Assembly: GCF_020734085.1 (NCBI RefSeq)
Contig: NZ_JAJAGH010000008.1
Location: forward strand, 5,743 to 69,742
DNA length: 64,000 nucleotides
Source: Hominibacterium faecale
Lineage (GTDB): Bacteria > Bacillota > Clostridia > Peptostreptococcales > Anaerovoracaceae
Direction of reading: 5' to 3'
A model generated the notes under the pieces. The model saw only the letters and a list, made by a program, of their open reading frames with translations. It ran no database searches and had not been told where the DNA came from. How positions within the stretch are numbered: the stretch's first letter is position 1; each line of letters starts with the position of its first letter. Positions 1-64,000 of this stretch are shown here, in pieces. Both the position numbers and the translations under genes were made by a program.

Positions 1-443
1 TGGTAAGAGATGCAACCAGCGTTCCCACCATCTATGCCCTCAGCCGAGCGAGAAAATATCTGGATGAAGTTGGCGCGGACATAGAACTGGTGATTACCGG
101 CGGCCTGCGGGTATCCTCTGACTTTGCCAAAGCACTGGCTATGGGGGCCGACGCTGTGGCCATTGCTTCAGCGGCGCTGATCGCTGCGGCCTGTCAGCAG
201 TACCGCATCTGCGGAAGCGGTAAATGTCCGGTGGGCGTGGCTACCCAGGACCCGGAACTGCGATCCAGACTCAAAGAAGAAGCCGCGGCTCAACGAGTGG
301 CCAATTTCCTGAGCTGTACCTGCAGAGAGCTGGAGACCTTTGCCAGAATTACAGGACATGAACGCCTTCAGGATTTATCCCTGGAAGACCTGTGCACGAT
401 CAACAGAGAAATTTCAGAGTTTACCGACATACCACATGCATAG
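1..443 (+). CDS. FMN-binding glutamate synthase family protein, C-terminal fragment (5' end outside window)
   Basis: The reading frame enters from the left edge and stops at 443. The product carries a GltS FMN-domain-like Cys-rich tail (CQQYRICGSGKCPVGVATQDPELR). Confidence 0.6.
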   Translation, partial: VRDATSVPTIYALSRARKYLDEVGADIELVITGGLRVSSDFAKALAMGADAVAIASAALIAAACQQYRICGSGKCPVGVATQDPELRSRLKEEAAAQRVANFLSCTCRELETFARITGHERLQDLSLEDLCTINREISEFTDIPHA

Positions 444-452
444 GAGTAATCA

Positions 453-1001
453 ATGATTGAAGAAATACTGGAATACAACCGAAAATTTGTAGAAGAGGAA
501 AGCTATAAGGCCTACGTCACCAGCAAATACCCGGATAAAAAGCTGGCTATACTCTCTTGTATGGATGCCAGACTGACCGAGCTTCTGCCTTCGGCAATGG
601 GCCTGAAAAACGGTGATGTAAAGATCATAAAAAACGCCGGCGGCGTGATCGCGAACCCTTTTGGAAGTGTCGTAAGGAGTTTGTTGATTGCCATTTATGA
701 ATTGGGCGTGGAAACCATTCTGGTGGTCGGACACACCGACTGCGGCGTCCAGCACATGGACAGCAAGGCCATGATTGCGCATATGAAGGAGCGGGGCGTA
801 TCTCAGAAATCGCTGGATATGATGGGCTATTGTGGAATCGATTTTGAACGCTGGCTAAGCGGGTTTGACGATGTGAATACTTCAGTCAGAGAAACGGTTG
901 ATTTGCTGAAACATCATCCATTGATTCCTGAGGATATTCAGATCGGCGGATTTGTCATGGACTCTACGACTGGAGAATTGATGCCAGTATCGGAAAAATA
1001 G
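453..1001 (+). CDS. beta-class carbonic anhydrase
   Basis: 182 aa with the CMDARL and HTDCG zinc-ligand motifs typical of beta-CA. GGAG RBS upstream. Confidence 0.8.
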   Translation: MIEEILEYNRKFVEEESYKAYVTSKYPDKKLAILSCMDARLTELLPSAMGLKNGDVKIIKNAGGVIANPFGSVVRSLLIAIYELGVETILVVGHTDCGVQHMDSKAMIAHMKERGVSQKSLDMMGYCGIDFERWLSGFDDVNTSVRETVDLLKHHPLIPEDIQIGGFVMDSTTGELMPVSEK

Positions 1002-1068
1002 AAGGGCTGTATGGCAGAAAGCGGTAAGAGGCCTGTACCCTTTCCCGCATTAAAAGCATAGTTTGAAT

Positions 1069-1104
1069 CACCGCCCAATATACTTGACTGGGTGGTGATT
1101 TTTT
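1069..1104 (+). terminator. intrinsic terminator hairpin (tcaccgccca / tgggtggtga) plus T6, abutting the next start codon
   Basis: 10-bp stem with one G-U pair, followed by TTTTTT and then immediately ATG at 1105. The 3' arm (GGTGGTGA) doubles as the likely Shine-Dalgarno of the downstream gene. Confidence 0.5.
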
Positions 1105-1920
1105 ATGATTATAATGATTCGAAAAAAAAGACTGCTGCGTGTAACGGCAGTAGTGGCCCTTTTCGCAGTAGCATTTGTTGGTGTCGGTCTGGCAGCCGGC
1201 GTCTTTAAAAAGGATGCTGTCTCCACATCGGCAGACGGAAACTGGGGCCTGAGCTTCCAGCAGGCGGGGCAGCCTCCGGTTGCCAATGCGACGGCGGAAT
1301 ACCTGAAAAAGTATAATGCCTATTATGCGGAAAAAACCCAGGAGAAGGTCCTGTATCTGACCTTTGATGCGGGATACGAAAACGGGCATACGGCCAAAAT
1401 CCTCGATGCTTTGAAAAAGCATAAGGTCCCCGCGGCGTTCTTTGTGGTGGGTAATTATTTGCAGACTAATCCCGAGCTGGTGAAACGAATGGTGAAAGAA
1501 GGGCATATTGTAGGAAACCACACCTTCCATCACCCGGATATGTCTCAGATATCCACCATGGAGGATTTTTCAAAAGAAATTAAGGACCTGGAAGCACTGT
1601 ACAAAAAAACCACAGGGAAGGAAATGAAGAAGTTTTATCGCCCGCCCCAGGGAAAGTACAGCGAGTCCAATTTGGAAATGGCTAAGGAGCTGGGCTACCA
1701 TACCATTTTCTGGAGCCTGGCCTATGTGGACTGGTATGAGAGCCAGCAGCCATCCAGAGAAGAAGCCTTTAAAAAGCTGATCCCCAGGGTACACCCGGGC
1801 GCCATCGTCCTGCTCCATAGTACTTCCCAGACCAATGCCGAAATTCTCGATGAACTACTGACAAAGTGGGAGGAACTCGGGTATACCTTTAAATCATTAG
1901 ATCAACTAGTGCAGAATTAA
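1105..1920 (+). CDS. polysaccharide deacetylase (PdaA-like, sporulation-type delta-lactam de-N-acetylase family)
   Basis: N-terminal TM/signal segment. NodB-domain motifs TFDAGYENGHT and HIVGNHTFHHPDMS. Confidence 0.75.
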   Translation: MIIMIRKKRLLRVTAVVALFAVAFVGVGLAAGVFKKDAVSTSADGNWGLSFQQAGQPPVANATAEYLKKYNAYYAEKTQEKVLYLTFDAGYENGHTAKILDALKKHKVPAAFFVVGNYLQTNPELVKRMVKEGHIVGNHTFHHPDMSQISTMEDFSKEIKDLEALYKKTTGKEMKKFYRPPQGKYSESNLEMAKELGYHTIFWSLAYVDWYESQQPSREEAFKKLIPRVHPGAIVLLHSTSQTNAEILDELLTKWEELGYTFKSLDQLVQN

Positions 1921-2557
1921 TCAGCGCATGTCCTTTTTCGTTGGGATGCATGCCGTCCAAACAGAGCAGCTCGCCGTAATGACGGTTTTCAAGGAAAATC
2001 CGACGAATATCGATCAGAGGGGCATTTTGCTCCTGGGCCAATTGAAAGACCATGAGATTATAGGCTTCGTGCCAGCGATAGATATAATCGATATCGCCGA
2101 GCCAGTTTAAAATATTCTCTTTGTTCAGCCCCTTGCAGACCCAGTCGAAAAAACGCTGCGGGTTCAGAGGGGGCAGTGAAAGAAGGATCGGCTGACTTCC
2201 GCAGGCTCTGACCTGCTTCAGGATTGTAGTGTAAGTATCCTTAAAAACAGATGAGGGGACCGCAGGCATGTGGTCCTTTTCCGGTGTCCGTGATATTTCT
2301 TCCCAGTTATAGTTGCAATCGTTTCCCCCGAACTCCAGAATGGTATAATCGTATAGAGACAGCTGGGTTTTATGCTTTTCAAGGATTTCCCGTCCTTTGG
2401 TGGTCGTGCAGCCGAAGCGGGCCAAGTTTTTTACCGGAATCTGCCTCACACTGGAAAACAGATTGATAAAACTGTTTTTCAAAAACGTATATTTGTTCCT
2501 CGCCTCATCGTAGATGACCCCTTTGGCAACGGAATCTCCGAGAACACAGATTTGCAT
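1889..2557 (-). CDS. SGNH/GDSL-family hydrolase
   Basis: N-terminal CVLGDSVAKG block (GDS motif). GGGGGA RBS. Its 3' end overlaps the convergent upstream CDS by 32 nt. Confidence 0.65.
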   Translation of the reverse strand: MQICVLGDSVAKGVIYDEARNKYTFLKNSFINLFSSVRQIPVKNLARFGCTTTKGREILEKHKTQLSLYDYTILEFGGNDCNYNWEEISRTPEKDHMPAVPSSVFKDTYTTILKQVRACGSQPILLSLPPLNPQRFFDWVCKGLNKENILNWLGDIDYIYRWHEAYNLMVFQLAQEQNAPLIDIRRIFLENRHYGELLCLDGMHPNEKGHALINSALVDLMI

Positions 2558-2826
2558 GGTGAATCCCCCTTTCTTGAAACTTGGAATCTATCAGTAAGTC
2601 CAGCTCTTTTATGAGTTCTTAAACATTACTTGATACTACGGGATAATAAAAATTGTTTAATGTAATATTTAATATTATATTATGTAATTGTAATGAGGTC
2701 AAGACTATTTACAATTATTTATATATGATATATACTATTGGTGCAGCCAATAAAGCTCCAATATGGAGTCCTTGTATATAGAATGGCATAATAAGGAATT
2801 ATTTATACAGAAAAGAGGTATAAAGG

Positions 2827-3348
2827 ATGGAAACAATTAAGAAGGTATTGGAAGAAAAAAGGCCAAATAAATGGGATGATATTCCGGACATCGATTTATA
2901 TATGGATCAGGTGCTCAGCTACATGCCCAGGCAGCATGCCGGACTGGAGCTGGACGAGAATCTGACGGCGGCGATGGTCAACAATTATATTAAAAAAGGG
3001 CTGCTGCCGAGAGCCAAGGGGAAAAAGTACAATCGAGAGCATATCGCTTATCTGACGGCAATCTGTCTTTTAAAGCAGGTTCTGTCTGTGACGGATACGG
3101 GAGAGCTGTTAAAAGCCAGGATTGAAGACGGTGAAGTTCGGGATTTTTATGAACGATATATCCAAGTGATGGATGAAGAGTTTAAAAAGGTGTCGGCGTC
3201 GCTGGAAGAGACCAAGGACAAAGCTCAGCTGTCGGAAGCGGCCCTCCGGCTGGCGGTTTCCAGCTATGCCCAGAAACTGGCCTGCGAGCAGATGCTGAAG
3301 GAACTGGGGGAATCGTTCAAGGAGGAAGCTGAGGAGGAAACGGAGTAA
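2827..3348 (+). CDS. DUF1836-family protein
   Basis: Motif NLT..MVNNYIKKGLLP typical of DUF1836. AGAGG RBS. Confidence 0.55.
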   Translation: METIKKVLEEKRPNKWDDIPDIDLYMDQVLSYMPRQHAGLELDENLTAAMVNNYIKKGLLPRAKGKKYNREHIAYLTAICLLKQVLSVTDTGELLKARIEDGEVRDFYERYIQVMDEEFKKVSASLEETKDKAQLSEAALRLAVSSYAQKLACEQMLKELGESFKEEAEEETE

Positions 3349-3353
3349 GCCGC

Positions 3354-3379
3354 CGGACACCCTCAATAAAGGGTGTCCG
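3354..3379. terminator. bidirectional terminator hairpin between convergent genes
   Basis: 9-bp stem (cggacaccc / gggtgtccg) with an 8-nt loop. The ansA stop codon lies in the loop. Confidence 0.5.
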
Positions 3380-4364
3380 AATTGATGCACTTGTAGAATT
3401 TGCGGCAAATTTCCGGCCAGGAAATTCCATCCTCCGCCATAATCCACATCATCTTGGTCAGAACGGCTTCCAGGGTCATATCCTTGGCTTCCAAGATGCT
3501 GAAGGTTTCGTTGAGCCTGCGGCCCACCTCGTAAGTCTCCACATTGCTGCCTTCATAAGTAACCTGGGTGGTCATCACCAGCACCTTTTCCTGGGGAGCA
3601 TATTTGCTCAACTGGGAAAAAAGTTCGCTTTCCAGCGTGTCGGGAATGCCGCCCACGCCGAAACTCTCGATAATGATGCAATCGTAAAGGCGAAAGATTT
3701 CGCCAAGAAGGACCGGGGAAATTCCGGGCGTCAGCTTGAGCAGGAAGACCTTGGGATTGAGCCGGTCGTAAAAGACTACCGGATTTTTTTCGATGCTGGG
3801 CGGCAGATAGCGGATGATCCGGCCATCCTGAATAGTAGCCAGGTAGGGGTAGTTTATGCTGGAAAAGGCCGCGAAGCTCAAAGTCTTGGTCTTTTTCGCC
3901 CTCGTGCCCAGGATCACTTTGCCGTCAAAGACGATCTGAACGCCCCGGGAATGGGGATCGGCCGCATAGAGAATGCTGTCCCGCAGGTTTGCTTTGGCAT
4001 CGGTGATCTCAGAGCCGATGGGCTTTTGCGCCCCGGTGAGAACGATGGGTTTGGACGAATGCTGGATCAGATAGGAAAGAGCGGCGGCCGTATAGGCCAT
4101 GGTATCCGTTCCGTGGCAGATGACAAATCCGTCGTAATTATGATATTCTTCCCGGATGGAGCCTGCCAGCAGCAGCCAATGCTCCGGCGTGATATCGGTG
4201 CTGTCCAGATTGCAGACTGCTTTTGTTTTTAAAAGAAAATCGCTGCCGATTTCGGGAAGGTAAGAAAGCAGTTCCTCGGAAGTCAGAGCAGGGATCAGCC
4301 CATGGGGCGTCTTTACAGAGGCGATGGTGCCTCCTGTAGTTAAAATAAGTAATTTTTTCGTCAT
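3363..4364 (-). CDS. ansA: type I L-asparaginase
   Basis: Start reassigned to the internal Met (MTKKLLILTTGGTIAS, the asparaginase N-terminal threonine motif). The 116-codon upstream extension in the ORF track runs through the folE promoter/riboswitch region and is rejected. Confidence 0.8.
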   Translation of the reverse strand: MTKKLLILTTGGTIASVKTPHGLIPALTSEELLSYLPEIGSDFLLKTKAVCNLDSTDITPEHWLLLAGSIREEYHNYDGFVICHGTDTMAYTAAALSYLIQHSSKPIVLTGAQKPIGSEITDAKANLRDSILYAADPHSRGVQIVFDGKVILGTRAKKTKTLSFAAFSSINYPYLATIQDGRIIRYLPPSIEKNPVVFYDRLNPKVFLLKLTPGISPVLLGEIFRLYDCIIIESFGVGGIPDTLESELFSQLSKYAPQEKVLVMTTQVTYEGSNVETYEVGRRLNETFSILEAKDMTLEAVLTKMMWIMAEDGISWPEICRKFYKCINSDTLY

Positions 4365-4438
4365 ATGTTGATTCACTTTCTGTTTCAAATTGCTGAAAAC
4401 AGGATAGCACACGGTTGATGATTTTCCAAGTACAATCC

Positions 4439-4466
4439 TTGTAATTTCCTGAATTTGTACTATAAT
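4439..4466 (+). promoter_or_regulatory. sigma-70 promoter TTGTAA-16-TATAAT
   Basis: -35 at 4439-4444 and -10 at 4461-4466 with a 16-nt spacer, positioned about 30 nt upstream of the riboswitch-like element. Confidence 0.45.
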
Positions 4467-4492
4467 AGAGTATAGCGTAATAACATGCAAAA

Positions 4493-4580
4493 TAGGAACG
4501 TACGCGTCAAGTGTTCGGCGGATGGGGAGTTGCCGCTGAAACGAAAAGCACGGACAAGCTGCTTGCGGTGTATGTTCCGC
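4493..4580 (+). promoter_or_regulatory. THF (tetrahydrofolate) riboswitch-like aptamer in the folE operon leader
   Basis: GGAACGTACGCGTCAAGTG...GGATGGGGAGTTGCCGC...ACGAAAAGCACGG...GGTGTATGTTCC resembles the THF riboswitch consensus (CGCGUUAAGUG...ACGAAGCGAGAGCGCGG) as recalled. P1 closes by GGAACGUAC / GUAUGUUCC. It sits upstream of folE as THF riboswitches do in Firmicutes. Confidence 0.6.
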
Positions 4581-4595
4581 ACCCGTTGCAACAGA

Positions 4596-4663
4596 AGCTC
4601 TGGCATTATGTATGTGAAGGGAGAAGTTTTTCACCGGCATCATGATAGATGGAGAGCTTTTTT
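4596..4663 (+). terminator. candidate expression-platform terminator of the riboswitch
   Basis: GAAGCTCT (4595-4602) pairs with AGAGCTTT (4652-4659), followed by TTTTTTGTTTT. The loop is long and structured. Low-to-moderate confidence. Confidence 0.35.
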
Positions 4664-4703
4664 GTTTTCTGTCAATGGGAAAAAAAGAAGGAGACAGAAC
4701 AAC

Positions 4704-5255
4704 ATGGATCAAAAGAAAATCAAAGAAGGCGTCCGGCTCATACTGGAAGGGATCGGAGAGGACCCTCAGAGGGAGGGCCTTTTAGAGACCCCGGACAGGG
4801 TGGCCCGGATGTGCGAAGAGATATACGCAGGAATGGCCCAGGACGCAGAGGCACATCTTTCCAAGCAATTTCACGTGGAAAACAACAATATGGTGTTGGA
4901 AAAAGACATCGTCTTTTATTCCACCTGTGAACATCACCTGCTGCCCTTTTACGGGAAAGCGCATGTGGCCTATATACCGGACGGTACAGTGGCGGGACTG
5001 TCCAAGCTGGCCAGAACTGTGGAAGTTTACGCCAGAAGACCTCAGCTGCAAGAGCAGATGACCGCCCAGATCGCCGATGCTCTGGAAACCCACCTTCACC
5101 CCAAAGGAGTCATGGTTATGATTGAGGCAGAGCACATGTGCATGACCATGCGAGGCGTGCAAAAACCAGGAACAAAGACTGTGACCACCATGGTCAGAGG
5201 AGATTTTGCACAGGACTATTCGCTGCAGCAGACTTTTTTACAAATGGTGAAATAA
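4704..5255 (+). CDS. folE: GTP cyclohydrolase I (FolE, zinc-dependent type)
   Basis: 183 aa from MDQKKIKEG with GGAG RBS. Conserved [10 protein letters not shown] motif. The ORF-track start at 4485 is rejected because it overlaps the riboswitch. Confidence 0.9.
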
Positions 5256-5256
5256 T

Positions 5257-5739
5257 ATGGAAAGAGTAAATCGAATTTTTAACCATCCGGCATACCAGGA
5301 AGCGATGGAGGCCATTGAAGAAGCAGAAACCGATCGGATTTTCTGCAAACATGATATGGAACATTTCTTGAGTGTGGCAAGGCTGGCCTATATCTACAAT
5401 TTGGAAGAACAGGCAGGCATTGCCCGGGAAATCATCTACAGCGCGGCCCTGCTGCACGATATCGGCAGAGGGCTCCAATATACAAAGGACATTCCCCATC
5501 ACGAAGCGGGGGTAGGCATGGCGGAGAAAATTCTGCCAGAGTGCGGCTTTTCCGACGAGGAGCAGGCCCAGATCATCGATGCTATCCTGTTTCACAGGCG
5601 GGAGGGCGTAAAAAAGGGCGGACCTCTGCGGACGTTCCTTAACAAAGCGGACAAGCGGTCGCGGAATTGTTTTATCTGCCGGGCCAGGGATGCCTGCAAG
5701 TGGCATAAAGAAAATATGAATTTAAAAATCGACTACTAA
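5257..5739 (+). CDS. HD-domain phosphohydrolase
   Basis: H..HD motif (LLHDIGR). Begins 1 nt after the folE stop, suggesting translational coupling within the folate operon. Confidence 0.6.
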   Translation: MERVNRIFNHPAYQEAMEAIEEAETDRIFCKHDMEHFLSVARLAYIYNLEEQAGIAREIIYSAALLHDIGRGLQYTKDIPHHEAGVGMAEKILPECGFSDEEQAQIIDAILFHRREGVKKGGPLRTFLNKADKRSRNCFICRARDACKWHKENMNLKIDY

Positions 5740-5750
5740 GGAGAGCATAT

Positions 5751-6557
5751 ATGAAAATCGGCAATCGAGAATTTGACGCTGCGAATCGAACTTACATTAT
5801 GGGGATCCTCAATGTGACCCCGGACTCCTTTTCCGACGGGGGAACGTTCAATCGACTGGATGCCGCTCTTTTTCGTGCGGAAGAAATGATCCGGGAAGGG
5901 GCTGACATCATCGATGTGGGCGGAGAATCCACCAGGCCGGGGCATACGGTCATTACGCCTGAGGAAGAAATGGAACGGGTTGTGCCGGTCATCGAGCAGA
6001 TCGATAAAAATTTTGACATCCCCATTTCCATTGACACGTATAAAAGCAGCGTGGCCCGTGCTGCGCTGGAAGGGGGCGCCCATCTGGTGAACGATATCTG
6101 GGGACTGAAAAAGGATCCGCAGATGGCGGCTCTGATCGGAGAAAAAAAGGCGGCCTGCTGCCTGATGCACAATCGGGAGCAGCCCGTTTATGAAGATTTC
6201 CTCAACGACATGCTGGAGGATCTGAAGGAATGCGTCCGCCTTGCAAAGGACGGCGGCATTGCAGATGATAAAATCATCCTCGACCCGGGCATTGGTTTTG
6301 GCAAGACTTATGAAATGAACCTGACGGCTATCAACCGGGTGGAGCTTTTGGGCCATTTGGGTTATCCGGTGCTCCTGGCAACATCCAGAAAATCGGTGAT
6401 CGGACTGACGCTGGATCTGCCGGCGGATCAGCGCCTGGAAGGCACCCTGGCGACGACAGTCCTGGGCGTGATGAAGGGCTGCGCCTTTGTGCGGGTTCAC
6501 GATATTAAAGAAAATAAACGGGTCATACGTATGACAGAGGCCATTTTAGGCAAATAA
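5751..6557 (+). CDS. folP: dihydropteroate synthase
   Basis: GILNVTPDSFSDGG pterin-binding motif. AGGAG RBS. Confidence 0.9.
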   Translation: MKIGNREFDAANRTYIMGILNVTPDSFSDGGTFNRLDAALFRAEEMIREGADIIDVGGESTRPGHTVITPEEEMERVVPVIEQIDKNFDIPISIDTYKSSVARAALEGGAHLVNDIWGLKKDPQMAALIGEKKAACCLMHNREQPVYEDFLNDMLEDLKECVRLAKDGGIADDKIILDPGIGFGKTYEMNLTAINRVELLGHLGYPVLLATSRKSVIGLTLDLPADQRLEGTLATTVLGVMKGCAFVRVHDIKENKRVIRMTEAILGK

Positions 6558-6571
6558 CAGTTAGGAGAACC

Positions 6572-7390
6572 ATGGACAAAATCTATATCAAGAATCTGGA
6601 AGTTTTCGCCCGCCACGGCGTTTTTCCGGAAGAAAACGCACTGGGACAAAAATTTCTCATCTCTGCGGTTCTATATACGGATACGAGGAAGGCGGGAATG
6701 ACCGACGATCTGACCGCATCCATCCACTACGGCGAAGTCAGCCAGATGATGAAAGCGTTCATTGAAGAGAATACCTTCAAGCTGCTGGAGACCGCAGCGG
6801 AAAGGCTGGCTTTTAAAATGCTGATGGAGATCTCCAATCTGGAGCAGGTCAAATTGGAAATCAAAAAGCCCTGGGCGCCGATCGGCATTCCGCTGGAGAC
6901 CGTATCGGTGGAAATCCTTCGCGGGTGGCATCGGGCCTATATCGCTTTGGGGTCTAATATGGGCGATAAAGAGGCATACTTGAAACAGGCGGTGGCTGCC
7001 CTAGATGAGGAAGAAGGCTGCTGGGTGAAGCAAGTATCGAATTTTTTGACGACAGAGCCCTATGGATATCTGGACCAGGATGAGTTTCTCAACGGCTGCC
7101 TTGAACTGCACACGCTGCTGACGCCGCAGGAACTGCTGGAACTGATCCACAGGATCGAAGCAGATGCGGAGCGCAAGCGGGAAATACGCTGGGGCCCTAG
7201 AACCCTGGATCTGGATATTCTGCTCTATGATGATTTGATTCTGGATACTGAGGATCTGACCATCCCCCATATTGAAATGGAAAAAAGGGATTTTGTTCTG
7301 CGGCCTCTGGCCCAGATCGCGCCCTTGGTGCGGCACCCGCTCACAAGAAAGCGGGTAAGTGAAATGCTGGCCGATTTGGAATCTGAATAA
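6572..7390 (+). CDS. folBK: bifunctional dihydroneopterin aldolase / HPPK (FolB-FolK fusion)
   Basis: N-terminal half MDKIYIKNLEVFARHGV is FolB-like. C-terminal half AYIALGSNMGD...RWGPRTLDLDILLYDD is FolK-like. Confidence 0.85.
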   Translation: MDKIYIKNLEVFARHGVFPEENALGQKFLISAVLYTDTRKAGMTDDLTASIHYGEVSQMMKAFIEENTFKLLETAAERLAFKMLMEISNLEQVKLEIKKPWAPIGIPLETVSVEILRGWHRAYIALGSNMGDKEAYLKQAVAALDEEEGCWVKQVSNFLTTEPYGYLDQDEFLNGCLELHTLLTPQELLELIHRIEADAERKREIRWGPRTLDLDILLYDDLILDTEDLTIPHIEMEKRDFVLRPLAQIAPLVRHPLTRKRVSEMLADLESE

Positions 7391-7408
7391 AAGAGGTGAA
7401 GAAAGAAG

Positions 7409-7702
7409 ATGCATAGCATAAAACTGGTTTGCGACAAGCCGTTTCACAATAACTGCGATGTCACCGTATACGATGTGACTGACGGGAAAGAAAAGAAACG
7501 CTGCAAGATCATGGTAGATTACGCTGAGAGCGATATCCGTCAGCTGCAAAAACAGGGATACGATTATGAAGCTGCTGCAGCTTATTTTCAAGAGTGGATT
7601 TATAAAACCGTAAAACGATACATTGCCGATGACTGGGAATGTACGGAAGGCCTGGATGAAATCATGCAGATCGTAAGAGAACATATTGAACCATACTTCT
7701 AA
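7409..7702 (+). CDS. hypothetical protein (97 aa) inside the folate operon
   Basis: Tight spacing to neighbours and an RBS. No recognisable motif. Confidence 0.4.
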   Translation: MHSIKLVCDKPFHNNCDVTVYDVTDGKEKKRCKIMVDYAESDIRQLQKQGYDYEAAAAYFQEWIYKTVKRYIADDWECTEGLDEIMQIVREHIEPYF

Positions 7703-7714
7703 GGAGAAATGACG

Positions 7715-8557
7715 ATGATACAGGATATAGCGCCGCACAAGCTGGACAATTCTTATGCACGCCAGCAAGCAGAGAAAGAACATATGGCCTTTACATTCAA
7801 AGACGGCAAGATATTGCTGCACAAGGATAAAGAGGGAAACCTGACGCTGCCGGTTCTGGGGCAGTTGCCGGGGTCCTTTGAAACATATGAAGAAAAGGCC
7901 CTCTATGCCTTTTCCGTGGATCAGGAGCCCATGTTCCTCATTTTACCCCATGATTTGGAAGAAGGGCAGACAGACCTGGAATACCACGATCTACGGGATT
8001 TATACGGGGTTTCACCTGTCTGGGCCGCCCTGGCCGGGGTGACAGCCAGCCATTTGAATCACTGGTATCTGGAGCACCTGTTCTGCGGTTGCTGCGGAAG
8101 TCCGGCAAAGCTGGGAAAATGGGAGCGGGCCATGGTCTGTCCCCAGTGCAAGAACATCCAATATCCCAGAATTTCGCCGGTAATCATGGCCGCCGTTACA
8201 GACGGCGACCGGCTGCTGGTCACCAGATACGCGGGCAGGCCTTACAAAGGACTGGCTCTGATCGCGGGATTTGTTGAGATCGGCGAGTCGCTGGAAGGCG
8301 CGCTGCGGCGTGAAGTAATGGAAGAAGTGGGACTGGAAGTGGAAAACCTTCAGTATTTTGGAAGTCAGCCCTGGGGATTTTCCGATTCGGTGATCTCAGG
8401 CTTTTTCGCCGATCTTTCAGGAAGCAGCCAAGTCCGGCTGGATCGGGAGGAGCTGTCGGAAGCCGTTTGGCTCCATAGAGATGAAATACCGAAGCAAAAC
8501 AATGGCATCAGTATCACAGCGGCCATGATCGAAGCCTTCCGCACTGGGAAGTTTTAA
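7715..8557 (+). CDS. NudC-like Nudix hydrolase (NADH pyrophosphatase family) with zinc ribbon
   Basis: CGCCG...CPQC zinc ribbon followed by Nudix box GFVEIGESLEGALRREVMEEVGL. Start placed at the second ATG for better SD spacing. Confidence 0.75.
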   Translation: MIQDIAPHKLDNSYARQQAEKEHMAFTFKDGKILLHKDKEGNLTLPVLGQLPGSFETYEEKALYAFSVDQEPMFLILPHDLEEGQTDLEYHDLRDLYGVSPVWAALAGVTASHLNHWYLEHLFCGCCGSPAKLGKWERAMVCPQCKNIQYPRISPVIMAAVTDGDRLLVTRYAGRPYKGLALIAGFVEIGESLEGALRREVMEEVGLEVENLQYFGSQPWGFSDSVISGFFADLSGSSQVRLDREELSEAVWLHRDEIPKQNNGISITAAMIEAFRTGKF

Positions 8558-8577
8558 GTTGAAAGGGGAATGAAACG

Positions 8578-9612
8578 ATGACAAAGGTAGATCTGATATC
8601 CGGCTTTCTAGGCGCCGGAAAAACGACGTTTATTAAAGAGCTGATTGCAAAAGTTTGGAAGGATGAAAAGATCGTTCTTATTGAAAACGAATTCGGTGAG
8701 ATCGGCATTGACAGCCGGTTTATGCAGGACTGCGGCATTGAAGTTACAGAAATGAATTCTGGCTGCATTTGCTGCACCTTGGTAGGCGACTTTGCAAGAG
8801 CCCTCAAACAGGTGGTGGAAGAATTCCAGCCTGACCGGGTGATCATCGAGCCTTCCGGCGTGGGCAAGCTGTCCGATGTGGCCGCCGCCGTCAAGGAGAT
8901 GGAGGAAAGCGCCCAGGTAGAGATCGACTGCAAAATTACAGTTGTGGATGGGAAAAAGGCAAAGCTCTATATCAAGAATTTCGGAGAATTCTATAACAAT
9001 CAGCTGGAAAACGCGGACACGATCGTTGTCAGCCGTACCCAGGACATGACCGAGGAAAAACTCAAGGAATGCCTGGCTTTGATCCAGGAGCATAATGAGG
9101 ATGCGGCCATCATTACCACGCCCTGGCAGCAGCTTTCCGGCGAAATGATTCTGGACGCCCTGCACCACGCCCATGATCTGGAAGCGGAGCTGGCCAGGGA
9201 GCATGACCACGATCACCACCATGGAGCCTGCCACCATGAAGATCACCATCATGAACATCACCACCACCACGATGAAAGCTGCGGCTGCGGCCATGAACAT
9301 CATCATGACCACGATCACGAAGGCCACCATCATGCGGATGAAGTGTTCACAAGCTGGGGGATCGAAACGGTCCACAAATTCAATGAATCCGAGCTTGCGG
9401 ATACGCTGAAAATGCTCAGCATGACCGATGAATTCGGCACGGTTCTGCGGGCTAAAGGCATCGTGGAAGGTGAGGACGGACAGTGGCTCGAGTTTGACAT
9501 GGTCCCCGAAGAGACAGAGATCCGCAGGTGCCGCCCTGACTATACGGGCAGAATCTGTGTGATCGGGACCGAGCTCAAAACGGACGATCTAAAGCGGGTC
9601 TTTGGTAAATAG
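8578..9612 (+). CDS. COG0523 (CobW/ZigA/YciC-type) metallochaperone GTPase with His-rich tract
   Basis: P-loop GFLGAGKTT, CICC metal-binding motif, and a long His/Asp/Glu-rich stretch (HDHDHHHGACHHEDHHHEHHHHH...). Confidence 0.8.
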   Translation: MTKVDLISGFLGAGKTTFIKELIAKVWKDEKIVLIENEFGEIGIDSRFMQDCGIEVTEMNSGCICCTLVGDFARALKQVVEEFQPDRVIIEPSGVGKLSDVAAAVKEMEESAQVEIDCKITVVDGKKAKLYIKNFGEFYNNQLENADTIVVSRTQDMTEEKLKECLALIQEHNEDAAIITTPWQQLSGEMILDALHHAHDLEAELAREHDHDHHHGACHHEDHHHEHHHHHDESCGCGHEHHHDHDHEGHHHADEVFTSWGIETVHKFNESELADTLKMLSMTDEFGTVLRAKGIVEGEDGQWLEFDMVPEETEIRRCRPDYTGRICVIGTELKTDDLKRVFGK

Positions 9613-9641
9613 AGGGCCGGAGCAATAAGGAGGCAGAGATT

Positions 9642-10583
9642 ATGGAAATTCCTGTTTATTTGTTTACAGGACTTTTGGACAGCGGAAAGACGACCCTGAT
9701 TCAGGAGGTCGCTGGTGAAGAAGACTTTCTGGAGCCGGGGACGACGCTGCTGATTCAGTGTGAAGAGGGGGAAACCTCATTCAGCGATGCATTTTTGGAA
9801 CAATATCAAATAAAAAAGATCGACGTGGAGGATCCGGAAGAACTCAATGAGCTTTTTTGGAGACGTTGTGAAAAAACGTACCGGCCGGCTCAAATTATAA
9901 TCGAATACAATGGGATGTGGGAGCTGAGTACGCTGTTTGAGAGCGGAATTCCCGAAGACTGGTTCATCGGCGGCATCTATTCCACCGTCGATGCCGGGTC
10001 TGCAGAAATGTATATTGCCAACATGCGCAAGGTTTTTATGGAGCCGCTGAAGGAGTCCAATCTGATCATATTCAACCGCTGCGGCGATGATACGGATCGG
10101 CTCAAATTCCGAAGAAGCCTGAAAGCCCTTAATCCTCAGGTCCAAGTGGCTTTTGAGCGCACCGACGGCACCATGTTTGAAAACGAAATCGAAGAAATGC
10201 CCTTTGATTACAGCGGACAGACAGTGGTCATTGAGGATATGGATTACGGGCTTTGGTATCTGGATGCAATGGACCATCCCGACCGCTATATGGGAAAAGA
10301 GGTTATGTTTACAGCAAGATACTGCGCCAGCGCCAAAGCCTCTCAGAAATACTTTGTCCCCGGCCGCCATATCATGACCTGCTGCGAAGATGATATTCAA
10401 TTTCTGGGGTTTATCTGTGACTTCGAGGGTGAAATGCCCTTTGAACATGGAGACTGGGTACGGGTTACGGCTCAATTTGATTATGGTTTCAGCAAAATGT
10501 ACGGAGAAGAAGGCCCCCTGCTGCATTTGATTCATATTGAGGAAGGAAACAAACCGGAACAGGAACTGGTCGCCTTTACGTGA
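9642..10583 (+). CDS. COG0523-like paralog lacking the canonical CxCC motif
   Basis: P-loop-like GLLDSGKTT. The metal-site position reads IQCEEGE instead of CxCC. Co-oriented 30 nt downstream of the first paralog. Confidence 0.55.
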   Translation: MEIPVYLFTGLLDSGKTTLIQEVAGEEDFLEPGTTLLIQCEEGETSFSDAFLEQYQIKKIDVEDPEELNELFWRRCEKTYRPAQIIIEYNGMWELSTLFESGIPEDWFIGGIYSTVDAGSAEMYIANMRKVFMEPLKESNLIIFNRCGDDTDRLKFRRSLKALNPQVQVAFERTDGTMFENEIEEMPFDYSGQTVVIEDMDYGLWYLDAMDHPDRYMGKEVMFTARYCASAKASQKYFVPGRHIMTCCEDDIQFLGFICDFEGEMPFEHGDWVRVTAQFDYGFSKMYGEEGPLLHLIHIEEGNKPEQELVAFT

Positions 10584-10601
10584 TAAAAAACACAAGATTA
10601 A

Positions 10602-10640
10602 AAGGAGAGGCACAGCCGGCCCTGTGTCTCTTTCTTTTTG
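10602..10640 (+). terminator. intrinsic terminator after the folate/COG0523 operon
   Basis: agaggcacag...ctgtgtctct stem followed by a T-run. Confidence 0.5.
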
Positions 10641-11201
10641 CAAAAAGTAAACATGCAGGATGGACGCCCGCATTTTTGACTTGCACTTTTACACTCACTT
10701 CGGTTTATATTTATGAAGTTGAGGAGACAAAGCTTCTTTTCGGACAACTTTCCTTGTCCCAGCGTCTACACTATAACATTTACTCGGAAACATGGGAACT
10801 ATAACAAAGTCGGCTTTGCCGATTCTTAAAAGAAGTAGACTTTGTTGATACTCCGGAAATATCGCTGACGATATTTCCTACGTAATAAAAAAGATATAGG
10901 CCTATATGGCTGATTGCATAGCAGACGTATCCACAGGATCTGTCTGATTTTGTCGAAAAGAAAATTGCTTATTTGGCGCAATTAATTGTAAAATCATGTT
11001 ATGTTAGGAGTTAATTTACTAAAATGTTATCATATTTAGGAAAAAAGAGGGTATAATGGAAATAAGAGTATATGATGAGCGCGAAAATATCCGAAGGATT
11101 CAGGGAAAGAAAACAACAATTTCCGCAGCTGTGTATCGGGCAGAACCGGGAATGTTTGCGGCGATCTGCATTACTGCGGTAAAAGAAAAGAGGTTAGAGA
11201 A

Positions 11202-12794
11202 ATGTTGAGGAGGAAGAAAGAGCAAGAGTCGGCTCTTGGATACGAGTGTATGGATGAAATCTTTGACAGTCCGGAAGATGTTCTGATCGTTGCCGACCGC
11301 CTGAGTCTTAATATTGAATATATCAGCACAGGCGGAAATGCGCTGCTGGGCATACAAAATGCAGATACTGAAGGATGCGTTTTTACGCTGCTGGATCGGG
11401 TGGGAGTTTCGCAGGAAATCCTTGAAGCCATGCGGTTAGGCTCAGAGCCTTTTGAATCAGAGTGCTGTCTGACCAATCTGCGTACAGGTCAGGCCGTTTG
11501 GTGCAAATGCAGATGGCGCCTTGCATTTCTTTTTGACAGCAGCGAAGAAAAACTGATTTTTCATGTTTTGGATTATTCCAAGGAAAGGGCGCTGTTAGAT
11601 AAGACCAGGCAGGAACTTTTGGAAGCAAACCGGTCCAACGATGCAAAGAGCCGCTTTCTTTCCACCGTATCACACGATATCCGTGCACCTCTAAATGCAA
11701 TCATCGGCTTAGCGGATCTGGCGATTGAGCATAAAGAAGACGGGGAAAAGGTACAAGGATACATACATAAGATTTTCCGCTCCTCCAATTATCTATTGAG
11801 TCTCTTAAACGATGTGCTGGATATGTCAAGAATTGAAAGCGAAAGAATGTCCTTGGATTATGAGAGCTTTCAAATGTCGACGCTGCTGGAGTCGGTTACG
11901 GATATTATACAAACCCAAGCAGAAGACAAAAATCAGGAACTGGAAACAGAATGGATCATTGTTCATGATCATGTCAACGGAGATGCTGTACGGATCAAAC
12001 AAATTTTGATCAACTTATTATCCAATGCAGTTAAGTATACGCCCGAGGGCGGGAAACTCTTTTTTCAGGCCGTGGAAACTGTGGCAAAAACCGGCGAGGA
12101 TGATATGTACGTGACCTATCAGATGAAAGTATTTGATAATGGTTATGGAATGTCAGAGGAATTCTTGAAGGTTATCTTTGAGCCTTTTGAAAAGGAACGG
12201 AACGGTGTTTATGGAGGCGTAGAGGGAACTGGCCTTGGAATGGCCATCACCAAAAGTCTGGTAGAATTGATGGACGGAAAGATTTTCGTTGAAAGCAAGC
12301 TGGGAGAAGGAACGATATTCACTGTCAACCTGCCGTTGCAGCTCCAATTGCAGGAAACGGCGGATATGGGCAGAACCAGCCTGGCATCGTCGGAAAAGGA
12401 TGATCTTGCAGGATTGCGAATTTTACTTGTTGAGGATAATGAACTGACCGCTGAAGTACTCAAGGATATTTTAGAACTGACCGGATGCAAGGTAGAATGG
12501 GCGGGCAACGGGCTGGAAGCTGTCACTTCATTCCGGCTTAAAGGAGAACAATTCGATGCTGTTCTCATGGACGTACAGATGCCGGGAATGAACGGTTATG
12601 AGGCAACAAAACAGATCCGCAGCATGTCGGATGCGGGTGCCAGCGTGCCGATCATCGCGCTCACGGGAAATGCCTTCACAGAGGATATCCAGGCATCAAA
12701 GAAAGCCGGTATGGATCGCCACATTTCCAAACCAGTGCAGAGGCGGGAGCTTGCCAAGGTGCTGCGGGAAGTGCGCGGCATTGACAGAAAATAA
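11202..12794 (+). CDS. hybrid sensor histidine kinase / response regulator
   Basis: HisKA H-box VSHDIRAPLNAIIGLADL, HATPase G-boxes, and a C-terminal REC domain (ILLVEDNE...DAVLMDVQMPGMNG...K). Confidence 0.8.
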   Translation: MLRRKKEQESALGYECMDEIFDSPEDVLIVADRLSLNIEYISTGGNALLGIQNADTEGCVFTLLDRVGVSQEILEAMRLGSEPFESECCLTNLRTGQAVWCKCRWRLAFLFDSSEEKLIFHVLDYSKERALLDKTRQELLEANRSNDAKSRFLSTVSHDIRAPLNAIIGLADLAIEHKEDGEKVQGYIHKIFRSSNYLLSLLNDVLDMSRIESERMSLDYESFQMSTLLESVTDIIQTQAEDKNQELETEWIIVHDHVNGDAVRIKQILINLLSNAVKYTPEGGKLFFQAVETVAKTGEDDMYVTYQMKVFDNGYGMSEEFLKVIFEPFEKERNGVYGGVEGTGLGMAITKSLVELMDGKIFVESKLGEGTIFTVNLPLQLQLQETADMGRTSLASSEKDDLAGLRILLVEDNELTAEVLKDILELTGCKVEWAGNGLEAVTSFRLKGEQFDAVLMDVQMPGMNGYEATKQIRSMSDAGASVPIIALTGNAFTEDIQASKKAGMDRHISKPVQRRELAKVLREVRGIDRK

Positions 12795-12852
12795 ACAAGT
12801 ATGTTAAAATACGCCGGAAGCAAACGATAAATTGTAAAAGGAGACTTAGATT

Positions 12853-13242
12853 ATGTTAGAAACAGGAATCAAGGGGATGCAGCAGGTGACCGTTTGTGAA
12901 GAAAACAGCGCTCTGTCCATGGGAAGCGGCACATTAAAGGTATTTGCCACTCCGGCCATGATCGCGCTGATGGAAAAGACAGCCTGGATGAGCGCGGCGC
13001 CTCATCTGGAAGATGGACAGGGAACCGTGGGTACGGCGCTGGATATCAAGCATACGGCCGCTACGCCGCTGGGCATGACTGTGACCTGCGAAAGTGAGCT
13101 GATCGCTGTGGACGGCAGAAAGCTGACCTTTCATGTAACCGCCAGAGATGAAGCCGGTGTCATCGGTGAGGGAAACCATGAACGGTTCATCGTCGATAAT
13201 GAAAAATTTCAGGCAAAGGCAGATAAAAAAGCAGAAAAATAA
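12853..13242 (+). CDS. hotdog-fold thioesterase family protein
   Basis: 129 aa with a thioesterase-superfamily core (GSGTLKVFATPAMIALME...). AAGGAG RBS. Confidence 0.6.
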   Translation: MLETGIKGMQQVTVCEENSALSMGSGTLKVFATPAMIALMEKTAWMSAAPHLEDGQGTVGTALDIKHTAATPLGMTVTCESELIAVDGRKLTFHVTARDEAGVIGEGNHERFIVDNEKFQAKADKKAEK

Positions 13243-13280
13243 TCGGAGGGCAGCCTGATCAAAGGGCAATAAACGAGAAG

Positions 13281-13317
13281 AAGAGCGGAGATACCAGAGG
13301 GCATCCCTGCTCTTTTT
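13281..13317 (+). terminator. weak candidate terminator
   Basis: Imperfect GC-rich stem ending in TGCTCTTTTTC. Confidence 0.3.
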
Positions 13318-13768
13318 CATTATGCAGGAAATATCGATGAAATTGATATTGATCAATTGGGACAGCACTGCCGAGGGTGGTGCCGAAAGTTGTCGAATGA
13401 GAGAATTGGTTCAACAATGCATTAATTTTTTCTTGTTGTTGAGATTTTTCAACGCCTACAGGCTGCAATTTTTGACAAAGGCTTTGATATACAAGTTTTT
13501 TCCATTTAGGCAGCCTGCAAGCCTGTGTTTTAGCTCAACAAATGAGTTGTTTTCCCCGATTGTTGAACCAAACTCTTAATTTTCTCTAGCTTAATCGATC
13601 CAACGAATGTCTACACAAAACAAGGTTCCAAATATCCGTATTTCTATGTCGGCAGTTTTTTTGTTAAATAGCAGGAGAGGAAATTACATAAAATCAGAAA
13701 GCTTTTAATATTTCCCGGTCCGGCTAATATACTTTAAAGAGTATCTTGGCGGAAAGAGGAAATATAAC

Positions 13769-15136
13769 ATGAAGAATACCATTTTTAAGAAGCTGCCCAT
13801 CGGAAAGACCGGCGGGGGAGGGCTGAAGCGGACTTTAGGCGCTTTTGAACTGACCATGATGGGGATCGGCGTCATCATCGGTTCGGGAATTTTTGTGATT
13901 ACGGGGGTGGCTGCCGCGGAACATGCCGGACCGGGACTGGTCTTTTCTTTTCTTCTGGCTGGGATCGCCTGCGGCTGCGCGGCTTTATGCTACGCGGAAC
14001 TGGCATCCTCCATTCCCGCCTCCGGGGGTGCGTATACCTTCGCTTACGCGGGGCTGGGGGAAATCTTCGGCTGGTTCATAGGATGGTGCCTGACGCTGGA
14101 ATACGTGGTGGCTATGTCGGCAGTAGCGGTGGGCTGGTCGGCGTATATTTCCAATGTTCTGCCGGTCCTGGGGCTGGAGCTTCCCCAGGCCATTCTTGCC
14201 GACCCATCCAGCGGAGGAGCGATCAATCTTCCGGCGGCGGCCATTATTACGATCATGGCCCTTTTGCAGCTGAAAGGATCGAAAGAAAGCGCCAGACTGA
14301 ACAATCTTCTGGTTGCCATTAAGCTGACGGTCATCCTGCTGTTCATCGTTCTGGTTGCCGGCCGCATCGACCCGGCCAATTACGATCCCTTCCTGCCTTT
14401 TGGATGGGAAGGTGTCTGCTCAGGCGCTGCGGTGGTATTCTTTGCCTATCTGGGGTTTGATGCCATTGCCAATTCCGCGGAAGAGGTGATCGACCCGCAG
14501 CGGAACATGCCCAAGGGAATCATCGGTTCTCTGGTGATGGCTACGGTTTTGTATATTGTCGTAACCTTTATGCTGACAGGCGTGACCCGTTACTCTTCCT
14601 ACGCTGGTGTTGCCGCCCCGGTGGCCTTTGCCCTCAACGAAGCTGGCATTCGATGGGGAGCGGCTATGGTATCGGCGGGAGCCATCGCAGGACTGACTAC
14701 CGGGGTGCTGGTGTTTTTAGGAAGTGAATCCAGGCTGATCTACTCCATGTCCCGGGATGGGCTGCTGCCTCCGGCTTTTTCCAGAGTGAGCAAAAACGGG
14801 GTGCCGACAAAAGCAGTGGCCTGCGTATGGCTGATGGGCTGCGTTTTAGGCGGTTTTCTTCCCATCGGGACCATTGCCGAGCTATGCAACATGGGAACCT
14901 TGTGGGCCTTTTCTTTGGTATCAGTGACCGTAATAGTGCTGCGGGTGTCCCGCCCGGAATTGCGCCGTGGCTTTCGCGTTCCGGTAGTCCCTCTTGTGCC
15001 TCTGATTGCCATGGTGATGTGCGCCTTTCTTGCCCTGCAGCTGAGTGCGGTAACCTGGAAGGTATTCTTCATCTGGACCGCTGTCGGTATGTCCATCTAT
15101 TTTCTTTATGGCAGAAGGCACAGCTTTCTCAGATAA
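13769..15136 (+). CDS. APC-family amino acid permease
   Basis: 12 predicted TM segments. N-terminal GAFELTMMGIGVIIGSGIFV signature. Confidence 0.8.
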   Translation: MKNTIFKKLPIGKTGGGGLKRTLGAFELTMMGIGVIIGSGIFVITGVAAAEHAGPGLVFSFLLAGIACGCAALCYAELASSIPASGGAYTFAYAGLGEIFGWFIGWCLTLEYVVAMSAVAVGWSAYISNVLPVLGLELPQAILADPSSGGAINLPAAAIITIMALLQLKGSKESARLNNLLVAIKLTVILLFIVLVAGRIDPANYDPFLPFGWEGVCSGAAVVFFAYLGFDAIANSAEEVIDPQRNMPKGIIGSLVMATVLYIVVTFMLTGVTRYSSYAGVAAPVAFALNEAGIRWGAAMVSAGAIAGLTTGVLVFLGSESRLIYSMSRDGLLPPAFSRVSKNGVPTKAVACVWLMGCVLGGFLPIGTIAELCNMGTLWAFSLVSVTVIVLRVSRPELRRGFRVPVVPLVPLIAMVMCAFLALQLSAVTWKVFFIWTAVGMSIYFLYGRRHSFLR

Positions 15137-16439
15137 TCGTATAGCTGCCGTCCTGTCTGCAGCGGATTTCCGTCTGGTAAAATTCCTTGATGGCCTGAAT
15201 CAGAAAGGCGGTATCCTTTGAACCGGCTGTTTCATATGGAGTATGCATCGCCAGCTGGGCCAGGCCGATATCCACCGTATTCATGGGCACCTGGGTGTTG
15301 GAAATATTGCCCAGGGTGGAGCCGCCGGCCATGTCCGACCGGTTGAGGAAGGTTTGACAGGGAACATCCGCTTTCTCACAGATAGATTTGAATATGGCAG
15401 CCGATACGCCGTCGGTGGTGTATTTTTGGTTGGCGTTATACTTGATCACCACGCCGTGATTCATGTAAGGCCGGTTGGTGGGATCGGTTTTGTCCGTGTG
15501 GCTGGGGTGAACGGCATGGGCGTTGTCCGCCGAAAGCATAAAGCTGTTTGCCAGCATGGTATGGTAGGCCTCCAGATCTGCACCCAGGCCCATTAAAATC
15601 CGCTTCAGCGTATCCTTGAGGAAGGTGGACGCTGCTCCCTGCTTGGTGCCGCTTCCCGTCTCTTCATTATCCAGCGTACAGTGAACCGAGATGGCAGCAG
15701 GGCTTTCCGCTGCCAGAAAGCCTTTGAGGGAGGCAAAGGCGCATTGAAGGTCATCCAATCTGGGACAGGAAATAAATTCGTCGTCCGCGCCCCAAAGGCT
15801 GCCTTTCATGCGCAGATATAAAAAGAGATCATTGCCTAAGATGGCATCTTCTTCCGTATCCGCGGCCTCTGCGATCAGTTTCATAAAGCTGCCGCGGGCG
15901 TTTTCGCTGCCGTATAAGGGTAGAAGATCGGTCTGGGCATTGAATTTATAGCCGTCGTTCACTTCCTTATTCATATGAATGGCCAGGCTGGGGATCAGCA
16001 GCAAATCCCGATCAATGGACACGAGCCGGGTTTGAACGGATGAGCCGTCCTTCACCAGAACCCGCCCGGCTGCGGACAGCGGCCGGTCAAGCCAGGGGGC
16101 CATGGACATGCCGCCGTATTTTTCCACGTTGAGCTGGATATAATGCTGCTCTTTTTCTATTTCACAGTTTTCTTTAATCTTAAAAGTCGGCGAGTCGCTG
16201 TGGCTGGCCGTGATATGAAATCCGACTCCTTCCTCTTTTGGGATATGAAAGGCGATCAAGGAAGAAAGATTTCGTGTTACAAAATAGCGCCCTCCCCGGA
16301 CCAGCTTCCAGGAATCGGCCTCACTCAGTTCCTCAAATCCATGTTCAGTCAATTCCCTTTTCATATTGTCAATAGCGTGAAAACAGCTGGGACTTTTTTC
16401 GATAAAGTCAAAGAGCTGTTTGTTGATATCCGTTGTCAT
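15129..16439 (-). CDS. M18-family aminopeptidase
   Basis: 436 aa. N-terminal FIEKSPSCFHA and H..D metal-site blocks typical of M18/aspartyl aminopeptidase. GGAGG RBS. Confidence 0.7.
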   Translation of the reverse strand: MTTDINKQLFDFIEKSPSCFHAIDNMKRELTEHGFEELSEADSWKLVRGGRYFVTRNLSSLIAFHIPKEEGVGFHITASHSDSPTFKIKENCEIEKEQHYIQLNVEKYGGMSMAPWLDRPLSAAGRVLVKDGSSVQTRLVSIDRDLLLIPSLAIHMNKEVNDGYKFNAQTDLLPLYGSENARGSFMKLIAEAADTEEDAILGNDLFLYLRMKGSLWGADDEFISCPRLDDLQCAFASLKGFLAAESPAAISVHCTLDNEETGSGTKQGAASTFLKDTLKRILMGLGADLEAYHTMLANSFMLSADNAHAVHPSHTDKTDPTNRPYMNHGVVIKYNANQKYTTDGVSAAIFKSICEKADVPCQTFLNRSDMAGGSTLGNISNTQVPMNTVDIGLAQLAMHTPYETAGSKDTAFLIQAIKEFYQTEIRCRQDGSYTII

Positions 16440-16511
16440 AATTCATCCTCCGTTGTTTGATGGTTCCTCTATTTTATAATAACCAAAATTGGGATGCAAG
16501 ATGTTTGAAAT

Positions 16512-16569
16512 TTGACATTGACAATAGTACTAATCCGTACTATAATAAATATGGTACGAATCAGTACTA
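16512..16569 (+). promoter_or_regulatory. marR promoter (TTGACA-17-TATAAT) overlapped by a 19-bp inverted-repeat operator
   Basis: TTGACA at 16518-23 and TATAAT at 16541-46. TAGTACTAATCCGTACTAT (16525-43) pairs with ATGGTACGAATCAGTACTA (16551-69) as an inverted repeat. Confidence 0.5.
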
Positions 16570-16583
16570 TTTTGTGGAGGTGA

Positions 16584-17024
16584 ATGATGAATATTCGTGA
16601 ACAGATCAAGCTGGTAAATCGTGCGCTGAGCGGCACTCTGGACTTGTACGGAGTATGGGCGAAAAAGCACGGACTCAACTATAATGCTCTCGTCATTTTA
16701 TATACGCTGGACGATTGTCAGACTTGTACGCAAAAACAAATTTGCCAATGGTGGGCGCTGCCCAAGCAGACCGTCCATGGCATTTTGCTGGATTTTGAGA
16801 AGAAAGGCTATCTTACAATAACAGCAAATACAGAGAATAAGCGTGAACGGCTCGTCGCATTTACAGAAAAGGGAAAAGCATTTGCAGCTTCCATACTGGA
16901 GCCCCTTTATAAGATGGAAGAGAAGGCTATGAAAAAGATGGGACAAGAGCAGCGAGCTCAGCTGATTGCCTGCAATACAAACTACTATGAATTATTAAAG
17001 GAGGAAATGGAACATGGAGAATAA
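16584..17024 (+). CDS. MarR-family transcriptional regulator
   Basis: wHTH region. Overlaps the downstream MATE gene by 11 nt. Confidence 0.8.
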   Translation: MMNIREQIKLVNRALSGTLDLYGVWAKKHGLNYNALVILYTLDDCQTCTQKQICQWWALPKQTVHGILLDFEKKGYLTITANTENKRERLVAFTEKGKAFAASILEPLYKMEEKAMKKMGQEQRAQLIACNTNYYELLKEEMEHGE

Positions 17025-18345
17025 ACTGGCCGGGAAGTTTACATTTGCTTCCTTGCTGTCCTTTGCCATTCCCAATGTAATTATGATGATTACCTTGTCC
17101 ATGTATATAATTGTTGACGGCATGTTTGTATCCCGTCTGGCGGGAACGACAGCGCTTTCGGCTGTAAACATGATTTACCCGGCAATCTGCTTTGAAATGG
17201 CCATTGGAATCATGATCGCTACCGGAGGAAGCGCCATTGCAGCCAGAAAACTGGGAGAAGGGAAGCAAAGAGAGGCACAGAAAATTTTAAGCTTTCTAAT
17301 TGTCGTGGAGCTGGTGATTGGCATTGTATTTGCCGTTGCAGGCAACTTGTTTCTGGAGGAAATCGTTCTGTTGCTGGGAGCAAGCGAAAGACAGCTTCCC
17401 ATGTCTCTTGCATACGGCAGAATTATATTTGCCTTTGCCCCTGCCTTTTTCCTGCAGACGGCCTTCCAGACCTTTTTGGTTACTGCGGGAAAACCTGCTC
17501 TCGGCTTGATGGTTACTGTGTCCGCTGGTATTGTGAACATTGTATTGGACTTTATTTTCATGGCGCCGCTGGATATGGGCGTGTCTGGCGCGGCTCTGGC
17601 TACCGGATTGGGATATTGCGTTCCTGCTGTTGTCGGATCGGTCTTTTTTCTGAAGAAAAAAGAGAATCCGCTTCATTTGGTCAGACCGGCAGTGGACTGG
17701 AAGGTTCTTCGGCAGTCATGTGCAAATGGTTCTTCAGAGATGGTGGTGAATTTAGCCAATGCTGCAACGACCTTTTTGTTCAACTATATCTTACTGGATT
17801 TTTACGGAGAAGACGGCGTTGCTTCAATAACGATCCTGCTATATTTCCAATATCTATTTACCGCCCTCTATTTTGGCTACTCCAACGGGATCGCGCCGAT
17901 CATCAGCTTTAAGTACGGAAGTGGAGATCAAGAGCAATTAAAAAAAATCTTTAAATGCAGTATCTTATTCTTGATCATAAGCTCCGTCCTGGCAAATATC
18001 CTGATCCAGTTGACCGTAACCCATGCCCTTACAATTTTTACGCCCGCAGACAGCAGGGTTTATGATATCGCCCTAAACGGGTTCTGGCTGTATTCGCCGG
18101 CGTTCCTGATCATGGGTCTGGGCATCTTTGCTTCTTCCATGTTTACGGCCTTTTCCGACGGGAAGATATCGGCTGTCATATCCTTTTCCAGAACCTTTAT
18201 TTTCATTGTGGGAGCGATTCTTATTCTGCCTTATTTACTGGGCGGCGCTGGGATTTGGATCGCTGTGCCGCTAGCAGAAATTCTTGGGTTTTTTGTGGCA
18301 ATTATCTTTCTCATTTCCAGAAAAGATCGATATGCATACGCCTGA
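17014..18345 (+). CDS. MATE-family efflux transporter
   Basis: 12 TM. MATE signature regions. Confidence 0.8.
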   Translation: MENKLAGKFTFASLLSFAIPNVIMMITLSMYIIVDGMFVSRLAGTTALSAVNMIYPAICFEMAIGIMIATGGSAIAARKLGEGKQREAQKILSFLIVVELVIGIVFAVAGNLFLEEIVLLLGASERQLPMSLAYGRIIFAFAPAFFLQTAFQTFLVTAGKPALGLMVTVSAGIVNIVLDFIFMAPLDMGVSGAALATGLGYCVPAVVGSVFFLKKKENPLHLVRPAVDWKVLRQSCANGSSEMVVNLANAATTFLFNYILLDFYGEDGVASITILLYFQYLFTALYFGYSNGIAPIISFKYGSGDQEQLKKIFKCSILFLIISSVLANILIQLTVTHALTIFTPADSRVYDIALNGFWLYSPAFLIMGLGIFASSMFTAFSDGKISAVISFSRTFIFIVGAILILPYLLGGAGIWIAVPLAEILGFFVAIIFLISRKDRYAYA

Positions 18346-18480
18346 AATGCTGAGGGCTTTTTCGGGCTGATGCCCGCCAATGGTATCCTTTTGGTGCCTA
18401 TCCCACTTTAAAGTGCCGTCTTTACAAGCTGAAAACATGCGGTCATAATAGACTTAACATGAATAGAGGAGGCCGCGGCC

Positions 18481-19353
18481 ATGGAAGATAGGAAACGGGA
18501 CAGCAATAAAGAGAAACTGAGGAGCATGGCTCTTATTTTAAACCGGGCCGATGCCCTTGTCATTGGGGCCGGTGCCGGTCTTTCTGCGTCAGCAGGCTTT
18601 ACTTACGACGGACCCCGTTTTACCGACAATTTTTCCGAGTTCATCGAGCGGTATGGGATGACGGATATGTACTCGGCAGGTTTTTATCCGTTTAAAACCC
18701 CGGAGGAAAAGTGGGCCTATTGGAGCAGGCATATTTATGTCAACCGCTACGATATGGAAGCGGGCCGGGCATACAAGGATTTATTTCAGCTGGTGAACGA
18801 CAGGAATTATTTTGTCATCACCACCAATGTGGACCATCAATTTCAGCTGGCGGGATTTGACGATGATCGGATTTTTGCGACTCAGGGGGATTACGGGCTT
18901 TTCCAGTGCAAGCGGGCTTGCCACAAAAGGCTGTATGAGAATGAAGATCAGATCCGGGAAATGGTGAAGCACCAGAAAAACTGCCGCATTCCCTCCTCGC
19001 TGGTACCGAAATGCCCGGTATGCGGCGGTGAGATGGAGGTCAATCTCCGCGCAGACGGTTTTTTTGTGGAAGATGGAAGCTGGCACCGGGCTGCCCGGCG
19101 ATATGAGGCATTTTTAAACGAGAACATGGAAAAAAGCATCGTGTTCCTGGAGCTGGGTGTGGGCATGAATACCCCCGGCATCATTAAATATCCCTTCTGG
19201 AAGATGACAAAGGGCATGAGCCGCGCTTTTTACATTTGCATCAATCGGGGAGAAGCCTGGGCGCCGGGTGAAATTGAGGATCGATCCATCTGTGTGGATG
19301 GGGATATCGGGGAACTACTCAACCAATTATTGCTGTACGAATCGAGGCTTTGA
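18481..19353 (+). CDS. Sir2-family protein (macrodomain-linked sirtuin, SirTM-like)
   Basis: GAGAGLSASAG NAD-binding loop, TTNVD, and CxxC...CPVCGG zinc motif. GAGGAGG RBS. Confidence 0.65.
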   Translation: MEDRKRDSNKEKLRSMALILNRADALVIGAGAGLSASAGFTYDGPRFTDNFSEFIERYGMTDMYSAGFYPFKTPEEKWAYWSRHIYVNRYDMEAGRAYKDLFQLVNDRNYFVITTNVDHQFQLAGFDDDRIFATQGDYGLFQCKRACHKRLYENEDQIREMVKHQKNCRIPSSLVPKCPVCGGEMEVNLRADGFFVEDGSWHRAARRYEAFLNENMEKSIVFLELGVGMNTPGIIKYPFWKMTKGMSRAFYICINRGEAWAPGEIEDRSICVDGDIGELLNQLLLYESRL

Positions 19354-19361
19354 AAAAGGAG

Positions 19362-20216
19362 ATGGGACGGATGAGTCAGTTTGATACACAAGAAGAACAG
19401 CTGGAATATCTGGTAAGGGAGCTGAAAAGAGACAGCGGCCGCTATAAGGATTTGGTCATTCCCAAAGGGAAACTCGAAAAAAGAAGGCTGATGCGATCCT
19501 TTATGAATATCCGTATGCCGGAACCGATGGATGAGGATTTTCTGAAAGTCCAAGATCAGTTCCTACAGCAGGAGGCCCGGGAAAAGGGCATTGTCTCTAT
19601 TTCACGCCTTGCATCTGTGAAAGAGGAATTGGGGTGCGCTATGGAACATGGGGAGCGGATGGTTCTTTGGCGGGGAGATATCACTACCCTGGCGGCGGAT
19701 GCCATTGTCAATGCGGCCAATTCACAGCTTCTGGGATGTTTTGTACCCTGTCACGGATGCATCGATAACGCAATTCACTCGGCTGCGGGGGTGCAGCTGC
19801 GGGAGGAATGCAGCAGGATCATGAAAGCCCAGGGACATAGCGAACCTGCGGGAACTGCCAAGATCACCAGCGGATATAACCTTCCCTGCAGATATGTGAT
19901 TCATACAGTAGGTCCTATCGTTGCAGATACGTTGACAGATGAGGACTGCCGGCTGCTGGCCGGCTGCTATGAATCCTGCCTTCGATTGGCGGCAGAAAAG
20001 GGACTAAAGAGCATCGCCTTTTGCTGTATTTCCACCGGAGAATTCCACTTTCCCCAGGAGATTGCTGCAGAGATCGCAGTGAAAACTGTCCGCGATTTTC
20101 TGAGGGAAAACGGGGAGCTGGATACGGTGATTTTCAATGTATTCAAAGAAAGGGACTATGAGATTTACCGGGAAATTTTCTGCGGCGGCTCGTCATCTGT
20201 AAGCTGCTCTTTATAA
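19362..20216 (+). CDS. macro-domain protein (ADP-ribose-processing hydrolase) with N-terminal extension
   Basis: GDITTLAADAIVNAANSQLLG and IHTVGP macro motifs. About 95-aa N-terminal extension. Start ambiguous (TTG 19350, ATG 19362 or 19371). Overlaps the sirtuin stop. Confidence 0.7.
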   Translation: MGRMSQFDTQEEQLEYLVRELKRDSGRYKDLVIPKGKLEKRRLMRSFMNIRMPEPMDEDFLKVQDQFLQQEAREKGIVSISRLASVKEELGCAMEHGERMVLWRGDITTLAADAIVNAANSQLLGCFVPCHGCIDNAIHSAAGVQLREECSRIMKAQGHSEPAGTAKITSGYNLPCRYVIHTVGPIVADTLTDEDCRLLAGCYESCLRLAAEKGLKSIAFCCISTGEFHFPQEIAAEIAVKTVRDFLRENGELDTVIFNVFKERDYEIYREIFCGGSSSVSCSL

Positions 20217-20515
20217 GCGGTTCCCCAATCGATCATGGATTTTAGGACTGGCTGCAGGCTGAGTCCTGTTTCGGTAAGAGAATATTCCACTCTGGGCGGA
20301 ACTTCCGGGTAAACGGTGCGATTTAGAAGACCGGCCTTTTCCATATCGCGAAGATTGCTGGTCAGCACCTTTTGGGTGATGCCGCTCAGGGAACGCATCA
20401 GTTCGTTGAAACGTTTCGTCCCGGAGAGCAGGTCGCGGATAATCAGGACCTTCCACTTGTTTCCAATGAGCTGAAGGGTCATTTCCACCGGACATTTTGG
20501 AATTTTTTCTTGCAT
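20165..20515 (-). CDS. HxlR-family transcriptional regulator
   Basis: CPVEMTLQLIGNKWK HxlR signature. The 3' end overlaps the macro gene by 52 nt (convergent). Confidence 0.75.
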   Translation of the reverse strand: MQEKIPKCPVEMTLQLIGNKWKVLIIRDLLSGTKRFNELMRSLSGITQKVLTSNLRDMEKAGLLNRTVYPEVPPRVEYSLTETGLSLQPVLKSMIDWGTAYKEQLTDDEPPQKISR

Positions 20516-20604
20516 GTGGATCGGCTCCTTTCTATAAACAGGTTGTATTACGGCAGATAAACTAATTCCTATTATAATAAAAGAAAAAGAAGAGGTAAAG
20601 GATA

Positions 20605-21213
20605 ATGAATGAGAAAGCGAGAAAATATGTGGATTTGTTTCGTCAGGTCAAGATCGCATCGGCGGCCACTGTGGATGAAAAGGGGCGTCCCCAGAGCAGG
20701 ATTATCAATGTGATGATCGCTGCAGACGAAGGCATGTATATCGTAACTTCCAAAGGCAAGCCCTTTTACAAACAGCTGATTGATACGGGACGGGTCGCCC
20801 TCAGCGCCATGTGTCCGGATTGTCAATCGCTGAAATTCAGCGGCAAGGTGCGGCAAGTGGACAAACAATGGGTAGACCGGGTCTTTGAAGCCAATCCGGG
20901 GATGAACGAGGTATATCCCGGCAAGACGAGGGATGCTTTGGAGGCTTTTCTGATTTATGAAGGCAGCGGCGAATGGTTCGATCTTCTCAGCTATCCTATC
21001 AATCGGGAGACCTTTGCATACAACACAGAGGAAGAAGCGGCCGGGTTTGAGATTACGGACGATTGCATCGGATGCGGGCTTTGTCTTCCGGTTTGTCCTC
21101 AAAAATGTATTGTGAAGGGACAAGCCTATGGTATAATGAAGAGTCATTGCCTGCAATGCGGCGCATGTCTGGCGGCGTGCCCGCAGGGAGCGATTCGCAG
21201 GCTGCATCCATGA
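20605..21213 (+). CDS. PNPOx-like FMN-binding domain fused to a 2x[4Fe-4S] ferredoxin domain
   Basis: N-terminal pyridoxamine-phosphate-oxidase-like split barrel. C-terminal CIGCGLCLPVCP and CLQCGACLAACP motifs. Confidence 0.6.
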   Translation: MNEKARKYVDLFRQVKIASAATVDEKGRPQSRIINVMIAADEGMYIVTSKGKPFYKQLIDTGRVALSAMCPDCQSLKFSGKVRQVDKQWVDRVFEANPGMNEVYPGKTRDALEAFLIYEGSGEWFDLLSYPINRETFAYNTEEEAAGFEITDDCIGCGLCLPVCPQKCIVKGQAYGIMKSHCLQCGACLAACPQGAIRRLHP

Positions 21214-21229
21214 TAAGGAGGAGCGCGCT

Positions 21230-21874
21230 TTGGAGTTTGTGAAAGAAGTTATCAGCCTGTATATTGAAAGAAAAGATTGGTTTCTCCAGCTGATCGCAGA
21301 GCATATTGGTTTATCTTTGATCGCCATTGTCTTTGCAGGGGTGATCGGTCTGCTGCTGGGGATTTGGATTGCGGAGCACGAGAAGGCGGCGCCGCCTGTT
21401 TTGGGCATTGCCAATGTTTTTTACACTATCCCTTCCATCTCCCTTTTGGGAATGTTGATTCCCCTATTAGGGATCGGAAACACAACGGCGGTGGTGGCAC
21501 TGATCATTTACGGAATCATGCCCATGGTGCGAAATACTTATGCGGGCATCAAGGGTGTGAGTGAGGATGTGGTCACGGCGGCCCGGGGCATGGGCAGCAC
21601 CAACTTTCAGATTATGACCAGAATCAAGCTGCCTCTGGCGCTGGGGGTCATTATTGCCGGTCTGCGCAATATGGTGGTGATGACTATATCCGTAGCAGCC
21701 ATCGCCTCCTTCATCGGAGCGGGCGGTCTGGGGGTAGCCATTTATCGGGGCATTACCATCTACGACACAGCCCTGACCTTTGGCGGCAGCTTCTTGATCG
21801 CACTGATCGCGCTGATCAGCGACCTTCTTTTGGGGCATATGGAAAAACGTATTAAGAAAAAGAGAGGGAACTAA
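21230..21874 (+). CDS. glycine betaine/choline-type ABC transporter permease
   Basis: EAA loop (ARGMGSTNFQIMTRIKLPLA). 5-6 TM. Confidence 0.75.
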   Translation: MEFVKEVISLYIERKDWFLQLIAEHIGLSLIAIVFAGVIGLLLGIWIAEHEKAAPPVLGIANVFYTIPSISLLGMLIPLLGIGNTTAVVALIIYGIMPMVRNTYAGIKGVSEDVVTAARGMGSTNFQIMTRIKLPLALGVIIAGLRNMVVMTISVAAIASFIGAGGLGVAIYRGITIYDTALTFGGSFLIALIALISDLLLGHMEKRIKKKRGN

Positions 21875-21875
21875 A

Positions 21876-22790
21876 ATGAGAACATGGAAGAAAATCACAG
21901 CATTTATACTGGTATTATTGATGACGCTGGCTTTCGCAGGCTGCGGCAGCGGCGGCGGGGCGGACAGCGAGCCTATCAAGATCGCCACCAAACCGATGAC
22001 CGAGCAGTACATTTTGGGTGAAATGATCAAGCAGCTGATCGAAAGCAAAACCGATTATAAAGCGGAGATCACTAAAGGCGTTGGCGGCGGCACCAGCAAC
22101 ATTCAGCCGGCTATGGAAAAAGGGGATTTTGATCTTTATCCGGAATATACTTCTTCCGGATGGTCCATGGTGCTGGGCCATGAGTCCAAAGGTGTCAGCG
22201 ATGATGAGATGCTGAAAAAACTCCGGGAAGAATACCATGAAAACTACGGCATGACCTGGACCAATCTTTACGGCTTTAATAATACCTTTGCCGTAGCGGT
22301 GCGCAAGGAGGTTGCTGACAAGTATAAGCTGGAAACTTGCTCCGATCTAACCAAAGTGGCGGATAAGCTGGTGTTCGGCGGCAACCCGGATTATTTTGAA
22401 AAAGAAGAAGGCTTCGATGCGCTGAAGGCGGCGTATCAGTACGAGTTCAAACAGGTGAAGGACGTGGATATCGGCCTTAAATACGAAGCTATGAAAAAAG
22501 GCGATATCGATGCGACCAATGCTTTTACTACCGACGCACAGCTGAGCAAAGATTTCGTGAAAGTGCTGAAGGATGACAAGCATCTCCAGTATAACTACTA
22601 TTGTGCTACCGTCGTGCGGGAGGATGCTTTGGAAAAATATCCTGACCTGGAAAAGACGCTGGCTCTGATGGACAATCTTCTGACCGATCAGGAAATGGCG
22701 GAGCTGAATTATCAGGTGGAGATTGATGGCAAAAATGAAGGGGATGTGGCTAAGGCATTCCTGGTTTCTAAGGGTTTGATCGAGGAGTAA
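21876..22790 (+). CDS. osmoprotectant (OpuC-like) substrate-binding lipoprotein
   Basis: Lipobox LAFAGCGS. OpuAC-like fold motifs. Confidence 0.7.
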   Translation: MRTWKKITAFILVLLMTLAFAGCGSGGGADSEPIKIATKPMTEQYILGEMIKQLIESKTDYKAEITKGVGGGTSNIQPAMEKGDFDLYPEYTSSGWSMVLGHESKGVSDDEMLKKLREEYHENYGMTWTNLYGFNNTFAVAVRKEVADKYKLETCSDLTKVADKLVFGGNPDYFEKEEGFDALKAAYQYEFKQVKDVDIGLKYEAMKKGDIDATNAFTTDAQLSKDFVKVLKDDKHLQYNYYCATVVREDALEKYPDLEKTLALMDNLLTDQEMAELNYQVEIDGKNEGDVAKAFLVSKGLIEE

Positions 22791-22794
22791 GCTG

Positions 22795-23520
22795 ATGGAT
22801 ATGATCCGATTAGAGCATCTGTCAAAGAGCTTCGGCGGCCGGAAAATCCTTGATGATTTTTCCCTTGCCGTCAAGGAAGGGGAGTTTTTGACGGTGATCG
22901 GCCGCTCTGGATGCGGCAAGACGACCATGCTGAAGATGATCAATGGCTTGCATCAGCCGGACAGCGGCAAGGTCTTCGTCCAGGGACAGGATATCGGCGA
23001 GACGGATATTATTGAGCTGCGGCGGAGCATCGGCTATGTGATTCAGAATAAGGGCCTTTTCCCCCATATGACGGTGGAAAAGAACATCACCTATGTGCCG
23101 GTGATCAGCGGCAGGAAAAACAAGGCGGAAAATCTTCAGCTGGCCCGCCGCCTGATCGAGACTGTCGGTTTGGAGGAGGATATGCTGGAGCGCTATCCGT
23201 CCGAGCTTTCCGGCGGCCAGCAGCAGCGGGTGGGCATCGCAAGGGCCCTGGCATCTGACGCCAGGATTCTGCTCATGGACGAGCCTTTTGGGGCGCTGGA
23301 TGAAATCACCAAGCGGGCCATGCAGGATGAAATTTTATCGCTGCATCGCAGTTTGGGGATTACCATTGTCTTTATCACCCATGATATCCGTGAGGCCATG
23401 AAGCTGGGGGATCGGGTTCTGGTCATGGAGCAGGGGAAAATTGTTCAGCTGGATGAACCGCAGCAGATTCAGGAACATCCTGCCGATTCTTTTGTGGCTC
23501 AGCTGATCGGGGCTGTGTAG
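22795..23520 (+). CDS. ABC transporter ATP-binding protein
   Basis: Walker A GRSGCGKTT, signature LSGGQQQR, Walker B LLMDEP. Confidence 0.85.
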   Translation: MDMIRLEHLSKSFGGRKILDDFSLAVKEGEFLTVIGRSGCGKTTMLKMINGLHQPDSGKVFVQGQDIGETDIIELRRSIGYVIQNKGLFPHMTVEKNITYVPVISGRKNKAENLQLARRLIETVGLEEDMLERYPSELSGGQQQRVGIARALASDARILLMDEPFGALDEITKRAMQDEILSLHRSLGITIVFITHDIREAMKLGDRVLVMEQGKIVQLDEPQQIQEHPADSFVAQLIGAV

Positions 23521-23884
23521 GAAAGGGCGGGAGCCAGCCGGTTGAGCGTTTTATCGAAGCCTGGGCGCTGGGGGAAAGGGCCGGGCTGTTGGTTTGGCGT
23601 GAAGGCGGAAAAAAGGTGGGGTTCATTGAGAATAATGTGGGCCCCTCCAAAAAAGGGGAAGTGTAGGGTAAAAAATGCGTAGATTTTTTGGAATTTACGC
23701 TTTTTTTAACGATTGAGGCTCCTCAAATTTGCTTGTTTGGCGTCAGGAGCCCTTTTTCCCAATATGAAGACCCGCAAACCCACAACTTTGCGTAAATATC
23801 ACGAAAATTTTTTGAAATTTTCCCGATGACGAGCCCGGAGGAGGTAAAATCTATGGGATGCCCAGTCCGGCGGTAAACATAGAA

Positions 23885-23975
23885 AAGGGGCGGCTGCATG
23901 AAGCAATTTGCTTTTCATACAGCCGCCCCTTTTTCATAACACAGGAAATATCGGTTGCGTAGCATTTCCTGTGTT
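23885..23975. terminator. tandem hairpins forming a bidirectional terminator between convergent ABC operons
   Basis: ggggcggct...agccgcccc + T5 (23887-23934), then cacaggaaat...atttcctgtg (23940-23973). Confidence 0.55.
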
Positions 23976-24039
23976 TCAAAAAAGTTCACCTTGTGAAAGT
24001 GAGTGCGAAGCGCGATTAACGTCTCCCAAGAAAACTTTT

Positions 24040-24804
24040 TTATTTCAGCATGGAGCTGAGAAAATCTTTTAAACGTTCGCTCTTTGGATTTTTAAAGATC
24101 TCTTCTGGCGTTCCTTGTTCCACGATTTTGCCCTGATCCATGAATACCACCCGATCGGCAACCTCTCTGGCAAAGCCCATTTCGTGGGTAACGACAACCA
24201 TGGTGATCCGTTCTTCTGCCAGCTTTTTAATGACGTTGAGTACCTCGCCGGTGATTTCCGGATCCAGGGCTGAGGTTGGCTCGTCGAAGAGCATGATCTC
24301 CGGGTTCATGGCCAGTCCTCTGGCAATGGCGATTCGCTGCTTTTGTCCGCCGGACAACTGGGCCGTATAGACACCGGCTTTGGTTTCCAATCCTACCAGC
24401 TTGAGCAGATCGTGTCCCCGGGCCTCCGCTTTCTTTTTATCCTCTTTTTTCACTTTGATCGGCGCATAACAGATGTTTTGCAGACAGGTCATATGAGGAA
24501 AAAGGTTGAAATGCTGAAACACCATTCCCGTTTCCGCGCAGATGCGGCGCAGTTCCTTATCGGGAATATACTCGGCCTTGCCGCTCTCAGGCGTGTCCAC
24601 GAAGGTTTCTCCGTTGAGGGTGATGGTGCCGGAGGTAATGCGATTCAGGCAGTTGACGCACCGCAACAAGGTGCTTTTGCCAGATCCGGAAGGCCCGATA
24701 ATGGCCACCGTTTCGCCTTTGGCAATGGAAAAATCAACATGATCCAGCGCCCGGCAGTTGGCAAAATCCTTTACGATCTGTTTCATTTCTAATATCTGTT
24801 CCAT
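24040..24804 (-). CDS. polar amino acid ABC transporter ATP-binding protein
   Basis: Start moved to MEQILEMK (ATG immediately after the permease stop, AGGAGG RBS). Walker [18 protein letters not shown] signature. Confidence 0.85.
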
Positions 24805-24805
24805 G

Positions 24806-25498
24806 TTACCATTCCTCCTTCGCGTCATAGACTGAGAACCTTCTTTCCAGATAATTGGACAGAAGGGTGAGCAGGAAGGTGAAGATCAGATAGATGATGG
24901 CCGCCAGCAAAAAGGCCAACGGGTTTACATCCCGATTTACCGCCGAAGAGGAAGCTTTCATCAATTCCAGTACGCCGATGGTGGAAACCAGGGCCGTATC
25001 TTTGATGAGTATGATGGCTTCGTTGGAAACCGGCGGCAGCACGCATTTCATGGTCTGAGGCAAAATGATGCCAAAGGTGGTCTGGGTCCTGGAAAGGCCC
25101 AGCGAATGGGCGGCCTCATACTGTCCCTTGTCGATGCTGTTGATCCCCCCGCGATAGATTTCAGCAAAGTAAGCGGCGTAGTTGAGTACGAAGGTCAAGG
25201 TTGCCGTTGTAAATGCCGAGAACCGAATGTCAAAAGCAATGGGGAGAAAAAAGTAAAAGAAGAACAGCTGCAACAGTAGAGGAGTGCCTCTGAATATCCA
25301 AATATATAGTTTTGCAAGTACCCGGAAAATCCCGATGCGGCTGTTGCTGCCCAGTGCGAAGGGCAGTCCCAGCGGCAATGAGAGAACCAGGGTCACAACA
25401 AATAGTTTTAGCGAACACCAGGCTCCTGTCAGGAGCGAGGGCATCAGGACCACCATATATTCCAGGGTGTCCTGAAGACTTGCGATAAAATCACTCAT
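24806..25498 (-). CDS. polar amino acid ABC transporter permease
   Basis: HisM/GlnP-like EAA motif. 5 TM. Confidence 0.8.
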
Positions 25499-25525
25499 AG
25501 AAGCAACTCCTCCAAGTATGTTTAT

Positions 25526-26362
25526 TTATTTATCCAGTTCTTCAAAAATTACGATGTTCTTTCCAAACCATTTATCGCTGATCTTTTCAGCTTCACCGCT
25601 GTCGATGGTGGCTTTGATGGCTTCGTTTACTTTGGCTGTCAAAGCTTTGTCATCTTTTCTAAAGCCGATGGCATAGAAGTCATCGCCGAAGTTAAAGTCG
25701 CATACGGTCATTTTCTTGTCCAATTTGGAGTTCTTGTATTCTCCCAGTACCTGGTCAACGACGATGCAGTCAACTCTGCCGGCCTGCATGTCCATCAGCG
25801 CTTCATCATATGTTTTGTATTCGGTGATGTTGTCTTTGAATGAATCATAGGCTTCGTTCTTTTTCATGGTTTCCAGAGCAGCAGAATCTACCTGGGTTCC
25901 GATTTTGTATTTTGCCATATCTTCAGCAGCTGCCACTTTTACATCCTTCTCCAGTGTCATAACGATGATCTTGTTGTTGAGATATTTGTTGGACAGGGAC
26001 ATGCCTTCTATTCTTTCAGGAGTGATGGACATGCCGTTCCAGATGCAGTCGATGTTTTTGGATGTCAGTTCCATGTCTTTGGAATCCCAGTTGATGGGCT
26101 GGAATTTGACCTTCACGCCCAGTTCTTTGCAGACAGCTGTCGCCAGGTCGATATCGAATCCAACCAGATTGTTGCTTTCATCGCGGAAGCCCATTGGAGC
26201 GAAGGTATCGTCCAGGCCTACGATCAGTTCACCTTTTTCCTGTACATATTCCCAAGAAGAATCGTCAGCAGTTTCCTTGTCGCTGCCGCCGCATCCGGTG
26301 AGAGCCAGTGAGCCGACAACCAGTACCAGCACAGCTGCCAGTAATAATAGTTTCTTTTTCAT
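25526..26362 (-). CDS. amino acid ABC transporter substrate-binding lipoprotein
   Basis: Lipobox LALTGCGGS. PBP type-2 fold motifs. Confidence 0.8.
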   Translation of the reverse strand: MKKKLLLLAAVLVLVVGSLALTGCGGSDKETADDSSWEYVQEKGELIVGLDDTFAPMGFRDESNNLVGFDIDLATAVCKELGVKVKFQPINWDSKDMELTSKNIDCIWNGMSITPERIEGMSLSNKYLNNKIIVMTLEKDVKVAAAEDMAKYKIGTQVDSAALETMKKNEAYDSFKDNITEYKTYDEALMDMQAGRVDCIVVDQVLGEYKNSKLDKKMTVCDFNFGDDFYAIGFRKDDKALTAKVNEAIKATIDSGEAEKISDKWFGKNIVIFEELDK

Positions 26363-26951
26363 GATGTGTTTCCTCCATAACTTAATGAGTAATAAGTAAG
26401 AATAAGTTCGCTTTATTCCTATGCGACATCTTTGCGTTATTGGAATAAAGCGATACTATATTAAAAATGGTACCATAAATATGGACGAAAATCAATGGTT
26501 TTTGGGAAAGGTTGTGAAGGTTGGCGGCTGGGGTGAGTTGATGGGCTTGCAGGGTTCGCCTGTGAAGGAGGCAGACTCCATGGCGACTTTTATACTGCCG
26601 CTTCACTGCTCTGCGAACTTGGGTGCTTTGGCCTACACTATAATTTTGAGTTGGTGATGGGTTGTATCAGGTCATTGGGAGTCGGCATACGGAAGGAAAT
26701 ATCAAAAAGTGAATTTTTTTAAGAAAGCACGACAGTCTGGCAGGCTTGTTATCCTGATATGAGAAGCAGCTTCAAGCGAAACTATCAGGATACGAGATCG
26801 CACATATCAATCTTGATACTTTTTGCCGCGCAGCCTGAAATATAACCAATGCAAAACAAAAGGACGGAGAAATCCAGCTATACATATAACAGCACAGATG
26901 ATAAAATAACGGTAACGGAGGAAAAGCCAAATCTGAAGTATGGAGGAACGA

Positions 26952-27515
26952 ATGTATACAACAAAACGACACTGTATGTCAGTTGGGATAGAGGAATATC
27001 TGGATGGTTACGTCAACATAGAGGAGTTTCTTACGTATTGCCAAACCTGTCCGAACTACCAGACATTCTGGGCATGCCCGCCCTTTGATTTCTCCCCGAT
27101 CGATTATTGGAAACAGTTTGAAACCCTGGACCTTTATGCGGAAGAAATTATCTTTGATGAAGCCCATGCAGGAAAGAAATTTGATCAGGAGGAAATGGAC
27201 CGTATCATCGACGATTCTCTCAAACAGGTCAAAAAGCAGTTGACAGAGGAGCTTTATGAGATTGAGCAGCAGACTCCGGGAAGCGTCAGCCTCTCCGCCG
27301 GCAGCTGTGAGCTTTGCCAGGACGATTGCACCAGAAAAGATAAAGAGGCTTGCAGGTTTCCCGAAAAAATGCGATACTCCATTGAAGCATTGGGAGGCAA
27401 TGTAGGACTGACCATTAACAAACTCATGGGTATAGAGCTGGAGTGGATCCGGGAAGGCGTACTTCCGGGTCGCTTTGTACTGGTCTGCGGGCTTTTGAAA
27501 AAGCCTCAGATTTAG
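26952..27515 (+). CDS. DUF2284-family predicted metal-binding protein
   Basis: CQTCPNYQTFWACPP motif. Start at 26952 is preferred (GGAGG 5 nt upstream) over 26940. Confidence 0.5.
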   Translation: MYTTKRHCMSVGIEEYLDGYVNIEEFLTYCQTCPNYQTFWACPPFDFSPIDYWKQFETLDLYAEEIIFDEAHAGKKFDQEEMDRIIDDSLKQVKKQLTEELYEIEQQTPGSVSLSAGSCELCQDDCTRKDKEACRFPEKMRYSIEALGGNVGLTINKLMGIELEWIREGVLPGRFVLVCGLLKKPQI

Positions 27516-27581
27516 AATGAACCGAAACCCAAAATGCAGCCATTTGAAAAGATTCTAAGTAATTAAGGAGGTATCGATCTT

Positions 27582-27983
27582 ATGAATAAAAACAACATCC
27601 CTTCCATGGACGCTTGGTTAAAGGAAGCCAAGCAGCACGAAAGCGCTAAAAAAATCGGCATGTACCTGACGCACAACGGCGTTGTCCGGGAAAGCGCCAA
27701 GGCAAAAGTGCGGCAGGGCGCAGAGAATACCCGGCCGGTTGTGGGTATGGAATTTTCCTATGATCAGGAAAAAGTAAACGCCATCATTGACGAAACTTAT
27801 AAGATGGACGGCATCTATTATATCAGAACCTGGCTGGCACAGGGCCAGCTGCAGGTGGGGGACGATATCATGTACGTACTCATCGGCGGAGACATCCGGC
27901 CGCATATCATCGAGGCGCTGCAATATCTGGTGGGCCGTATCAAGAACGAGTGCGTAGTGGAAACGGAACTTTACGGGGATTGA
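27582..27983 (+). CDS. MoaE-like protein (molybdopterin synthase catalytic-subunit fold)
   Basis: Aligns by eye to E. coli MoaE blocks (HNGVVRE ~ FTGKVRN; GQLQVGDDIMYVLIGGDIRPH ~ GELWPGDEIVFVGVTSAHR). No moaD or other moa genes nearby. Confidence 0.45.
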   Translation: MNKNNIPSMDAWLKEAKQHESAKKIGMYLTHNGVVRESAKAKVRQGAENTRPVVGMEFSYDQEKVNAIIDETYKMDGIYYIRTWLAQGQLQVGDDIMYVLIGGDIRPHIIEALQYLVGRIKNECVVETELYGD

Positions 27984-28774
27984 TGCGACCTATGGTTAAA
28001 AAACTGTGCGAACACTGCCTTGAAGATAATGACATTTATTTTGTAAAGACCGAACATGATAAGATTTTTATCAACGATAACTACCAGGGCCTTTTCGTAC
28101 TTGACATGAAATTCAACTGCATCGACCATATGCAAATGGACGACGAACTTTTTATATATGAAGGTTTTGTCCATGATGAAGAAGTCTTTTTGCATTGTGC
28201 GGAGAATAACTGCATCATATATGTTAGTTTTAAAAAGAGGTCAAAAAAGATCGTCAATTTGCCCAATGGTTTTATGACCTCTTTTAATGAGGTGGTGCGA
28301 TGGACAGACAAGCGTGTTGATTTGATTTGTGGAAACGGTCGTTTCTATCGAGTCGATTTTATGGATAATAAGATACACAAGGTGTCTTGCCCGGATAACA
28401 GCCTGCCTTACTATGAGGCCCTTTGCAAAGCAATGGAGCAAGGAGGGATTGACCATGTTATTAATTGGAAATCCGGTTATGGATACAAAAAACGATCAGA
28501 TCGATTCGACCTTTATTCCGTGAGAGACGGGTTTACAGGGGAATTAGATAAGAGCGCATATCACATCTATGAAAAAGACGGCGTGCTGGCAGGTGTCGGA
28601 GAAGAAAAGATAGAGGTCCTTTATAGAGCCCAGAAAACGGTTCTTACTCCAAAGCGCGGGTATTATTTCATTGGGTTTGATGGTACAACCGTTGATGAAG
28701 AAAAAATCTTAATCACGATCCAATCTGACAAAGAGAATTGTAAAAAGAACTGGATGATATTATATAAAATATAA
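27983..28774 (+). CDS. hypothetical protein (263 aa), AT-rich ORFan translationally coupled to the MoaE-like gene
   Basis: TGATG stop/start overlap with the upstream gene. Markedly lower GC than flanks. No recognisable motif. Confidence 0.45.
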   Translation: MRPMVKKLCEHCLEDNDIYFVKTEHDKIFINDNYQGLFVLDMKFNCIDHMQMDDELFIYEGFVHDEEVFLHCAENNCIIYVSFKKRSKKIVNLPNGFMTSFNEVVRWTDKRVDLICGNGRFYRVDFMDNKIHKVSCPDNSLPYYEALCKAMEQGGIDHVINWKSGYGYKKRSDRFDLYSVRDGFTGELDKSAYHIYEKDGVLAGVGEEKIEVLYRAQKTVLTPKRGYYFIGFDGTTVDEEKILITIQSDKENCKKNWMILYKI

Positions 28775-28858
28775 GAAGATGCCGTTTTCTCAGGGATCGC
28801 ACGGCCGCAACAACCACCAGAGCCCCCCCCGATCAGGAATTTACCCAGGAGCAGATCA

Positions 28859-30100
28859 ATGGCATACACCGAATTAATCAAAAACTTTGAACGTATCCGC
28901 AGCTACATGCGGGATTTTTACGTCTACGGCTTTAAGAGCCGGGACAACTTCAAACAAAAGAGCGCCCGCTCTTATGACAATGAGCGCCGGCGGATCGAAA
29001 GCTATCTGGGCGAATATATGAAGTTTCACCAGACGGCGACGGGTAAAAACGTTTTTCTATCCATCGACAGCCGCAGGACAAGGCAAAACCCTCTCTATAA
29101 AGCATGGAAGGCCAAAAGCTTTACGGACAGGGATATTACCCTGCATTTTTTGATTCTCGATATCCTCCACCAACCCGAAGAATGGCTGTCCTTGACTGAA
29201 ATTATGGAAAAACTGGAAAGCGAGTACCTATCCCGCTTTCGGGAACCGATGATCCTGGATGAATCCACCGTTCGCAAGAAACTGAAGGAATATATCGGAC
29301 TGGGCATTCTTGCAGATCGGAAACAAGGCAGACAGATGTATTACAGCAGGAGCGGGGAGCTGGCGATTGAGCCGATGAGGGAGGCCATCGCCTTTTTTTC
29401 AGAAACCGCGCCGGCGGGCGTGATCGGCAGCTTTCTGCTGGATCAGCCGGGAATGGAAAGCTCCGTGTTCACCTTTAAGCACCACTACATTGCCTGCACA
29501 CTGGACGATGAAATTTTGTGCCGCCTGCTTTCCGCAATTTCTGACGAAAAAGAGATCGCTCTGCAGCTGACAACAAAGAATCCGCACACCAACTCCACGA
29601 GGCGGGCGGTGCCTTTAAAAATCTTTGCCAGCACACAAAACGGCAGGCGGTATTTGATGGGCTACGACCGGAAGCAGCGAAAAATCACAGCTTACCGCCT
29701 GGATCGAATCGTAAAGATAGACGAAGGAGAGGTTTCACCGGATTTTGCCAGGCTGAGGGAAAAACTTGAGACCATCCGGCCGCAGATATGGGGTGTTGTC
29801 TGCGAGAGCAGAAGCACCGCCCTGGAACATGTGGAGTTCACCATACAGATCGGGGAGGGAGAGGAGCACATCTATCAAAGATTGATACGGGAAAAGCGGT
29901 GCGGCACGGTGGAGCGCCTGGACAGCAGCACCTGCAGGTTTACCGCAGACGTCTACGACAGCGGAGAAATGATCCCCTGGATCAGAACCTTTATCGGGAG
30001 GATCCTTTCCATGAACTTTTCCAATCGGACCATTGAAAATCAATTCCGGCAGGATATTGAAGAAATGTGCCGGCTCTATGGCATAGGAGGTGAAGGGTAA
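28859..30100 (+). CDS. WYL-domain transcriptional regulator (PafB/PafC-like), subunit 1
   Basis: N-terminal wHTH-like region. WYL core RRYLMGYDRKQRKITAYRLDRI. Confidence 0.55.
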   Translation: MAYTELIKNFERIRSYMRDFYVYGFKSRDNFKQKSARSYDNERRRIESYLGEYMKFHQTATGKNVFLSIDSRRTRQNPLYKAWKAKSFTDRDITLHFLILDILHQPEEWLSLTEIMEKLESEYLSRFREPMILDESTVRKKLKEYIGLGILADRKQGRQMYYSRSGELAIEPMREAIAFFSETAPAGVIGSFLLDQPGMESSVFTFKHHYIACTLDDEILCRLLSAISDEKEIALQLTTKNPHTNSTRRAVPLKIFASTQNGRRYLMGYDRKQRKITAYRLDRIVKIDEGEVSPDFARLREKLETIRPQIWGVVCESRSTALEHVEFTIQIGEGEEHIYQRLIREKRCGTVERLDSSTCRFTADVYDSGEMIPWIRTFIGRILSMNFSNRTIENQFRQDIEEMCRLYGIGGEG

Positions 30101-31008
30101 TGCTGTTTCATGAAATCTACGGCTGTTACTACAATACGGTCGCCAGGATCCTCAAAGAAGCGCGGAAGGGAACCGTCGATTGGGATGCGATGAGGCAGAT
30201 CGTTTCGGAAAATGCCTTTTCGGAGAGTTTTCTGACAATCGAGCCGGCACTGAAAAAACAAGAATGGAAGCTGATCGATGAAAAGGGGCTCACGCCGCTG
30301 AAGCACGACCCTTCCCTGCCGGTGAGCCTGCTTCAAAAGCGCTGGTTGAAAGCGATCAGCCTGGATCCGAGGATACAGCTCTTCGACGTGAATTTTGAAG
30401 GGCTGGAGGGCATAGAGCCTTTGTTCACACCCCAGGACTATGTGGTCTTTGATCAATATGACGACGGGGATCCATATGATGACCAAGCGTACCGCGAAAA
30501 CTTCCGGATGATCCTCGATGCCATAAAAAATCAGAAGCAAGTTCACGTGCTCTATGAAAACCGCAAGGGGTCGGCGCGGGAGTTTGTTTGTGTGCCCTAT
30601 CAGATGGAATACTCGGAAAAAGACGACAAGTTCAGAGCCCTGGTGGCGGGTACCAGATATGCGGATATTGTCAATATCGCCAGGATAAAAGAGTGCCGCC
30701 CGGTGGGACAAAGCGATGGGCAGATAAAAGAGCCTGCGGTAAAAAAATCGGATTATTTTGTTTTAGAACTGACCGATGAAAGAAACGCTTTGGAACGGGT
30801 GATGCTCCATTTTGCCCATTTCCAAAAGGAAGCGGAGCAGCTTTCGGATCATCGATATCGGCTGCGAATTGATTACCAGCGGGATGATGAAACGGAACTG
30901 GTGATCCGGGTGCTTTCTTTCGGCCCCATGGTAAAGGTCACCGAACCGGCAGGCTTTTTAGAACGGATCAAAGAAAGACTGATGATGCAAAAAGATTGCG
31001 GACTTTAA
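30100..31008 (+). CDS. WYL-domain protein, subunit 2 (overlaps upstream by TAATG)
   Basis: WYL-like block VHVLYENRKGSAREFVCVPYQMEY. 1-nt stop/start overlap suggests a co-translated heteromeric pair. Confidence 0.5.
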   Translation: MLFHEIYGCYYNTVARILKEARKGTVDWDAMRQIVSENAFSESFLTIEPALKKQEWKLIDEKGLTPLKHDPSLPVSLLQKRWLKAISLDPRIQLFDVNFEGLEGIEPLFTPQDYVVFDQYDDGDPYDDQAYRENFRMILDAIKNQKQVHVLYENRKGSAREFVCVPYQMEYSEKDDKFRALVAGTRYADIVNIARIKECRPVGQSDGQIKEPAVKKSDYFVLELTDERNALERVMLHFAHFQKEAEQLSDHRYRLRIDYQRDDETELVIRVLSFGPMVKVTEPAGFLERIKERLMMQKDCGL

Positions 31009-31181
31009 TAAGGTTCGCAACTTTTTTTCCATGATATAGGAAACCATTCCCAGTATACTAAAAACTGCAAGAATGCTTAAGCATGTGTCTGCGGCCGTAC
31101 ATGGGCCGGGCACTGCGGTGCGCCAGGTGTACCGGGGCGTATGTCAAAGCATGAACTGCACATGGATGGCAATCGCAAAAG

Positions 31182-31250
31182 CGATGGGGTTCGACTCCCC
31201 AGATCGCAGGTTCGATTCCTGCCTGAGTTTATCTGACTCAGCCAAGCGGT
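31182..31250 (+). other. tandem tRNA T-arm-like hairpins (GGGGTTCGACTCCCC and GCAGGTTCGATTCCTGC) plus a third hairpin, inside a 525-bp noncoding leader
   Basis: Two GGTTCGAnTCC T-loop-like motifs, each followed by a 7-nt acceptor-like segment. No D-arm or anticodon arm can be fitted, so this is not an intact tRNA. Confidence 0.35.
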
Positions 31251-31534
31251 TTTGGTAAGTAAAATTGTGTTTTGTCTGAAAGACGAAAACAGATGACATC
31301 CGTCATCTCAAGTAAGGCAATAGGCCACGTCAAGTCGTCCTTGATCAGATATGCGTCTGGTGAAGGAGCAGGCTGACAATGAGCATTGTACCCTGCCGGA
31401 AAGAGGATACCGTTTTGTGCGCCCCAGCCGGCCAGAGCATCTGCTTCCGCCGCTGCGGCAGCAAACTGAATGTTTCCGCCGTACCATGTTCATGGCAGAT
31501 TGCCAAACGAATTTCAACTGGGAGGTTTATTTAT

Positions 31535-32623
31535 ATGAAGAAAATTATCAATGAAAATCAAAGGGGGCTCCTGTTTAAAAAAGGCCGGTTTATCAGACTG
31601 GTGGAGCCGGGAGGCTGCTATTTGTTCGGCGGCGCGCAAGTGGAAATTGTTGAACTGGATGAGCCTTTGGAGCCGGTGACCTGTTCTTTGGATGTGCTTT
31701 TGAGAAATGAGGCTGTTCAGGAGCAGGTGGAGGTAGTCAATGTGGGAGATGAGGAACTGGTCCTCCACTTTGTCAACGGGCGTTTTGACCAATGCCTGGA
31801 TACGGGAAGATATGCCTTTTGGTCCCTTTATGATCGGCATGAATTCATTTCCGCAGGGATTGACCGCCCGGAAGTGGCGCAGGAGATTCCCGCTCACATC
31901 TTCGACAAGATTCCCGCCAGCTATTACATAAAAACAGAGGTTGCTGAATACGAAAAGGGCGTGCTGTTCTATGATCAGAAATTCGTCGGCGTACTGGATG
32001 CAGGCACCTATTATTTCTGGAGGGGCAAGACAAAGGTGAACGTTAAGCTGGTGGATACCCGTCTGACGAGGATGGAGATCAGCGGCCAGGAGATTCTTTC
32101 CAAAGATAAAGTGACTCTGCGTATCAATTTTGTGTGCAACTATCAGGTTGTGGATTGGGTAAAAGCGATCATCAAGCTGGATAATTACCAAGAACAGCTG
32201 CACGTAGCTGCTCAGCTGATCCTCCGCGAGTATGCGGGAAATTATCGCATCGACGAGATTTTGGAAAACAAGGAAGAACTGGCGGAGAAAGTGTTTCAGA
32301 AGTTGAAAGAAAAGGAAGCGGATCTGTACGTGCAGATCAAAGAAGCGGGTATCAAAGATATTATCCTGCCCGGAGAAATACGGGAAATTATGAACACGGT
32401 CCTTATCGCGGAAAAACGCGCTCAGGCCAACGTGATCACCAGGAGGGAGGAAGTGGCGTCCACCCGTTCCCTTCTGAACACAGCCAAGCTGATGGATGAA
32501 AACAAGACCCTTTACAAACTGAAAGAGCTGGAATATGTGGAGAAAATATGCGAAAATGTAGGAGAGATTTCGGTGGCGGGAGGCGATTTGCTGGGACAGC
32601 TGCGTGAGATCGTCGGCCGTTAG
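31535..32623 (+). CDS. SPFH/band-7 domain protein
   Basis: Start set at MKKIINENQRG (GGAGG RBS at 31521-25). C-terminal SPFH core plus coiled coil. The N-terminal G-LF-KG-F motif occurs twice (internal duplication). Confidence 0.7.
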   Translation: MKKIINENQRGLLFKKGRFIRLVEPGGCYLFGGAQVEIVELDEPLEPVTCSLDVLLRNEAVQEQVEVVNVGDEELVLHFVNGRFDQCLDTGRYAFWSLYDRHEFISAGIDRPEVAQEIPAHIFDKIPASYYIKTEVAEYEKGVLFYDQKFVGVLDAGTYYFWRGKTKVNVKLVDTRLTRMEISGQEILSKDKVTLRINFVCNYQVVDWVKAIIKLDNYQEQLHVAAQLILREYAGNYRIDEILENKEELAEKVFQKLKEKEADLYVQIKEAGIKDIILPGEIREIMNTVLIAEKRAQANVITRREEVASTRSLLNTAKLMDENKTLYKLKELEYVEKICENVGEISVAGGDLLGQLREIVGR

Positions 32624-32649
32624 CGGGATTGCGGCAAGGAGGTCCTGTA

Positions 32650-32931
32650 ATGCAAATTCTATATCTTACAATAAAACTTTATGCTCCCTGGGTTCACTCT
32701 CTGAAAGAAAAGCGGATGATCGTCAAGAGTCTGTGCGCCAGGCTCCGCAATAAATTCAACATAGCAATCGCAGAGACGGCAGAGCAGGATACCCACCAGA
32801 CGGTCGTCGTTGGTATAGCTGCTCTGGCAGCGCATCAGGCTCAGGCTGACAGCATGATGGAGAAAATCGTTCATTTTATCGAAGAGACAGTAGAGACAGA
32901 GGTTCAGTCTGTGGAGTATGAGATGAGGTGA
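32650..32931 (+). CDS. DUF503 (YlxP-like) protein
   Basis: MQILYLTIKLYAPWVHSLKEKR...FNIAIAETAEQDTHQ matches the DUF503 pattern. AAGGAGG RBS. Confidence 0.55.
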   Translation: MQILYLTIKLYAPWVHSLKEKRMIVKSLCARLRNKFNIAIAETAEQDTHQTVVVGIAALAAHQAQADSMMEKIVHFIEETVETEVQSVEYEMR

Positions 32932-33015
32932 AAGCCCTCCGCTTGCCTTTTTTCCCAGTTCAGATTAAAATAGAATTGCAGTTAATTTCTGATAAGGGGA
33001 CGAGGAGGTACTTCA

Positions 33016-34425
33016 ATGAAAAGCCATAATCTCGATAAAGACACCAGGGCGGAATTGTTTGATGTGCTGCTGGAAAACTCCTTTATAGGAATAACGATAA
33101 CAGATGAAAAGGGCGAAATCGTAGTTGTAAACGAGGCTCAATCAAGGATAACCAATATACCAATCGTGGAATCAATCGGGGCAAATATGGAAAGCTATGT
33201 GGAAAGCAACTATATTTCCCAGTCCGCATCCATGCAGGTAATTCAGGATAAAAAACGAGTGGTGATTAACCAGAAATTATCTGCGGGCAAGTCCCATGTC
33301 GTTGAAGGTATTCCTGTGATGGATGATGCTGATCATATAAAATATACGGTCAATTTTTTATTGGATGAATCGGAACTGGAGGAAGCAAGGCAGGAAATCG
33401 AAACGGTTTCATCTGACAAAGAAAAACTTTTCAACAAGTATCAAGAATTGCTGGAAATCCTGAACGAACAGGAAGACATCATCTATCAGAGCAAGGTTAT
33501 GCGGGATATCGTGTATCTTGCGAGCCGAGTAGCTGATCGGGATGTAGCAGTGCTGATCACAGGGCCGTCCGGTTCGGGAAAGGAATTGATCGCCAATCTG
33601 CTTCATGAAAAGAGCAGGCGAAAAACGCGACCGTTCGTAAAAATAAATTGTTCGGCAATACCGGAGCAGCTGTTGGAATCAGAGCTGTTCGGATACGAGC
33701 CGGGCGCTTTTACCGGAGGAGCGCCAAAGGGTAAGGCAGGGCTGCTCGAGTATGCGGACGGAGGGTCTATACTGCTGGACGAAATCGGCGAAATGCCGAT
33801 GCAGCTGCAGGCCAAGCTCTTGCGGGTGCTGCAGGACCAGCAGGTACGCAGGATAGGCAGCACGAAAGATATTAAGGTTGATGTACGGATTATTGCTTCT
33901 ACAAATGCAGATTTGAAAAAGCTCATTGCAGAAAAAAAGTTCAGGGAAGACTTGTATTACAGGATCAATATCGTAGATATCAAAATGCCCGGACTGGATA
34001 AGCGCAGAGAAGACATACCGCTTTTGATCGCTCATTTTGAAAAACGTTTTAATCAAAAATATGATTTCAATAAAAAATTCAGCATTGATGCCATCAATTA
34101 TCTGATGGGTTTGGACTATTGCGGAAATGTTCGAGAATTGCAAAACATCGTCGAGCGGCTCATTGTCCAAAGTTCGAATGATGTTATTACTTTGGAGGAA
34201 GCCTTTGCTGCCATGGGTATCCTCACCATCGAGGAGGATGGGGAAGGAGGAAGGGAACTTATCAAAGTAGAAGAAGAGATGTCACTGAAAAAGATTATGG
34301 AACAATATGAAAGAAAGATCCTTCTTCATTATAAAAAAGTATATGGCAAAGGCACAGTGATGGCAGAAAAACTAAAGACTGACCAAGCCACAATCTCTAG
34401 GAAGCTAAAAAAATACGGTTTATAG
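33016..34425 (+). CDS. sigma-54-dependent transcriptional activator (PAS, AAA+, HTH)
   Basis: Walker A GPSGSGKE, GAFTGG sigma-54 contact motif, ESELFGYEPGAFTGG, and C-terminal HTH. Confidence 0.85.
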   Translation: MKSHNLDKDTRAELFDVLLENSFIGITITDEKGEIVVVNEAQSRITNIPIVESIGANMESYVESNYISQSASMQVIQDKKRVVINQKLSAGKSHVVEGIPVMDDADHIKYTVNFLLDESELEEARQEIETVSSDKEKLFNKYQELLEILNEQEDIIYQSKVMRDIVYLASRVADRDVAVLITGPSGSGKELIANLLHEKSRRKTRPFVKINCSAIPEQLLESELFGYEPGAFTGGAPKGKAGLLEYADGGSILLDEIGEMPMQLQAKLLRVLQDQQVRRIGSTKDIKVDVRIIASTNADLKKLIAEKKFREDLYYRINIVDIKMPGLDKRREDIPLLIAHFEKRFNQKYDFNKKFSIDAINYLMGLDYCGNVRELQNIVERLIVQSSNDVITLEEAFAAMGILTIEEDGEGGRELIKVEEEMSLKKIMEQYERKILLHYKKVYGKGTVMAEKLKTDQATISRKLKKYGL

Positions 34426-34426
34426 A

Positions 34427-34470
34427 AAATATGCAGGAATACAATATTTGCGTTCCTGCATATTTTATGT
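34427..34470 (+). terminator. intrinsic terminator
   Basis: 13-bp stem aaatatgcaggaa / ttcctgcatattt with T-rich tail. Confidence 0.5.
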
Positions 34471-34518
34471 TTAAGGCTGGATATTTAGAGCTTTTCGGTG
34501 GTAATACGGCCCATAATA

Positions 34519-34530
34519 TGCAAAATTGCA
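34519..34530. promoter_or_regulatory. perfect palindrome TGCAAAATTGCA, candidate UAS for the adjacent sigma-54 activator
   Basis: 12-bp palindrome about 110 bp upstream of the -24/-12 promoter. Confidence 0.35.
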
Positions 34531-34640
34531 AGAATCCCTTTTGGAGCAGCAAAGGCAGAAGAACATAAAAGAGACCCCACTTTGCTTAAAAAACCTTTTA
34601 TATTTACAAATATTAAGAAAATTCTGCGCAGCGGCAGCGT

Positions 34641-34656
34641 TGGCATCATAGTTGCG
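34641..34656 (+). promoter_or_regulatory. sigma-54 promoter TGGCATcatagTTGCG (-24 GG / -12 GC)
   Basis: GG and GC dinucleotides at canonical spacing, about 65 nt upstream of the amidohydrolase start. Confidence 0.6.
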
Positions 34657-34717
34657 CTGTAAATAAGAAATTTGTAAATAAGAGGTTTTTTGTTTTGCAG
34701 AAGAAAAGGAGGGTGTT

Positions 34718-36337
34718 ATGTTTCACACAAAAACAATAGCGGATATTGTCATAAAAAATGGCAATGTCGTGACGGTCAACAATGGCAATGAAATACAGGA
34801 GGCCATCGCCATTAAGGAAGAAAAAATCATTTTTGTCGGCAGGACAAACGATGCAGAAGAACTGATCGGTAAGAGGACAAAGGTAATCGACGCTCAGGGA
34901 AAAACAGTCATGCCGGGATTTGTCGATGCTCATCTTCACTTGGGAATGTTTGGTTTGCTCGGCCATGGAGTCATAGATATCAGCTATCCAAAGGTTAAGT
35001 CCATCGAAGATATCAAAAGGCTGATCCGGGAGGCTGCCAAAAAGAGTGCACCGGGACGCTGGATCAAACTGCAGGGATATGATCACAACAAGCTGGAGGA
35101 AAAGAGACATCCCTCCAAAGAGGATTTGGATGAGGCCGCTCCAGAGAACCCAGTCCAGTGTATGAGATGCTGCGCCCATCTGAGCGTTTATAATTCACCG
35201 GCGCTGAAGCTGGCAGGCATTCGAGATGATACAGGCTATGCGCCGGGAGAAGTGGTGATGAATGATAAACATGAACCCCATGGATTGTTAAAGGAAACGG
35301 CTCATTGGAATGCCTGCGAGATCGTAGAATTTTACGATGAAGAGCTGAGGGGCGGCTACAAGAACGCAGATCAAATCCTGACATCTTACGGAATAACATC
35401 AGCCCATGACGCAGGAGGGTATGGCAGCAGCTATTACAGGATCATGCAGGATATGTGTAATAACAGTGAGCTGAATACTAAAATGTACTCAATGCTGTTT
35501 AATTTATTTGGAAAGGAATCCGCCCGTAATTTTTTAAAGCTTTTCGTGGGAACAGGCATACATACAGGGTGTGGAAATGAACGATTCAAATTGGGGCCTG
35601 CGAAAATCATGCTGGACGGCAGCTCCAGCGGACCTTCATCGGCGATGATCGAGCCTTATTGCCATTTGCCTTCAAAGGGGATCCTAGTATGGACCCAAGA
35701 AGAAGCGGACAAAATGGTAGCTGATCTCCACAGAAAAGGCTATCAGGTCACAGCGCATGCAGTAGGGGACCAGGCAGTGACGATCATTGTAAATGCAATC
35801 GAAAAGGCTATGAACGAATATCCAAGGGAGGATTGCAGACACAGAATCGAACACTGTGGCATTGTAAACTCCCAATTGCTCGATCAAATAGCGGAGCTGA
35901 ACATAATTCCAATCGCAAACCCCGCTTTTATAGCGATAAACGGTGCCGATTACAATCGCTTTTACGGTATGCGGACAGAATACATGTTTCCTCTTAAAAG
36001 CTATTTGGAAAAAGGGATCGTGGCTGCTCTGGGGTCAGACGCTCCGGTTTCTTATCCAAACCCCATGTACAGTTTTTTCGGTGCCCTCAACAGAAAAGAT
36101 CTGAAAACAGGAGAGCCGGTAGGGGCGGGCCAGAAGGTGGAACTGATGGAAGTCATACGAATGTTTACCTACAACGGGGCGTATGCCTCCTTTGATGAGG
36201 ATATGAAAGGAAGTCTGGAAGAGGGGAAGCTGGCAGATGTGATTATTCTCAGTGAAAATATTTTTGATTGCCCGAAGGAAGAGATCATGAGAATCACAGT
36301 GGAGACCGTCATATCAGGCGGCGAAATCGCAGGTTAA
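34718..36337 (+). CDS. amidohydrolase-family metal-dependent hydrolase (Amidohydro_3-like)
   Basis: VMPGFVDAHLHLG metal-binding motif. 539 aa. Confidence 0.7.
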   Translation: MFHTKTIADIVIKNGNVVTVNNGNEIQEAIAIKEEKIIFVGRTNDAEELIGKRTKVIDAQGKTVMPGFVDAHLHLGMFGLLGHGVIDISYPKVKSIEDIKRLIREAAKKSAPGRWIKLQGYDHNKLEEKRHPSKEDLDEAAPENPVQCMRCCAHLSVYNSPALKLAGIRDDTGYAPGEVVMNDKHEPHGLLKETAHWNACEIVEFYDEELRGGYKNADQILTSYGITSAHDAGGYGSSYYRIMQDMCNNSELNTKMYSMLFNLFGKESARNFLKLFVGTGIHTGCGNERFKLGPAKIMLDGSSSGPSSAMIEPYCHLPSKGILVWTQEEADKMVADLHRKGYQVTAHAVGDQAVTIIVNAIEKAMNEYPREDCRHRIEHCGIVNSQLLDQIAELNIIPIANPAFIAINGADYNRFYGMRTEYMFPLKSYLEKGIVAALGSDAPVSYPNPMYSFFGALNRKDLKTGEPVGAGQKVELMEVIRMFTYNGAYASFDEDMKGSLEEGKLADVIILSENIFDCPKEEIMRITVETVISGGEIAG

Positions 36338-36354
36338 ATGGGAGGAGGATTTAA

Positions 36355-37491
36355 ATGGATATAAATTTAGTTAAGAAAAGCAGAAGGCGCGCCTGGCTGG
36401 TTGTAACTGCGGGATTTTTTACTTATTTCTTTATTTATGGTTCGGCATTCAACTGTTTTGGTCTGTTTCTTACACCAATGACTGAAACGCTAGGGGTATC
36501 GAGGACAATCATATCCAGTCTTTTTACCATAGAGCTGCTGGTAGCTATACCGGGCGCTTTGATCTTTGGCAGAATCGCCGACAAAAGGGATCTGAAATGG
36601 CCAATGGCAATATGCTGTGCGCTGGTGGGCATAGGATATATCATGTATGCTACTGTAACTTCGGTGGCGCTGCTTTATATAGCAGCCGGACTGATCGGTA
36701 TTGGAATTGCAGGAACCATACAAATACCGGCGGCGATTTTCATTGATGGCTGGTTCATCAAAAGAAAAGGATTTGCTATGGGCGTCACCATGGTTGGAAG
36801 CGGTGTGGGTGGAACGATACTATCGCAGGTCCTCACACGCGTCATTCAGTCATCTGGATGGGAAGCCGCCTATTTTGGCCTGGGCGCAGCAATCATTGTC
36901 ATTACGGTTCCGCTCACTTTGGCCTTCGTTACAAAAACGCCGCATACTAAAAATATGCTCCGATATGGCGAAGAAGATGAGGCGTATATTGAGAAACTGA
37001 AAGCATCTGAATATGCGGCTTCAGAAAAAGAAGGCGATATAAGAGAGATCATGCGTAAACCAGAATTCTGGGTGCTGTTCATAGGTGTATTCTGTTTTAT
37101 GCTGCCGATGGGAGCCATCAAAGGCCATGTAGTAGCTTATTTAGGCGACCTGGGATATTCACCTCAGCTTGCGGCAAATATCCTAACCATTATGGTGTTT
37201 ACCGTGATACCGGGAAAGCCGTGTACAGGCATATTTTACGATAAGCTGGATTCCAGGATCGCCACTGCCATATGCGGAGTATGCATGGCAGGCGGACTGT
37301 TCTTCTCTTTGGGGGCAGGAGCCGGGATTATATTCGCGATCGCCTTTGCTGCAATTTATGGATTCGGATCAGCACTGGCATTGCTTTTGTCGGCGATCAT
37401 CATCGCCATAGGATATCTGGCATGTATCATCGCATTGACAATGAGCAAAAGAAGGAAAAGGCAGAGCAGGAAACATAATTTCTGTAATTAA
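36355..37491 (+). CDS. MFS transporter
   Basis: 12 TM. GAGGAGG RBS. Confidence 0.8.
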   Translation: MDINLVKKSRRRAWLVVTAGFFTYFFIYGSAFNCFGLFLTPMTETLGVSRTIISSLFTIELLVAIPGALIFGRIADKRDLKWPMAICCALVGIGYIMYATVTSVALLYIAAGLIGIGIAGTIQIPAAIFIDGWFIKRKGFAMGVTMVGSGVGGTILSQVLTRVIQSSGWEAAYFGLGAAIIVITVPLTLAFVTKTPHTKNMLRYGEEDEAYIEKLKASEYAASEKEGDIREIMRKPEFWVLFIGVFCFMLPMGAIKGHVVAYLGDLGYSPQLAANILTIMVFTVIPGKPCTGIFYDKLDSRIATAICGVCMAGGLFFSLGAGAGIIFAIAFAAIYGFGSALALLLSAIIIAIGYLACIIALTMSKRRKRQSRKHNFCN

Positions 37492-37531
37492 GGAACGTCC
37501 GATAATCGGCTCCGAACAGGGCGGCGTCAGG
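37482..37531. repeat. 50-bp composite junction: 21 nt identical to nnr (56273-56293) fused directly to 29 nt identical to mazF (57161-57189)
   Basis: ctgtaattaaggaacgtccga + taatcggctccgaacagggcggcgtcagg. In the full copy the two pieces lie 870 bp apart. GTCCG microhomology sits at the junction. Confidence 0.6.
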
Positions 37532-37583
37532 ACAAGCGGTACAAAACATCTGATTTACAGGCCGCATAGATAAAAAGCAGAAA

Positions 37584-37623
37584 TAAGTCAAAAACGACTA
37601 TGTGAATAGTCGTTTTTGACTAT
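37584..37623. promoter_or_regulatory. perfect 16-bp inverted repeat AGTCAAAAACGACTAT-gtga-ATAGTCGTTTTTGACT (candidate EBP UAS)
   Basis: Lies about 170 bp upstream of the sigma-54 promoter at 37783. The same motif family recurs at 37670-37687 and at 54193-54315. Confidence 0.45.
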
Positions 37624-37782
37624 AAAAATAACGTTGTTTGGGATGAATTCCTTCCTATTTTAAGAGCGGATAGTCAATTTTAGCTAGCAATAAAAATGCC
37701 TGGCTAAAATGAAATTGAAGAAAAACCTTTTGTTTCAAGGAAATAGAAGGTTTTTTGTGCGTTTCTTGAAACTAAATGTATT

Positions 37783-37798
37783 TGGCATACAATTTGCA
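37783..37798 (+). promoter_or_regulatory. sigma-54 promoter TGGCATacaatTTGCA
   Basis: Canonical -24 GG / -12 GC spacing, about 127 nt upstream of the GAPDH start. Confidence 0.55.
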
Positions 37799-37924
37799 AT
37801 ATATTAAGGTCAGTATATTATCAACAAGGACTCGGAGGCGCCGTTAATGCAGCTTGCAGATCATGCCATCTGCGGAGCTTTAAAAAAGGTGATTCCGGAA
37901 ATGAGTGAACGAGGAGGAGAAACA

Positions 37925-38947
37925 ATGACGAATGTATTAGTGGTGGGTTATGGAACAATTGGACAGAGGCTTGCCGACGGGGTTAGTCTGCAGGACGATA
38001 TGAATCTGATTGGAGTTGTGGACGCGGCAATGAGTCTGTCGATCAGGGCCCTGAAAGAAAAAGGCATGCCATATGATCTTTATGCAGTAAACGAAACGTG
38101 CCGGGCCGAGCTTGCAGCAAACGGGATTCCAGTCCGCGGACTTTTGGAGGAAGCACTTGAGAAAACAGACATTGTATTGGATGCGACATCCGCAGGTGTT
38201 GGTGCGAAAAATAAAGAGCAATATAAAAAATATGGGGTTAAAGCGGTCTTCCAGGGCGGCGAGAAAAATGATGTGGCAGATGTGTTTTTTCACGGATATG
38301 CCAACTATGAAAAAGGCCTCCATGCGGATTTCCTAAAGCTGACATCCTGCAACACAACCGGATTGATCCGGGCAGTAGACTGCCTCGATAAAAAATGCGG
38401 GATTGAGAAGGTCGCGATTACCATTGTACGGAGAGTTGCGGACCCGGGAGATTACCACAGAGGATTGACCAATGCGCTGCAGGTTGACAAAGCGCCCAAT
38501 CATCAGGCACTGGATCTGATGACGATTTTGCCGGAAATTAAAGCGACCGGAATCCTGGTGCACGCACCGGTAACCCATGGACACTTTATTACCGTAGTGG
38601 CAACACCGAAGAGAGATATATCAGTGAAGGAGGCAATCGATACATTCAAAGAGCACAACCGTATTCGCATGGTCAGACTGGATGAAGGATTTCAGGGCAA
38701 TGCTTCAATCTTCAAATACGCAAGAGATCTTGGAAGGCCAAGAGGCGATCTGTATGAAATCTGCATCTGGGAGGACACCATCGTAAAATCTGGTAAGGAT
38801 ATTATGTTTGGAATACATATTCCACAGGAATCGGTAACCATTCCTGAGACGATTGATGCGATTCGTGCGGCAATGGCCATGGATACAGACGGAAAAACAG
38901 CGGTGGAAAAGACCAACAAGAATCTTGGCCTGGGAGGATGGAAATGA
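37925..38947 (+). CDS. type II (archaeal-type) glyceraldehyde-3-phosphate dehydrogenase family protein
   Basis: Start at MTNVLVVGYGTIGQR (GAGGAGGAG RBS). SCNTTGL catalytic-Cys motif and overall collinearity with archaeal GAPDH (for example Methanothermus) rather than bacterial GapA. Confidence 0.75.
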   Translation: MTNVLVVGYGTIGQRLADGVSLQDDMNLIGVVDAAMSLSIRALKEKGMPYDLYAVNETCRAELAANGIPVRGLLEEALEKTDIVLDATSAGVGAKNKEQYKKYGVKAVFQGGEKNDVADVFFHGYANYEKGLHADFLKLTSCNTTGLIRAVDCLDKKCGIEKVAITIVRRVADPGDYHRGLTNALQVDKAPNHQALDLMTILPEIKATGILVHAPVTHGHFITVVATPKRDISVKEAIDTFKEHNRIRMVRLDEGFQGNASIFKYARDLGRPRGDLYEICIWEDTIVKSGKDIMFGIHIPQESVTIPETIDAIRAAMAMDTDGKTAVEKTNKNLGLGGWK

Positions 38948-40188
38948 TTAAATGGAAAACAGTGGACGATTATGATTATCGGAACAAAGTGACCTTGCTG
39001 CGAGTGGACATCAACTCTCCAATCCACCCAGGTACGAAGAAAATTGTAAACGAAAACAGGATTCATAAAAGCGCGCCAACCATCCAGAAGCTGTTAGATA
39101 AAGGTACGAAGCTGGTGATCATCGCGCACCAGGGGGATACGCTGGATTACGAAAACCTGATCCCTATGGAAGAACATGCTCAAAAGTTGAATCAATATAT
39201 AAACGGGAGTATCCGCTATATTGATGATCCCTGCGGTCCGGCAGCACAGGAAGAAATCCGAAAGCTGAAGGCTGGAGAAGGACTTTTACTGGGAAACTTG
39301 CGCTATCTTACTGAAGAGACTTCAACCTTTGAGAATGTGGTAAAGCTAAAGCCAGAATTGATGGAACAGACCTACCTGGTACGATCCCTGCTTCCTTTAT
39401 GTGATTATTATGTCAACGACGCCTTTTCCGCAGCCCATAGAAATGCACCTTCCATGGCTGCATTCCAGAGGCTTCTTCCTACGGCAGCAGGCGAGCTGAT
39501 GTGCCGGGAAGTTGAAGCGCTGGATCAGATTATTGAATCTCCGGACCACCCATGTCTGTTTGTGTTAGGAGGTGCAAAGATTTCCGATGCCTTTGGCATG
39601 ATGAAGCAAGTTCTGGAAACAGGCAAAGCGGATAAAATTCTTACTTGCGGAGTTACAGGTGAAATTATGCTGATGGCGAAAGGCTATTCATTGGGAGAAA
39701 AAAAGGAATTATTTATCCGCGAGCGGGGACTGGACCGTTTCGTACAGGAGGCAAGGCAATATCTTGATAAATACCCACAAAAGATCGATTATCCAGTTGA
39801 TGTGGTGTATGAAAGAAGCGGGGAACGCTGTACGCTGGACATTGACGAATTGCCCAAGTCAGAACTGTTTATGGACATTGGAGAAAAAACGATTGAGCAC
39901 TATCGACGAGAAATCATACAAGCAAAAACCATTTTTGTAAACGGACCTGCAGGCGCTTATGAAAATCCGCTTTTTGAAAGAGGAACGAAAGAAGTCTGGG
40001 AAGCGATTGCAGCTGCAAAAGGCTATTCTGTCATCGGAGGCGGCGACACCGTCAGTGCGGCGCAGCGCTATATTAATCTGGATGATATTGGTTATGTCTG
40101 CACTGCAGGAGGTGCGATGGTGAGGTATGTATCCGGGACAAAACTGCCTTTAATCGAGGCCATGGACGGTGCACAATCAAAAGGTTAA
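38944..40188 (+). CDS. phosphoglycerate kinase family protein (archaeal-type)
   Basis: RVDINSPI, VNDAFSAAHR and GGAKISDAFGM / GGGDT PGK motifs. The ATGA start overlaps the GAPDH stop. Confidence 0.75.
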   Translation: MIKWKTVDDYDYRNKVTLLRVDINSPIHPGTKKIVNENRIHKSAPTIQKLLDKGTKLVIIAHQGDTLDYENLIPMEEHAQKLNQYINGSIRYIDDPCGPAAQEEIRKLKAGEGLLLGNLRYLTEETSTFENVVKLKPELMEQTYLVRSLLPLCDYYVNDAFSAAHRNAPSMAAFQRLLPTAAGELMCREVEALDQIIESPDHPCLFVLGGAKISDAFGMMKQVLETGKADKILTCGVTGEIMLMAKGYSLGEKKELFIRERGLDRFVQEARQYLDKYPQKIDYPVDVVYERSGERCTLDIDELPKSELFMDIGEKTIEHYRREIIQAKTIFVNGPAGAYENPLFERGTKEVWEAIAAAKGYSVIGGGDTVSAAQRYINLDDIGYVCTAGGAMVRYVSGTKLPLIEAMDGAQSKG

Positions 40189-40219
40189 AAGAACAGAGAT
40201 TCTGGGAAAGGAAAACAAA

Positions 40220-41287
40220 ATGAATACATATAAAATTGCAGTAATCGGCGGAGACGGCGTAGGACCGGAAGTTTGCAGGGAAGGAAAAAAGGTTCTGCAT
40301 AAAATTGCAGAGCTGGATAAGGGCATCGGATTTGAATTTGAGGATTTCCCCTGGGGATGTGAATATTATCTGGAGCATGGTGAAATGATGCCGCAGGATG
40401 CCCTGGAGACTCTAAAAAAATTTGATGCCGTTTACTTGGGAGCAGTTGGATTTCCGGGGGTACCGGACCATATTTCTTTGTGGGATATTCTGCTGAAAAT
40501 CAGAAAAGGGTTTGATCAATATATCAACCTGCGGCCGATCAAGCTGCTGAAAGGAGCCCCATGTCCGCTTGCAGGTGTAAAGCGCGAGCAGATTGACATG
40601 CTGGTTGTGCGGGAAAACAGCGAAGGCGAATATGCAGGAAGCGGAAGCTGGATGTACAAGGGAAAAATCAACGAAGTGGTGATACAGGACAGTGTTTTTT
40701 CCAGACTGGGATGTGAAAGGGTGATTCGCTATGCGTATGAATTAGCAAAAAAAGAGAAGAAAACATTGACAAGCATTAGCAAAGCCAATGCACTTAATTA
40801 CTCCATGGTATTTTGGGATCAGATTTTTGAAGAGGTCGGACGGGAATACCCGGATGTGGAAACCTACTCCTATCTGGTGGATGCGGCAAGCATGTTTTTT
40901 GTAAAAGAACCTGAGCGGTTTCAGATCGTAGTAACGTCCAATTTGTTCGGAGATATTCTCACCGATTTAGGGGCAGCGATTGCGGGAGGTATGGGACTTG
41001 CCGCAGGGGCAAATATCAATCCGGAAAGGCTCTATCCGTCCATGTTTGAGCCGATCCACGGATCTGCGCCCGACATTGCGGGAACCGGGCAGGCAAATCC
41101 CCTTGCAGCGGTCTGGTCAGTCAGCCAGATGATGGACTTTTTCGGTTATGAGGAATGGGGAAAACGCATATTGGATGCCATTGAACAGCTTCTTACAGAA
41201 AAAAAGAGCCTGCCACGCGACTTAGGAGGGAGTTCGACAACAGAAGCTGTCGGAAATGAAATTGTGCGGCTGCTGGAACGGGCGTAA
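40220..41287 (+). CDS. tartrate dehydrogenase / D-malate / 3-isopropylmalate dehydrogenase-family decarboxylating dehydrogenase
   Basis: Start at MNTYKIAVIGGDGVGPEV. NLFGDILTDLGA signature. 355 aa. Confidence 0.7.
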   Translation: MNTYKIAVIGGDGVGPEVCREGKKVLHKIAELDKGIGFEFEDFPWGCEYYLEHGEMMPQDALETLKKFDAVYLGAVGFPGVPDHISLWDILLKIRKGFDQYINLRPIKLLKGAPCPLAGVKREQIDMLVVRENSEGEYAGSGSWMYKGKINEVVIQDSVFSRLGCERVIRYAYELAKKEKKTLTSISKANALNYSMVFWDQIFEEVGREYPDVETYSYLVDAASMFFVKEPERFQIVVTSNLFGDILTDLGAAIAGGMGLAAGANINPERLYPSMFEPIHGSAPDIAGTGQANPLAAVWSVSQMMDFFGYEEWGKRILDAIEQLLTEKKSLPRDLGGSSTTEAVGNEIVRLLERA

Positions 41288-41342
41288 AGGGTAAAGGGAT
41301 AAAATGCGGCAACGCCGCATTCAATGGGGAAAATCGTATACC

Positions 41343-42425
41343 CTAAGAATAAAAGACCCGCTGAAAAAGCTGATGTCTTCCGCTGATATCCAATTTCTGA
41401 TAGATATTGGATACATGCTTTTTTACGGTAGGCATACTGATTTGACATTGCTCCATGATTTCCGTATTGCTGAGGCCGTTTACCAGATACTGGAGCACTT
41501 CGTATTCCCGGAGGGTCAGGTGATTGGTCTCTTTGATGGAAAGAAGGATATTGTCGATGATGGTGGAATAGTCGTAAACACAGCAGGAGAAGGTCTGGTC
41601 AGAATCGTTGTAGCTGACGTTGACGTAATAGGACTTATCTTCCAGGTTGATTTTACTGTGGGTTTTCAAAGTTTCAGACACTTTGGAAGCGCCTCGGGCC
41701 GAGATTTCCTGCTTTAGCGTCTCGCACATGGCAGTAAACATATTCCGGATCGTATCCAGAGAGAGCTGAGAATGCAGGCCGGTGGTAATATTGGAATGCA
41801 TGATGTTCAGATCCCGGTCGTAAACCATGTACACCAGAATATTATCGTGAGAAAACATAGTATATTTGCTTTTATCCAGATTATGCTTTGCCTCACAAAC
41901 ATCCTGAACGATTCTGGACAAGTGCAGTTTGAACATTTTGATCAATTCCAGATCCTGCGCGGTAAAATCCTCAGATTGCTTTGACCGATGCAGCCCAATG
42001 CCGCAGACATATCCACTGGGGGAATTTTCCACAAAGAGATTGCCCTCGATGGAATAATACATATTGCAGGGCTTGAGGCATTCTTTAAAATAGCGGGTTT
42101 TCTCCCGCTCAGAGCGGGTAAAAATCTCCGAGCTTTTGAAGATGATGGGCTGTTTCAAAGAAACGATAGGCAGAGCATCGTCCATGTCACAGACCTTGAA
42201 ATAATAGTTCAGATCCTTTCCCCATCCGGCAAAGATAAAATTTTCAAATCGAATGCTGTTCTGCCCTTTTTTAAAAATATAAATATCGCCTTTTTCAAAG
42301 AAGCAAAGTTTCTTTAGTTCTTCAAGAAAGTGCTGCAAAGCGTCGATTTTATTGTATGCAACATATAAATCCGAAATCATTTTGTTAAACGTATAAAATT
42401 CATTTTCATTAAAGGTAAATGCCAT
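41343..42425 (-). CDS. LuxR-family transcriptional regulator with large N-terminal sensor domain
   Basis: C-terminal GerE/LuxR HTH (LTLREYEVLQYLVNGLSNTEI...). Start at MAFTF (AGGAAA RBS). Divergent from the GRE operon. Confidence 0.7.
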   Translation of the reverse strand: MAFTFNENEFYTFNKMISDLYVAYNKIDALQHFLEELKKLCFFEKGDIYIFKKGQNSIRFENFIFAGWGKDLNYYFKVCDMDDALPIVSLKQPIIFKSSEIFTRSEREKTRYFKECLKPCNMYYSIEGNLFVENSPSGYVCGIGLHRSKQSEDFTAQDLELIKMFKLHLSRIVQDVCEAKHNLDKSKYTMFSHDNILVYMVYDRDLNIMHSNITTGLHSQLSLDTIRNMFTAMCETLKQEISARGASKVSETLKTHSKINLEDKSYYVNVSYNDSDQTFSCCVYDYSTIIDNILLSIKETNHLTLREYEVLQYLVNGLSNTEIMEQCQISMPTVKKHVSNIYQKLDISGRHQLFQRVFYS

Positions 42426-42643
42426 AATATTTCCTCTGCATAACATTTAGCAAAAACAGACTGTATATTTATTATATTTGATTGTATTTGAAAAGTAAAT
42501 GTTCAATTCGGCAAGGTATACCAACGGCTACCATGGAAAAAATCCTACTGCAGAACAATTGTCAGAAAACTTGATCGGGTATATAGTTAATCTATACTTG
42601 GAAAAGACAAGACAACGGATAAAATGACGAAGGAAGGGAGTGA

Positions 42644-42916
42644 AAGAAAACGAATATAAAATTTAGAGCAGCCAGCCCGGCGATTACAGACGGCAGGCTG
42701 GCTGACAGATATGGGAGCTGGTCCAGAGAAGCTGAAATCGCCTATGGTATCCCGCTTACATCTTTTCCCCTCCGGTGGGAAGGGGTACCTGCGGGCACAA
42801 AGAGCTATGCGGTCATCTTTATGGATAACGACAACGCAAAAGGGGAAGGATTTCCTTTTATACATTGGCTGGCCTGCAACATTCCGGGGGAAATGACCGA
42901 GCTTTACTACGGATAG
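42644..42916 (+). pseudogene. truncated PEBP/YbhB-family gene remnant (no start codon, premature stop)
   Basis: Frame encodes ...PLRWEGVPAGTKSYAVIFMDNDNAKGEGFPFIHWLACNIPG, which matches the N-terminal half of YbhB. It ends 9 codons later, 21 nt before the GRE start. No ATG/GTG/TTG upstream in frame. Confidence 0.45.
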
Positions 42917-42937
42917 AAAGAGAAGGGAGCAAATCAC

Positions 42938-45343
42938 ATGAACACAGAAAACAGAACTTTTTCTTTAGAAGGGGAAAACCATTTCCCCAGAATTGAAAAG
43001 CTGATCGAAGACTACAGAAAAGCCCGGCCCAGCGTAGATATCGAGCGGGCCAGAATCTATACCGAGTCTTTCAAAGAAACAGAAGGGGAAGACATCATTA
43101 CCAGACGGGCCCAGGCCTTCAAGGATTACTGCGAGAAAAGAGAGATACGGATTGCAGACCACCAGCTGATTGCAGGCGATGTCGCCAGAATCCCCAGGGC
43201 TGGAGTTGTAGACCCGGTGTTTCACTGCGGCTGGCTCAGCGAAGAACTGGACACCATTTCCACAAGAAAACAGGATCCCTATTTCATTTCGGAAGAGGAT
43301 AAAAAAGAACTGCGGGAAACCATTTTTCCATATTGGAAAGGCAAAATTGTCAGCGAACTCTGGCTCCGCCAAATCCCGCCTTATGTAAGAGAAATGGCCG
43401 TCAAGACCGGCATCATCGACGTGGAGATCAAAACTCAGAGCGCGGCCGGAGAGACAGCTCCTTACTGGGAAAAGGCCATGAATACCGGCCTGGGACAGAT
43501 GGAAAAGGAGCTTGCGGAGGCCATCGACGCTCTGGATCCGATTGATCCGGAAAGCTATGAAAAAATTACGTTTTATAAAGCCTGTAAGATGACCTTAGAA
43601 GGCTTAAAGCATTATATCCTGCGGTTTGCCGGTCTGGCTGAAGAGCAGGCCGATCAGGCGGCAGGCAAAAGAAAGGAGGAGCTGGAACGCATTGCTGCCA
43701 ACTGCCGCTATCTTTCAGATAACAAACCAAAAACCTTCTGGCAGGGGCTGCAGCTTACTTACTTCATCCTGGCAGGCTGCATGATGGAAGGCAACGGCCC
43801 TTCCTATTCGCCGGGAAGAATGGACCAGTATCTGTATCCTCTGTACGCAAAGGATATGGAAGAAGGAAGACTGACGGATGCACAGACGCTGGAGCTGATC
43901 GAGGCATTCTATGTAAAGACAGCGGAATCCACTTGGTTTCTCAGTGCAAATGCGGCCATGTACTTTGCGGGATATCAGCCGTTTCACAGCATTATCGTAG
44001 GCGGGATTGACAAGAGGGGAAAGGATGCGACCAACCAGCTGTCCTACCTGTTTATCACAGCTAAAATGGATGTACAGCTTCACAGCCCCTCTCTGTGCGC
44101 CCGGGTACACCAGCAGTCGCCAGAGGAGCTGATTGCCCACATCGCCAAACTGGCCAGACTGGGAACCGGATTTCCGGCTATCTATAACGATGAAGTCGCC
44201 ATTAAGATGATGCTGCTGTCCGGAGGAACGATGGAAGAGGCCAGAGACTATCAGATGGTTGGGTGTGTTGAGCCGTTTATGGGCGGCAAGATGGCCAAAT
44301 GGTCAGACGGCGGCCACTACAACTATGCGGCGGCCATGGAATTCGTTCTCCATAACGGAAGAAGCATTATCAATGAGAACAAGCTGCTGGGTTTGGAAAC
44401 AGGTGATCCACAGGACATGACTTACGATGAAATCAAAGATGCGGTGAAACAGCAGCTCAAATATATGATCGAGTCCATCAGCATCTGCGCCAATGTCAAT
44501 GAGAAGGTCTGCGCAGAGCTGACACCGTACCCGTTTATTTCCACATTCCTGGAAGGGACGTTACATACAGGAAAAGATCTGACCCGGGGTGGTGTGAAAT
44601 ATACCATCGGACCGGCGCTGATCGGCACAGGCATTGCAGATCTGGTTAACTCGCTTTCCGCAATTAAGAAGCACGTCTTTGATGATAAGACGATTACTAT
44701 GGGTGAGTTGATCCAGGCACTGAAAGCAAATTTTGATGGTTATGAAAAAATCCGTCTCATGCTGCAGAATACAACGCCGATGTACGGAAATGACATTGAA
44801 GAGGTGGATGCGCTGGCAGGAGAAATGACTGATTACGCCTACAGTGTGATTTCCCAGTGCAAATCCTGGAGAGGTCCGCACTTTATTTCCGGTCTGTACC
44901 CGGTATCCTCACATGTTCCCCACGGACTGGTGGTAGGCGCTCTGCCTTATGGGCGGCTTTCAGGAAAGGCCCTTGCGGACGGATGCTTCCCAAATGGCGG
45001 AACCGACCACGAAGGACCAACTTCCGTATTAAAATCGGTTTCCAGAATCAATCACGAAGTCCATACCTCGGGCACCCTGCTGAATATGAAACTGGACCCT
45101 CAAAGTGTTTCGGGAGATTTGGGAATCAAGCGGATTTCCGACATCATCCGTACATTTGTAGACTTGAATATCTATCACATTCAGTTCAATGTAGTGAGCC
45201 GTGAGCTGCTGCGAGCAGCGCAGGACAAACCGGAAGAACACAAATCACTGATCGTGCGAGTAGCCGGATATAGCGCCTACTTCACGGAACTTTGTGAAGA
45301 AATGCAGGACGACATCATCAACAGAACCATACATCAGGCTTAA
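42938..45343 (+). CDS. glycyl radical enzyme, glycerol/diol-dehydratase-like clade (substrate unknown)
   Basis: 801 aa. VGCVEP Cys-loop. C-terminal glycine radical motif RVAGYSAYF. Block-by-block similarity to C. butyricum glycerol dehydratase as recalled, but the NGHS active-site stretch reads NGPS here. Confidence 0.85.
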   Translation: MNTENRTFSLEGENHFPRIEKLIEDYRKARPSVDIERARIYTESFKETEGEDIITRRAQAFKDYCEKREIRIADHQLIAGDVARIPRAGVVDPVFHCGWLSEELDTISTRKQDPYFISEEDKKELRETIFPYWKGKIVSELWLRQIPPYVREMAVKTGIIDVEIKTQSAAGETAPYWEKAMNTGLGQMEKELAEAIDALDPIDPESYEKITFYKACKMTLEGLKHYILRFAGLAEEQADQAAGKRKEELERIAANCRYLSDNKPKTFWQGLQLTYFILAGCMMEGNGPSYSPGRMDQYLYPLYAKDMEEGRLTDAQTLELIEAFYVKTAESTWFLSANAAMYFAGYQPFHSIIVGGIDKRGKDATNQLSYLFITAKMDVQLHSPSLCARVHQQSPEELIAHIAKLARLGTGFPAIYNDEVAIKMMLLSGGTMEEARDYQMVGCVEPFMGGKMAKWSDGGHYNYAAAMEFVLHNGRSIINENKLLGLETGDPQDMTYDEIKDAVKQQLKYMIESISICANVNEKVCAELTPYPFISTFLEGTLHTGKDLTRGGVKYTIGPALIGTGIADLVNSLSAIKKHVFDDKTITMGELIQALKANFDGYEKIRLMLQNTTPMYGNDIEEVDALAGEMTDYAYSVISQCKSWRGPHFISGLYPVSSHVPHGLVVGALPYGRLSGKALADGCFPNGGTDHEGPTSVLKSVSRINHEVHTSGTLLNMKLDPQSVSGDLGIKRISDIIRTFVDLNIYHIQFNVVSRELLRAAQDKPEEHKSLIVRVAGYSAYFTELCEEMQDDIINRTIHQA

Positions 45344-45360
45344 ATACAGGAGATTTGTCA

Positions 45361-46269
45361 ATGAAGGAAAAACGGACAGGGATTATCTTTAATACGCAGA
45401 AATTTTCCATACATGACGGCGGCGGGATACGGACCCTGATTTTTATGAAGGGCTGCCCGCTGCGGTGTATCTGGTGCAGCAATCCGGAATCCCAGAGGCC
45501 GGAGCCGGAGATCACAGATGTAAAAACCAATTGTATTGGCTGCGGAGACTGCGTTTGTGTATGTCCGAAGGAGGCAGTCAATCCGTTGACCTTTCAGATT
45601 GACCGGGGCAAGTGCGATGCCTGCGGCCTGTGCGCGAAAAGCTGCTACGCACAGGCTAAAAAGCTGACCGGTCAGGTAGTGACTGTGGAGGAGCTGGTGA
45701 ATATCGCTGTAAAGGATCAGGTCATATACCGGAATTCAGGCGGCGGTGTGACGGTCGGAGGCGGCGAGCCTCTGACCCAGCCGGACTTCGTTTACGAGTT
45801 TCTCCGTGCCTGCAGCATGCGCAACATCCATACGGCCATTGAAACCTGCGGCTTTGGAGACTGGTCTGAGGTGGAAAAGGTTTTTCACCAGGCCGATCAG
45901 ATTTTATTTGATTTGAAATGCATGGATGAGGAAAAGCATCGGGCGTATACTGGCGTAAGTAATAAAAGCATCCTGCTCAACGCAGAAAAGGCGGCGGCCT
46001 CAGGCAAAGAGATCCGCTTTCGGGTCCCGGTGATCCCAGGGGTAAACGACGGGGAGAATATACGGCAAACCGGAGCGTTTGTCCGTGGGCTGCAGAGGCA
46101 AAACAGTCAGGTGAAGGTTGAACTGCTGCCTTATCATAATTTTGGAAAAGACAAGTATAAATGGCTCGGCAGAAAGTATGATCTGGAGCCTTTAGAGCGT
46201 ATGGAAAAAGAGGAGTTGGGCCGATATTACAAGGTGTTGGAAGAATTGGACTGTAATGTCGTATATTAA
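45361..46269 (+). CDS. glycyl radical enzyme activating protein (radical SAM, with two extra ferredoxin-like clusters)
   Basis: CPLRCIWCSNPES radical-SAM motif. CIGCGDCVCVCP and CDACGLCAKSC motifs. AGGAG RBS. ATG at 45361. Confidence 0.85.
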   Translation: MKEKRTGIIFNTQKFSIHDGGGIRTLIFMKGCPLRCIWCSNPESQRPEPEITDVKTNCIGCGDCVCVCPKEAVNPLTFQIDRGKCDACGLCAKSCYAQAKKLTGQVVTVEELVNIAVKDQVIYRNSGGGVTVGGGEPLTQPDFVYEFLRACSMRNIHTAIETCGFGDWSEVEKVFHQADQILFDLKCMDEEKHRAYTGVSNKSILLNAEKAAASGKEIRFRVPVIPGVNDGENIRQTGAFVRGLQRQNSQVKVELLPYHNFGKDKYKWLGRKYDLEPLERMEKEELGRYYKVLEELDCNVVY

Positions 46270-46272
46270 AAA

Positions 46273-46312
46273 AGGAGCCGGTCGCTGTGCATTCAGTGGC
46301 CGGCTCCTTTTG
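46273..46312. terminator. bidirectional terminator
   Basis: ggagccggtc...ggccggctcc stem with T-run, between convergent operons. Confidence 0.55.
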
Positions 46313-46401
46313 TTGGGCTTCCGCATAGATTGGAAAAATGTCGCTTCGCGATCTTTCCTCATTGATGCGACAGCCCAACTCGATTAATTTATATGAAATG
46401 G

Positions 46402-47478
46402 CTATTTCACATAGGTCTCCATTGGGCGGATCATATAGTTGAGAGGGCCCATCTTATCGGTCGTAACATAGCCTGGCTCGGAGTTCATGACATCCGGTAT
46501 CCGGTTAACAACGGAAGCACAGGTAATGGCTACGGTGTCCGGTTTCTTTAATACGAAGTCCTGGGTCGGTTCTCCGTAAAGGGTCCATTTGATCAAATCC
46601 TCTTCGCCGGGAGCATATACTTTTCCCACACACTCGGTTTCCAGCGTGATGCCTTCTTCTGTAGTGGTAATCACCGTAGCGGAGAGCCCGACTGCATGGC
46701 CGGCGGGGATTTCTGTCTGCAGAACATCGGACCATAACGGCTGATCGCAGGTCTGAGGGATGAATTTCTGTTCCTGTGTCTTTACAGTCAATCCCAGCAG
46801 GGAACAGATCCAGCCGTTGGCATTCCACATGTAGCATGGAAGGAAATCTTCTGTTTCCAGTACTTCCTGTCTCTTTTCCTCAGAAATATTATTAACAGCG
46901 GCAATGGTCTTTTCAAATTCATCCAGCGACAGGTTGACGCCATGAACCTTGGCCAGGGCAACTCCGTAATCTTCCGAATTATATACAACAGAGCCTTTAA
47001 TTTTGGTGACTTTATTGGATGCCCCGGCGATGGTGGAAATAATGTATCCCCAGCCCATGTCCTGTGCTCCGGTCCCGCAGATGGTACAGTTGTTCTTTTT
47101 TGCAAGCTCATCGATTTCCTTTGTCATCTTATAGCGGGAGTTCCATGGATAAAAGGCCTCTTCACATGTGGAGATGGCATTAATGCCCAATTCCGCGCAG
47201 AGAAGGAAGATGTCCTGACAGTCGGGGAGAAGGGCCATGGTTTCAACAATGCATACATCCGGCTTAGTCTGGGTGAGGATCTGGCGGGCATCCTTGGCGT
47301 AGCTGACTTTAACGCCCTTGTTTTCTGTGCCCATGATCTCGCCAATATCTTTGCCAAAGGCGCGGTCGGATTTACCAAAAGCGCAGACCACCTCGCCACC
47401 ATGGTCATAGACATACTTCATAGTTGGACCAGCCATTTTTCCACTTCCATACTGAGCAACTTTTACTTTACGATTCAT
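46402..47478 (-). CDS. DapB-fold NAD(P)-dependent oxidoreductase, probable amine dehydrogenase (2,4-diaminopentanoate dehydrogenase-like family)
   Basis: N-terminal Rossmann motif KVAQYGSGKMAG. Architecture recalls native amine dehydrogenases. AGGAGG RBS. Last gene of the dehydratase operon. Confidence 0.5.
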   Translation of the reverse strand: MNRKVKVAQYGSGKMAGPTMKYVYDHGGEVVCAFGKSDRAFGKDIGEIMGTENKGVKVSYAKDARQILTQTKPDVCIVETMALLPDCQDIFLLCAELGINAISTCEEAFYPWNSRYKMTKEIDELAKKNNCTICGTGAQDMGWGYIISTIAGASNKVTKIKGSVVYNSEDYGVALAKVHGVNLSLDEFEKTIAAVNNISEEKRQEVLETEDFLPCYMWNANGWICSLLGLTVKTQEQKFIPQTCDQPLWSDVLQTEIPAGHAVGLSATVITTTEEGITLETECVGKVYAPGEEDLIKWTLYGEPTQDFVLKKPDTVAITCASVVNRIPDVMNSEPGYVTTDKMGPLNYMIRPMETYVK

Positions 47479-47552
47479 TTTTTACCTCCTAAAATTTTCA
47501 CAATGATTGATATGTTGATACGGCAAAATCAGCCGATCTGGATAAACACAAG

Positions 47553-47897
47553 TTATAACGGATATAAGGGCAGCCCTTTCACGAGGCGGGCTGCATTTTG
47601 ACCAAAGATTCGCCCTTCCTTTTTCGTCAGAGCAGGCGGCCTCTTTTCCAGGATACAGGTCCCGGGCCCAGCCTTCTGATGCATGAGAAACACCTTCTCT
47701 TTTGATATTCCGATTGCAATGCCCACCTTGGAAGCCTGAGCTGAGCCAAAGGTGTGCTCGTTCAGAGCAGAGGCGGGCGCAAGGGTGCGGGTGCTGAACA
47801 AGCCTTCCTCCTCGATTCCGTACTCGATCTGCGTCACATAGCAGGATAGGGAGTCCTCGGTATAAAGCAGGTGGATTGCCGGGTATCGGTTATTCAT
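47553..47897 (-). CDS. diol/glycerol dehydratase reactivase small (beta) subunit
   Basis: Start at MNNRYPAIHLLY. EEEG and NAARLVKGLP blocks match DdrB/DhaG. Overlaps the alpha subunit stop by 8 nt. Confidence 0.7.
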   Translation of the reverse strand: MNNRYPAIHLLYTEDSLSCYVTQIEYGIEEEGLFSTRTLAPASALNEHTFGSAQASKVGIAIGISKEKVFLMHQKAGPGTCILEKRPPALTKKEGRIFGQNAARLVKGLPLYPL

Positions 47898-49782
47898 GGC
47901 CCCCTCCTTTTTGCGCTTTTGCTGCGCCATCTGGTTGGGGTGAAGACTTGCGGTCAAAGGCTTCTTCTTTCTGAAGGAATGCATAAAGCAGGCCGCTAGC
48001 AACCGCATTCCGCGGCCCCATGCACCCGCGAATATTGCCTTTCCCGCTGGTGATGCCATAGTAGGCCAAAACATCCGTCAGCATATTTGGGAGTTCAAAG
48101 TCCAGTGAAGAGCCACCGACCAGCACCACATGCTCGAATTCATGAAGGGTGCCTGTAGCAGAAACCTTCAACAATGCCCGAAGCACATTGTTGACAAAGA
48201 CCTTTCGTTTGATCTCTCTGCGGACGGAACGAACCTTTTCCAAAGAATGCCTGGTATTGATCGGCAGATATCCGTCCGGTTGAATGGACAAAAGTTTGGC
48301 GAAAAAGTCACTGTGGAGCGGCTCTTTGAAAAACTCCACACTTCCGTCTTCGTGGCGCAGGTGAAACAGGGACTCGGCTCTTGCCAGAGGATATTTTTTG
48401 ATGGCTTCCGCTTCTTCTCTGGAAGAAAGGCCCAGCTCTGCCTGGATCAGCTCGGTCACCATGTTGCCCGCGCCAGCCAGGTGGATGGTCTTTTTCTGGC
48501 CATCACTGTGAAGATAACAGGAATCCGTAGATCCGGCGCCAATATCAACAACCAGGATGGGCGTTCCGCTTCCCGGCGTCGTGAGGGTTCCAAGGACTGC
48601 CATATCTCCCTCGACACCGCCGATCTCCGTGGGGCAGCCGACTGTTTCCTCCAGTAGAGCCGCCAGGTGCTGCATGTGCAGCTTTTGGGTCTTTACCATG
48701 GCCGCGATGCCGACGGATTTTTCCATATAAAACTCATTGGCCAAGGAGCCGATCACATTTTGCGGCACCAAAGTGTCTACGGCCATCAGATCCTGAATAA
48801 AGATGGAATCTTCCGGCGTATCGGTGACTTGAGCCATCTTTTTGCGAACCGACTCCAGCATACCGCCGACATTCGTACCGCTGCTGCCGTGGACATCACG
48901 AATCGAACCGGCACGTTTCACCTGATCCATAATTTTTTGGGCACCGTCGTCCACGTTGACCCGGTACTGCTGCCTCTGTCCGTCGATGATGATTTCGCCC
49001 GCCGGGATGATCCGTTCATGGATGCTGCCGGAAGGCGTTTTGATGACAACGGCAGAGCGGTTGCCGATCAGCGCTTTGGCAATATGGATTACATGCTTTG
49101 TCTCCGCAGAAGAGAGAGAAAAGGCGGTCGCAATGCCATAGGGGTTGGTGAGAAAGTCGATCGACGCACCCGGCCTTGCCACCTCTACGGCACACAGATA
49201 ATCCACCGGAACCTTATCGATGAGGGAGACCTCATCCACGATGGGAAGGGTTTCCGAAAGCCGATTGCAGATCAGCACCCCGTCATCATTTTGGACGATC
49301 AGTCCTTTGATGGAATAACCATCTTCAATGGCCAGATTAACCTCCCTGGCTGCGGTAATAAAGTCGTGCTCCTCTGAAATAATAACGATATGCGGCTTTT
49401 GTTTATCTGCTGCGGGAAGATCCTCCAAAAATACGGTGTAGCCGATGCCAAGACCAAGGCCACCGGGAGTGTCCGGGTTGTGGCCAATCATGGCAGATTC
49501 GGTAATGACCGTCTGAGTGATCGTTTCCATGGCAAAATCACCGATCACAGGAGTTGCCTCGTTAATACGGATCAGATCCAGAGAAGACAGCGGGATATCC
49601 ATATCCGCACAGGCTTCTTTTAGAGAATTGATCATTCCGTAAAGGTTGTCTTTTGTACCTTTGATACCGGTTGTTTTTGTTATTCCGCTGGTGCAGCGAA
49701 GCAGCCGCCCATCCTGGATCTTGCCCAGAGCAGTTTCGGTGGTAGCATTTCCGATATCGATACCAGCTACATAAGTGATCAT
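47890..49782 (-). CDS. diol/glycerol dehydratase reactivase large (alpha) subunit
   Basis: MITYVAGIDIGNATTE N-terminus typical of DdrA/DhaF. 630 aa. Confidence 0.8.
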   Translation of the reverse strand: MITYVAGIDIGNATTETALGKIQDGRLLRCTSGITKTTGIKGTKDNLYGMINSLKEACADMDIPLSSLDLIRINEATPVIGDFAMETITQTVITESAMIGHNPDTPGGLGLGIGYTVFLEDLPAADKQKPHIVIISEEHDFITAAREVNLAIEDGYSIKGLIVQNDDGVLICNRLSETLPIVDEVSLIDKVPVDYLCAVEVARPGASIDFLTNPYGIATAFSLSSAETKHVIHIAKALIGNRSAVVIKTPSGSIHERIIPAGEIIIDGQRQQYRVNVDDGAQKIMDQVKRAGSIRDVHGSSGTNVGGMLESVRKKMAQVTDTPEDSIFIQDLMAVDTLVPQNVIGSLANEFYMEKSVGIAAMVKTQKLHMQHLAALLEETVGCPTEIGGVEGDMAVLGTLTTPGSGTPILVVDIGAGSTDSCYLHSDGQKKTIHLAGAGNMVTELIQAELGLSSREEAEAIKKYPLARAESLFHLRHEDGSVEFFKEPLHSDFFAKLLSIQPDGYLPINTRHSLEKVRSVRREIKRKVFVNNVLRALLKVSATGTLHEFEHVVLVGGSSLDFELPNMLTDVLAYYGITSGKGNIRGCMGPRNAVASGLLYAFLQKEEAFDRKSSPQPDGAAKAQKGGGHE

Positions 49783-49794
49783 AGGCTGCTCCTT

Positions 49795-50217
49795 TTACCG
49801 GTTGTGCTTGAGGCGGTTGCTGTCTTGCAGGATTTCGCCTGCCTCCCGGACGAACTGAGCGGTCTCAGCGGCTCCGTATTTGTTTTCCAAAGCATCGGCA
49901 ACCGCTAAAATGTCTTCCATTTCACTACGGAAAGGGCGAATAGTGTTATAGACTTCCAAAATATAGTCATCGGGAACATTGGTCAGCTCCGCCGCGCGCC
50001 GCAGATTGGCCGCAATCTGAATATCGCCTGCCGACTGGGCGATTTCGGCCTGCATCAGCAAGGTGTCCTTGTGGATCTTTCCGTCCTCCATTTTGACCGT
50101 CCCTGCCAGAACGTTTTCCATGGTCAGTTGGCCTATGGGTCTTCCGGACATGGCTTTCAGTTTGTCAGGGTGCTTTTCCAGGAGTGGATAATCGGTTTTG
50201 TAATTTAAGGTATTCAT
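49795..50217 (-). CDS. B12-dependent diol/glycerol dehydratase small (gamma) subunit
   Basis: DYPLLEKHPD and RRAAELTNVPDDYILEVYNTIRPFRS match PddC/DhaB3. Confidence 0.8.
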   Translation of the reverse strand: MNTLNYKTDYPLLEKHPDKLKAMSGRPIGQLTMENVLAGTVKMEDGKIHKDTLLMQAEIAQSAGDIQIAANLRRAAELTNVPDDYILEVYNTIRPFRSEMEDILAVADALENKYGAAETAQFVREAGEILQDSNRLKHNR

Positions 50218-50241
50218 GGGTTTTGCCGTTCCTTTCTGTAA

Positions 50242-52467
50242 TTATATAAAAGAGACTTCAAGCTCTACCGGTTTGATGTTTTTGATCTGAGCTGTTTCGT
50301 GGTTGTGAAGAAGGGTTGTTTTCAACATATAAAATCTCGTGCTGCTGTCGATATCGCCGGGAAGCGGTTCAGGGCTTTCCCCTTTTGCGTATTTGGCCGC
50401 ATTTTTTCCGATAGCCCGGTAGGTTTTTTTGTCATAAAGCGGCGACTGAGGGAAAAGCTCCAGATTGTCCAAAGGTACCAGATCTTTTTGATGGATCACC
50501 GTAGTCCCTCTTGACTGGATACCGATGCTGATGCCTGAGCCGCTCAGCCTGGAACCTGCGCTGCTGATTACAGCCAGATCAGAGGAGCTGTAGCATTTGA
50601 TAAAGCGCGGTTTCATGCCTTCCTCTTCGATGCCGGCAGCAAGCTCGCGGAGCACGATTTCATGGGGGAGGTCTACGATGGTCTTTCGCTGCTGCTGCCC
50701 AAAGCTTGGAGAAACTGCAATAACAACTTCATCTGGATTTGTACCAGGAGCGGCAGGGCCGCATTCGGTGATGCCATTGATGTAGGATTCATCCCTGGAG
50801 TCGATAAAGTCATCTGTGGAAACAGCGCCCATGTGCTGCTGCATCTGATCCCACCGCGCATCCGAGATCTGATAGCCGGTCGTCGGTCCGGCATAGTCGT
50901 TTTCGTTATTGATCGCGCTTATCACGTGGAAGTTTTCGTCAAAGATTGCAGAGGTGTGCAGATAGTCTCCTGCCACGCGCTGCTTGAGCATGGTCAGGAT
51001 GTTTTCTGCAAGCTCCTCGTATCCGGCCTGGTACAAAACCTTCACAATATCAAAACCATTAAAATCGCTTTCCATAATGTGGGTAGCCGCTTTTATGTCT
51101 TCTGCAACGTTTCTCTTTGGCATATCGGAAGATTTGTAGGCGTAAACAGCAGCCTCTACTTCTTCATCGGTGATCTCAGGAAAATCCATCGCGTAGAACA
51201 GTGCCTGCATAGCCTGGGCTGCTTTGCGGCGATGAGCAATTACCTCCTCATTGCTGACTGGATGCAGTGCTCCATCTACCTTCATATCGCGCTGAACCAT
51301 ATAATAGTTGGCGTAGTTATCGCAGTCCATGGTGCTGGCGGAGAAGGTGTTGTCGCAGTTGGGAATAGAGGCATACCCGGAGGTGACCAGATCGGTGCCG
51401 GGCAGCATCTGCATCAGTAGCTTGGACATGCTGCGAGCCAGAGAGTGGGAAAAATAGGTGTCGTTACCAGAGGCTACTTCCAGTCCCAGCATAGAGGTCA
51501 GCAGATTTTCTGCGGCAACAGCCCGAAGCCCTGAGGGCATGGACGAGGATAGGGGCAGTCCGTCGATAGAACCGTTCTGCGTGCCCTGGGAGCCGCCAGC
51601 TTTTACCATCCAGACACAGCGCGCTTCCAGATACAGCATGGATTTTCCTTCCGCATAGCCCATCATGACCTCAGAGCCGGTACCAGAGGAAAAACGCATT
51701 TTCATACCCCGGGCGGCGTAGGCGGATGCCAGGAAAGATTTTGACCAGGGAGTATCATCTCCGTCAGACATGACCGCCTCGGTACCATATACGGAAACGG
51801 TTTCTGCGTAAGAGGTGAAGCCCTTCATGCCGATCTTCAATTCGGTGGCTTCCTCCAGGGAACACTGGGTGATAACGCCTGGGCGGCCGACCTGGCTTCC
51901 GATCATCAGCGCAATCGCGTTGAGCGGTGCGCAGCGAGTCACACTGCAGGTAGTCTCCAGTTCGGCAAAACCGCGGAGGGCAGCTTCGGCGGCATCGGCA
52001 GCCATCAGTACCGGATTGTCCAGCAGGTTGGTCACATGGGCCTGATTGGCCGGACTTTTTCTGGCTCGCATTTTCATTTGTGCCATCATGATTTCCACAA
52101 CGTTCATTTTGCTGACCACATCGACCAGTTTGGCAGGAGTCAGGCCGGAGGCAATCTTCAAAAGGTCACGTCTTGAAACGTTGATATCTACCAGCATCTT
52201 TGCGATTTCCGCGGAATCAAGGGCCATAGAGGTTTCCGCCTCAGAGACATTGATTCCATATTTAACAATAAATTTGTCGATAAAGTCAAATTCATCCCTG
52301 GTTTTTCCATCCATCTCCACAATCTGGCCATCTATGATTTTAATGCTGGGGCGAGGGTCGTTGGGGCTGTCCAGTGCGACTAAACCGACTGCAGGATCCT
52401 CCCACGCGATAACATCTTGGGTTACAGGGGCCTGCTCATATTTTTGTCTTCGTTTTGTTGATTTCAT
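50242..52467 (-). CDS. B12-dependent diol/glycerol dehydratase, fused large+medium (alpha-beta) subunit
   Basis: 741 aa. SPNDPRPSIKI, QCSLEEATELKIGM, TSYAETVSVYGTE and GDDTPWSK are collinear with Klebsiella PddA. The C-terminal 190 aa (EVVIAVSPSFG...) is beta-subunit-like. Confidence 0.85.
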   Translation of the reverse strand: MKSTKRRQKYEQAPVTQDVIAWEDPAVGLVALDSPNDPRPSIKIIDGQIVEMDGKTRDEFDFIDKFIVKYGINVSEAETSMALDSAEIAKMLVDINVSRRDLLKIASGLTPAKLVDVVSKMNVVEIMMAQMKMRARKSPANQAHVTNLLDNPVLMAADAAEAALRGFAELETTCSVTRCAPLNAIALMIGSQVGRPGVITQCSLEEATELKIGMKGFTSYAETVSVYGTEAVMSDGDDTPWSKSFLASAYAARGMKMRFSSGTGSEVMMGYAEGKSMLYLEARCVWMVKAGGSQGTQNGSIDGLPLSSSMPSGLRAVAAENLLTSMLGLEVASGNDTYFSHSLARSMSKLLMQMLPGTDLVTSGYASIPNCDNTFSASTMDCDNYANYYMVQRDMKVDGALHPVSNEEVIAHRRKAAQAMQALFYAMDFPEITDEEVEAAVYAYKSSDMPKRNVAEDIKAATHIMESDFNGFDIVKVLYQAGYEELAENILTMLKQRVAGDYLHTSAIFDENFHVISAINNENDYAGPTTGYQISDARWDQMQQHMGAVSTDDFIDSRDESYINGITECGPAAPGTNPDEVVIAVSPSFGQQQRKTIVDLPHEIVLRELAAGIEEEGMKPRFIKCYSSSDLAVISSAGSRLSGSGISIGIQSRGTTVIHQKDLVPLDNLELFPQSPLYDKKTYRAIGKNAAKYAKGESPEPLPGDIDSSTRFYMLKTTLLHNHETAQIKNIKPVELEVSFI

Positions 52468-52620
52468 TTCCTACTCCTTTTCTACTTTGGTTTCTTTAAG
52501 AATCCCTGTGAGGACCATAAAAGTTTCCTCGTAACCTTATTTTAACATAAAGATTGCTCAATATTCTGAAAATTCTCCTGAGAAACGATGGGGACGAAAA
52601 TCTTTATGCTATTTAATAAA

Positions 52621-52635
52621 GCAAATTTTATGCCA
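52621..52635 (-). promoter_or_regulatory. sigma-54 promoter (minus strand: TGGCATaaaatTTGC)
   Basis: Plus strand reads GCAAattttaTGCCA. Lies about 155 nt upstream of the dehydratase start. Confidence 0.55.
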
Positions 52636-52758
52636 AAGATAATCGGCCCTAAAGAATAATGATAAAACTATACTGGCGGCTACTGTTGGAATGGGGCGTT
52701 TTCTGCTATAATAAGAATGTAGAAAAAGCGGAGGCAAGTGGAAGGAGGATAGAGCATT

Positions 52759-54195
52759 ATGGAAAAAAAACATTCAGAGAAAAGCAGTTCGCCATGTGAA
52801 ACATGCCGCCATTATGAAGAAAAACGAATGGATATCTTGTTCGAAGTTATGGATAATGAGAATGATGTGACCTTAGCGGACGGGAAGGGCGTTGTGCTGA
52901 GAGTCAGCGATTCCTACGAAGACCATTTCGGTCTGAAGAAAGAGGAAATTATAGGTAAAACCGTGTGGGAGCTGGAGGATATGGGGGTCTTTAAGCCGTC
53001 GGTAACTGCTGCTGTTTTGGAAAAGAAGAAAAACACCACCATTATGCAGAAGAACAAACAGGGGCGGGATGTACTGACTACTGGTGTTCCTGTTTTCGGA
53101 AAAGATGGAGAAATCGCATATGTAGTCAGCTTTAATTCGATTCATATTGCAGGCGTTACGAGCCTGCAGAGCCAATATGAACAGTTAAACACAATGATGC
53201 AAGCGTATAATCAGGAAATCAATAAGCTTCGATTAAGAGATTTGAGAGAAAAGAAATTTATCAAAAAGAGTAAGAGTATGGAAAATATCAGCGAATTGAT
53301 TTCGCAGATTGCGGATACAAACGCGTCCGTATTGATTACAGGAGAAACGGGTGTGGGAAAAAGTATGGTTGCCAAGCTCATTCATGAAAACAGCAACCGT
53401 TCAGAAGGCCCTTTTGTGGAGATCAACTGCGGGACAATTCCTGAAAATTTAATCGAATCCGAACTGTTCGGCTATGAAAAAGGATCCTTTACAGGAGCCA
53501 ACAGCAAAGGGAAAATAGGAAAAATAGAGCTGGCAAAAGGAGGAACTTTGTTCCTGGACGAAATCGGCGAAATCTCGCTCAATCTGCAAATTAAATTTCT
53601 GCAGGTCATACAGGAAAAATTGATAACAAGAGTAGGTGGACTTAGTAAAATCGAGGTGGATTTCCGTCTGATCACCGCGACGAACCGCGACCTGGAAGAC
53701 GATATTCATCGGGGGCTCTTTCGGGAGGATTTGTTTTATCGTCTGAATGTAATACCAATTCATATTCCGCCTCTGCGCGAACGCAGGGAAGATGTCCTGC
53801 CGTTGATTTTGAATGCTTTGGAACGGTTTAATTCTCAATATGGAAGACATATAAAATTGTCGGCAGATGCCCTTCAGATATTGGAACGGCAGACGTGGCC
53901 CGGGAACATCCGCCAGATAGAAAATCTGGTTGAACGGATGGTCGTTACTTCCAGGGGCGAGCTAATAAGGATAGAAGACCTGCCTGCTGACTTGGAATGG
54001 GAGACCATGCAGCAGACGCCGGAAACAACGGGACAGCTGAAAGAACGGCTAGAAAATTATGAACGCAACATCTTTATCGATGCCTTTAAGGAACATCAGT
54101 CAAGCGTAGCAGTGGGAAAAGCCTTGGGAATCAGTCAGACAACGGCTGCGAGAAAGCTGCGTAAGTATATTCCGGGATATGCAAATTTGAACTAG
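52759..54195 (+). CDS. sigma-54-dependent transcriptional activator (PAS, AAA+, HTH)
   Basis: GETGVGKS Walker A, GSFTGA, ESELFGYEKGSFTGA, C-terminal HTH. AGGAGG RBS. Confidence 0.85.
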   Translation: MEKKHSEKSSSPCETCRHYEEKRMDILFEVMDNENDVTLADGKGVVLRVSDSYEDHFGLKKEEIIGKTVWELEDMGVFKPSVTAAVLEKKKNTTIMQKNKQGRDVLTTGVPVFGKDGEIAYVVSFNSIHIAGVTSLQSQYEQLNTMMQAYNQEINKLRLRDLREKKFIKKSKSMENISELISQIADTNASVLITGETGVGKSMVAKLIHENSNRSEGPFVEINCGTIPENLIESELFGYEKGSFTGANSKGKIGKIELAKGGTLFLDEIGEISLNLQIKFLQVIQEKLITRVGGLSKIEVDFRLITATNRDLEDDIHRGLFREDLFYRLNVIPIHIPPLRERREDVLPLILNALERFNSQYGRHIKLSADALQILERQTWPGNIRQIENLVERMVVTSRGELIRIEDLPADLEWETMQQTPETTGQLKERLENYERNIFIDAFKEHQSSVAVGKALGISQTTAARKLRKYIPGYANLN

Positions 54196-54228
54196 TCAAA
54201 AATAGCTATTATAGTCAAAAATGGCTAT
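54193..54228. repeat. tandem direct repeats TAGTCAAAAATAGCTAT / TAGTCAAAAATGGCTAT (candidate UAS), with a third degenerate copy at 54294-54315
   Basis: Same 16-17-bp motif family as the palindrome at 37584-37623. Confidence 0.4.
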
Positions 54229-54477
54229 GGTATGAAAAAGTGCTGTTATATTCAGATTTAGGCACGAGGAAGAGGAAAAAGGAGGTTTAAAAGTATAGCC
54301 AAAAATGCCTAGTCCTGCAACAGGCCCATGGTTGAAACCCTGGGATGAATCGAAATCTTTTGATCAAATTCCAGCAGGATAAAGGACTTGATTTTTTTAG
54401 TGCAAATCCGTAAATTCTCCTAAAATCCGTAACGCCCGAAAATTTTTTTGTCCTGCAGTTCAGTGATTTCTTAGTTT

Positions 54478-54493
54478 TGGCGCGAACCTTGCA
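54478..54493 (+). promoter_or_regulatory. sigma-54 promoter TGGCGCgaaccTTGCA
   Basis: Canonical GG/GC spacing, about 60 nt upstream of the permease start. Confidence 0.55.
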
Positions 54494-54551
54494 CTTTGAT
54501 TAATTTCGTAAAATCAAATTCATTATTCATATGTATTAAGGAGGTATCGCT

Positions 54552-55925
54552 ATGAACGAACACGACAGGGCTGTACAAGCCAGTGAACCCAAGCTAAAGA
54601 GGGTGCTTGGAACTCCCGGCCTGGTCTTTTTTGGTTTGGCATTTATGAACATTACATCGATTATACTGGGTTATGCAATCGTTGATCAAATGACACATGG
54701 AATGGTGCCGCTCTCCATCCTGATCTCATTTGTGGTCATGCTGATCACAAGCTTCAGCTATAAACAGATGTCCATGCAATATCCGATGTCCGGATCCGCC
54801 TACACCTACACTTCTAAGGCAATCAATCCATATGTAGGTTTTTTTACCGGCTGGGCGATTCTTTCCACCTATCTGATCCTTCCCGGATATAACTTCTTGT
54901 TGTTCGCATTGTACATGAATGTTTTAATTCCCGGTGTCCCTATGTGGGTTTGGATCGTAGCCTCAATCGTCATCGTTGGCGTGATTAACTTTTTAGGAAT
55001 CAAGCTGCTTTCTATTGTAGATGCAATTTTTGTAGTTATTTTTGCTGTATTGCTTACTGCGATTGCGATTTCTGCTATCGTTCATCTGTCCGGAAATCCA
55101 ACTGCTCCCGGGTTCTTCGATGGTCTGGCGAATCTGTATAAGCCGGAAGCGGCAAGTGAAGTTGGAGGAATGGGCATTTTACAGGGTGCGGCATATATCT
55201 GTTTTTGCTATTTGGGTTTTGATGCCATTTCAACGCTTGCTGAGGAAACGATTGATCCTACCAAAAAAGTTGGACGTTCTATGGTTCTTTCTGTTGCCAT
55301 AGGCGGTGCGATTTTATTGCTGTTTTCGTTCCTGTTTGATCTGTGCTGGTCTGATAAATGGAATATGTATGATAACCCGGATACAGGGGCAATCGAGATT
55401 ATCCGCTCTGTAGGCGGCGATACCCTTGGTTATATAACAAGCGCAATTTTGGTTGTTGGTGTCTTTGCTTCCGTATTGTCCATTGAGACTTCTGCGACAA
55501 GGCTGCTGTACGGAATGAGTTGTGATAAAGTAATGCCAAAATTCTTTTCCAAACTGCACCCGAAATTTAAAACTCCGGGTTATGGAATTATATTTGTGTC
55601 TGTTTTAGGCCTTTTGGCGCTTCTGCGGGATCTGGAGGTCATTGTTTCCCTGCTCAATGTTGGTGCGCTGATTGCCTTTATTCTTGTAAATATAGCGGTA
55701 ATCGCCCAGTTCTGGATCAAGAAAAAAGACAGGGCAGGCTTTATGAACAAGTTGAAATATTTAATCGCCCCGGTTATTGGTACGTTAAGCCTGGCGGTTG
55801 TACTGATCAATGTCGGAATATACGGCCTGGTTTTGGGATTTGTCTGGTTGCTGGCCGGCTTTATTTTTCTCGCGTACAGGACAAAGATGTTTAAAGAACT
55901 GCCGCCTACCTTGAAGGGGTTCTAA
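54552..55925 (+). CDS. APC-family amino acid/amine permease
   Basis: 12 TM. AGGAGG RBS. Confidence 0.8.
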   Translation: MNEHDRAVQASEPKLKRVLGTPGLVFFGLAFMNITSIILGYAIVDQMTHGMVPLSILISFVVMLITSFSYKQMSMQYPMSGSAYTYTSKAINPYVGFFTGWAILSTYLILPGYNFLLFALYMNVLIPGVPMWVWIVASIVIVGVINFLGIKLLSIVDAIFVVIFAVLLTAIAISAIVHLSGNPTAPGFFDGLANLYKPEAASEVGGMGILQGAAYICFCYLGFDAISTLAEETIDPTKKVGRSMVLSVAIGGAILLLFSFLFDLCWSDKWNMYDNPDTGAIEIIRSVGGDTLGYITSAILVVGVFASVLSIETSATRLLYGMSCDKVMPKFFSKLHPKFKTPGYGIIFVSVLGLLALLRDLEVIVSLLNVGALIAFILVNIAVIAQFWIKKKDRAGFMNKLKYLIAPVIGTLSLAVVLINVGIYGLVLGFVWLLAGFIFLAYRTKMFKELPPTLKGF

Positions 55926-55978
55926 TGGCCTTGGATACTGACAGTTTTGGGCCTTTGATCCGGGCCGGACGTCAGAGA

Positions 55979-56025
55979 AAGTATCGGAATTGATTTTAAA
56001 ACGCTTCAATTCCGATACTTTTTTC
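55979..56025 (+). terminator. intrinsic terminator
   Basis: 14-bp stem agtatcggaattga / tcaattccgatact followed by T6. Confidence 0.65.
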
Positions 56026-56232
56026 GTTTTTGCCGGAAGAAACAGTAACTTCTATCTTTTTTCCATCAGACACCTTGCGCCGTGACCGCATTGTGATATA
56101 ATTATTTAATCTGGGATTTTAGTATCTGATTCAGGCAGGTCAAGCTGAGTCAGCGGCTGGATTTCAGAATCTGAACCAAGAACAAGAAAAAGCCGGTAAA
56201 TCATTTGAATCATCGCCAGGCAGGAAATTTTT

Positions 56233-57087
56233 ATGAAAAAAACAGGTTTAATAAATTTGGAATATGTAAATACTGTAATTAAGGAACGTCCGAGGGACAT
56301 ACATAAAGGTGACTGCGGAAAGGTTCTTGTGATTGCAGGCTCAGTTGGCATGGCAGGCGCGGCCGTGCTTTGCGCGCGGGGAGCGCTGCGATCCGGAGCA
56401 GGACTCGTACGGATATCTGCTCCCAGAGAACTATATCCCATTCTGCAGGTGGGCGTACCGGAAGCCACATGTGTCCCGAGAGAGCTTTCCTTACCGGAAC
56501 TGATGGACAGCGATGCCATCGCAGTTGGTCCGGGGTTAGGAGATGATGGGCAGAACGCCAAGCTTATCCGTACAATCTTAAAGGAATATAAAAAGACCGT
56601 CGTCCTCGATGCCGATGGGATCAATACCATCAGCCGGGCGGATCTGCTGGATGAACTGCGGGAAACGAAGGCCCAAGTGATCATGACACCCCATCCTGGA
56701 GAGGCTGCAAGACTTCTCAGTTATTGCGGGATTGAAACTTCCCGGATGGACAGGCCCAAGACGGCCCAGCTGCTGGTGGAACAGACCCGGGCTACCTGCG
56801 TGCTCAAAGGCAGCGGAACCCAGGTGGCAACAAAAGACGGCGAATCATATACTAATACTACAGGAAACCCGGGAATGGCTGCCGGCGGCAGCGGAGATGT
56901 TCTGACAGGCATCATCGCAGCGCTGGCCGGACAGAAGCTTTCTCCGGCGGACTGTGCAAAGGCGGGAGTGTTCATCCACGGGATGGCAGGGGACCTGTGC
57001 GCCCAATCTCTTGGAGAGACGGGTATGACGTCCCTGGACCTGGCAAACATGGTTGCTCTTGCTTTCAAACAAATCATAGGAAAATAA
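56233..57087 (+). CDS. nnr: NAD(P)H-hydrate dehydratase (YjeF C-terminal domain type)
   Basis: HKGDCGKVLVIAGSVGMAGAAVLCARGALRSGAGLV is the YjeF_C signature. Confidence 0.75.
   Translation: MKKTGLINLEYVNTVIKERPRDIHKGDCGKVLVIAGSVGMAGAAVLCARGALRSGAGLVRISAPRELYPILQVGVPEATCVPRELSLPELMDSDAIAVGPGLGDDGQNAKLIRTILKEYKKTVVLDADGINTISRADLLDELRETKAQVIMTPHPGEAARLLSYCGIETSRMDRPKTAQLLVEQTRATCVLKGSGTQVATKDGESYTNTTGNPGMAAGGSGDVLTGIIAALAGQKLSPADCAKAGVFIHGMAGDLCAQSLGETGMTSLDLANMVALAFKQIIGK
56273..56293 (+). repeat. right-hand copy of the 21-nt segment (inside nnr)
   Basis: Identical to 37482-37502. Confidence 0.6.
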
Positions 57088-57114
57088 AACTTGAATAGAT
57101 AAGGAGTGAAGGAC

Positions 57115-64000: not shown

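Follow-up and report, generated by a model that had tools for sequence, protein, structure and literature searches.

A putative sigma-54-type operon of archaeal-type GAPDH and PGK homologues and a D-malate dehydrogenase in a gut Clostridia-type bacterium: a proposed D-malate semialdehyde module

Three tightly packed genes at positions 37925-41287 of the 64,000-nucleotide stretch analysed here (the window), from the gut Clostridia-type bacterium Ihubacter massiliensis / Hominibacterium faecale (Eubacteriales Family XIII), encode a type II GAPDH homologue, an archaeal-type PGK homologue and a tartrate/D-malate dehydrogenase. The archaeal-looking "GAPDH" and "PGK" are most likely not for glycolysis. 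We propose, with a probability of roughly 55% and with the substrate read wholly from gene context, that the operon converts D-malate semialdehyde via D-malyl phosphate to D-malate and ATP, and D-malate further to pyruvate and CO2. An initial annotation of this DNA had suggested non-glycolytic aldehyde oxidation with substrate-level phosphorylation, which is also the best reading of the gene-context data; it left the substrate unnamed, and the genomic neighbourhood is specifically indicative of D-malate semialdehyde and D-malate. The features of the region are as follows.

33016..34425, + strand: PAS-AAA+-HTH sigma-54 enhancer-binding protein (EBP), PrdR-like (Sigma54_activat, 232 bits)
34641..34656, + strand: second sigma-54-type promoter, TGGCATcatagTTGCG, ahead of the amidohydrolase-MFS operon
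34718-36337, + strand: Amidohydro_3 (YtcJ-like) hydrolase of the neighbouring operon
36355-37491, + strand: oxalate/formate-type MFS transporter of the neighbouring operon
37586..37621, no strand assigned: 16-bp terminator-like hairpin between the MFS operon and the GAPDH-like operon
37721..37757, no strand assigned: inverted repeat AAAAACCTT-N17-AAGGTTTTT, tentative candidate for an activator-binding site
37783..37798, + strand: predicted sigma-54 (-24/-12) promoter of the three-gene operon, TGGCATacaatTTGCA, exact match to TGGCA-N6-TTGCW
37925..38947, + strand: type II (archaeal-type) GAPDH homologue of a bacterial subclade, 340 aa (family profiles, PDB matches)
38944..40188, + strand: archaeal-type PGK homologue, translationally coupled via ATGA (Pfam, PDB matches)
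40220..41287, + strand: tartrate/D-malate dehydrogenase, beta-decarboxylating, Iso_dh family (TIGR02089, 3flk, UniRef name)

The start of the GAPDH-like gene is best read at 37925, with a GGAGGAG ribosome-binding site; a longer ORF from 37847 was rejected, its 26 extra residues being missing in homologues. The protein scored 396.3 bits against NCBIfam NF003251 'type II GAPDH' (cutoff 185) and 300.9 bits against TIGR01546 (cutoff 232.9), covering residues 1-337, and its PDB matches were four archaeal GAPDHs only. The expected SCNTTGL catalytic motif was found as TSCNTTGL with Cys142, and Methanothermus fervidus GAPDH (1cf2), with which collinearity had been noticed, was among the four matches. 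The PGK-like protein matched PF00162 with 356 bits over profile positions 1-378 of 379; its best PDB match was Pyrococcus horikoshii 2cun (292 bits), compared to at most about 190 bits for bacterial and eukaryotic PGKs. Profile scores and PDB matches thus bore out the archaeal type of both proteins, as opposed to bacterial GapA/Pgk. The two genes overlap in an ATGA (...GGAGGATGGAAATGATT...), as the initial annotation had recognized, in which the GAPDH stop TGA occupies 38945-38947 and the PGK ATG at 38944 follows GGGAGGA by 7 nt. The third gene, predicted to encode a decarboxylating dehydrogenase, reached the equivalog TIGR02089 (487.8 bits, cutoff 470.4) and fell just under the cutoff of NF006048 (489.3 bits, cutoff 501). 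Its best PDB match was the Pseudomonas putida tartrate dehydrogenase/decarboxylase 3flk with 372 bits, compared to 264 bits for the best isopropylmalate dehydrogenase, and its UniRef name is 'D-malate dehydrogenase (decarboxylating)'.

The strict pattern TGGCA-N6-TTGCW occurs twice in the 64 kb (0.42 expected), both times directly upstream of an operon neighbouring a sigma-54 EBP gene. At 37783 the -24 GG and -12 GC lie at canonical spacing before the first gene with an EBP gene nearby, as would be expected of a sigma-54-dependent operon, and similar sites precede the GAPDH-like operons of the related loci L006, L007, L008, L009 and L047. The earlier view of the three genes as one unit behind a sigma-54-type promoter therefore stands, with an EBP gene 3.4 kb upstream. 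That gene, 33016..34425, is the nearest EBP gene to this promoter and, judged from proximity, probably encodes the activator of the regulon. The half-site AAAAACCTTTT of the inverted repeat recurs 52 nt ahead of the other sigma-54-type promoter (34641); since the region is AT-rich, the repeat could be due to chance. The amidohydrolase-MFS operon (34718..37491) is possibly in the same regulon. Against a tie to the malate module, its homologues are absent from all other GAPDH-like loci and, in Dysosmobacter, make up a separate EBP-transporter-amidohydrolase unit that lacks GAPDH/PGK, so that this operon is an independent module elsewhere.

Comparison with relatives placed the GAPDH-like protein in an exclusively bacterial clade (at least 66% identity) found in Clostridia, spirochaetes, Chloroflexi, Atribacterota and Gammaproteobacteria, clearly apart from true archaeal GAPDHs (identity of 42% or less). 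The initial annotation called the pair unusual for a bacterium, which does not hold, as the clade is large, tightly conserved, spread over at least six phyla and already named by NCBI PGAP. Its suggestion of horizontal transfer stands for an origin from archaea, but an ancient one; the low identity to archaeal-type GAPDHs and an operon GC content equal to that of the flanks speak against a recent event, and the visible transfer is between bacteria.

Without exception, 74 clade members and the 4 archaeal structures have Cys142, His220 and Arg169/Arg170. In contrast, 14 checked positions form a clade signature that is invariant in the 74 members and different from canonical archaeal GAPDH, including Asp33, Lys138, Gln194, His218, Gly219, Ile222, His244, Asn259 and Pro300 in place of Lys33, Arg138, His194, Leu-Met, His222, Thr, Thr and His300. 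Where canonical archaeal enzymes have PSHHGPDV, TTLMHxH, vHQES and, for NADP, Lys33, the window protein carries PNHQALDL, VTHGHFI, IPQES and Asp33, and these replacements are invariant across the bacterial clade. Judged by alignment, the substitutions alter conserved, putative active-site positions. Asp in place of Lys33 favours NAD over NADP as the cofactor, which suggests a catabolic role. The PGK-like protein keeps Asp23, Asn25, Arg38, His62, Arg122, Arg170, Lys215 and Glu343, and its hinge and nucleotide-site residues (Lys215, Asn336, Glu343, Asp374, Gly395) are conserved. Within the basic patch for the 3-phosphate (His62, Arg65, Arg122, Arg170, Arg38), only the Arg65 equivalent is lost: all 75 clade members have Asp or Ser there, and 118 of 120 Thermococcales PGKs have Lys or Arg. 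In human PGK, the enzyme by which the roles of the patch residues are assigned, the position is Arg. Because most residues for 3-phosphoglycerate and Arg169/Arg170 of the GAPDH-like protein are kept, activity on phosphorylated substrates may persist.

The PGK-like gene adjoins the GAPDH-like gene in at least 75 of 82 loci. Partners within 10 kb were counted in 48 well-flanked loci (at least 4 kb on both sides), and a LarA homologue, malic enzyme or tartrate/D-malate dehydrogenase was present in 31 of these (about two thirds), and in 17 of the 18 that carry iol genes. The most frequent partners in other genomes are Mar2-like racemases, of the LarA superfamily, and malic enzyme, the latter being the 390-aa protein of the neighbourhood. 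The LarA of L004, the representative tested, matched malate racemase Mar2 best (246 bits, compared to 182 bits for lactate racemase), and the neighbouring LarA genes have the Q-K and GHK motifs tied to malate in the Mar2 paper (PMC7583248), a 2020 study that did not settle where Mar2 obtains its D-malate in the cell. A Mar2-type racemase and malic enzyme are absent from the window, which has the decarboxylating D-malate dehydrogenase in their place. The GAPDH-like gene often lies within myo-inositol clusters with a split transketolase. For example, Clostridium ganghwense-type clusters (L010, L026, L073) contain an ABC transporter, IolG, IolE, IolD, IolB, the split transketolase and the GAPDH-like and PGK-like genes, to which L010 and L073, both without LarA or malic enzyme, add a tartrate/D-malate dehydrogenase. 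In the L005/L010 stretch, the called genes showed no recorded domain of an aldehyde dehydrogenase, a kinase or an aldolase, leaving the GAPDH-like enzyme as the sole candidate for turning the transketolase product into malate.

On the basis of this context, the GAPDH-like protein is proposed to be an NAD-dependent phosphorylating D-malate-semialdehyde dehydrogenase and the PGK-like protein an ATP-forming D-malyl-phosphate:ADP phosphotransferase, so that archaeal-type lower-glycolysis enzymes would have been recruited into three catabolic steps. The first enzyme would bind D-malate semialdehyde (3-hydroxy-4-oxobutanoate), which is analogous to D-glyceraldehyde 3-phosphate but has -CH2-COO- where the latter has -CH2-OPO3. 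Via a thiohemiacetal and thioester on Cys142, the aldehyde would be oxidised with NAD+ and released by phosphorolysis as D-malyl phosphate, which the PGK-like enzyme would use to phosphorylate ADP, yielding D-malate and one ATP. The third enzyme would then oxidatively decarboxylate D-malate with NAD+ to pyruvate and CO2. Expression would come from the sigma-54 promoter and would require an enhancer-binding activator. In many other anaerobes, where the pair lies downstream of IolG/E/D/B and the split transketolase, the latter would cleave 2-deoxy-5-keto-D-gluconate to give D-malate semialdehyde plus a C2 unit, and in iol-type loci malate racemase and malic enzyme would process D-malate, replacing the decarboxylating dehydrogenase. 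From the structures it follows that 2-deoxy-5-keto-D-gluconate is D-threo configured, as transketolase requires, and that its C1-C4 part corresponds to the D-aldehyde, which shares the configuration of D-GAP and oxidises to D-(R)-malate; a racemase or D-specific dehydrogenase is therefore needed.

Other possible feeders are a class III aminotransferase (L007, L043) and a KduI/IolB-type isomerase with a 2-hydroxyacid dehydrogenase (L009, L047), which can converge on the same aldehyde. Against the malate-semialdehyde reading, the 64-kb window has no iol genes, aminotransferase or linked-type transketolase, so its genes leave the aldehyde supply unaccounted for; its only transketolase, a split one (57480-59302) 16 kb off, shares 40-49% identity with the linked ones and falls outside their group. 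Also against it, 9 of the 48 well-flanked loci, mostly gammaproteobacterial, have no malate enzyme, transketolase or iol gene. Also encoded in the window are an unassigned 1,2-eliminase-type glycyl-radical enzyme and an operon resembling those for B12 diol dehydratase.

The same chemistry could serve another anionic 2-hydroxy- or oxo-aldehyde, such as 2-hydroxy-4-oxobutanoate (the other malate semialdehyde), tartronate semialdehyde, D-glyceraldehyde or sulfolactaldehyde, which we consider unlikely. The clade-specific active-site substitutions would indicate altered specificity while leaving the ligand open, contexts are heterogeneous (TRAP/TAXI transporters, cupin, amidohydrolase_2 and CocE in gammaproteobacterial loci), and 2-hydroxy-4-oxobutanoate would also be expected to yield malate. 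However, the dominant partners are malate racemase-like LarA, malic enzyme and D-malate dehydrogenase; these require the product to be malate, which excludes tartronate, glycerate and sulfolactate, and the transketolase/iol context predicts an alpha-hydroxy aldehyde, also the closest mimic of GAP. The glycyl-radical and B12 operons of the window, predicted to make aldehydes without an alpha-hydroxyl group, could speak for another substrate, but both have their own regulators and an adjacency to the pair that is not conserved. It is rather improbable that the pair is a genuine second (or only) GAPDH/PGK acting on glyceraldehyde 3-phosphate and 1,3-bisphosphoglycerate, as in an archaeal-derived gluconeogenic or inducible glycolytic set with a merely adjacent dehydrogenase. 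Curated thresholds for type II GAPDH and PGK are both passed, the catalytic Cys and His, Arg169/170 and 4 of 5 checked PGK phosphate-patch residues (Arg38, His62, Arg122, Arg170) are conserved, and transketolase could mean central sugar-phosphate metabolism, as could DeoC and a phosphomutase beside the pair in three Oscillospiraceae loci, a context that would also fit genuine GAP as substrate. Yet linkage of the pair to tpiA, eno or gpm is never seen, and the window and the related loci searched (1.37 Mb) gave no TpiA or Eno match; in L075 a canonical GapA of type I is the immediate neighbour of the type II pair, and three assemblies contribute two GAPDH-like loci each. The pair sits instead in inducible catabolic clusters (LacI, DeoR, AraC or EBP regulators) alongside malate-specific enzymes, its signature residues occupy positions that do not vary among true archaeal GAPDHs, the PGK-like protein has lost its Arg65 equivalent, and sigma-54/EBP control is atypical of housekeeping glycolysis.

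Archaeal type II GAPDH and PGK work gluconeogenically and the reactions of the parent enzymes are both reversible, so the module might also run backwards, with the PGK-like kinase activating D-malate (or a tartrate-derived acid) and the GAPDH-like enzyme reducing it to the semialdehyde. This would be the natural equivalent of the engineered route that reaches 2,4-dihydroxybutyrate by way of malyl phosphate; a synthetic pathway through malyl phosphate is on record (PMC12104201). We regard the reverse direction as very improbable, as Asp33 suggests NAD and not NADPH, the partners are catabolic (transporter, iol genes, malic enzyme and a dehydrogenase that consumes D-malate by decarboxylation), and ATP and NADH would be spent on an aldehyde without a visible sink.

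Compared to archaeal type II GAPDH and PGK (1cf2, Pyrococcus horikoshii 2czc, 2cun), the window proteins have the same fold and family, are collinear over their full length and share the SCNTTGL Cys, the catalytic His, the Arg-Arg pair, the PGK hinge and nucleotide-site residues and, presumably, the chemistry from thioester to acyl phosphate to ATP. They differ in GAPDH identity, in the invariant altered signature, in lacking a basic residue at the Arg65 equivalent and in their place in catabolic operons with malate enzymes, not in gluconeogenesis, with a carboxylate and not a phosphate ester as the proposed substrate. In aerobic Acinetobacter baumannii, carnitine-derived malic semialdehyde is converted to D-malate and then, by a beta-decarboxylating D-malate dehydrogenase, to pyruvate (PMC11353897). 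The proposed route likewise leads from 3-hydroxy-4-oxobutanoate to D-malate and then through an Iso_dh-family D-malate dehydrogenase; in A. baumannii, however, the aldehyde comes from the oxygenase CntAB and its oxidation is non-phosphorylating, of the ALDH family and without ATP gain (PMC11353897), whereas the GAPDH/PGK-type pair would save energy as ATP under anoxic conditions. Aspartate kinase/aspartate-semialdehyde dehydrogenase and the engineered malyl-phosphate pathway similarly interconvert a C4-dicarboxylate acyl phosphate and its semialdehyde with a Cys-dependent phosphorylating dehydrogenase, but they belong to unrelated families, are biosynthetic (reductive) and act on the other carboxyl (C4 of L-aspartate or L-malate). 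Related loci share IolG/E/D/B with canonical myo-inositol catabolism (IolG, IolE, IolD, IolB, IolC, IolJ, IolA) up to 2-deoxy-5-keto-D-gluconate, whereas the kinase/aldolase/malonate-semialdehyde dehydrogenase branch is swapped for the split transketolase, GAPDH-like and PGK-like enzymes, and the route finishes with malate racemase and malic enzyme or D-malate dehydrogenase. Our literature search found no published description of this chemistry; the proposed D-malate semialdehyde module, if true, may be widespread in anaerobic bacteria.

All three genes of the operon fall clearly into known families, and as sequence-based assignments these are robust. On the profile NF003251 'type II GAPDH', whose cutoff is 185, the product of the first gene scored 396 bits, and its PDB matches comprised four chains only, all archaeal, with Pyrococcus horikoshii 2czc at the top. 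The second product carries the PGK Pfam domain (356 bits) and matched the one archaeal PGK structure, 2cun, with 292 bits, whereas bacterial and eukaryotic PGKs all scored about 190 bits or less. The archaeal type given to both proteins in the initial annotation was thus upheld. The third product scored 488 bits against a cutoff of 470 on the tartrate dehydrogenase equivalog TIGR02089, with the Pseudomonas putida tartrate dehydrogenase/decarboxylase 3flk as its closest PDB structure. By exact sequence match, the DNA belongs to Ihubacter massiliensis / Hominibacterium faecale (Eubacteriales Family XIII). Existing NCBI names for these genes are 'type II GAPDH' and 'tartrate dehydrogenase'. The described arrangement, in which the GAPDH and PGK genes overlap in ATGA, are followed by a dehydrogenase and lie behind a sigma-54 consensus, was found to be correct in all details, as listed below together with the upstream region.

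Operon and upstream region (window positions)
33016-34425: PAS-AAA+-HTH enhancer-binding protein (EBP) gene, from domain and profile matches
34641: second sigma-54-type promoter match, slightly relaxed, TGGCATcatagTTGCG, ahead of the amidohydrolase-MFS operon
34641-37491: YtcJ-like Amidohydro_3 hydrolase and oxalate/formate-type MFS transporter, behind that match
37586-37621: 16-bp hairpin between the MFS operon and the GAPDH-like operon
37783-37798, +: exact match to the sigma-54 -24/-12 consensus, TGGCATacaatTTGCA, from a pattern match
Between this match and the GAPDH-like gene, +: operon leader, about 125 nt
37925-38947, +: type II GAPDH homologue, 340 aa, from profile and PDB matches
38944-40188, +: PGK homologue, its ATG inside the GAPDH stop overlap (ATGA at 38944-38947), 7 nt after GGGAGGA
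40220-41287, +: Iso_dh-family dehydrogenase, 355 aa, starting after a 31-nt gap from the PGK-like gene

Two copies of the strict sigma-54 pattern lie in the 64-kb window, compared to an expectation of 0.42, and both are directly upstream of operons adjoining EBP genes. Since sigma-54-type sites also precede the GAPDH-like operons of five related loci in other genomes (L006, L007, L008, L009, and L047), such control is recurrent among amino-acid-fermenting Clostridia, and an EBP gene was present within the examined stretch in three of the five (L007, L008, and L047). From proximity only, we infer that the EBP acting at 37783 is the one encoded at 33016-34425; a AAAAACCTTTT element common to the upstream regions of both promoters (37783 and 34641) is weak evidence. 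No riboswitch was found in the operon leader.

Among 5.8 billion proteins searched, 6167 were related to the GAPDH-like protein at E ≤1e-20. The best 120 of these 6167 were all 70-100% identical to it, and those with a named source belong to Anaerovorax, Bacilliculturomica, Sinanaerobacter, Clostridium ganghwense, Tindallia, and the spirochaete Breznakiella. Scanning one genome per species yielded 80 loci at 66-83% identity. Among the groups to which their sources are assigned are Clostridia, Spirochaetes, Chloroflexi, Atribacterota, Gammaproteobacteria, and Rhodospirillaceae, and one source is a metagenome bin labelled Bifidobacteriaceae. With this many relatives in so many bacterial groups, the pair is not, as had been supposed, unusual for a bacterium; judged by sequence, it belongs to a subfamily of archaeal-type GAPDH/PGK that is widespread in bacteria and so far uncharacterised. 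When a library clustered at 50% identity was examined, full-length representatives at 66% and 61% were followed by the next at 42% or less, and in a distance tree the clade separated from the canonical GAPDHs of archaea, so any transfer from archaea is old. The GC content of the operon (0.46) is like that of its flanks, and its composition showed no sign of recent transfer. Of the proposed horizontal transfer, what is now visible is spread among bacteria. The clade's nearest neighbours in the tree are a few paralogues without the catalytic Cys. Three full-length near relatives (representative proteins P0150, P0153, and P0166) carry PQPSLVG, SNYNING or PIGMVLG in place of SCNTTG, and are probably non-catalytic or differently catalytic. 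A second large type II GAPDH-like subfamily (P0199, P0204, P0207, P0214, P0215, and others) has Arg-Cys rather than Arg-Arg at window residues 169/170 and a hydrophobic residue at 33, and may represent a further specificity, separate from the GAPDH-like clade.

For a census of gene context, ORFs were called in all loci and clustered, and recurrent clusters were annotated; the resulting counts are lower bounds, because the greedy ORF caller at times picked antisense ORFs. The PGK-like gene adjoins the GAPDH-like gene in at least 75 of 82 loci, and the most frequent other neighbour, in 38 loci, is a LarA homologue. Among PDB structures, its representative from L004 scored highest against the malate racemase Mar2 (246 bits, compared to 182 bits for lactate racemase), and the cluster consensus contains the Q-K and GHK motifs, which have been tied to malate (PMC7583248). 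A split transketolase was found in 31-33 loci, a short malic enzyme in 21, and the myo-inositol catabolism (iol) genes IolD, IolE, IolG, and IolB in 22, 22, 17, and 14, respectively. The tartrate/D-malate dehydrogenase occurs in three loci, namely the window, L010, and L073, and the called genes of the latter two include no LarA and no malic enzyme. Where at least 4 kb was available on both sides, a malate-specific enzyme (LarA, malic enzyme or tartrate/D-malate dehydrogenase) was present in 31 of 48 loci, and in 17 of the 18 that bear iol genes. In the C. ganghwense-type cluster, an ABC transporter is followed by the GAPDH-like and PGK-like genes, the N and then the C half of the transketolase, IolB, IolD, the tartrate/D-malate dehydrogenase, IolE, and IolG, in that order; domain annotation of the genes called there turned up no kinase, aldolase or aldehyde dehydrogenase. 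Taken as a whole, this predicted gene context points to malate.

We therefore favor a reading, to which we give a probability of roughly 55%, in which the pair takes D-malate semialdehyde (3-hydroxy-4-oxobutanoate) to D-malate with a yield of ATP, and the sigma-54-controlled, decarboxylating D-malate dehydrogenase of the window completes the route. IolG, IolE, IolD, and IolB would produce 2-deoxy-5-keto-D-gluconate, a ketose whose D-threo configuration is the one needed by transketolase, and transketolase would take off C6-C5, leaving OHC-CH(OH)-CH2-COO-, that is, D-configured 3-hydroxy-4-oxobutanoate. This aldehyde is a near analogue of D-glyceraldehyde 3-phosphate, with a carboxylate replacing the phosphate ester. 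Its oxidation, for which the GAPDH-like enzyme is the sole candidate within iol/transketolase clusters, would give D-(R)-malate, a product that would explain why the partners are of two kinds: a malate racemase together with a malic enzyme that is L-specific, or a decarboxylating dehydrogenase specific for D-malate. Because the GAPDH-like enzyme has an obligate PGK-like partner, its acyl phosphate would presumably be used to make ATP. Two kinds of loci have other genes in place of the iol/transketolase feeder: a class III aminotransferase in L007 and L043, where the same aldehyde could come from 4-amino-3-hydroxybutyrate, and a KduI/IolB-type isomerase with a D-2-hydroxyacid dehydrogenase in L009 and L047, where it could come from 3,4-dihydroxybutyrate. 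In the aerobic carnitine degradation of Acinetobacter baumannii, the sequence malic semialdehyde to D-malate to pyruvate is established (PMC11353897); a non-phosphorylating ALDH carries out the first step there. We consider the chances about even that bacterial descendants of archaeal GAPDH/PGK have been re-specialised into a natural 'malyl-phosphate' energy-conserving step, converting D-malate semialdehyde to D-malate with the gain of one ATP. A search of freely accessible full texts found no published description of this pair or of a transketolase-dependent inositol route, and neither is mentioned in a 2025 review or a 2026 Dysosmobacter paper, both on gut inositol metabolism.

Conserved residues bear on whether the two enzymes instead form a genuine GAPDH/PGK pair, which we regard as improbable. 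Cys142, His220, and Arg169/170 are unchanged in all 74 clade members and in the four archaeal structures. At sites that are invariant in archaeal GAPDHs, the GAPDH-like clade has fixed the replacements Lys33Asp, Arg138Lys, His222Ile, Thr244His, Thr259Asn, and His300Pro; in addition, Gln takes the place of the second His in PSHHGPDV, and His-Gly that of the Leu-Met ahead of the catalytic His. The change at Lys33 suggests use of NAD instead of NADP. The PGK-like protein retains all known contact residues for 3-phosphoglycerate and nucleotide except the equivalent of Arg65. All 75 clade members examined have Asp or Ser there, compared to Lys or Arg in 118 of the 120 PGKs from Thermococcales and Arg in human PGK, a taxonomically narrow comparison because the archaeal PGK search gave Thermococcales only. 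Loss of one phosphate ligand would fit a smaller, singly charged carboxylate, and the pair may still act on the phosphorylated substrates. Further observations speak against housekeeping glycolysis: regulators beside the pair are of inducible types (LacI, DeoR, AraC, and EBP), no TpiA or enolase homologue was found in 1.37 Mb of loci, and three assemblies gave two loci each. In L075, from a Saccharofermentanales metagenome-assembled genome that also gave L078, the GAPDH-like, PGK-like, LarA, and transketolase genes directly follow a canonical type I GapA (8581-9639), which shares 53% identity with E. coli GapA.

An unlikely but more serious contender is that the same chemistry serves another aldehyde. 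Sulfolactaldehyde and tartronate semialdehyde were rejected as substrates because the partner enzymes are malate-specific. Three loci from Oscillospiraceae and Clostridiaceae bins (L034, L038, and L040) have the GAPDH-like, PGK-like, and transketolase genes beside DeoC aldolase, phosphomutase, and class IV aminotransferase genes, with LarA and malic enzyme absent, and this context fits less well with malate. Seven loci from Gammaproteobacteria and other Pseudomonadota (L011, L016, L018, L022, L025, L032, and L048) have the pair flanked by two conserved membrane proteins without a Pfam match, a cupin, TRAP/TAXI transporters, an amidohydrolase_2, and a CocE-type hydrolase; these neighbors suggest a separate, marine type of context, and no malate enzyme was found near the gammaproteobacterial pairs. 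Operation of the module in reverse we hold to be highly improbable.

Other features of the window
21230-23520: OpuAC-type betaine/choline/carnitine ABC transporter
28859-31008: two adjacent WYL-domain proteins
31379-32623: SPFH/Band-7 protein, after the WYL-domain proteins
41343-42446: LuxR-type regulator, divergent from the glycyl-radical genes
42938-45343: glycyl-radical enzyme
45355-46269: its activase
46402-47478: DAP_DH_C-like dehydrogenase of the B12 operon
47890-49782 and 47553-48074: two-subunit reactivase, after the B12 diol-dehydratase-like gene
50242-52467: B12 diol-dehydratase-like gene, fused large and medium subunits
52620-52635, -: third sigma-54 promoter match, ahead of the B12 diol-dehydratase-like gene
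52759-54195: second EBP, divergent from the B12 operon
54552-55925: amino-acid permease near the B12 operon
57480-59302: split transketolase, N and C halves, after an NAD(P)H-hydrate dehydratase gene, 16 kb from the operon

The iol genes are absent from the 64-kb window, as are aminotransferases and isomerases like those at other loci. Its transketolase is 40-49% identical to the pair-linked transketolases, compared to at least 49% among the linked ones, which would place it just outside their group. All PDB relatives of the amidohydrolase are uncharacterised, and the MFS transporter is likewise without characterised relatives; a role of the two as aldehyde feeder is unsupported, since they are absent from other GAPDH-like loci and stand alone in Dysosmobacter (L087) as an independent EBP-transporter-amidohydrolase unit. 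The glycyl-radical enzyme and the B12 dehydratase were rejected as direct aldehyde sources, as their chemistry gives 2-deoxy aldehydes and their regulators are separate. Because the former scores far under the equivalog cutoffs of CutC, HpsG/HpfG, and HypD, it is classed as a 1,2-eliminase-type enzyme without assignment to any of these. The B12 operon, in which no small subunit was seen (46402-54195), may belong to an amino-alcohol or diol pathway.

The finding is more interesting in kind and less exotic in distribution than initially proposed. If the favored reading is true, thousands of bacterial genes automatically annotated as 'type II glyceraldehyde-3-phosphate dehydrogenase' or 'phosphoglycerate kinase' would be mis-assigned, and the pair would represent two new enzyme activities, neither of which we found described, and a new site of anaerobic substrate-level phosphorylation. 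It would also define a kinase-free, transketolase-dependent anaerobic myo-inositol pathway, relevant to dietary inositol in the gut, with other routes converging on D-malate semialdehyde in many gut and sediment anaerobes. The nickel-pincer malate racemases would gain a source of D-malate, that is, an answer to what Mar2 is for, and metabolic engineers, who now use mutated aspartate-pathway enzymes, would gain natural malyl-phosphate enzymes. In models of Ihubacter/Hominibacterium and related gut Clostridia, the inference of glycolysis would have to count these genes differently.

Follow-up and report, generated by a model that had tools for sequence, protein, structure and literature searches.

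Several characterised members of the family of glycyl-radical enzymes (GREs) provide points of comparison for a new one. A CxE motif, in which a Glu lies two residues past the catalytic Cys, marks the GRE 1,2-eliminases; among these, CutC has been called the sole enzyme that cleaves a C-N bond, and His164 of glycerol dehydratase (GD) is the general acid (PMC13450708). A site on β1 (CutC Asp216, HypD His160, IslA Gln193) touches the substrate in all three enzymes, and CutC Tyr208 also binds substrate (PMC8473560). In HypD, Arg156 on β1 anchors the carboxylate (PMC7077986, PMC8473560) and Asp278 is catalytic and essential (PMC7077986). IslA binds sulfonate through Arg189 and Gln193 on β1 plus Arg678 (PMC8473560). 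EutBC, the B12-dependent ethanolamine ammonia-lyase, converts an amino-alcohol to an aldehyde and ammonia; with its unrelated fold and cofactor, it can be a functional analogue only. The pocket of GD is said, after work by O'Brien in 2004, to include Asn156, His281-Ser282, Asp447, and Tyr640.

The window analysed here is a stretch of 64,000 nucleotides from Hominibacterium faecale. It encodes a GRE of 801 aa (42938-45343, + strand), immediately followed by the gene for the radical-SAM activase of this enzyme (45355-46269, + strand). The full catalytic hardware is present: a radical site at Gly777 (within RVAGYSA), Cys443 and Glu445 in the GCVEP loop (within VGCVEP), and the cognate activase. 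The PFL-like and Gly_radical domains (PF02901, 644 bits; PF01228, 102 bits) place the protein in the PFL-like superfamily. Cys443 aligns with GD Cys433 and CutC Cys489, and all 115 clade members have Glu445, as in a GRE 1,2-eliminase. The activase scores 338.7 bits (cutoff 174) against TIGR02494, a model of the proteins that activate glycyl-radical enzymes. It has Radical_SAM and Fer4 domains, the CxxxCxxC motif, and a ferredoxin-like insert in which two Cys-rich motifs for clusters lie, and its probable start is the ATG at 45361. A preliminary description of positions 41343-46269 had located these reading frames and both motifs, all of which lie where it placed them.

That description assigned the enzyme to the dehydratase clade as globally similar to GD, and it gave NGHS as the stretch of GD that reads NGPS here. 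This GD motif is correct: GD of C. butyricum (DhaB1, PDB 1r8w) has IESNGHSISPARFDQ (Asn279-Gly280-His281-Ser282). The NGPS of the window GRE, within EGNGPSYSPGRMDQ (Pro288-Ser289), is real, with Pro288 found in 111 and Ser289 in 113 of the 115 clade members. The likeness to GD in particular does not hold up. Identity is about equal (38-40%) for HpyG (39.7%), GD (38.9%), CutC (38.7%), and HpzG (38.5%), with HypD at 33%, and HMMER bit scores put GD (555) below HpyG (604, the best PDB match), CutC (598), and HpzG (571). In a neighbor-joining tree, which is rough and has weak internal nodes (30-56%), bootstrap support of 100% unites the clade of the window GRE in one group with CutC and two further clades, both uncharacterised. 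CutC, as the sole characterised member of this group, is the nearest characterised neighbour of the clade. GD, PD (5i2a), and 9rco make up a separate 100% clade, and GD/PD are outermost among the eliminases.

The clade itself is set off by a gap that follows 118 clusters at ≥53% identity, and its 17-position pocket signature, DEITEPSFHCEFSDHYV, hardly changes between 100% and about 45% identity. The window GRE narrowly passes the generic subfamily model TIGR01774 (686 bits; cutoff 678) and reaches no NCBIfam equivalog model. These results show a discrete, uncharacterised clade whose predicted substrate pocket is nearly fixed. Our search of the literature found no described function for the clade, no GRE amino-alcohol lyase, and no work on GREs of Hominibacterium or Ihubacter.

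The most telling substitution in the predicted pocket, and the decisive one, was overlooked in the preliminary description: at the site of GD His164, all 115 clade members have a Glu, which is Glu172 here. The alteration of the active site is borne out further by the replacement of Asn156 (Ile164), His281 (Pro288), His446 (Ser456), and Phe450 (His460), but it does not extend to GD Ser282, Asp447, and Tyr640, which are retained as Ser289, Asp457, and Tyr654. The pocket residues are Asp161, Glu163, Ile164, Ser168, Glu172, Pro288, Ser289, Phe349, Ser456, Asp457, His460, Tyr654, and Val656. Here, Ser168, invariant across the clade, occupies the anion-anchoring Arg site, Phe349 corresponds to the cation-π Phe (CutC Phe395, HypD Phe340), and two additional acidic residues are invariant, Asp457 and Asp161, the latter at a site where CutC has Asp as well. 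Alignment thus shows a predicted pocket unlike that of any characterised GRE, and the substrate almost certainly differs from that of GD, as had been suggested.

Closest to the starting point of the preliminary description would be a B12-independent glycerol/1,2-propanediol dehydratase with a drifted motif. Such an enzyme would account for the identity to GD of about 39%, for the GCVEP loop that GD and PD have in common with the window GRE, and for the retained Ser282, Asp447, and Tyr640 equivalents; in addition, an Fe-alcohol dehydrogenase (Fe-ADH) is found near relatives, and a diol dehydratase is adjacent. GD/PD and the window GRE are also each paired with a two-ferredoxin-motif activase, and an aldehyde product is likely. 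However, the general acid His164 has given way to an invariant Glu, and His281, Asn156, and His446 are all swapped. The clade matches the GD/PD pocket, TGN[YF]HHS[YF]QCEQHDFY[SV], at 7 of 17 positions for PD and 5 of 17 for GD, and in the tree no eliminases lie farther from it than GD/PD. The window GRE therefore departs from GD/PD in its general-acid site, in the Asn156/His281 pocket, and in phylogenetic clustering. Since the clade equals CutC in age and in conservation, its motif has not simply drifted, and we consider this reading very improbable.

CutC (PDB 5fau, 5a0u) belongs to the same superfamily as the window GRE and has the same GCVEP CxE loop. Both enzymes have an acidic β1 site (CutC Asp216, Glu172 here), an Asp at GD position 153, the cation-π Phe, and a Ser or Thr at the CutC Thr502 position, and both lack the anion-anchoring Arg. 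Yet, besides the modest identity given above, the window GRE scores 652.6 bits against TIGR04394, for which the cutoff is 1050, and the trimethylammonium cage is changed: Tyr208 becomes Ile164, and Tyr506, which we take to be a cage residue, becomes His460. Further differences are Asp457 for CutC Ser503, Tyr654 for a Leu, and Pro288-Ser289 for Thr334-Gly335. Across the CutC pocket positions Asp216, Tyr208, Phe395, Thr502, and Tyr506 (Glu172, Ile164, Phe349, Ser456, and His460 here), two of five are identical or conservative, plus the Phe, and both Tyr residues are gone. The hydrogen-bond acceptors of the predicted pocket would fit a primary or less-substituted ammonium over a quaternary one, unlike the pocket of CutC. 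In addition, the window GRE, unlike CutC systems, has no microcompartment genes with it.

The N-methyl-4-hydroxyproline dehydratases HpyG and HpzG (8id1, 8iof) and HypD (6vxc) have the Cys loop GCVET rather than GCVEP and fall outside the tree group that holds CutC and the window GRE. A Glu at the β1 site is common to HpyG, HpzG, and the window GRE, and a Phe packing residue is present in HpyG and HypD. The carboxylate-counterion site of HypD corresponds to Arg158/Arg154 in HpyG and Arg157/Lys153 in HpzG, but to Ser168 and Ile164 in the window GRE, in which HypD Asp278 is Pro288. With Ser168 and Pro288 at these sites, and with 571 bits against NF043068 (cutoff 1100), the window GRE does not group with hydroxyproline-type dehydratases. 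It also lacks the β1 residues of the C-S lyases (IslA/IseG/HpsG), having Ser168 and Glu172 at the Arg189 and Gln193 sites, and it scores 627 bits against NF048011 (cutoff 1000). The same comparison bears on another candidate activity, a HypD/HpyG-like dehydratase of a carboxylate-free hydroxylated N-heterocycle (hydroxypyrrolidine, hydroxypiperidine), which would yield a cyclic imine equivalent to an amino-aldehyde. Although HpyG is the top PDB match and shares the β1 Glu, the Cys loop is of the GD, PD, and CutC type, the essential Asp278 of HypD is replaced, and the tree keeps HpyG/HpzG and HypD apart; we regard this activity as improbable.

From the pocket, we infer that the substrate would be an alcohol of small size and positive charge that bears an amine but neither a carboxylate nor a sulfonate. 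The most likely candidate would be a vicinal amino-alcohol, either ethanolamine or a C3 analogue (serinol, an aminopropanol). The reading that we favour, although we put its chance at slightly less than even, is that the window GRE is a new GRE 1,2-eliminase that would convert a small cationic, ethanolamine-like amino-alcohol to an aldehyde, the net reaction of EutBC. By analogy with CutC and GD, the activase would install the radical at Gly777. The thiyl radical of Cys443 would then take a hydrogen from the carbinol carbon, and Glu445 would deprotonate the hydroxyl, giving a ketyl radical. The ammonium, with Glu172, Ser289, and Asp457 holding it and Phe349 packed against it, would depart as NH3 or amine, after which the product radical would regain hydrogen from Cys443 to form the aldehyde.

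Several observations restrain this amino-alcohol reading. Because the dehydratases HpyG and HpzG also have a Glu at the position of Glu172, this residue does not discriminate between C-N and C-O cleavage. GD Ser282, Asp447, and Tyr640 presumably bind the C2/C3 hydroxyls of glycerol; since their equivalents Ser289, Asp457, and Tyr654 are retained, a three-carbon polyol-like substrate would fit no less well than ethanolamine. In contrast to most ethanolamine and choline systems, the GRE has neither shell genes of a microcompartment nor an acetaldehyde dehydrogenase with it, which counts against the reading. No eut microcompartment, EutE, or EutBC gene was found in the ~37 kb of the window covered by domain annotation (28.8-56 kb and ten ORFs outside it).

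Upstream of the GRE, a LuxR-type regulator (41343-42446, - strand), whose ORF was confirmed, has an N-terminal GAF/autoinducer-binding-like sensor, a second α/β domain, and a C-terminal LuxR/GerE helix-turn-helix (aa 309-361). The GerE motif together with an N-terminal α/β ligand-binding domain puts it in the LuxR one-component class. Met8 at 42425 is its probable true start, given a length of about 360 aa in each of 30 homologues. As the preliminary description rightly had it, the GRE comes with an activase of its own and with a divergent LuxR regulator, whose sensor region spans roughly 300 aa. Relatives, too, have a dedicated GAF-LuxR regulator. This adjacent GAF-LuxR protein, sensing a small ligand, probably controls GRE expression; a screen of the LuxR-GRE intergenic region for repeats and inverted repeats gave no convincing operator. 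Directly 5' of the GRE lies a remnant of a PEBP/YbhB-family gene (42659..42916, + strand; 85 codons, no start codon). It matches PF01161 (E 5.6e-14) over profile positions 8-61 of 135 and is 57% identical to residues 18-98 of an intact 186-aa PEBP in a relative's locus, L090. The family name, phosphatidylethanolamine-binding protein, was given no weight toward ethanolamine.

Convergent with the GRE operon is a gene string for a B12-dependent dehydratase, which is closed by an Ord-like gene (46402..47478, - strand). The Ord-like product is a homologue of NAD(P) amine dehydrogenases of the 2,4-diaminopentanoate-dehydrogenase family (NF040740, DAP_DH_C); judged by its score against NF040740 (105 bits; cutoff 400), it is a paralogue of that family. 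The diol-dehydratase reactivase (47553..49782, - strand; TIGR04491, 876 bits; DDR, DDR_swiveling, and Dehydratase_MU domains) has a small subunit at about 47553-47897, its extent taken from DNA alignment to locus L089, and a large subunit at 47890-49782. Next come the small subunit (49795-50217, - strand) and the fused large and medium subunit (50242-52467, - strand) of the dehydratase. This enzyme is a B12-dependent diol/glycerol dehydratase (NF011979, 873 bits; cutoff 788). Gln141, His143, Glu170, Glu221, Gln296, Asp335, and Ser362, reportedly catalytic and Ca-binding residues in the Shibata/Toraya structures, are all kept in alignment to 9vi2; the query was without Met1, so numbering equals that of 1dio. 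In K. oxytoca numbering, Ser301 is Asp and Gln336 is Thr in the window and L089, and Asn301 and Thr336 are found in the dehydratases adjoining the GRE in loci L090 and L091. This dehydratase is a variant that has a PEBP partner; the PEBP-associated variant also occurs without a GRE (L092, L093).

A σ54 -24/-12-like element, TGGCAT-N5-TTGC (52621..52635, - strand), lies 154 bp 5' of the B12 dehydratase gene and is followed by genes for a PrdR-like σ54 activator (52759-54195, + strand) and an APC-family amino-acid/amine permease (54552-55925, + strand). The whole window contains six σ54-like sites against 4.8 expected, which is not above chance; four of the six lie just upstream of operon starts adjoining σ54 activator genes. 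The GRE and B12 dehydratase sets of the window differ in regulators and promoter types. The sole riboswitch in the window is a THF riboswitch at 4486-4590.

The B12-dependent dehydratase noted earlier beside the GRE is real, and the co-location is non-random, recurring in four distinct arrangements (the window, L089, L090, and L091). Coincidental adjacency, considered on the first five relatives' loci, was ruled out by these three loci; L094 has no dehydratase. In L090, genes for an Fe-ADH, the B12 dehydratase, its reactivase, an intact PEBP, the GRE, the activase, and EutH, the single transporter, form a series on one strand in which no gap exceeds 60 bp, so that GRE and B12 dehydratase are co-operonic. 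In L089, the PrdR-like activator and APC permease pair is directly followed by the GRE and activase, and the Ord-like gene is inside the dehydratase operon. The Ord-like gene also adjoins the GRE-activase pair in L004 and L005 (87% identical) and is near it in L006. A small gene 5' of the GRE in L006 and L013, considered as EutQ, is a cupin whose EutQ resemblance is sub-threshold (E 0.019), and it was given no weight. Clade members occur in the human-gut isolates Hominibacterium faecale/Ihubacter massiliensis, Zhenpiania hominis, and Brotomerdimonas butyrica.

Neighbouring genes also bear on the substrate. No carboxylate-type pathway genes are conserved across the 19 relatives' loci. Transporter type varies by locus (EutH, NCS1, APC, MFS, Liv-type ABC), with NCS1 the commonest: it is found in five of the 19 loci, EutH in three, and an APC permease in two. 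NCS1 carriers typically move N-heterocycles. The differences between loci and the NCS1 carriers argue against an ethanolamine-type substrate, and the frequency of NCS1 favours the N-heterocycle dehydratase considered above, which would leave the EutH neighbours unexplained. In favour of an ethanolamine-type substrate, ethanolamine systems share the EutH transporter family with the three loci, and EutH and Eat are described ethanolamine transporters (PMC6620236). If the GRE acts on an amino-alcohol, its aldehyde would be reduced or oxidised in related loci by an Fe-ADH (L090, L091) or by aldehyde oxidoreductases. Locus L023, which has the same pocket, carries a tungsten aldehyde:ferredoxin oxidoreductase and a ferredoxin directly 3' of the GRE-activase pair, and L016 has a Mo aldehyde oxidoreductase, with a homologous large ORF at the matching position in L017. 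A class-III aminotransferase is present in two of the 19 loci. With the aldehyde oxidoreductase and Fe-ADH, it may fit a path from 4-aminobutanal through GABA to 4-hydroxybutyrate in amine-fermenting Anaerovoracaceae, which would suit an N-heterocycle substrate. Removal of the only amine by the GRE would render the recurrent Ord-like amine dehydrogenase and this aminotransferase superfluous, which speaks against it.

These amine-handling genes would instead process an amino-aldehyde if the GRE were a dehydratase, cleaving C-O in an amine-bearing vicinal diol or hydroxy-amine (e.g. a 3-amino-1,2-diol), and the B12 variant acted on the same compound, the two being isoenzymes that back each other up for cofactor or oxygen. 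The C3 sides of both enzymes can be read in this way: Ser301 to Asp/Asn and Gln336 to Thr shift the B12 enzyme toward acidic or polar residues, and the GRE keeps Asp457 and Tyr654 at its C3-side positions but loses Asn156 and His281. A Glu at the His164 site does not preclude dehydration, since HpyG and HpzG have one, and the tight packing of both enzymes with one transporter in L090 also agrees. A cobalamin riboswitch is the usual signature of B12-independent back-up enzymes; however, neither gene set is preceded by one in the window, L089, L090, L091, or L004. Moreover, 15 of the 19 loci have the GRE without a B12 enzyme within 10 kb, the PEBP-linked variant occurs without the GRE, and in the window the two sets are convergent with different regulator types. 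To our knowledge, natural amino-diols of this kind are not abundant. We judge shared use of one compound unlikely, but a serious contender. Under the favoured amino-alcohol reading, the variant B12 module of some species would serve the physiological process that the GRE serves, either through a related diol feeding the same aldehyde pool or as a second route for the same compound.

GRE eliminases of the gut have repeatedly proved relevant to the host, by making trimethylamine out of choline and hydrogen sulfide out of isethionate and by using hydroxyproline, and the pocket of this clade yields a clear prediction, the conversion of a cationic amino-alcohol to an aldehyde. Should ethanolamine or a near analogue prove to be the substrate, the enzyme would provide a B12-independent route in a much-studied gut nutrient pathway and would be a second C-N-cleaving GRE. 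In its fullest form, which we hold to be doubtful though far from negligible, the clade would be the first GRE ammonia- or amine-lyase for primary amino-alcohols. It would be a B12-independent counterpart of EutBC and the second C-N-cleaving GRE after CutC, paired in human-gut Anaerovoracaceae with the PEBP-associated B12 dehydratase variant, itself unrecognised until now, as a catabolic island of two radical enzymes. The conserved pairing of a GRE with a variant B12 radical dehydratase, in one case within one operon, is unusual, and as a natural system it lets one ask why cells keep two radical solutions together.

The regulator of the GRE locus, a LuxR/GerE-type protein, is encoded at 41343-42446 (-); its real start is probably Met8, at 42425, since all of its homologues are ~360 aa long. 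On the opposite strand lie the gene for the 801-aa GRE (42938-45343, +), which consists of a PFL-like barrel and a glycine-radical domain, and the gene for its radical-SAM activase (45355-46269, +). The GRE has the Cys loop VGCVEP (Cys443, Glu445) and the radical motif RVAGYSA (Gly777), and the eliminase-class GRE/activase pair is intact in the window. The sequence comes from a member of the Anaerovoracaceae that lives in the human gut. The matching 90%-identity protein clusters include annotated proteins of Hominibacterium faecale and Ihubacter massiliensis (accessions WP_148395960.1 for the GRE and WP_148395955.1 for the B12 dehydratase), and the top database match of the GRE is 99% identical. 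At 37847-41287 (+), an operon-like trio encodes a GAPDH-like dehydrogenase that carries a DapB_N domain, a homologue of phosphoglycerate kinase (PGK), and an enzyme of the isocitrate/isopropylmalate-dehydrogenase family (Iso_dh). This trio, which stops 56 bp from the LuxR gene, may be a module for carboxylate activation and reduction. The sole Rfam match in the window is a tetrahydrofolate (THF) riboswitch at 4486-4590 (+; 88.7 bits).

The GRE is not of the glycerol dehydratase type; rather, it forms a family of its own. Its identities to characterized enzymes are flat: 38.9% to the B12-independent glycerol dehydratase (GD, 1r8w), 38.4% to the propanediol dehydratase (PD), 38.7% to the choline lyase CutC, 33.1% to the hydroxyproline-type dehydratase HypD, and 39.7% and 38.5% to HpyG (8id1) and HpzG (8iof), both identified through PMC13450708. 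Among the NCBIfam models searched with the GRE, the generic PFL2-3 subfamily model alone is passed, narrowly (686 bits versus a cutoff of 678), and every function-specific model is missed by hundreds of bits. A database of 5.8 billion proteins holds ~118 clusters at 53-99% identity to the GRE, none of which carries a functional name; in species-representative genomes, the identity of the matches steps down from 53% to 47% to <=44%. In a rough neighbour-joining tree (774 columns, 50 bootstraps, weak internal nodes of 30-56%), the clade is recovered at 100% and is nested, together with CutC and two more uncharacterized clades, in a group that itself has 100% support. HpyG/HpzG and HypD fall outside of it, and the outermost branch of the eliminases is that of GD/PD. 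The placement in a "dehydratase clade" made in the preliminary description finds no support in this rough tree. The sister of the studied clade is another unassigned one, of GREs from Desulfovibrio spp. (loci L021, L022, L024, L025, and L027; pocket DDVIDGGFQCEQSSHYV), which have in common with it an acidic beta1 site and the equivalents of His450 and Tyr640. CutC-like GREs are also present in the enterobacteria Citrobacter pasteurii, Enterobacter pasteurii, and Franconibacter helveticus (L034, L039, and L040); in these the choline-binding Tyr208 is Ile and the adjoining Gln is Thr (pocket DTITDTGFICEQTSYLI versus DSYQDTGFICEQTSYLI in CutC), and they may be CutC relatives with another amine substrate.

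To compare substrate pockets, the window GRE and 115 clade members were aligned with the true sequences of GD, PD, 9rco, HypD, HpyG, HpzG, and Klebsiella pneumoniae CutC, drawn from PDB-search alignments. The alignment columns are validated because the known CutC pocket residues Tyr208, Asp216, Phe395, Thr502, and Tyr506 are reproduced through the Cys489 offset. The preliminary description had given NGHS as the GD reading where the window GRE reads NGPS. A C. butyricum DhaB1 query matches 1r8w across residues 1-787 of 787 (1804 bits), a match that takes in IESNGHSISPARFDQ, and GD Asn279-Gly280-His281-Ser282 aligns with window Asn286-Gly287-Pro288-Ser289; the NGHS reading is correct. The active-site residues of GD are not all conserved. 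Besides His281 (Pro288), replacements are found at Asn156 (Ile164), His164 (Glu172, invariant in 115/115 members), Tyr339 (Phe349), His446 (Ser456), Phe450 (His460), and Ser642 (Val656). GD Ser282 (Ser289), Cys433 and Glu435 (Cys443 and Glu445), Asp447 (Asp457), and Tyr640 (Tyr654) are kept.

The change of His164 to Glu and the lack of any anion anchor are more informative than the Pro-for-His replacement. His164 is the proposed proton donor to the leaving hydroxyl in GD (PMC13450708), and its beta1 site is occupied by a substrate contact in CutC (Asp216), HypD (His160), and IslA, a C-S lyase (Gln193) (PMC8473560). HpyG and HpzG have a Glu here, like window Glu172. At the upstream beta1 site, enzymes with carboxylate or sulfonate substrates carry a charge-balancing Arg (HypD Arg156, IslA Arg189, and an Arg in HpyG/HpzG), whereas the clade has an invariant Ser168. 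Asp161, which CutC also has, is invariant in the clade; at Glu163, all but a few members carry an acidic residue, Glu or Asp; and the Phe that makes the cation-pi contact in CutC and HypD is retained. The window pocket is acidic like that of CutC but lacks its cage around trimethylammonium. Across the clade, the 17-position signature DEITEPSFHCEFSDHYV hardly changes down to ~45% identity, with members from Thermoleophilia and a deltaproteobacterial MAG deviating at just two to four positions, and it is clearly unlike those of CutC (DSYQDTGFICEQTSYLI), GD (TGNYHHSYQCEQHDFYS), and HpyG (YNRAEASFQCENTSDLV). Given an acidic pocket with a cation-pi Phe and without an anion-anchoring Arg, we infer that the clade substrate is cationic and amine-bearing, without a carboxylate or sulfonate.

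The neighbours of the GRE were surveyed in 19 distinct loci of clade members. A homologue of the unusual window LuxR regulator adjoins the GRE in 10 of these, and this regulator family has just 30 members in the database; it is a dedicated, ligand-sensing regulator. The transporters vary: EutH is present in three loci (Zhenpiania hominis, L011, and L090), NCS1 in five, an APC permease in two, an MFS protein in two, and a Liv-type ABC system in Desulfobacterales. The classical carriers of ethanolamine are two, EutH and Eat, the latter an APC protein (PMC6620236); the window APC permease scores 92 bits against the Eat model (cutoff 382) and is not an Eat orthologue. Aldehyde-handling enzymes recur beside the GRE. 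In L023, whose pocket is near-identical, a tungsten aldehyde:ferredoxin oxidoreductase and a ferredoxin directly follow the GRE and activase; L016 has a molybdenum aldehyde oxidoreductase, and L017 has a large ORF homologous to it in the equivalent place; and L090 and L091 have an Fe-alcohol dehydrogenase (Fe-ADH). This recurrence points to an aldehyde product and, therefore, to abstraction of a hydrogen from a primary carbinol carbon while the adjacent carbon loses its group, the course also taken by GD, PD, CutC, and IslA.

Other neighbours include the Ord-like proteins, paralogues of 2,4-diaminopentanoate dehydrogenase in the native amine dehydrogenase family, which recur in four loci (window 46402-47478 (-); L004 13602-14678 and 18269-19345; L006 5488-6573; L089 1-1011). 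These paralogues are found beside the GRE and the B12 dehydratase alike, often with YtcJ-type amidohydrolases and MFS transporters. YtcJ-type amidohydrolases are encoded in L009 and near the window GRE, and class-III aminotransferases in L016 and L017. Five loci contain, in tandem, a paralogous uncharacterized GRE with its own activase and an Arg-containing pocket (L010 7463-9886, L013 3761-6202, L016 13392-15821, L017 13423-15852, and L091 12908-15340). In this second clade the pocket reads FD.SE.SF.CEN.ERVV; a Glu fills the His164 site, and the residue at GD position 450 is Arg.

The preliminary description had also drawn attention to the B12 dehydratase beside the GRE, and this pairing is real. 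An accidental adjacency, suggested by five relatives' loci without the dehydratase, is contradicted by L089, L090, and L091. The L089 locus (GRE 76% identical) has the window's gene set in a different order: a one-strand string of dehydratase alpha-beta, gamma, reactivase alpha, reactivase beta, PEBP, and Ord-like genes is divergent from the sigma-54 activator, APC permease, GRE, and activase. In L090 (78%) the Fe-ADH, dehydratase alpha-beta, gamma, reactivase alpha and beta, PEBP, GRE, activase, and EutH genes lie on one strand and, because the intergenic gaps are only -43 to +60 bp, are effectively a single operon. The order in L091 (73%) is GRE, activase, NCS1, LuxR, second activase and GRE, Fe-ADH, and then dehydratase. 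Since the pair thus recurs in four different arrangements, the window included, chance co-location is implausible.

The dehydratase itself (fused alpha-beta plus gamma, 49795-52467, -), whose subfamily is also present in L089 through L093, is non-canonical. Aligned to the K. pneumoniae and K. oxytoca enzymes, it retains Gln141, His143, Glu170, Glu221, Gln296, Asp335, Ser362, and Phe374, but position 301 is Asp (Asn in L090 and L091) and position 336 is Thr, where the canonical residues are Ser and Gln. According to mutagenesis reported by the Toraya group, these two positions line the C3 side of the substrate. The subfamily may act on a substrate other than a simple diol. The main rival explanation for the GRE, which we regard as somewhat less likely than a C-N lyase, is that it is a dehydratase of an amine-bearing diol, a substrate in common with this variant B12 enzyme; Glu likewise occupies the His164 site in the dehydratases HpyG and HpzG, and Ser289, Asp457, and Tyr654, which are kept from GD, would fit a three-carbon polar substrate. 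The dehydratase subfamily is consistently accompanied by a PEBP/YbhB gene, even in loci without the GRE (L092 and L093), and in many cases a sigma-54 activator and an APC permease are encoded there too. Relatives have an intact PEBP gene between reactivase beta and the Ord-like gene. This gene is absent from the window dehydratase operon. Instead, directly upstream of the GRE and after the LuxR gene, there is a truncated PEBP pseudogene (42659-42916, +; PF01161, E 5.6e-14) that matches residues 18-98 of the protein from L090 at 57% identity. It looks like a scar of local rearrangement, the ancestral order having been L090-like.

The GRE genes and the dehydratase genes of the window converge on each other, and their control appears to be separate. 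A sigma-54-type element, TGGCAT-N5-TTGC (52621-52635, -), is present 154 bp upstream of the dehydratase, and a PrdR-like activator is encoded next to it. For the GRE there are only sigma-70-like sites and the LuxR gene. No cobalamin riboswitch was found in the five loci searched (window, L089, L090, L091, and L004). Four sigma-54 -24/-12-like elements (34641-34655, 37783-37797, 52621-52635 (-), and 54478-54492) lie just upstream of the starts of the amidohydrolase-MFS genes, the GAPDH-like/PGK/Iso_dh trio, the B12 dehydratase, and the APC permease, and two sigma-54 activator genes are nearby (33016-34425 and 52759-54195). The total of such elements in the window is not above chance, but the placement of these four at operon starts is suggestive.

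On the whole, the GRE probably acts as an eliminase on a small cationic alcohol that bears an amine, and not as a dehydratase of glycerol or diols. The narrower assignment, to a C-N lyase whose substrate is an amino-alcohol of the ethanolamine type, is tentative, its chances falling a little short of even. In such a reaction, the Cys443 thiyl radical would take the carbinol hydrogen and Glu445 would remove the proton from the hydroxyl; the vicinal ammonium, held by Glu172, Ser289, and Asp457 on Phe349, would leave; and Cys443 would quench the aldehyde radical. The aldehyde would then be reduced or oxidized by enzymes encoded elsewhere or, in relatives, alongside.

In a 2026 review of the GRE superfamily, CutC stands as the sole C-N-cleaving eliminase and whole clades are described as unassigned (PMC13450708); our literature search found no publication on this clade. 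Because unassigned GRE clades are common, the surprise is limited. The clade belongs to a known kind of enzyme. What is unusual in it is a CutC-like acidic pocket that lacks the trimethylammonium cage and a recurrent, at times operonic, pairing with a variant B12 radical dehydratase.

Follow-up and report, generated by a model that had tools for sequence, protein, structure and literature searches.

A putative sigma-54-controlled operon in Hominibacterium faecale joins a fused B12-dependent diol dehydratase to a native amine dehydrogenase

The window analyzed here, a 64-kb stretch of DNA from the gut anaerobe Hominibacterium faecale/Ihubacter, carries a dehydratase operon on its minus strand. 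A single sigma-54 promoter is followed by five genes, encoding a fused alpha-beta dehydratase, its gamma subunit, DdrA, DdrB, and a 358-amino-acid (aa) native amine dehydrogenase (AmDH), and a hairpin terminator comes last. The features of the operon and its surroundings are as follows.

41343-42446, minus strand: LuxR/GerE-type regulator travelling with the glycyl-radical module (PF00196)
42644-42916, plus strand: truncated and frameshifted remnant of a YbhB/PEBP gene (PF01161; tblastn, 47% identity to residues 3-75 of the PBP of locus L007)
42938-46269, plus strand: predicted glycyl-radical 1,2-eliminase (801 aa; GCVEP and RVAGY motifs) and its activase (CX3CX2C), convergent with the operon
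46268-46307, minus strand: intrinsic terminator hairpin, GGAGCCGG / CCGGCTCC and then T6, after the AmDH gene (direct sequence reading)
46402-47478, minus strand: native amine dehydrogenase family protein, G4-like, 358 aa, enlarged pocket (6IAU, E 1e-82)
47553-47897, minus strand: small reactivase subunit, DdrB/PduH-like, about 114 aa from MNNRY (PF02288, E 2e-19)
47890-49782, minus strand: large reactivase subunit, DdrA/PduG-like, 630 aa (TIGR04491, 875.7 bits against a cutoff of 400; PF08841, PF18427)
49795-50217, minus strand: gamma (small) dehydratase subunit, 140 aa (PF02287, E 8e-46)
50242-52467, minus strand: fused alpha-beta AdoCbl-dependent diol dehydratase homologue, 741 aa, Asp302 pocket type (Pfam, NCBIfam, and PDB alignment)
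52620-52635, minus strand: sigma-54 (-24/-12) promoter TGGCATAAAATTTGCT, 152 nucleotides (nt) 5' of the dehydratase ATG at 52467
52759-54195, plus strand: divergent sigma-54 enhancer-binding activator with PAS, AAA+, and HTH domains (PF00158, PAS, HTH_50)
54478-54493, plus strand: second sigma-54 promoter TGGCGCGAACCTTGCA, 58 nt 5' of the permease start codon
54552-55925, plus strand: APC-family amino-acid/amine permease (PF00324, PF13520)

The alpha-beta fusion is real, since no stop codon separates the two parts. Residues 4 to 551 of the 741-aa protein match PF02286 (E 4e-266) and residues 587 to 699 match PF02288; the protein exceeds the NCBIfam cutoffs for both the large (872.6 against 788) and the medium (254.7 against 248) subunit and matches 1DIO_A (E 7.5e-214) and 1DIO_B (E 1e-55) in the PDB. 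These results bear out the first-pass annotation, which had described a PddA-like alpha subunit with beta fused in frame, followed by gamma and DdrA/DdrB-like reactivase genes (PF02287, TIGR04491, and PF02288). The gamma subunit lacks the N-terminal extension of PduE and reaches the cutoff of no NCBIfam small-subunit model (best, 166 bits against 183). The DdrB match was scored on the listed 173-aa open reading frame at 47553-48074, and the true start is likely the ATG at 47897, given its 8-nt overlap with the DdrA stop and orthologue lengths of 106 to 128 aa.

The promoter that had been claimed ahead of the operon is present and has a counterpart in a related locus, L091, where TGGCATGATTTTTGCT stands 135 nt 5' of the orthologous dehydratase gene, such that its position is conserved. 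The three sigma-54 motifs in the window do not exceed chance expectation (1.9). All three are intergenic, correctly oriented, and 58 to 152 nt 5' of start codons; two lie on either side of one sigma-54 activator gene, and a different activator gene is found 3.4 kb upstream of the third. At the distal end of the operon, DdrB and AmDH are separated by a 74-bp gap that contains an AGGAGG ribosome-binding site and in which no terminator was found. The operon terminator has a loop of more than 8 nt, too long for a simple hairpin scan to detect. The window contains no homologues of microcompartment (BMC) shell genes, as originally stated, and no dhaT, pduP, or pduQ.

The divergent activator is best matched by the PrdR model of NCBIfam (392 bits, below the cutoff of 795), and its arrangement recurs in L091. 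The glycyl-radical enzyme (GRE) is closest in the PDB to HpyG (8ID1), CutC, and HpzG, and it reaches no NCBIfam equivalog cutoff. A regulator of the same family as that beside the window GRE adjoins the GRE in L009, L010, L091, and L216. Intact counterparts of the PBP remnant occur inside or beside query-type dehydratase operons in L005, L007, L091, and L093.

The dehydratase conserves every Ca2+ ligand and catalytic residue (Q142, H144, E171, E222, Q297, D336, S363, and F375). Relative to the 1DIO-type enzyme it carries S302D, C303G, Q337T, T338Y, Y371C, M374T, and V174C, of which the changes to Asp302, Thr337, Tyr338, Cys371, and Thr374 replace residues facing C3 of the substrate; the C3-facing pocket is changed at 5 to 7 positions, and these changes are kept across the clade. 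In diol dehydratase numbering, Ser301 and Gln336 face the C3 hydroxyl of glycerol, and mutating them alters the substrate range (PMC7674605). Like PddABC and DhaB123 of Klebsiella with DdrAB (GdrAB), the system has three subunit folds with a two-subunit reactivase alongside and identical Ca2+ ligands (Q142, E171, E222, Q297, and S363), together with H144, D336, and F375. Unlike them, it has alpha and beta in one polypeptide, a changed C3-facing pocket, sigma-54 control, and AmDH and an APC permease as partners, with neither dhaT/pduQ/pduP nor shell genes. Judged by its residues, the enzyme is not a plain dha or pdu dehydratase.

The Asp302 enzymes form a coherent and large clade. In the metagenome profile scan from which it was drawn, about 115 of 120 stretches among the matches listed are true homologues, and residue 302 in the top matches is Asp, or Glu in three. 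Alpha and beta are fused in 99 of the 99 Asp302 members spanning the junction, again among the matches listed; ordinary Ser302-pocket loci are also fused in 39 of 78 cases, and the fusion is thus common, not distinctive. Amine-handling genes (APC permease, class-III aminotransferase, APH kinase, or AmDH) occur at 41 of 122 Asp302 loci (34%) as opposed to 4 of 78 Ser302 loci (5%; Fisher P = 7e-7), a statistic inflated because the Asp302 loci are mostly short metagenome fragments (median length, 6 kb versus 22 kb for Ser302 loci) and are phylogenetically nonindependent. An APC permease adjoins the query-type dehydratase at five of seven loci. Within an alphaproteobacterial subtype, Asp302 is paired with Arg338, no APC permease or reactivase was seen near its loci, and the one locus examined closely adjoins a sugar-type ABC transporter and an SDR. 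Because of this pairing and the sugar-type neighbor, Asp302 need not bind ammonium.

At least 10 Asp302-type loci carry BMC shell genes, nine of them of the Leu/Gln338 subtype. Together with SDR, APH kinase, aminotransferase, and permease genes, the shell genes give these loci a likeness to RMM2 (Rhodococcus/Mycobacterium microcompartment type 2), which has been described as an amino-alcohol locus whose diol dehydratase genes lack an explanation (Axen et al. 2014, PMC4207490). The comparison was made on RMM2-like environmental loci. Their dehydratases are 42 to 50% identical to the window protein, share its fusion, Asp302, and a small residue 303, and likewise adjoin a permease and amine-handling enzymes. 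These loci differ from the window in encoding BMC shell proteins, an APH kinase, a class-III aminotransferase/phospholyase, and an SDR, and their pocket combines Asp302 with Ala337 and Leu338 in place of Thr337 and Tyr338.

The last gene of the operon encodes a native AmDH, as had been proposed from its likeness to amine dehydrogenases. It is 39% identical to CfusAmDH (6IAU), also matches MsmeAmDH (6IAQ) and MATOUAmDH2 (7R09), and shares full-length homology and catalytic residues (Glu at P3, Trp at P8, and Tyr at P10) with these enzymes of ASMC group G4 (Elisee et al. 2024). It shares the DapB-type N-terminal Rossmann domain with Ord and DapB, to which matches are partial (residues 5 to 193). 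The alternative that it is a true DapB fails in the profile search (24.5 bits against a cutoff of 122), and Ord (2,4-diaminopentanoate dehydrogenase) is likewise rejected (105 against 400). Unlike these enzymes, it has its gene in a radical-enzyme operon and possesses an enlarged pocket, with Ala at P5 (Phe140->Ala; otherwise Phe, Tyr, or Met), Gly at 144 (Phe144->Gly; otherwise Phe or Tyr), and Val at 166. Ala at P5 admits C6-C10 substrates (PMC11164908). Only the AmDH clade linked with radical-enzyme islands has the pocket EAQGWVYNY, and the common gut clade has EYQYWSYNY and an unrelated housekeeping context.

The association of AmDH with the dehydratase is limited to about four related Anaerovoracaceae-like lineages and is therefore lineage specific. 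AmDH lies within the dehydratase operon in two species (the window and L091, the latter with a different arrangement and a PBP gene in between) and is adjacent to the dehydratase in L009 and L010, remaining beside it through four different gene arrangements; it is absent from the dehydratase loci L005 to L007 and L093. AmDH also lies behind a GRE and its activase, in the order GerE-GRE-activase-AmDH on one strand in L009, L010, and L216, and as GRE-activase-AmDH only on the short contig L217. No B12 dehydratase occurs within 10 kb of AmDH and GRE in L216 or in L004, where AmDH is accompanied by GREs only. Since AmDH follows a GRE in relatives, including an island without the B12 dehydratase, it belongs to a wider amine-catabolic island and not strictly to the dehydratase. 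Its island partners in relatives, a GbsB-like Fe-ADH, a GABA-transaminase-like aminotransferase, and GREs closest to CutC and HpyG, would by their homology point to cationic alcohols and amines.

These islands raise the possibility, which we consider somewhat unlikely, that AmDH is a partner of the GRE (for example, as an imine or aldehyde reductase), the B12 dehydratase being a mobile, optional cassette and cotranscription a by-product of rearrangement. Imine reductases are the known partners of HypD/HpyG-type GREs, which favors this explanation, as do the one-strand GRE-activase-AmDH order, the complete L216 island without a dehydratase, and the window GRE and activase immediately beside AmDH, albeit convergent. 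A scheme for such partners is given in PMC13450708. However, AmDH is transcribed with the dehydratase and not with the GRE in both the window and L091, and the window GRE shares only 38% identity with the GRE preceding AmDH in L009 and L010. Moreover, the closest homologue of the window GRE in L009 (54% identity) is cooperonic with the B12 dehydratase there, indicating that the two modules are intertwined and not independent.

We judge it unlikely that the locus is an ordinary glycerol/1,2-propanediol dehydratase operon without a microcompartment, with the aldehyde enzymes encoded elsewhere and AmDH an unrelated downstream passenger. The intact catalytic residues and above-cutoff NCBIfam propanediol/glycerol models are what such an operon would show, many fused dehydratases stand alone with a reactivase only (L005, L008), and AmDH homologues at about 58 to 60% identity occur in unrelated gene contexts. 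Against this are the clade-conserved alteration of the C3-facing pocket, the lack of dhaT, pduP, pduQ, and shell genes across 64 kb, an AmDH gene with its own ribosome-binding site and a terminator after but not before it, its retention beside the dehydratase in four arrangements, and an AmDH pocket variant that covaries with island membership. It is very improbable that the Asp302 enzyme is a B12 ammonia-lyase type that takes a vicinal amino alcohol (for example, 1-amino-2-propanol or 5-hydroxylysine) directly as its substrate and would thereby replace the kinase/phospholyase route without a need for ATP. Such a reading is suggested by the acidic pocket residue and by the clade's tie to RMM2-like loci with amino-alcohol kinase, phospholyase-like aminotransferase, SDR, and permease. 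Against it, all five Ca2+ ligands for the two hydroxyls show strict conservation, which argues for a true diol, and position 302 faces C3 and not the O1/O2 sites (PMC7674605).

Our preferred reading, to which we give about an even chance on the sequence evidence, is a sigma-54-controlled catabolic module in which an Asp302 B12 diol dehydratase, its reactivase, and AmDH process a larger amine-bearing or amine-derived diol. The core would be an AdoCbl-dependent 1,2-diol dehydratase of an always-fused Asp302 subfamily with its own reactivase, and the radical chemistry would proceed as in diol dehydratase, by hydrogen abstraction and hydroxyl migration on a vicinal diol bound to Ca2+, with an aldehyde formed on collapse. 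The pocket around C3 appears rebuilt, larger and bearing a carboxylate, which makes glycerol or 1,2-propanediol an improbable substrate and favors a larger diol that carries an amino group or derives from a compound with one. The altered pocket, the cotranscribed AmDH, and a permease that would be regulated together with them, presumably by the adjacent activator, suggest an amine-linked substrate, for which we would favor a cationic diol or an amino alcohol with more than three carbons. The APC permease is the probable uptake component.

AmDH would carry out the C=O/C=N chemistry that adjoins the radical step; in the simplest case, this would be NAD(P)H-dependent reduction or amination of an amino-aldehyde or cyclic imine product. 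Alternatively, it may oxidatively deaminate an amino alcohol upstream of the diol, a route for which no aldehyde/alcohol dehydrogenase was found in the window. The first-pass suggestion of an amine substrate or amination step thus gains from the C3-pocket changes, the amine genes and RMM2-like loci of the Asp302 clade, and the AmDH pocket, and it loses from the tie of AmDH to a wider island and the few lineages in which it is linked to the dehydratase; the large subunit scoring above the propanediol/glycerol family cutoff of NCBIfam also counts against it. For the G1 group of AmDHs, the published NetSyn analysis of gene context reportedly found no clear sign of a metabolic function (PMC11164908). 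The locus may offer a first genomic clue to the cellular role of native amine dehydrogenases.

All five genes of the operon proposed in the first-pass annotation, which comprise a fused alpha-beta dehydratase, a gamma subunit, a two-subunit reactivase and an amine-dehydrogenase-like last gene, are confirmed by matches to Pfam, NCBIfam or PDB entries, and the sigma-54 promoter placed ahead of them is likewise found, with a divergent activator gene alongside.

Features of the operon and its surroundings.
52620-52635, minus strand: sigma-54 promoter TGGCAT-N5-TTGCT, 152 nt 5' of the dehydratase start codon
50242-52467, minus strand: fused dehydratase alpha-beta, 741 aa (Pfam and NCBIfam)
49795-50217, minus strand: gamma subunit, 140 aa (PF02287)
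47890-49782, minus strand: DdrA-like reactivase subunit, 630 aa (TIGR04491)
47553-47897, minus strand: DdrB-like reactivase subunit, about 114 aa (PF02288; true start inferred at MNNRY)
46402-47478, minus strand: amine dehydrogenase (AmDH) homologue, 358 aa (match to CfusAmDH, 6IAU)
42938-46269, plus strand: glycyl-radical enzyme (GRE) 1,2-eliminase and activase (GRE with CxE and RVAGY motifs)
52759-54195, plus strand: PAS-containing sigma-54 activator, divergent from the operon (PF00158)
54478-54493, plus strand: second sigma-54 promoter, ahead of the permease (motif scan)
54552-55925, plus strand: APC-family permease (Pfam)

The dehydratase promoter has the -24 GG and -12 GC elements at the correct spacing, which together with the divergent PF00158 activator mark a predicted sigma-54 operon, and its position is kept in a related locus (L091, 81% identity). 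The motif occurs 3 times in the window against 1.9 expected, which is not above chance; each of the three nevertheless falls between genes, in the correct orientation and near a start codon, with two of them flanking a sigma-54 activator gene and the third, at 37783, lying 3.4 kb downstream of another. Within the operon, the 74-bp gap between the DdrB and AmDH genes lacks a terminator and carries an AGGAGG ribosome-binding site, and a strong hairpin followed by T6 lies 3' of the AmDH gene. The operon is firmly supported by these sequence features, and it is probably read as one sigma-54-dependent transcript. No riboswitch was detected in its 140-nt leader at Rfam gathering thresholds, and a comparison of the two sigma-54 promoters for shared upstream activator sites yielded only short, unconvincing repeats.

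The usual companions of pdu and dha operons (bacterial microcompartment [BMC] shell, PduP/PduQ or DhaT, PduL/PduW) do not occur in the window. The reported lack of BMC shell genes holds, in that a search of the 64 kb for PduA and PduN homologues was empty, as was that for BMC targeting, and neither an Fe-ADH nor an aldehyde dehydrogenase is present among the annotated open reading frames of the window.

Elsewhere in the window, the third sigma-54 promoter (TGGCATACAATTTGCA, at 37783) precedes an operon that reaches 41287 on the plus strand and encodes an archaeal-type (type II) GAPDH (NF003251, 397 bits; cutoff, 185), a PGK-like protein and a tartrate dehydrogenase (TIGR02089, 488; cutoff, 470), a trio that is unusual in a Firmicute. 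Upstream of this operon (33016-37491) are a second sigma-54 activator, an Amidohydro_3 protein and an MFS transporter. A THF riboswitch at 4486-4590 on the plus strand (88.7 bits) lies 5' of a folate biosynthesis cluster (GTP cyclohydrolase I, dihydropteroate synthase and FolB-HPPK), and a PemK/MazF-type toxin gene (57106-57477, plus strand) is situated just 3' of an NAD(P)H-hydrate dehydratase gene.

The dehydratase contains the expected subunit domains (PF02286, E = 4e-266; PF02288, E = 6e-31; PF02287, E = 8e-46), and the NCBIfam subfamily models for the large and medium subunits both score above cutoff, with the best small-subunit model reaching 166 bits against a cutoff of 183. The reactivase is recognized by the PduG equivalog model TIGR04491 (875.7; cutoff, 400), and its small subunit by PF02288 (E = 2e-19). 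The alpha portion aligns without gaps over the first 510 residues to Klebsiella glycerol dehydratase, such that residue numbering is the same in both, and the beta portion then follows in frame. The Ca2+ ligands (Q142, E171, E222, Q297 and S363), the catalytic residues H144 and D336, and F375 are all conserved. In Klebsiella diol dehydratase, the C3 hydroxyl of bound glycerol is faced by Ser301 (PMC7674605). The canonical C3 pocket (Ser301/Gln336 in diol dehydratase numbering) is replaced in the window enzyme by Asp302, Thr337 and five further changes.

Pocket residues, canonical enzymes and window dehydratase (glycerol dehydratase numbering).
174: Val, Cys
302: Ser, Asp
303: Cys, Gly
337: Gln, Thr
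338: Thr, Tyr
371: Tyr, Cys
374: Met, Thr

Among 120 homologues with at least 51% identity, the fused enzymes show four classes of pocket: the canonical V-S-C-Q-T-Y-M, which is carried by pdu-type loci having shell genes; one with Ala337, from Chloroflexi; one with Asn302; and the query type, that of the window dehydratase (about 32 clusters), with Cys174, Asp302, Gly or Ala at 303, mostly Thr337, and an aromatic residue (in one case Leu) at 338. The conserved and altered positions argue firmly for an enzyme that keeps diol-dehydratase chemistry in a C3 pocket predicted to be rebuilt, larger, acidic and clade-defining.

The wider distribution of Asp302 was examined by searching metagenome contigs from JGI for DNA that could encode G-x-Q-G-x-Q-N-G-x-I-D. 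This gave at least 120 stretches, about 115 of which, among those listed, are true dehydratase homologues with 41-53% identity. With a profile built from these sequences, all of the matches listed have Asp at position 302 except for 3 with Glu, and their sources, again among the matches listed, include Mesorhizobium, Rhodobacteraceae, Pseudoxanthobacter, Mycolicibacterium and Streptosporangiaceae. Scanning genome contigs with the clade alignment recovered, among the matches listed, mostly canonical enzymes and none from the source species, and statistics from cultured genomes are therefore weak. Fusion of alpha and beta occurs in 99 of 99 listed Asp-type sequences that span the junction and in 39 of 78 Ser-type sequences; because half of the loci with canonical pockets are also fused, fusion was dropped as a distinctive trait.

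To characterize gene neighborhoods, adjoining open reading frames were clustered, and cluster representatives were annotated by Pfam and then counted by tblastn. One representative, c14, was suspected of being BMC-like but has no Pfam match, and that idea was dropped.

Neighborhoods of Asp302 loci (n = 122, among those listed) and Ser302 loci (n = 78).
Median length: Asp302, 6 kb; Ser302, 22 kb
APC permease: Asp302, 16%; Ser302, 0%
Class-III aminotransferase: Asp302, 16%; Ser302, 5%
APH kinase: Asp302, 17%; Ser302, 0%
SDR: Asp302, 32%; Ser302, 10%
Any amine-handling gene: Asp302, 41/122; Ser302, 4/78

For the difference in amine-handling genes between the two types, Fisher's exact test gives P = 7e-7 (uncorrected for phylogeny or source). 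As judged from gene content, the Asp302 clade, and the window island especially, is firmly associated with amine and amino-alcohol catabolic gene sets.

Two subtypes within the clade bear on how Asp302 is to be read. Ten Asp302-type loci among those listed, 9 of which belong to a Leu/Gln338 subtype, contain BMC-H and BMC-P genes and thus resemble RMM2, the Rhodococcus/Mycobacterium microcompartment type 2. For Axen et al., RMM2 loci serve amino alcohols and include homologues of diol dehydratase, and these authors concluded that this BMC either is bifunctional or does not use the diol dehydratase genes (PMC4207490). In RMM2, a BMC shell, an APH kinase, a class-III aminotransferase/phospholyase and an SDR occur beside the dehydratase, whereas none of these adjoins the window operon, which has in common with RMM2-like environmental loci only the fused Asp302 dehydratase type. 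The second, alphaproteobacterial subtype pairs Asp302 with Arg338 in 32 metagenome loci among those listed (e.g., L113, L141 and L144) and in L215, a Mesorhizobium genome locus; neither an APC permease nor a reactivase is near any of the 32. The one genome locus inspected closely, L215, adjoins a sugar-type (CUT1-type) ABC transporter, with an SDR after the dehydratase, and this subtype may have a different substrate class or another reactivation strategy. Because of the Asp302/Arg338 subtype, Asp302 alone is no proof of an ammonium-binding site, and that interpretation was downgraded.

The last gene of the operon had been likened to native amine dehydrogenases (nat-AmDHs), and profile searches, full-length homology and catalytic residues place it in that family. 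It matches CfusAmDH (6IAU) over residues 3-351 (E = 1e-82, 39% identity), as well as MsmeAmDH and MATOUAmDH2, and has the equivalents of Glu108 (P3), Trp145 (P8) and Tyr168 (P10, the signature of G4, its ASMC group). Assignment as a true DapB fails (TIGR00036, 24.5 bits against a cutoff of 122, N-terminal 80 residues only), as does assignment as the 2,4-diaminopentanoate dehydrogenase Ord (NF040740, 105.3 bits against a cutoff of 400, N-terminal half only). By homology, the 358-aa protein is a genuine nat-AmDH family member. The bulky P5 residue typical of the family (Met, Tyr or Phe) is missing, with Phe140 (P5) replaced by Ala and Phe144 by Gly. Elisee et al. found that a small residue at P5 or P8 opens the pocket to C6-C10 substrates, and their NetSyn analysis of genomic context, which they report for the G1 group, did not point clearly to a metabolic function (PMC11164908).

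The resulting pocket, EAQGWVYNY, is confined to the window protein and homologues of at least 67% identity. A far more abundant gut clade, about 57-61% identical to the window protein, has the pocket EYQYWSYNY and is encoded (L001-L003, 10001-11077) between the D-Tyr-tRNA deacylase gene dtd and a Na/Ca exchanger gene; it is also found near ribosomal, SecY and plsY/gpsA genes, a housekeeping-like setting unrelated to radical enzymes. A universal linkage of AmDH to the dehydratase was rejected on account of this housekeeping context and of fused dehydratases of 55-68% identity that have no AmDH. The pattern argues firmly that the window AmDH is a specialized form with a predicted enlarged pocket, occurring only with these radical-enzyme islands.

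Across 7 independent query-type loci, a reactivase is present in all 7, an APC permease in 5, a YbhB/PEBP-family gene (PBP, PF01161) in 5 and AmDH in 4, and several have DUF3156 as well as sigma-54 activators or promoters.

The four gene arrangements in which AmDH occurs.
Window: alpha-beta, gamma, DdrA, DdrB, AmDH
L091: alpha-beta, gamma, DdrA, DdrB, PBP, AmDH
L009 and L010: GerE, GRE, activase, AmDH, convergent on the dehydratase operon
L216: GerE, GRE, activase, AmDH, without any B12 dehydratase

Adjoining the L091 operon are a GABA-transaminase-like aminotransferase and a sigma-54 activator. In L009 and L010, the other side carries a GbsB/lactaldehyde-reductase-like Fe-ADH, DUF3156, an SDR and an APC permease, to which L010 adds a molybdenum aldehyde oxidoreductase. 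DUF3156 proteins of about 200-230 aa (L009, 2212-2829; L007, 6829-7521; L093, 6849-7529; L216, 14590-15189) are encoded adjacent to or near the APC permease that accompanies query-type dehydratases or their island. The L216 island is otherwise collinear with those of L009 and L010, and where they have the B12 dehydratase cassette it has an AAA-ATPase-like/PDDEXK_9 gene (11342-13042), which suggests gain or loss of the cassette as one block.

Next to the window AmDH are a LuxR/GerE regulator, a decayed PBP gene, the GRE and its activase. The GRE is closest to HpyG, CutC and HpzG and misses every NCBIfam equivalog cutoff; the substrates of HpyG (N-methyl-hydroxyproline dehydratase), CutC and HpzG are all amine-bearing alcohols. 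In L009, the homologue closest to the window GRE (54% identity) is predicted to be cotranscribed with B12 dehydratase genes, and two or three such GREs occur in related islands (L004, L009 and L091). The PBP pseudogene, frameshifted and truncated, lies directly 5' of the GRE (42644-42916, plus strand); in other species the gene is intact inside or beside query-type dehydratase operons, making it a recurrent partner. A glycine-betaine/choline-type ABC transporter (OpuAC substrate-binding protein, permease and ATPase; 21230-23520, plus strand) is encoded about 20 kb from the CutC/HpyG-like GRE, and a link to quaternary amines is possible.

From the real operon, the rebuilt pocket, the amine context and the specialized AmDH, we infer that the APC permease would import a larger, probably cationic diol or amino-alcohol-derived compound and that AmDH would act on a carbonyl or imine group in a reaction next to the radical step. 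A downstream role, in which AmDH would reduce or aminate an amino-aldehyde or cyclic imine, is favored because no further oxidoreductase is encoded in the operons of the window and of L091 and because AmDH is also found behind GRE dehydratases, known relatives of which have imine reductases as partners. One of the two main rival explanations is that AmDH is really part of the GRE module, which the L216 arrangement would favor; against it, in the window and L091 it is the dehydratase operon that ends in AmDH. The other main rival is an ordinary glycerol or propanediol enzyme with AmDH as a passenger gene, a reading that suits the conserved catalytic residues and is harder to square with the seven pocket changes. 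The GABA-transaminase-like and Fe-ADH partners, and the putrescine fermentation of the related genus Anaerovorax, prompted guesses at the substrate of the favored pathway: a 5-hydroxylysine-derived diol, hydroxylated polyamines, aminopropanediol or aminopropanol. That fused Asp302 dehydratases constitute an unrecognized B12 radical class for amine-bearing vicinal diols or amino alcohols, with the enlarged-pocket AmDH as physiological partner, is a tentative proposal that we judge rather unlikely as a whole.

Fused diol dehydratases, reactivases, nat-AmDHs and RMM2 loci with unexplained dehydratase genes were each already known separately. Our searches of the searchable literature found no report of the Asp302 pocket signature or its link to amine-handling neighborhoods, of a nat-AmDH linked to a diol dehydratase or paired in an operon with a radical dehydratase, of a function for DUF3156, or of AAUM with a diol dehydratase. 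As a rule, all B12 diol dehydratases receive the same annotation, as glycerol or propanediol enzymes. The Asp302 and fused alpha-beta signature separates a large clade whose neighborhoods point to amines, and its use would change the annotation of many gut, soil and actinobacterial genomes; it also offers a testable explanation for the dehydratase genes of RMM2, which, if true, would account for these orphan genes. The nat-AmDHs are prized in biocatalysis, and to our knowledge their cellular function is not known. An operon that sets an AmDH, with its naturally enlarged pocket, right behind a radical enzyme that forms an aldehyde offers a physiological hypothesis as well as a new scaffold, and would, if the hypothesis is true, give the family its first natural role. 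Exact sequence matches assign the 358-aa and 741-aa proteins to Hominibacterium faecale and Ihubacter massiliensis, which belong to the Anaerovoracaceae (Eubacteriales Family XIII) and are human gut anaerobes; since the host of the operon ferments amino acids in the human gut, the pathway may matter for how amines from the host or the diet are turned over.
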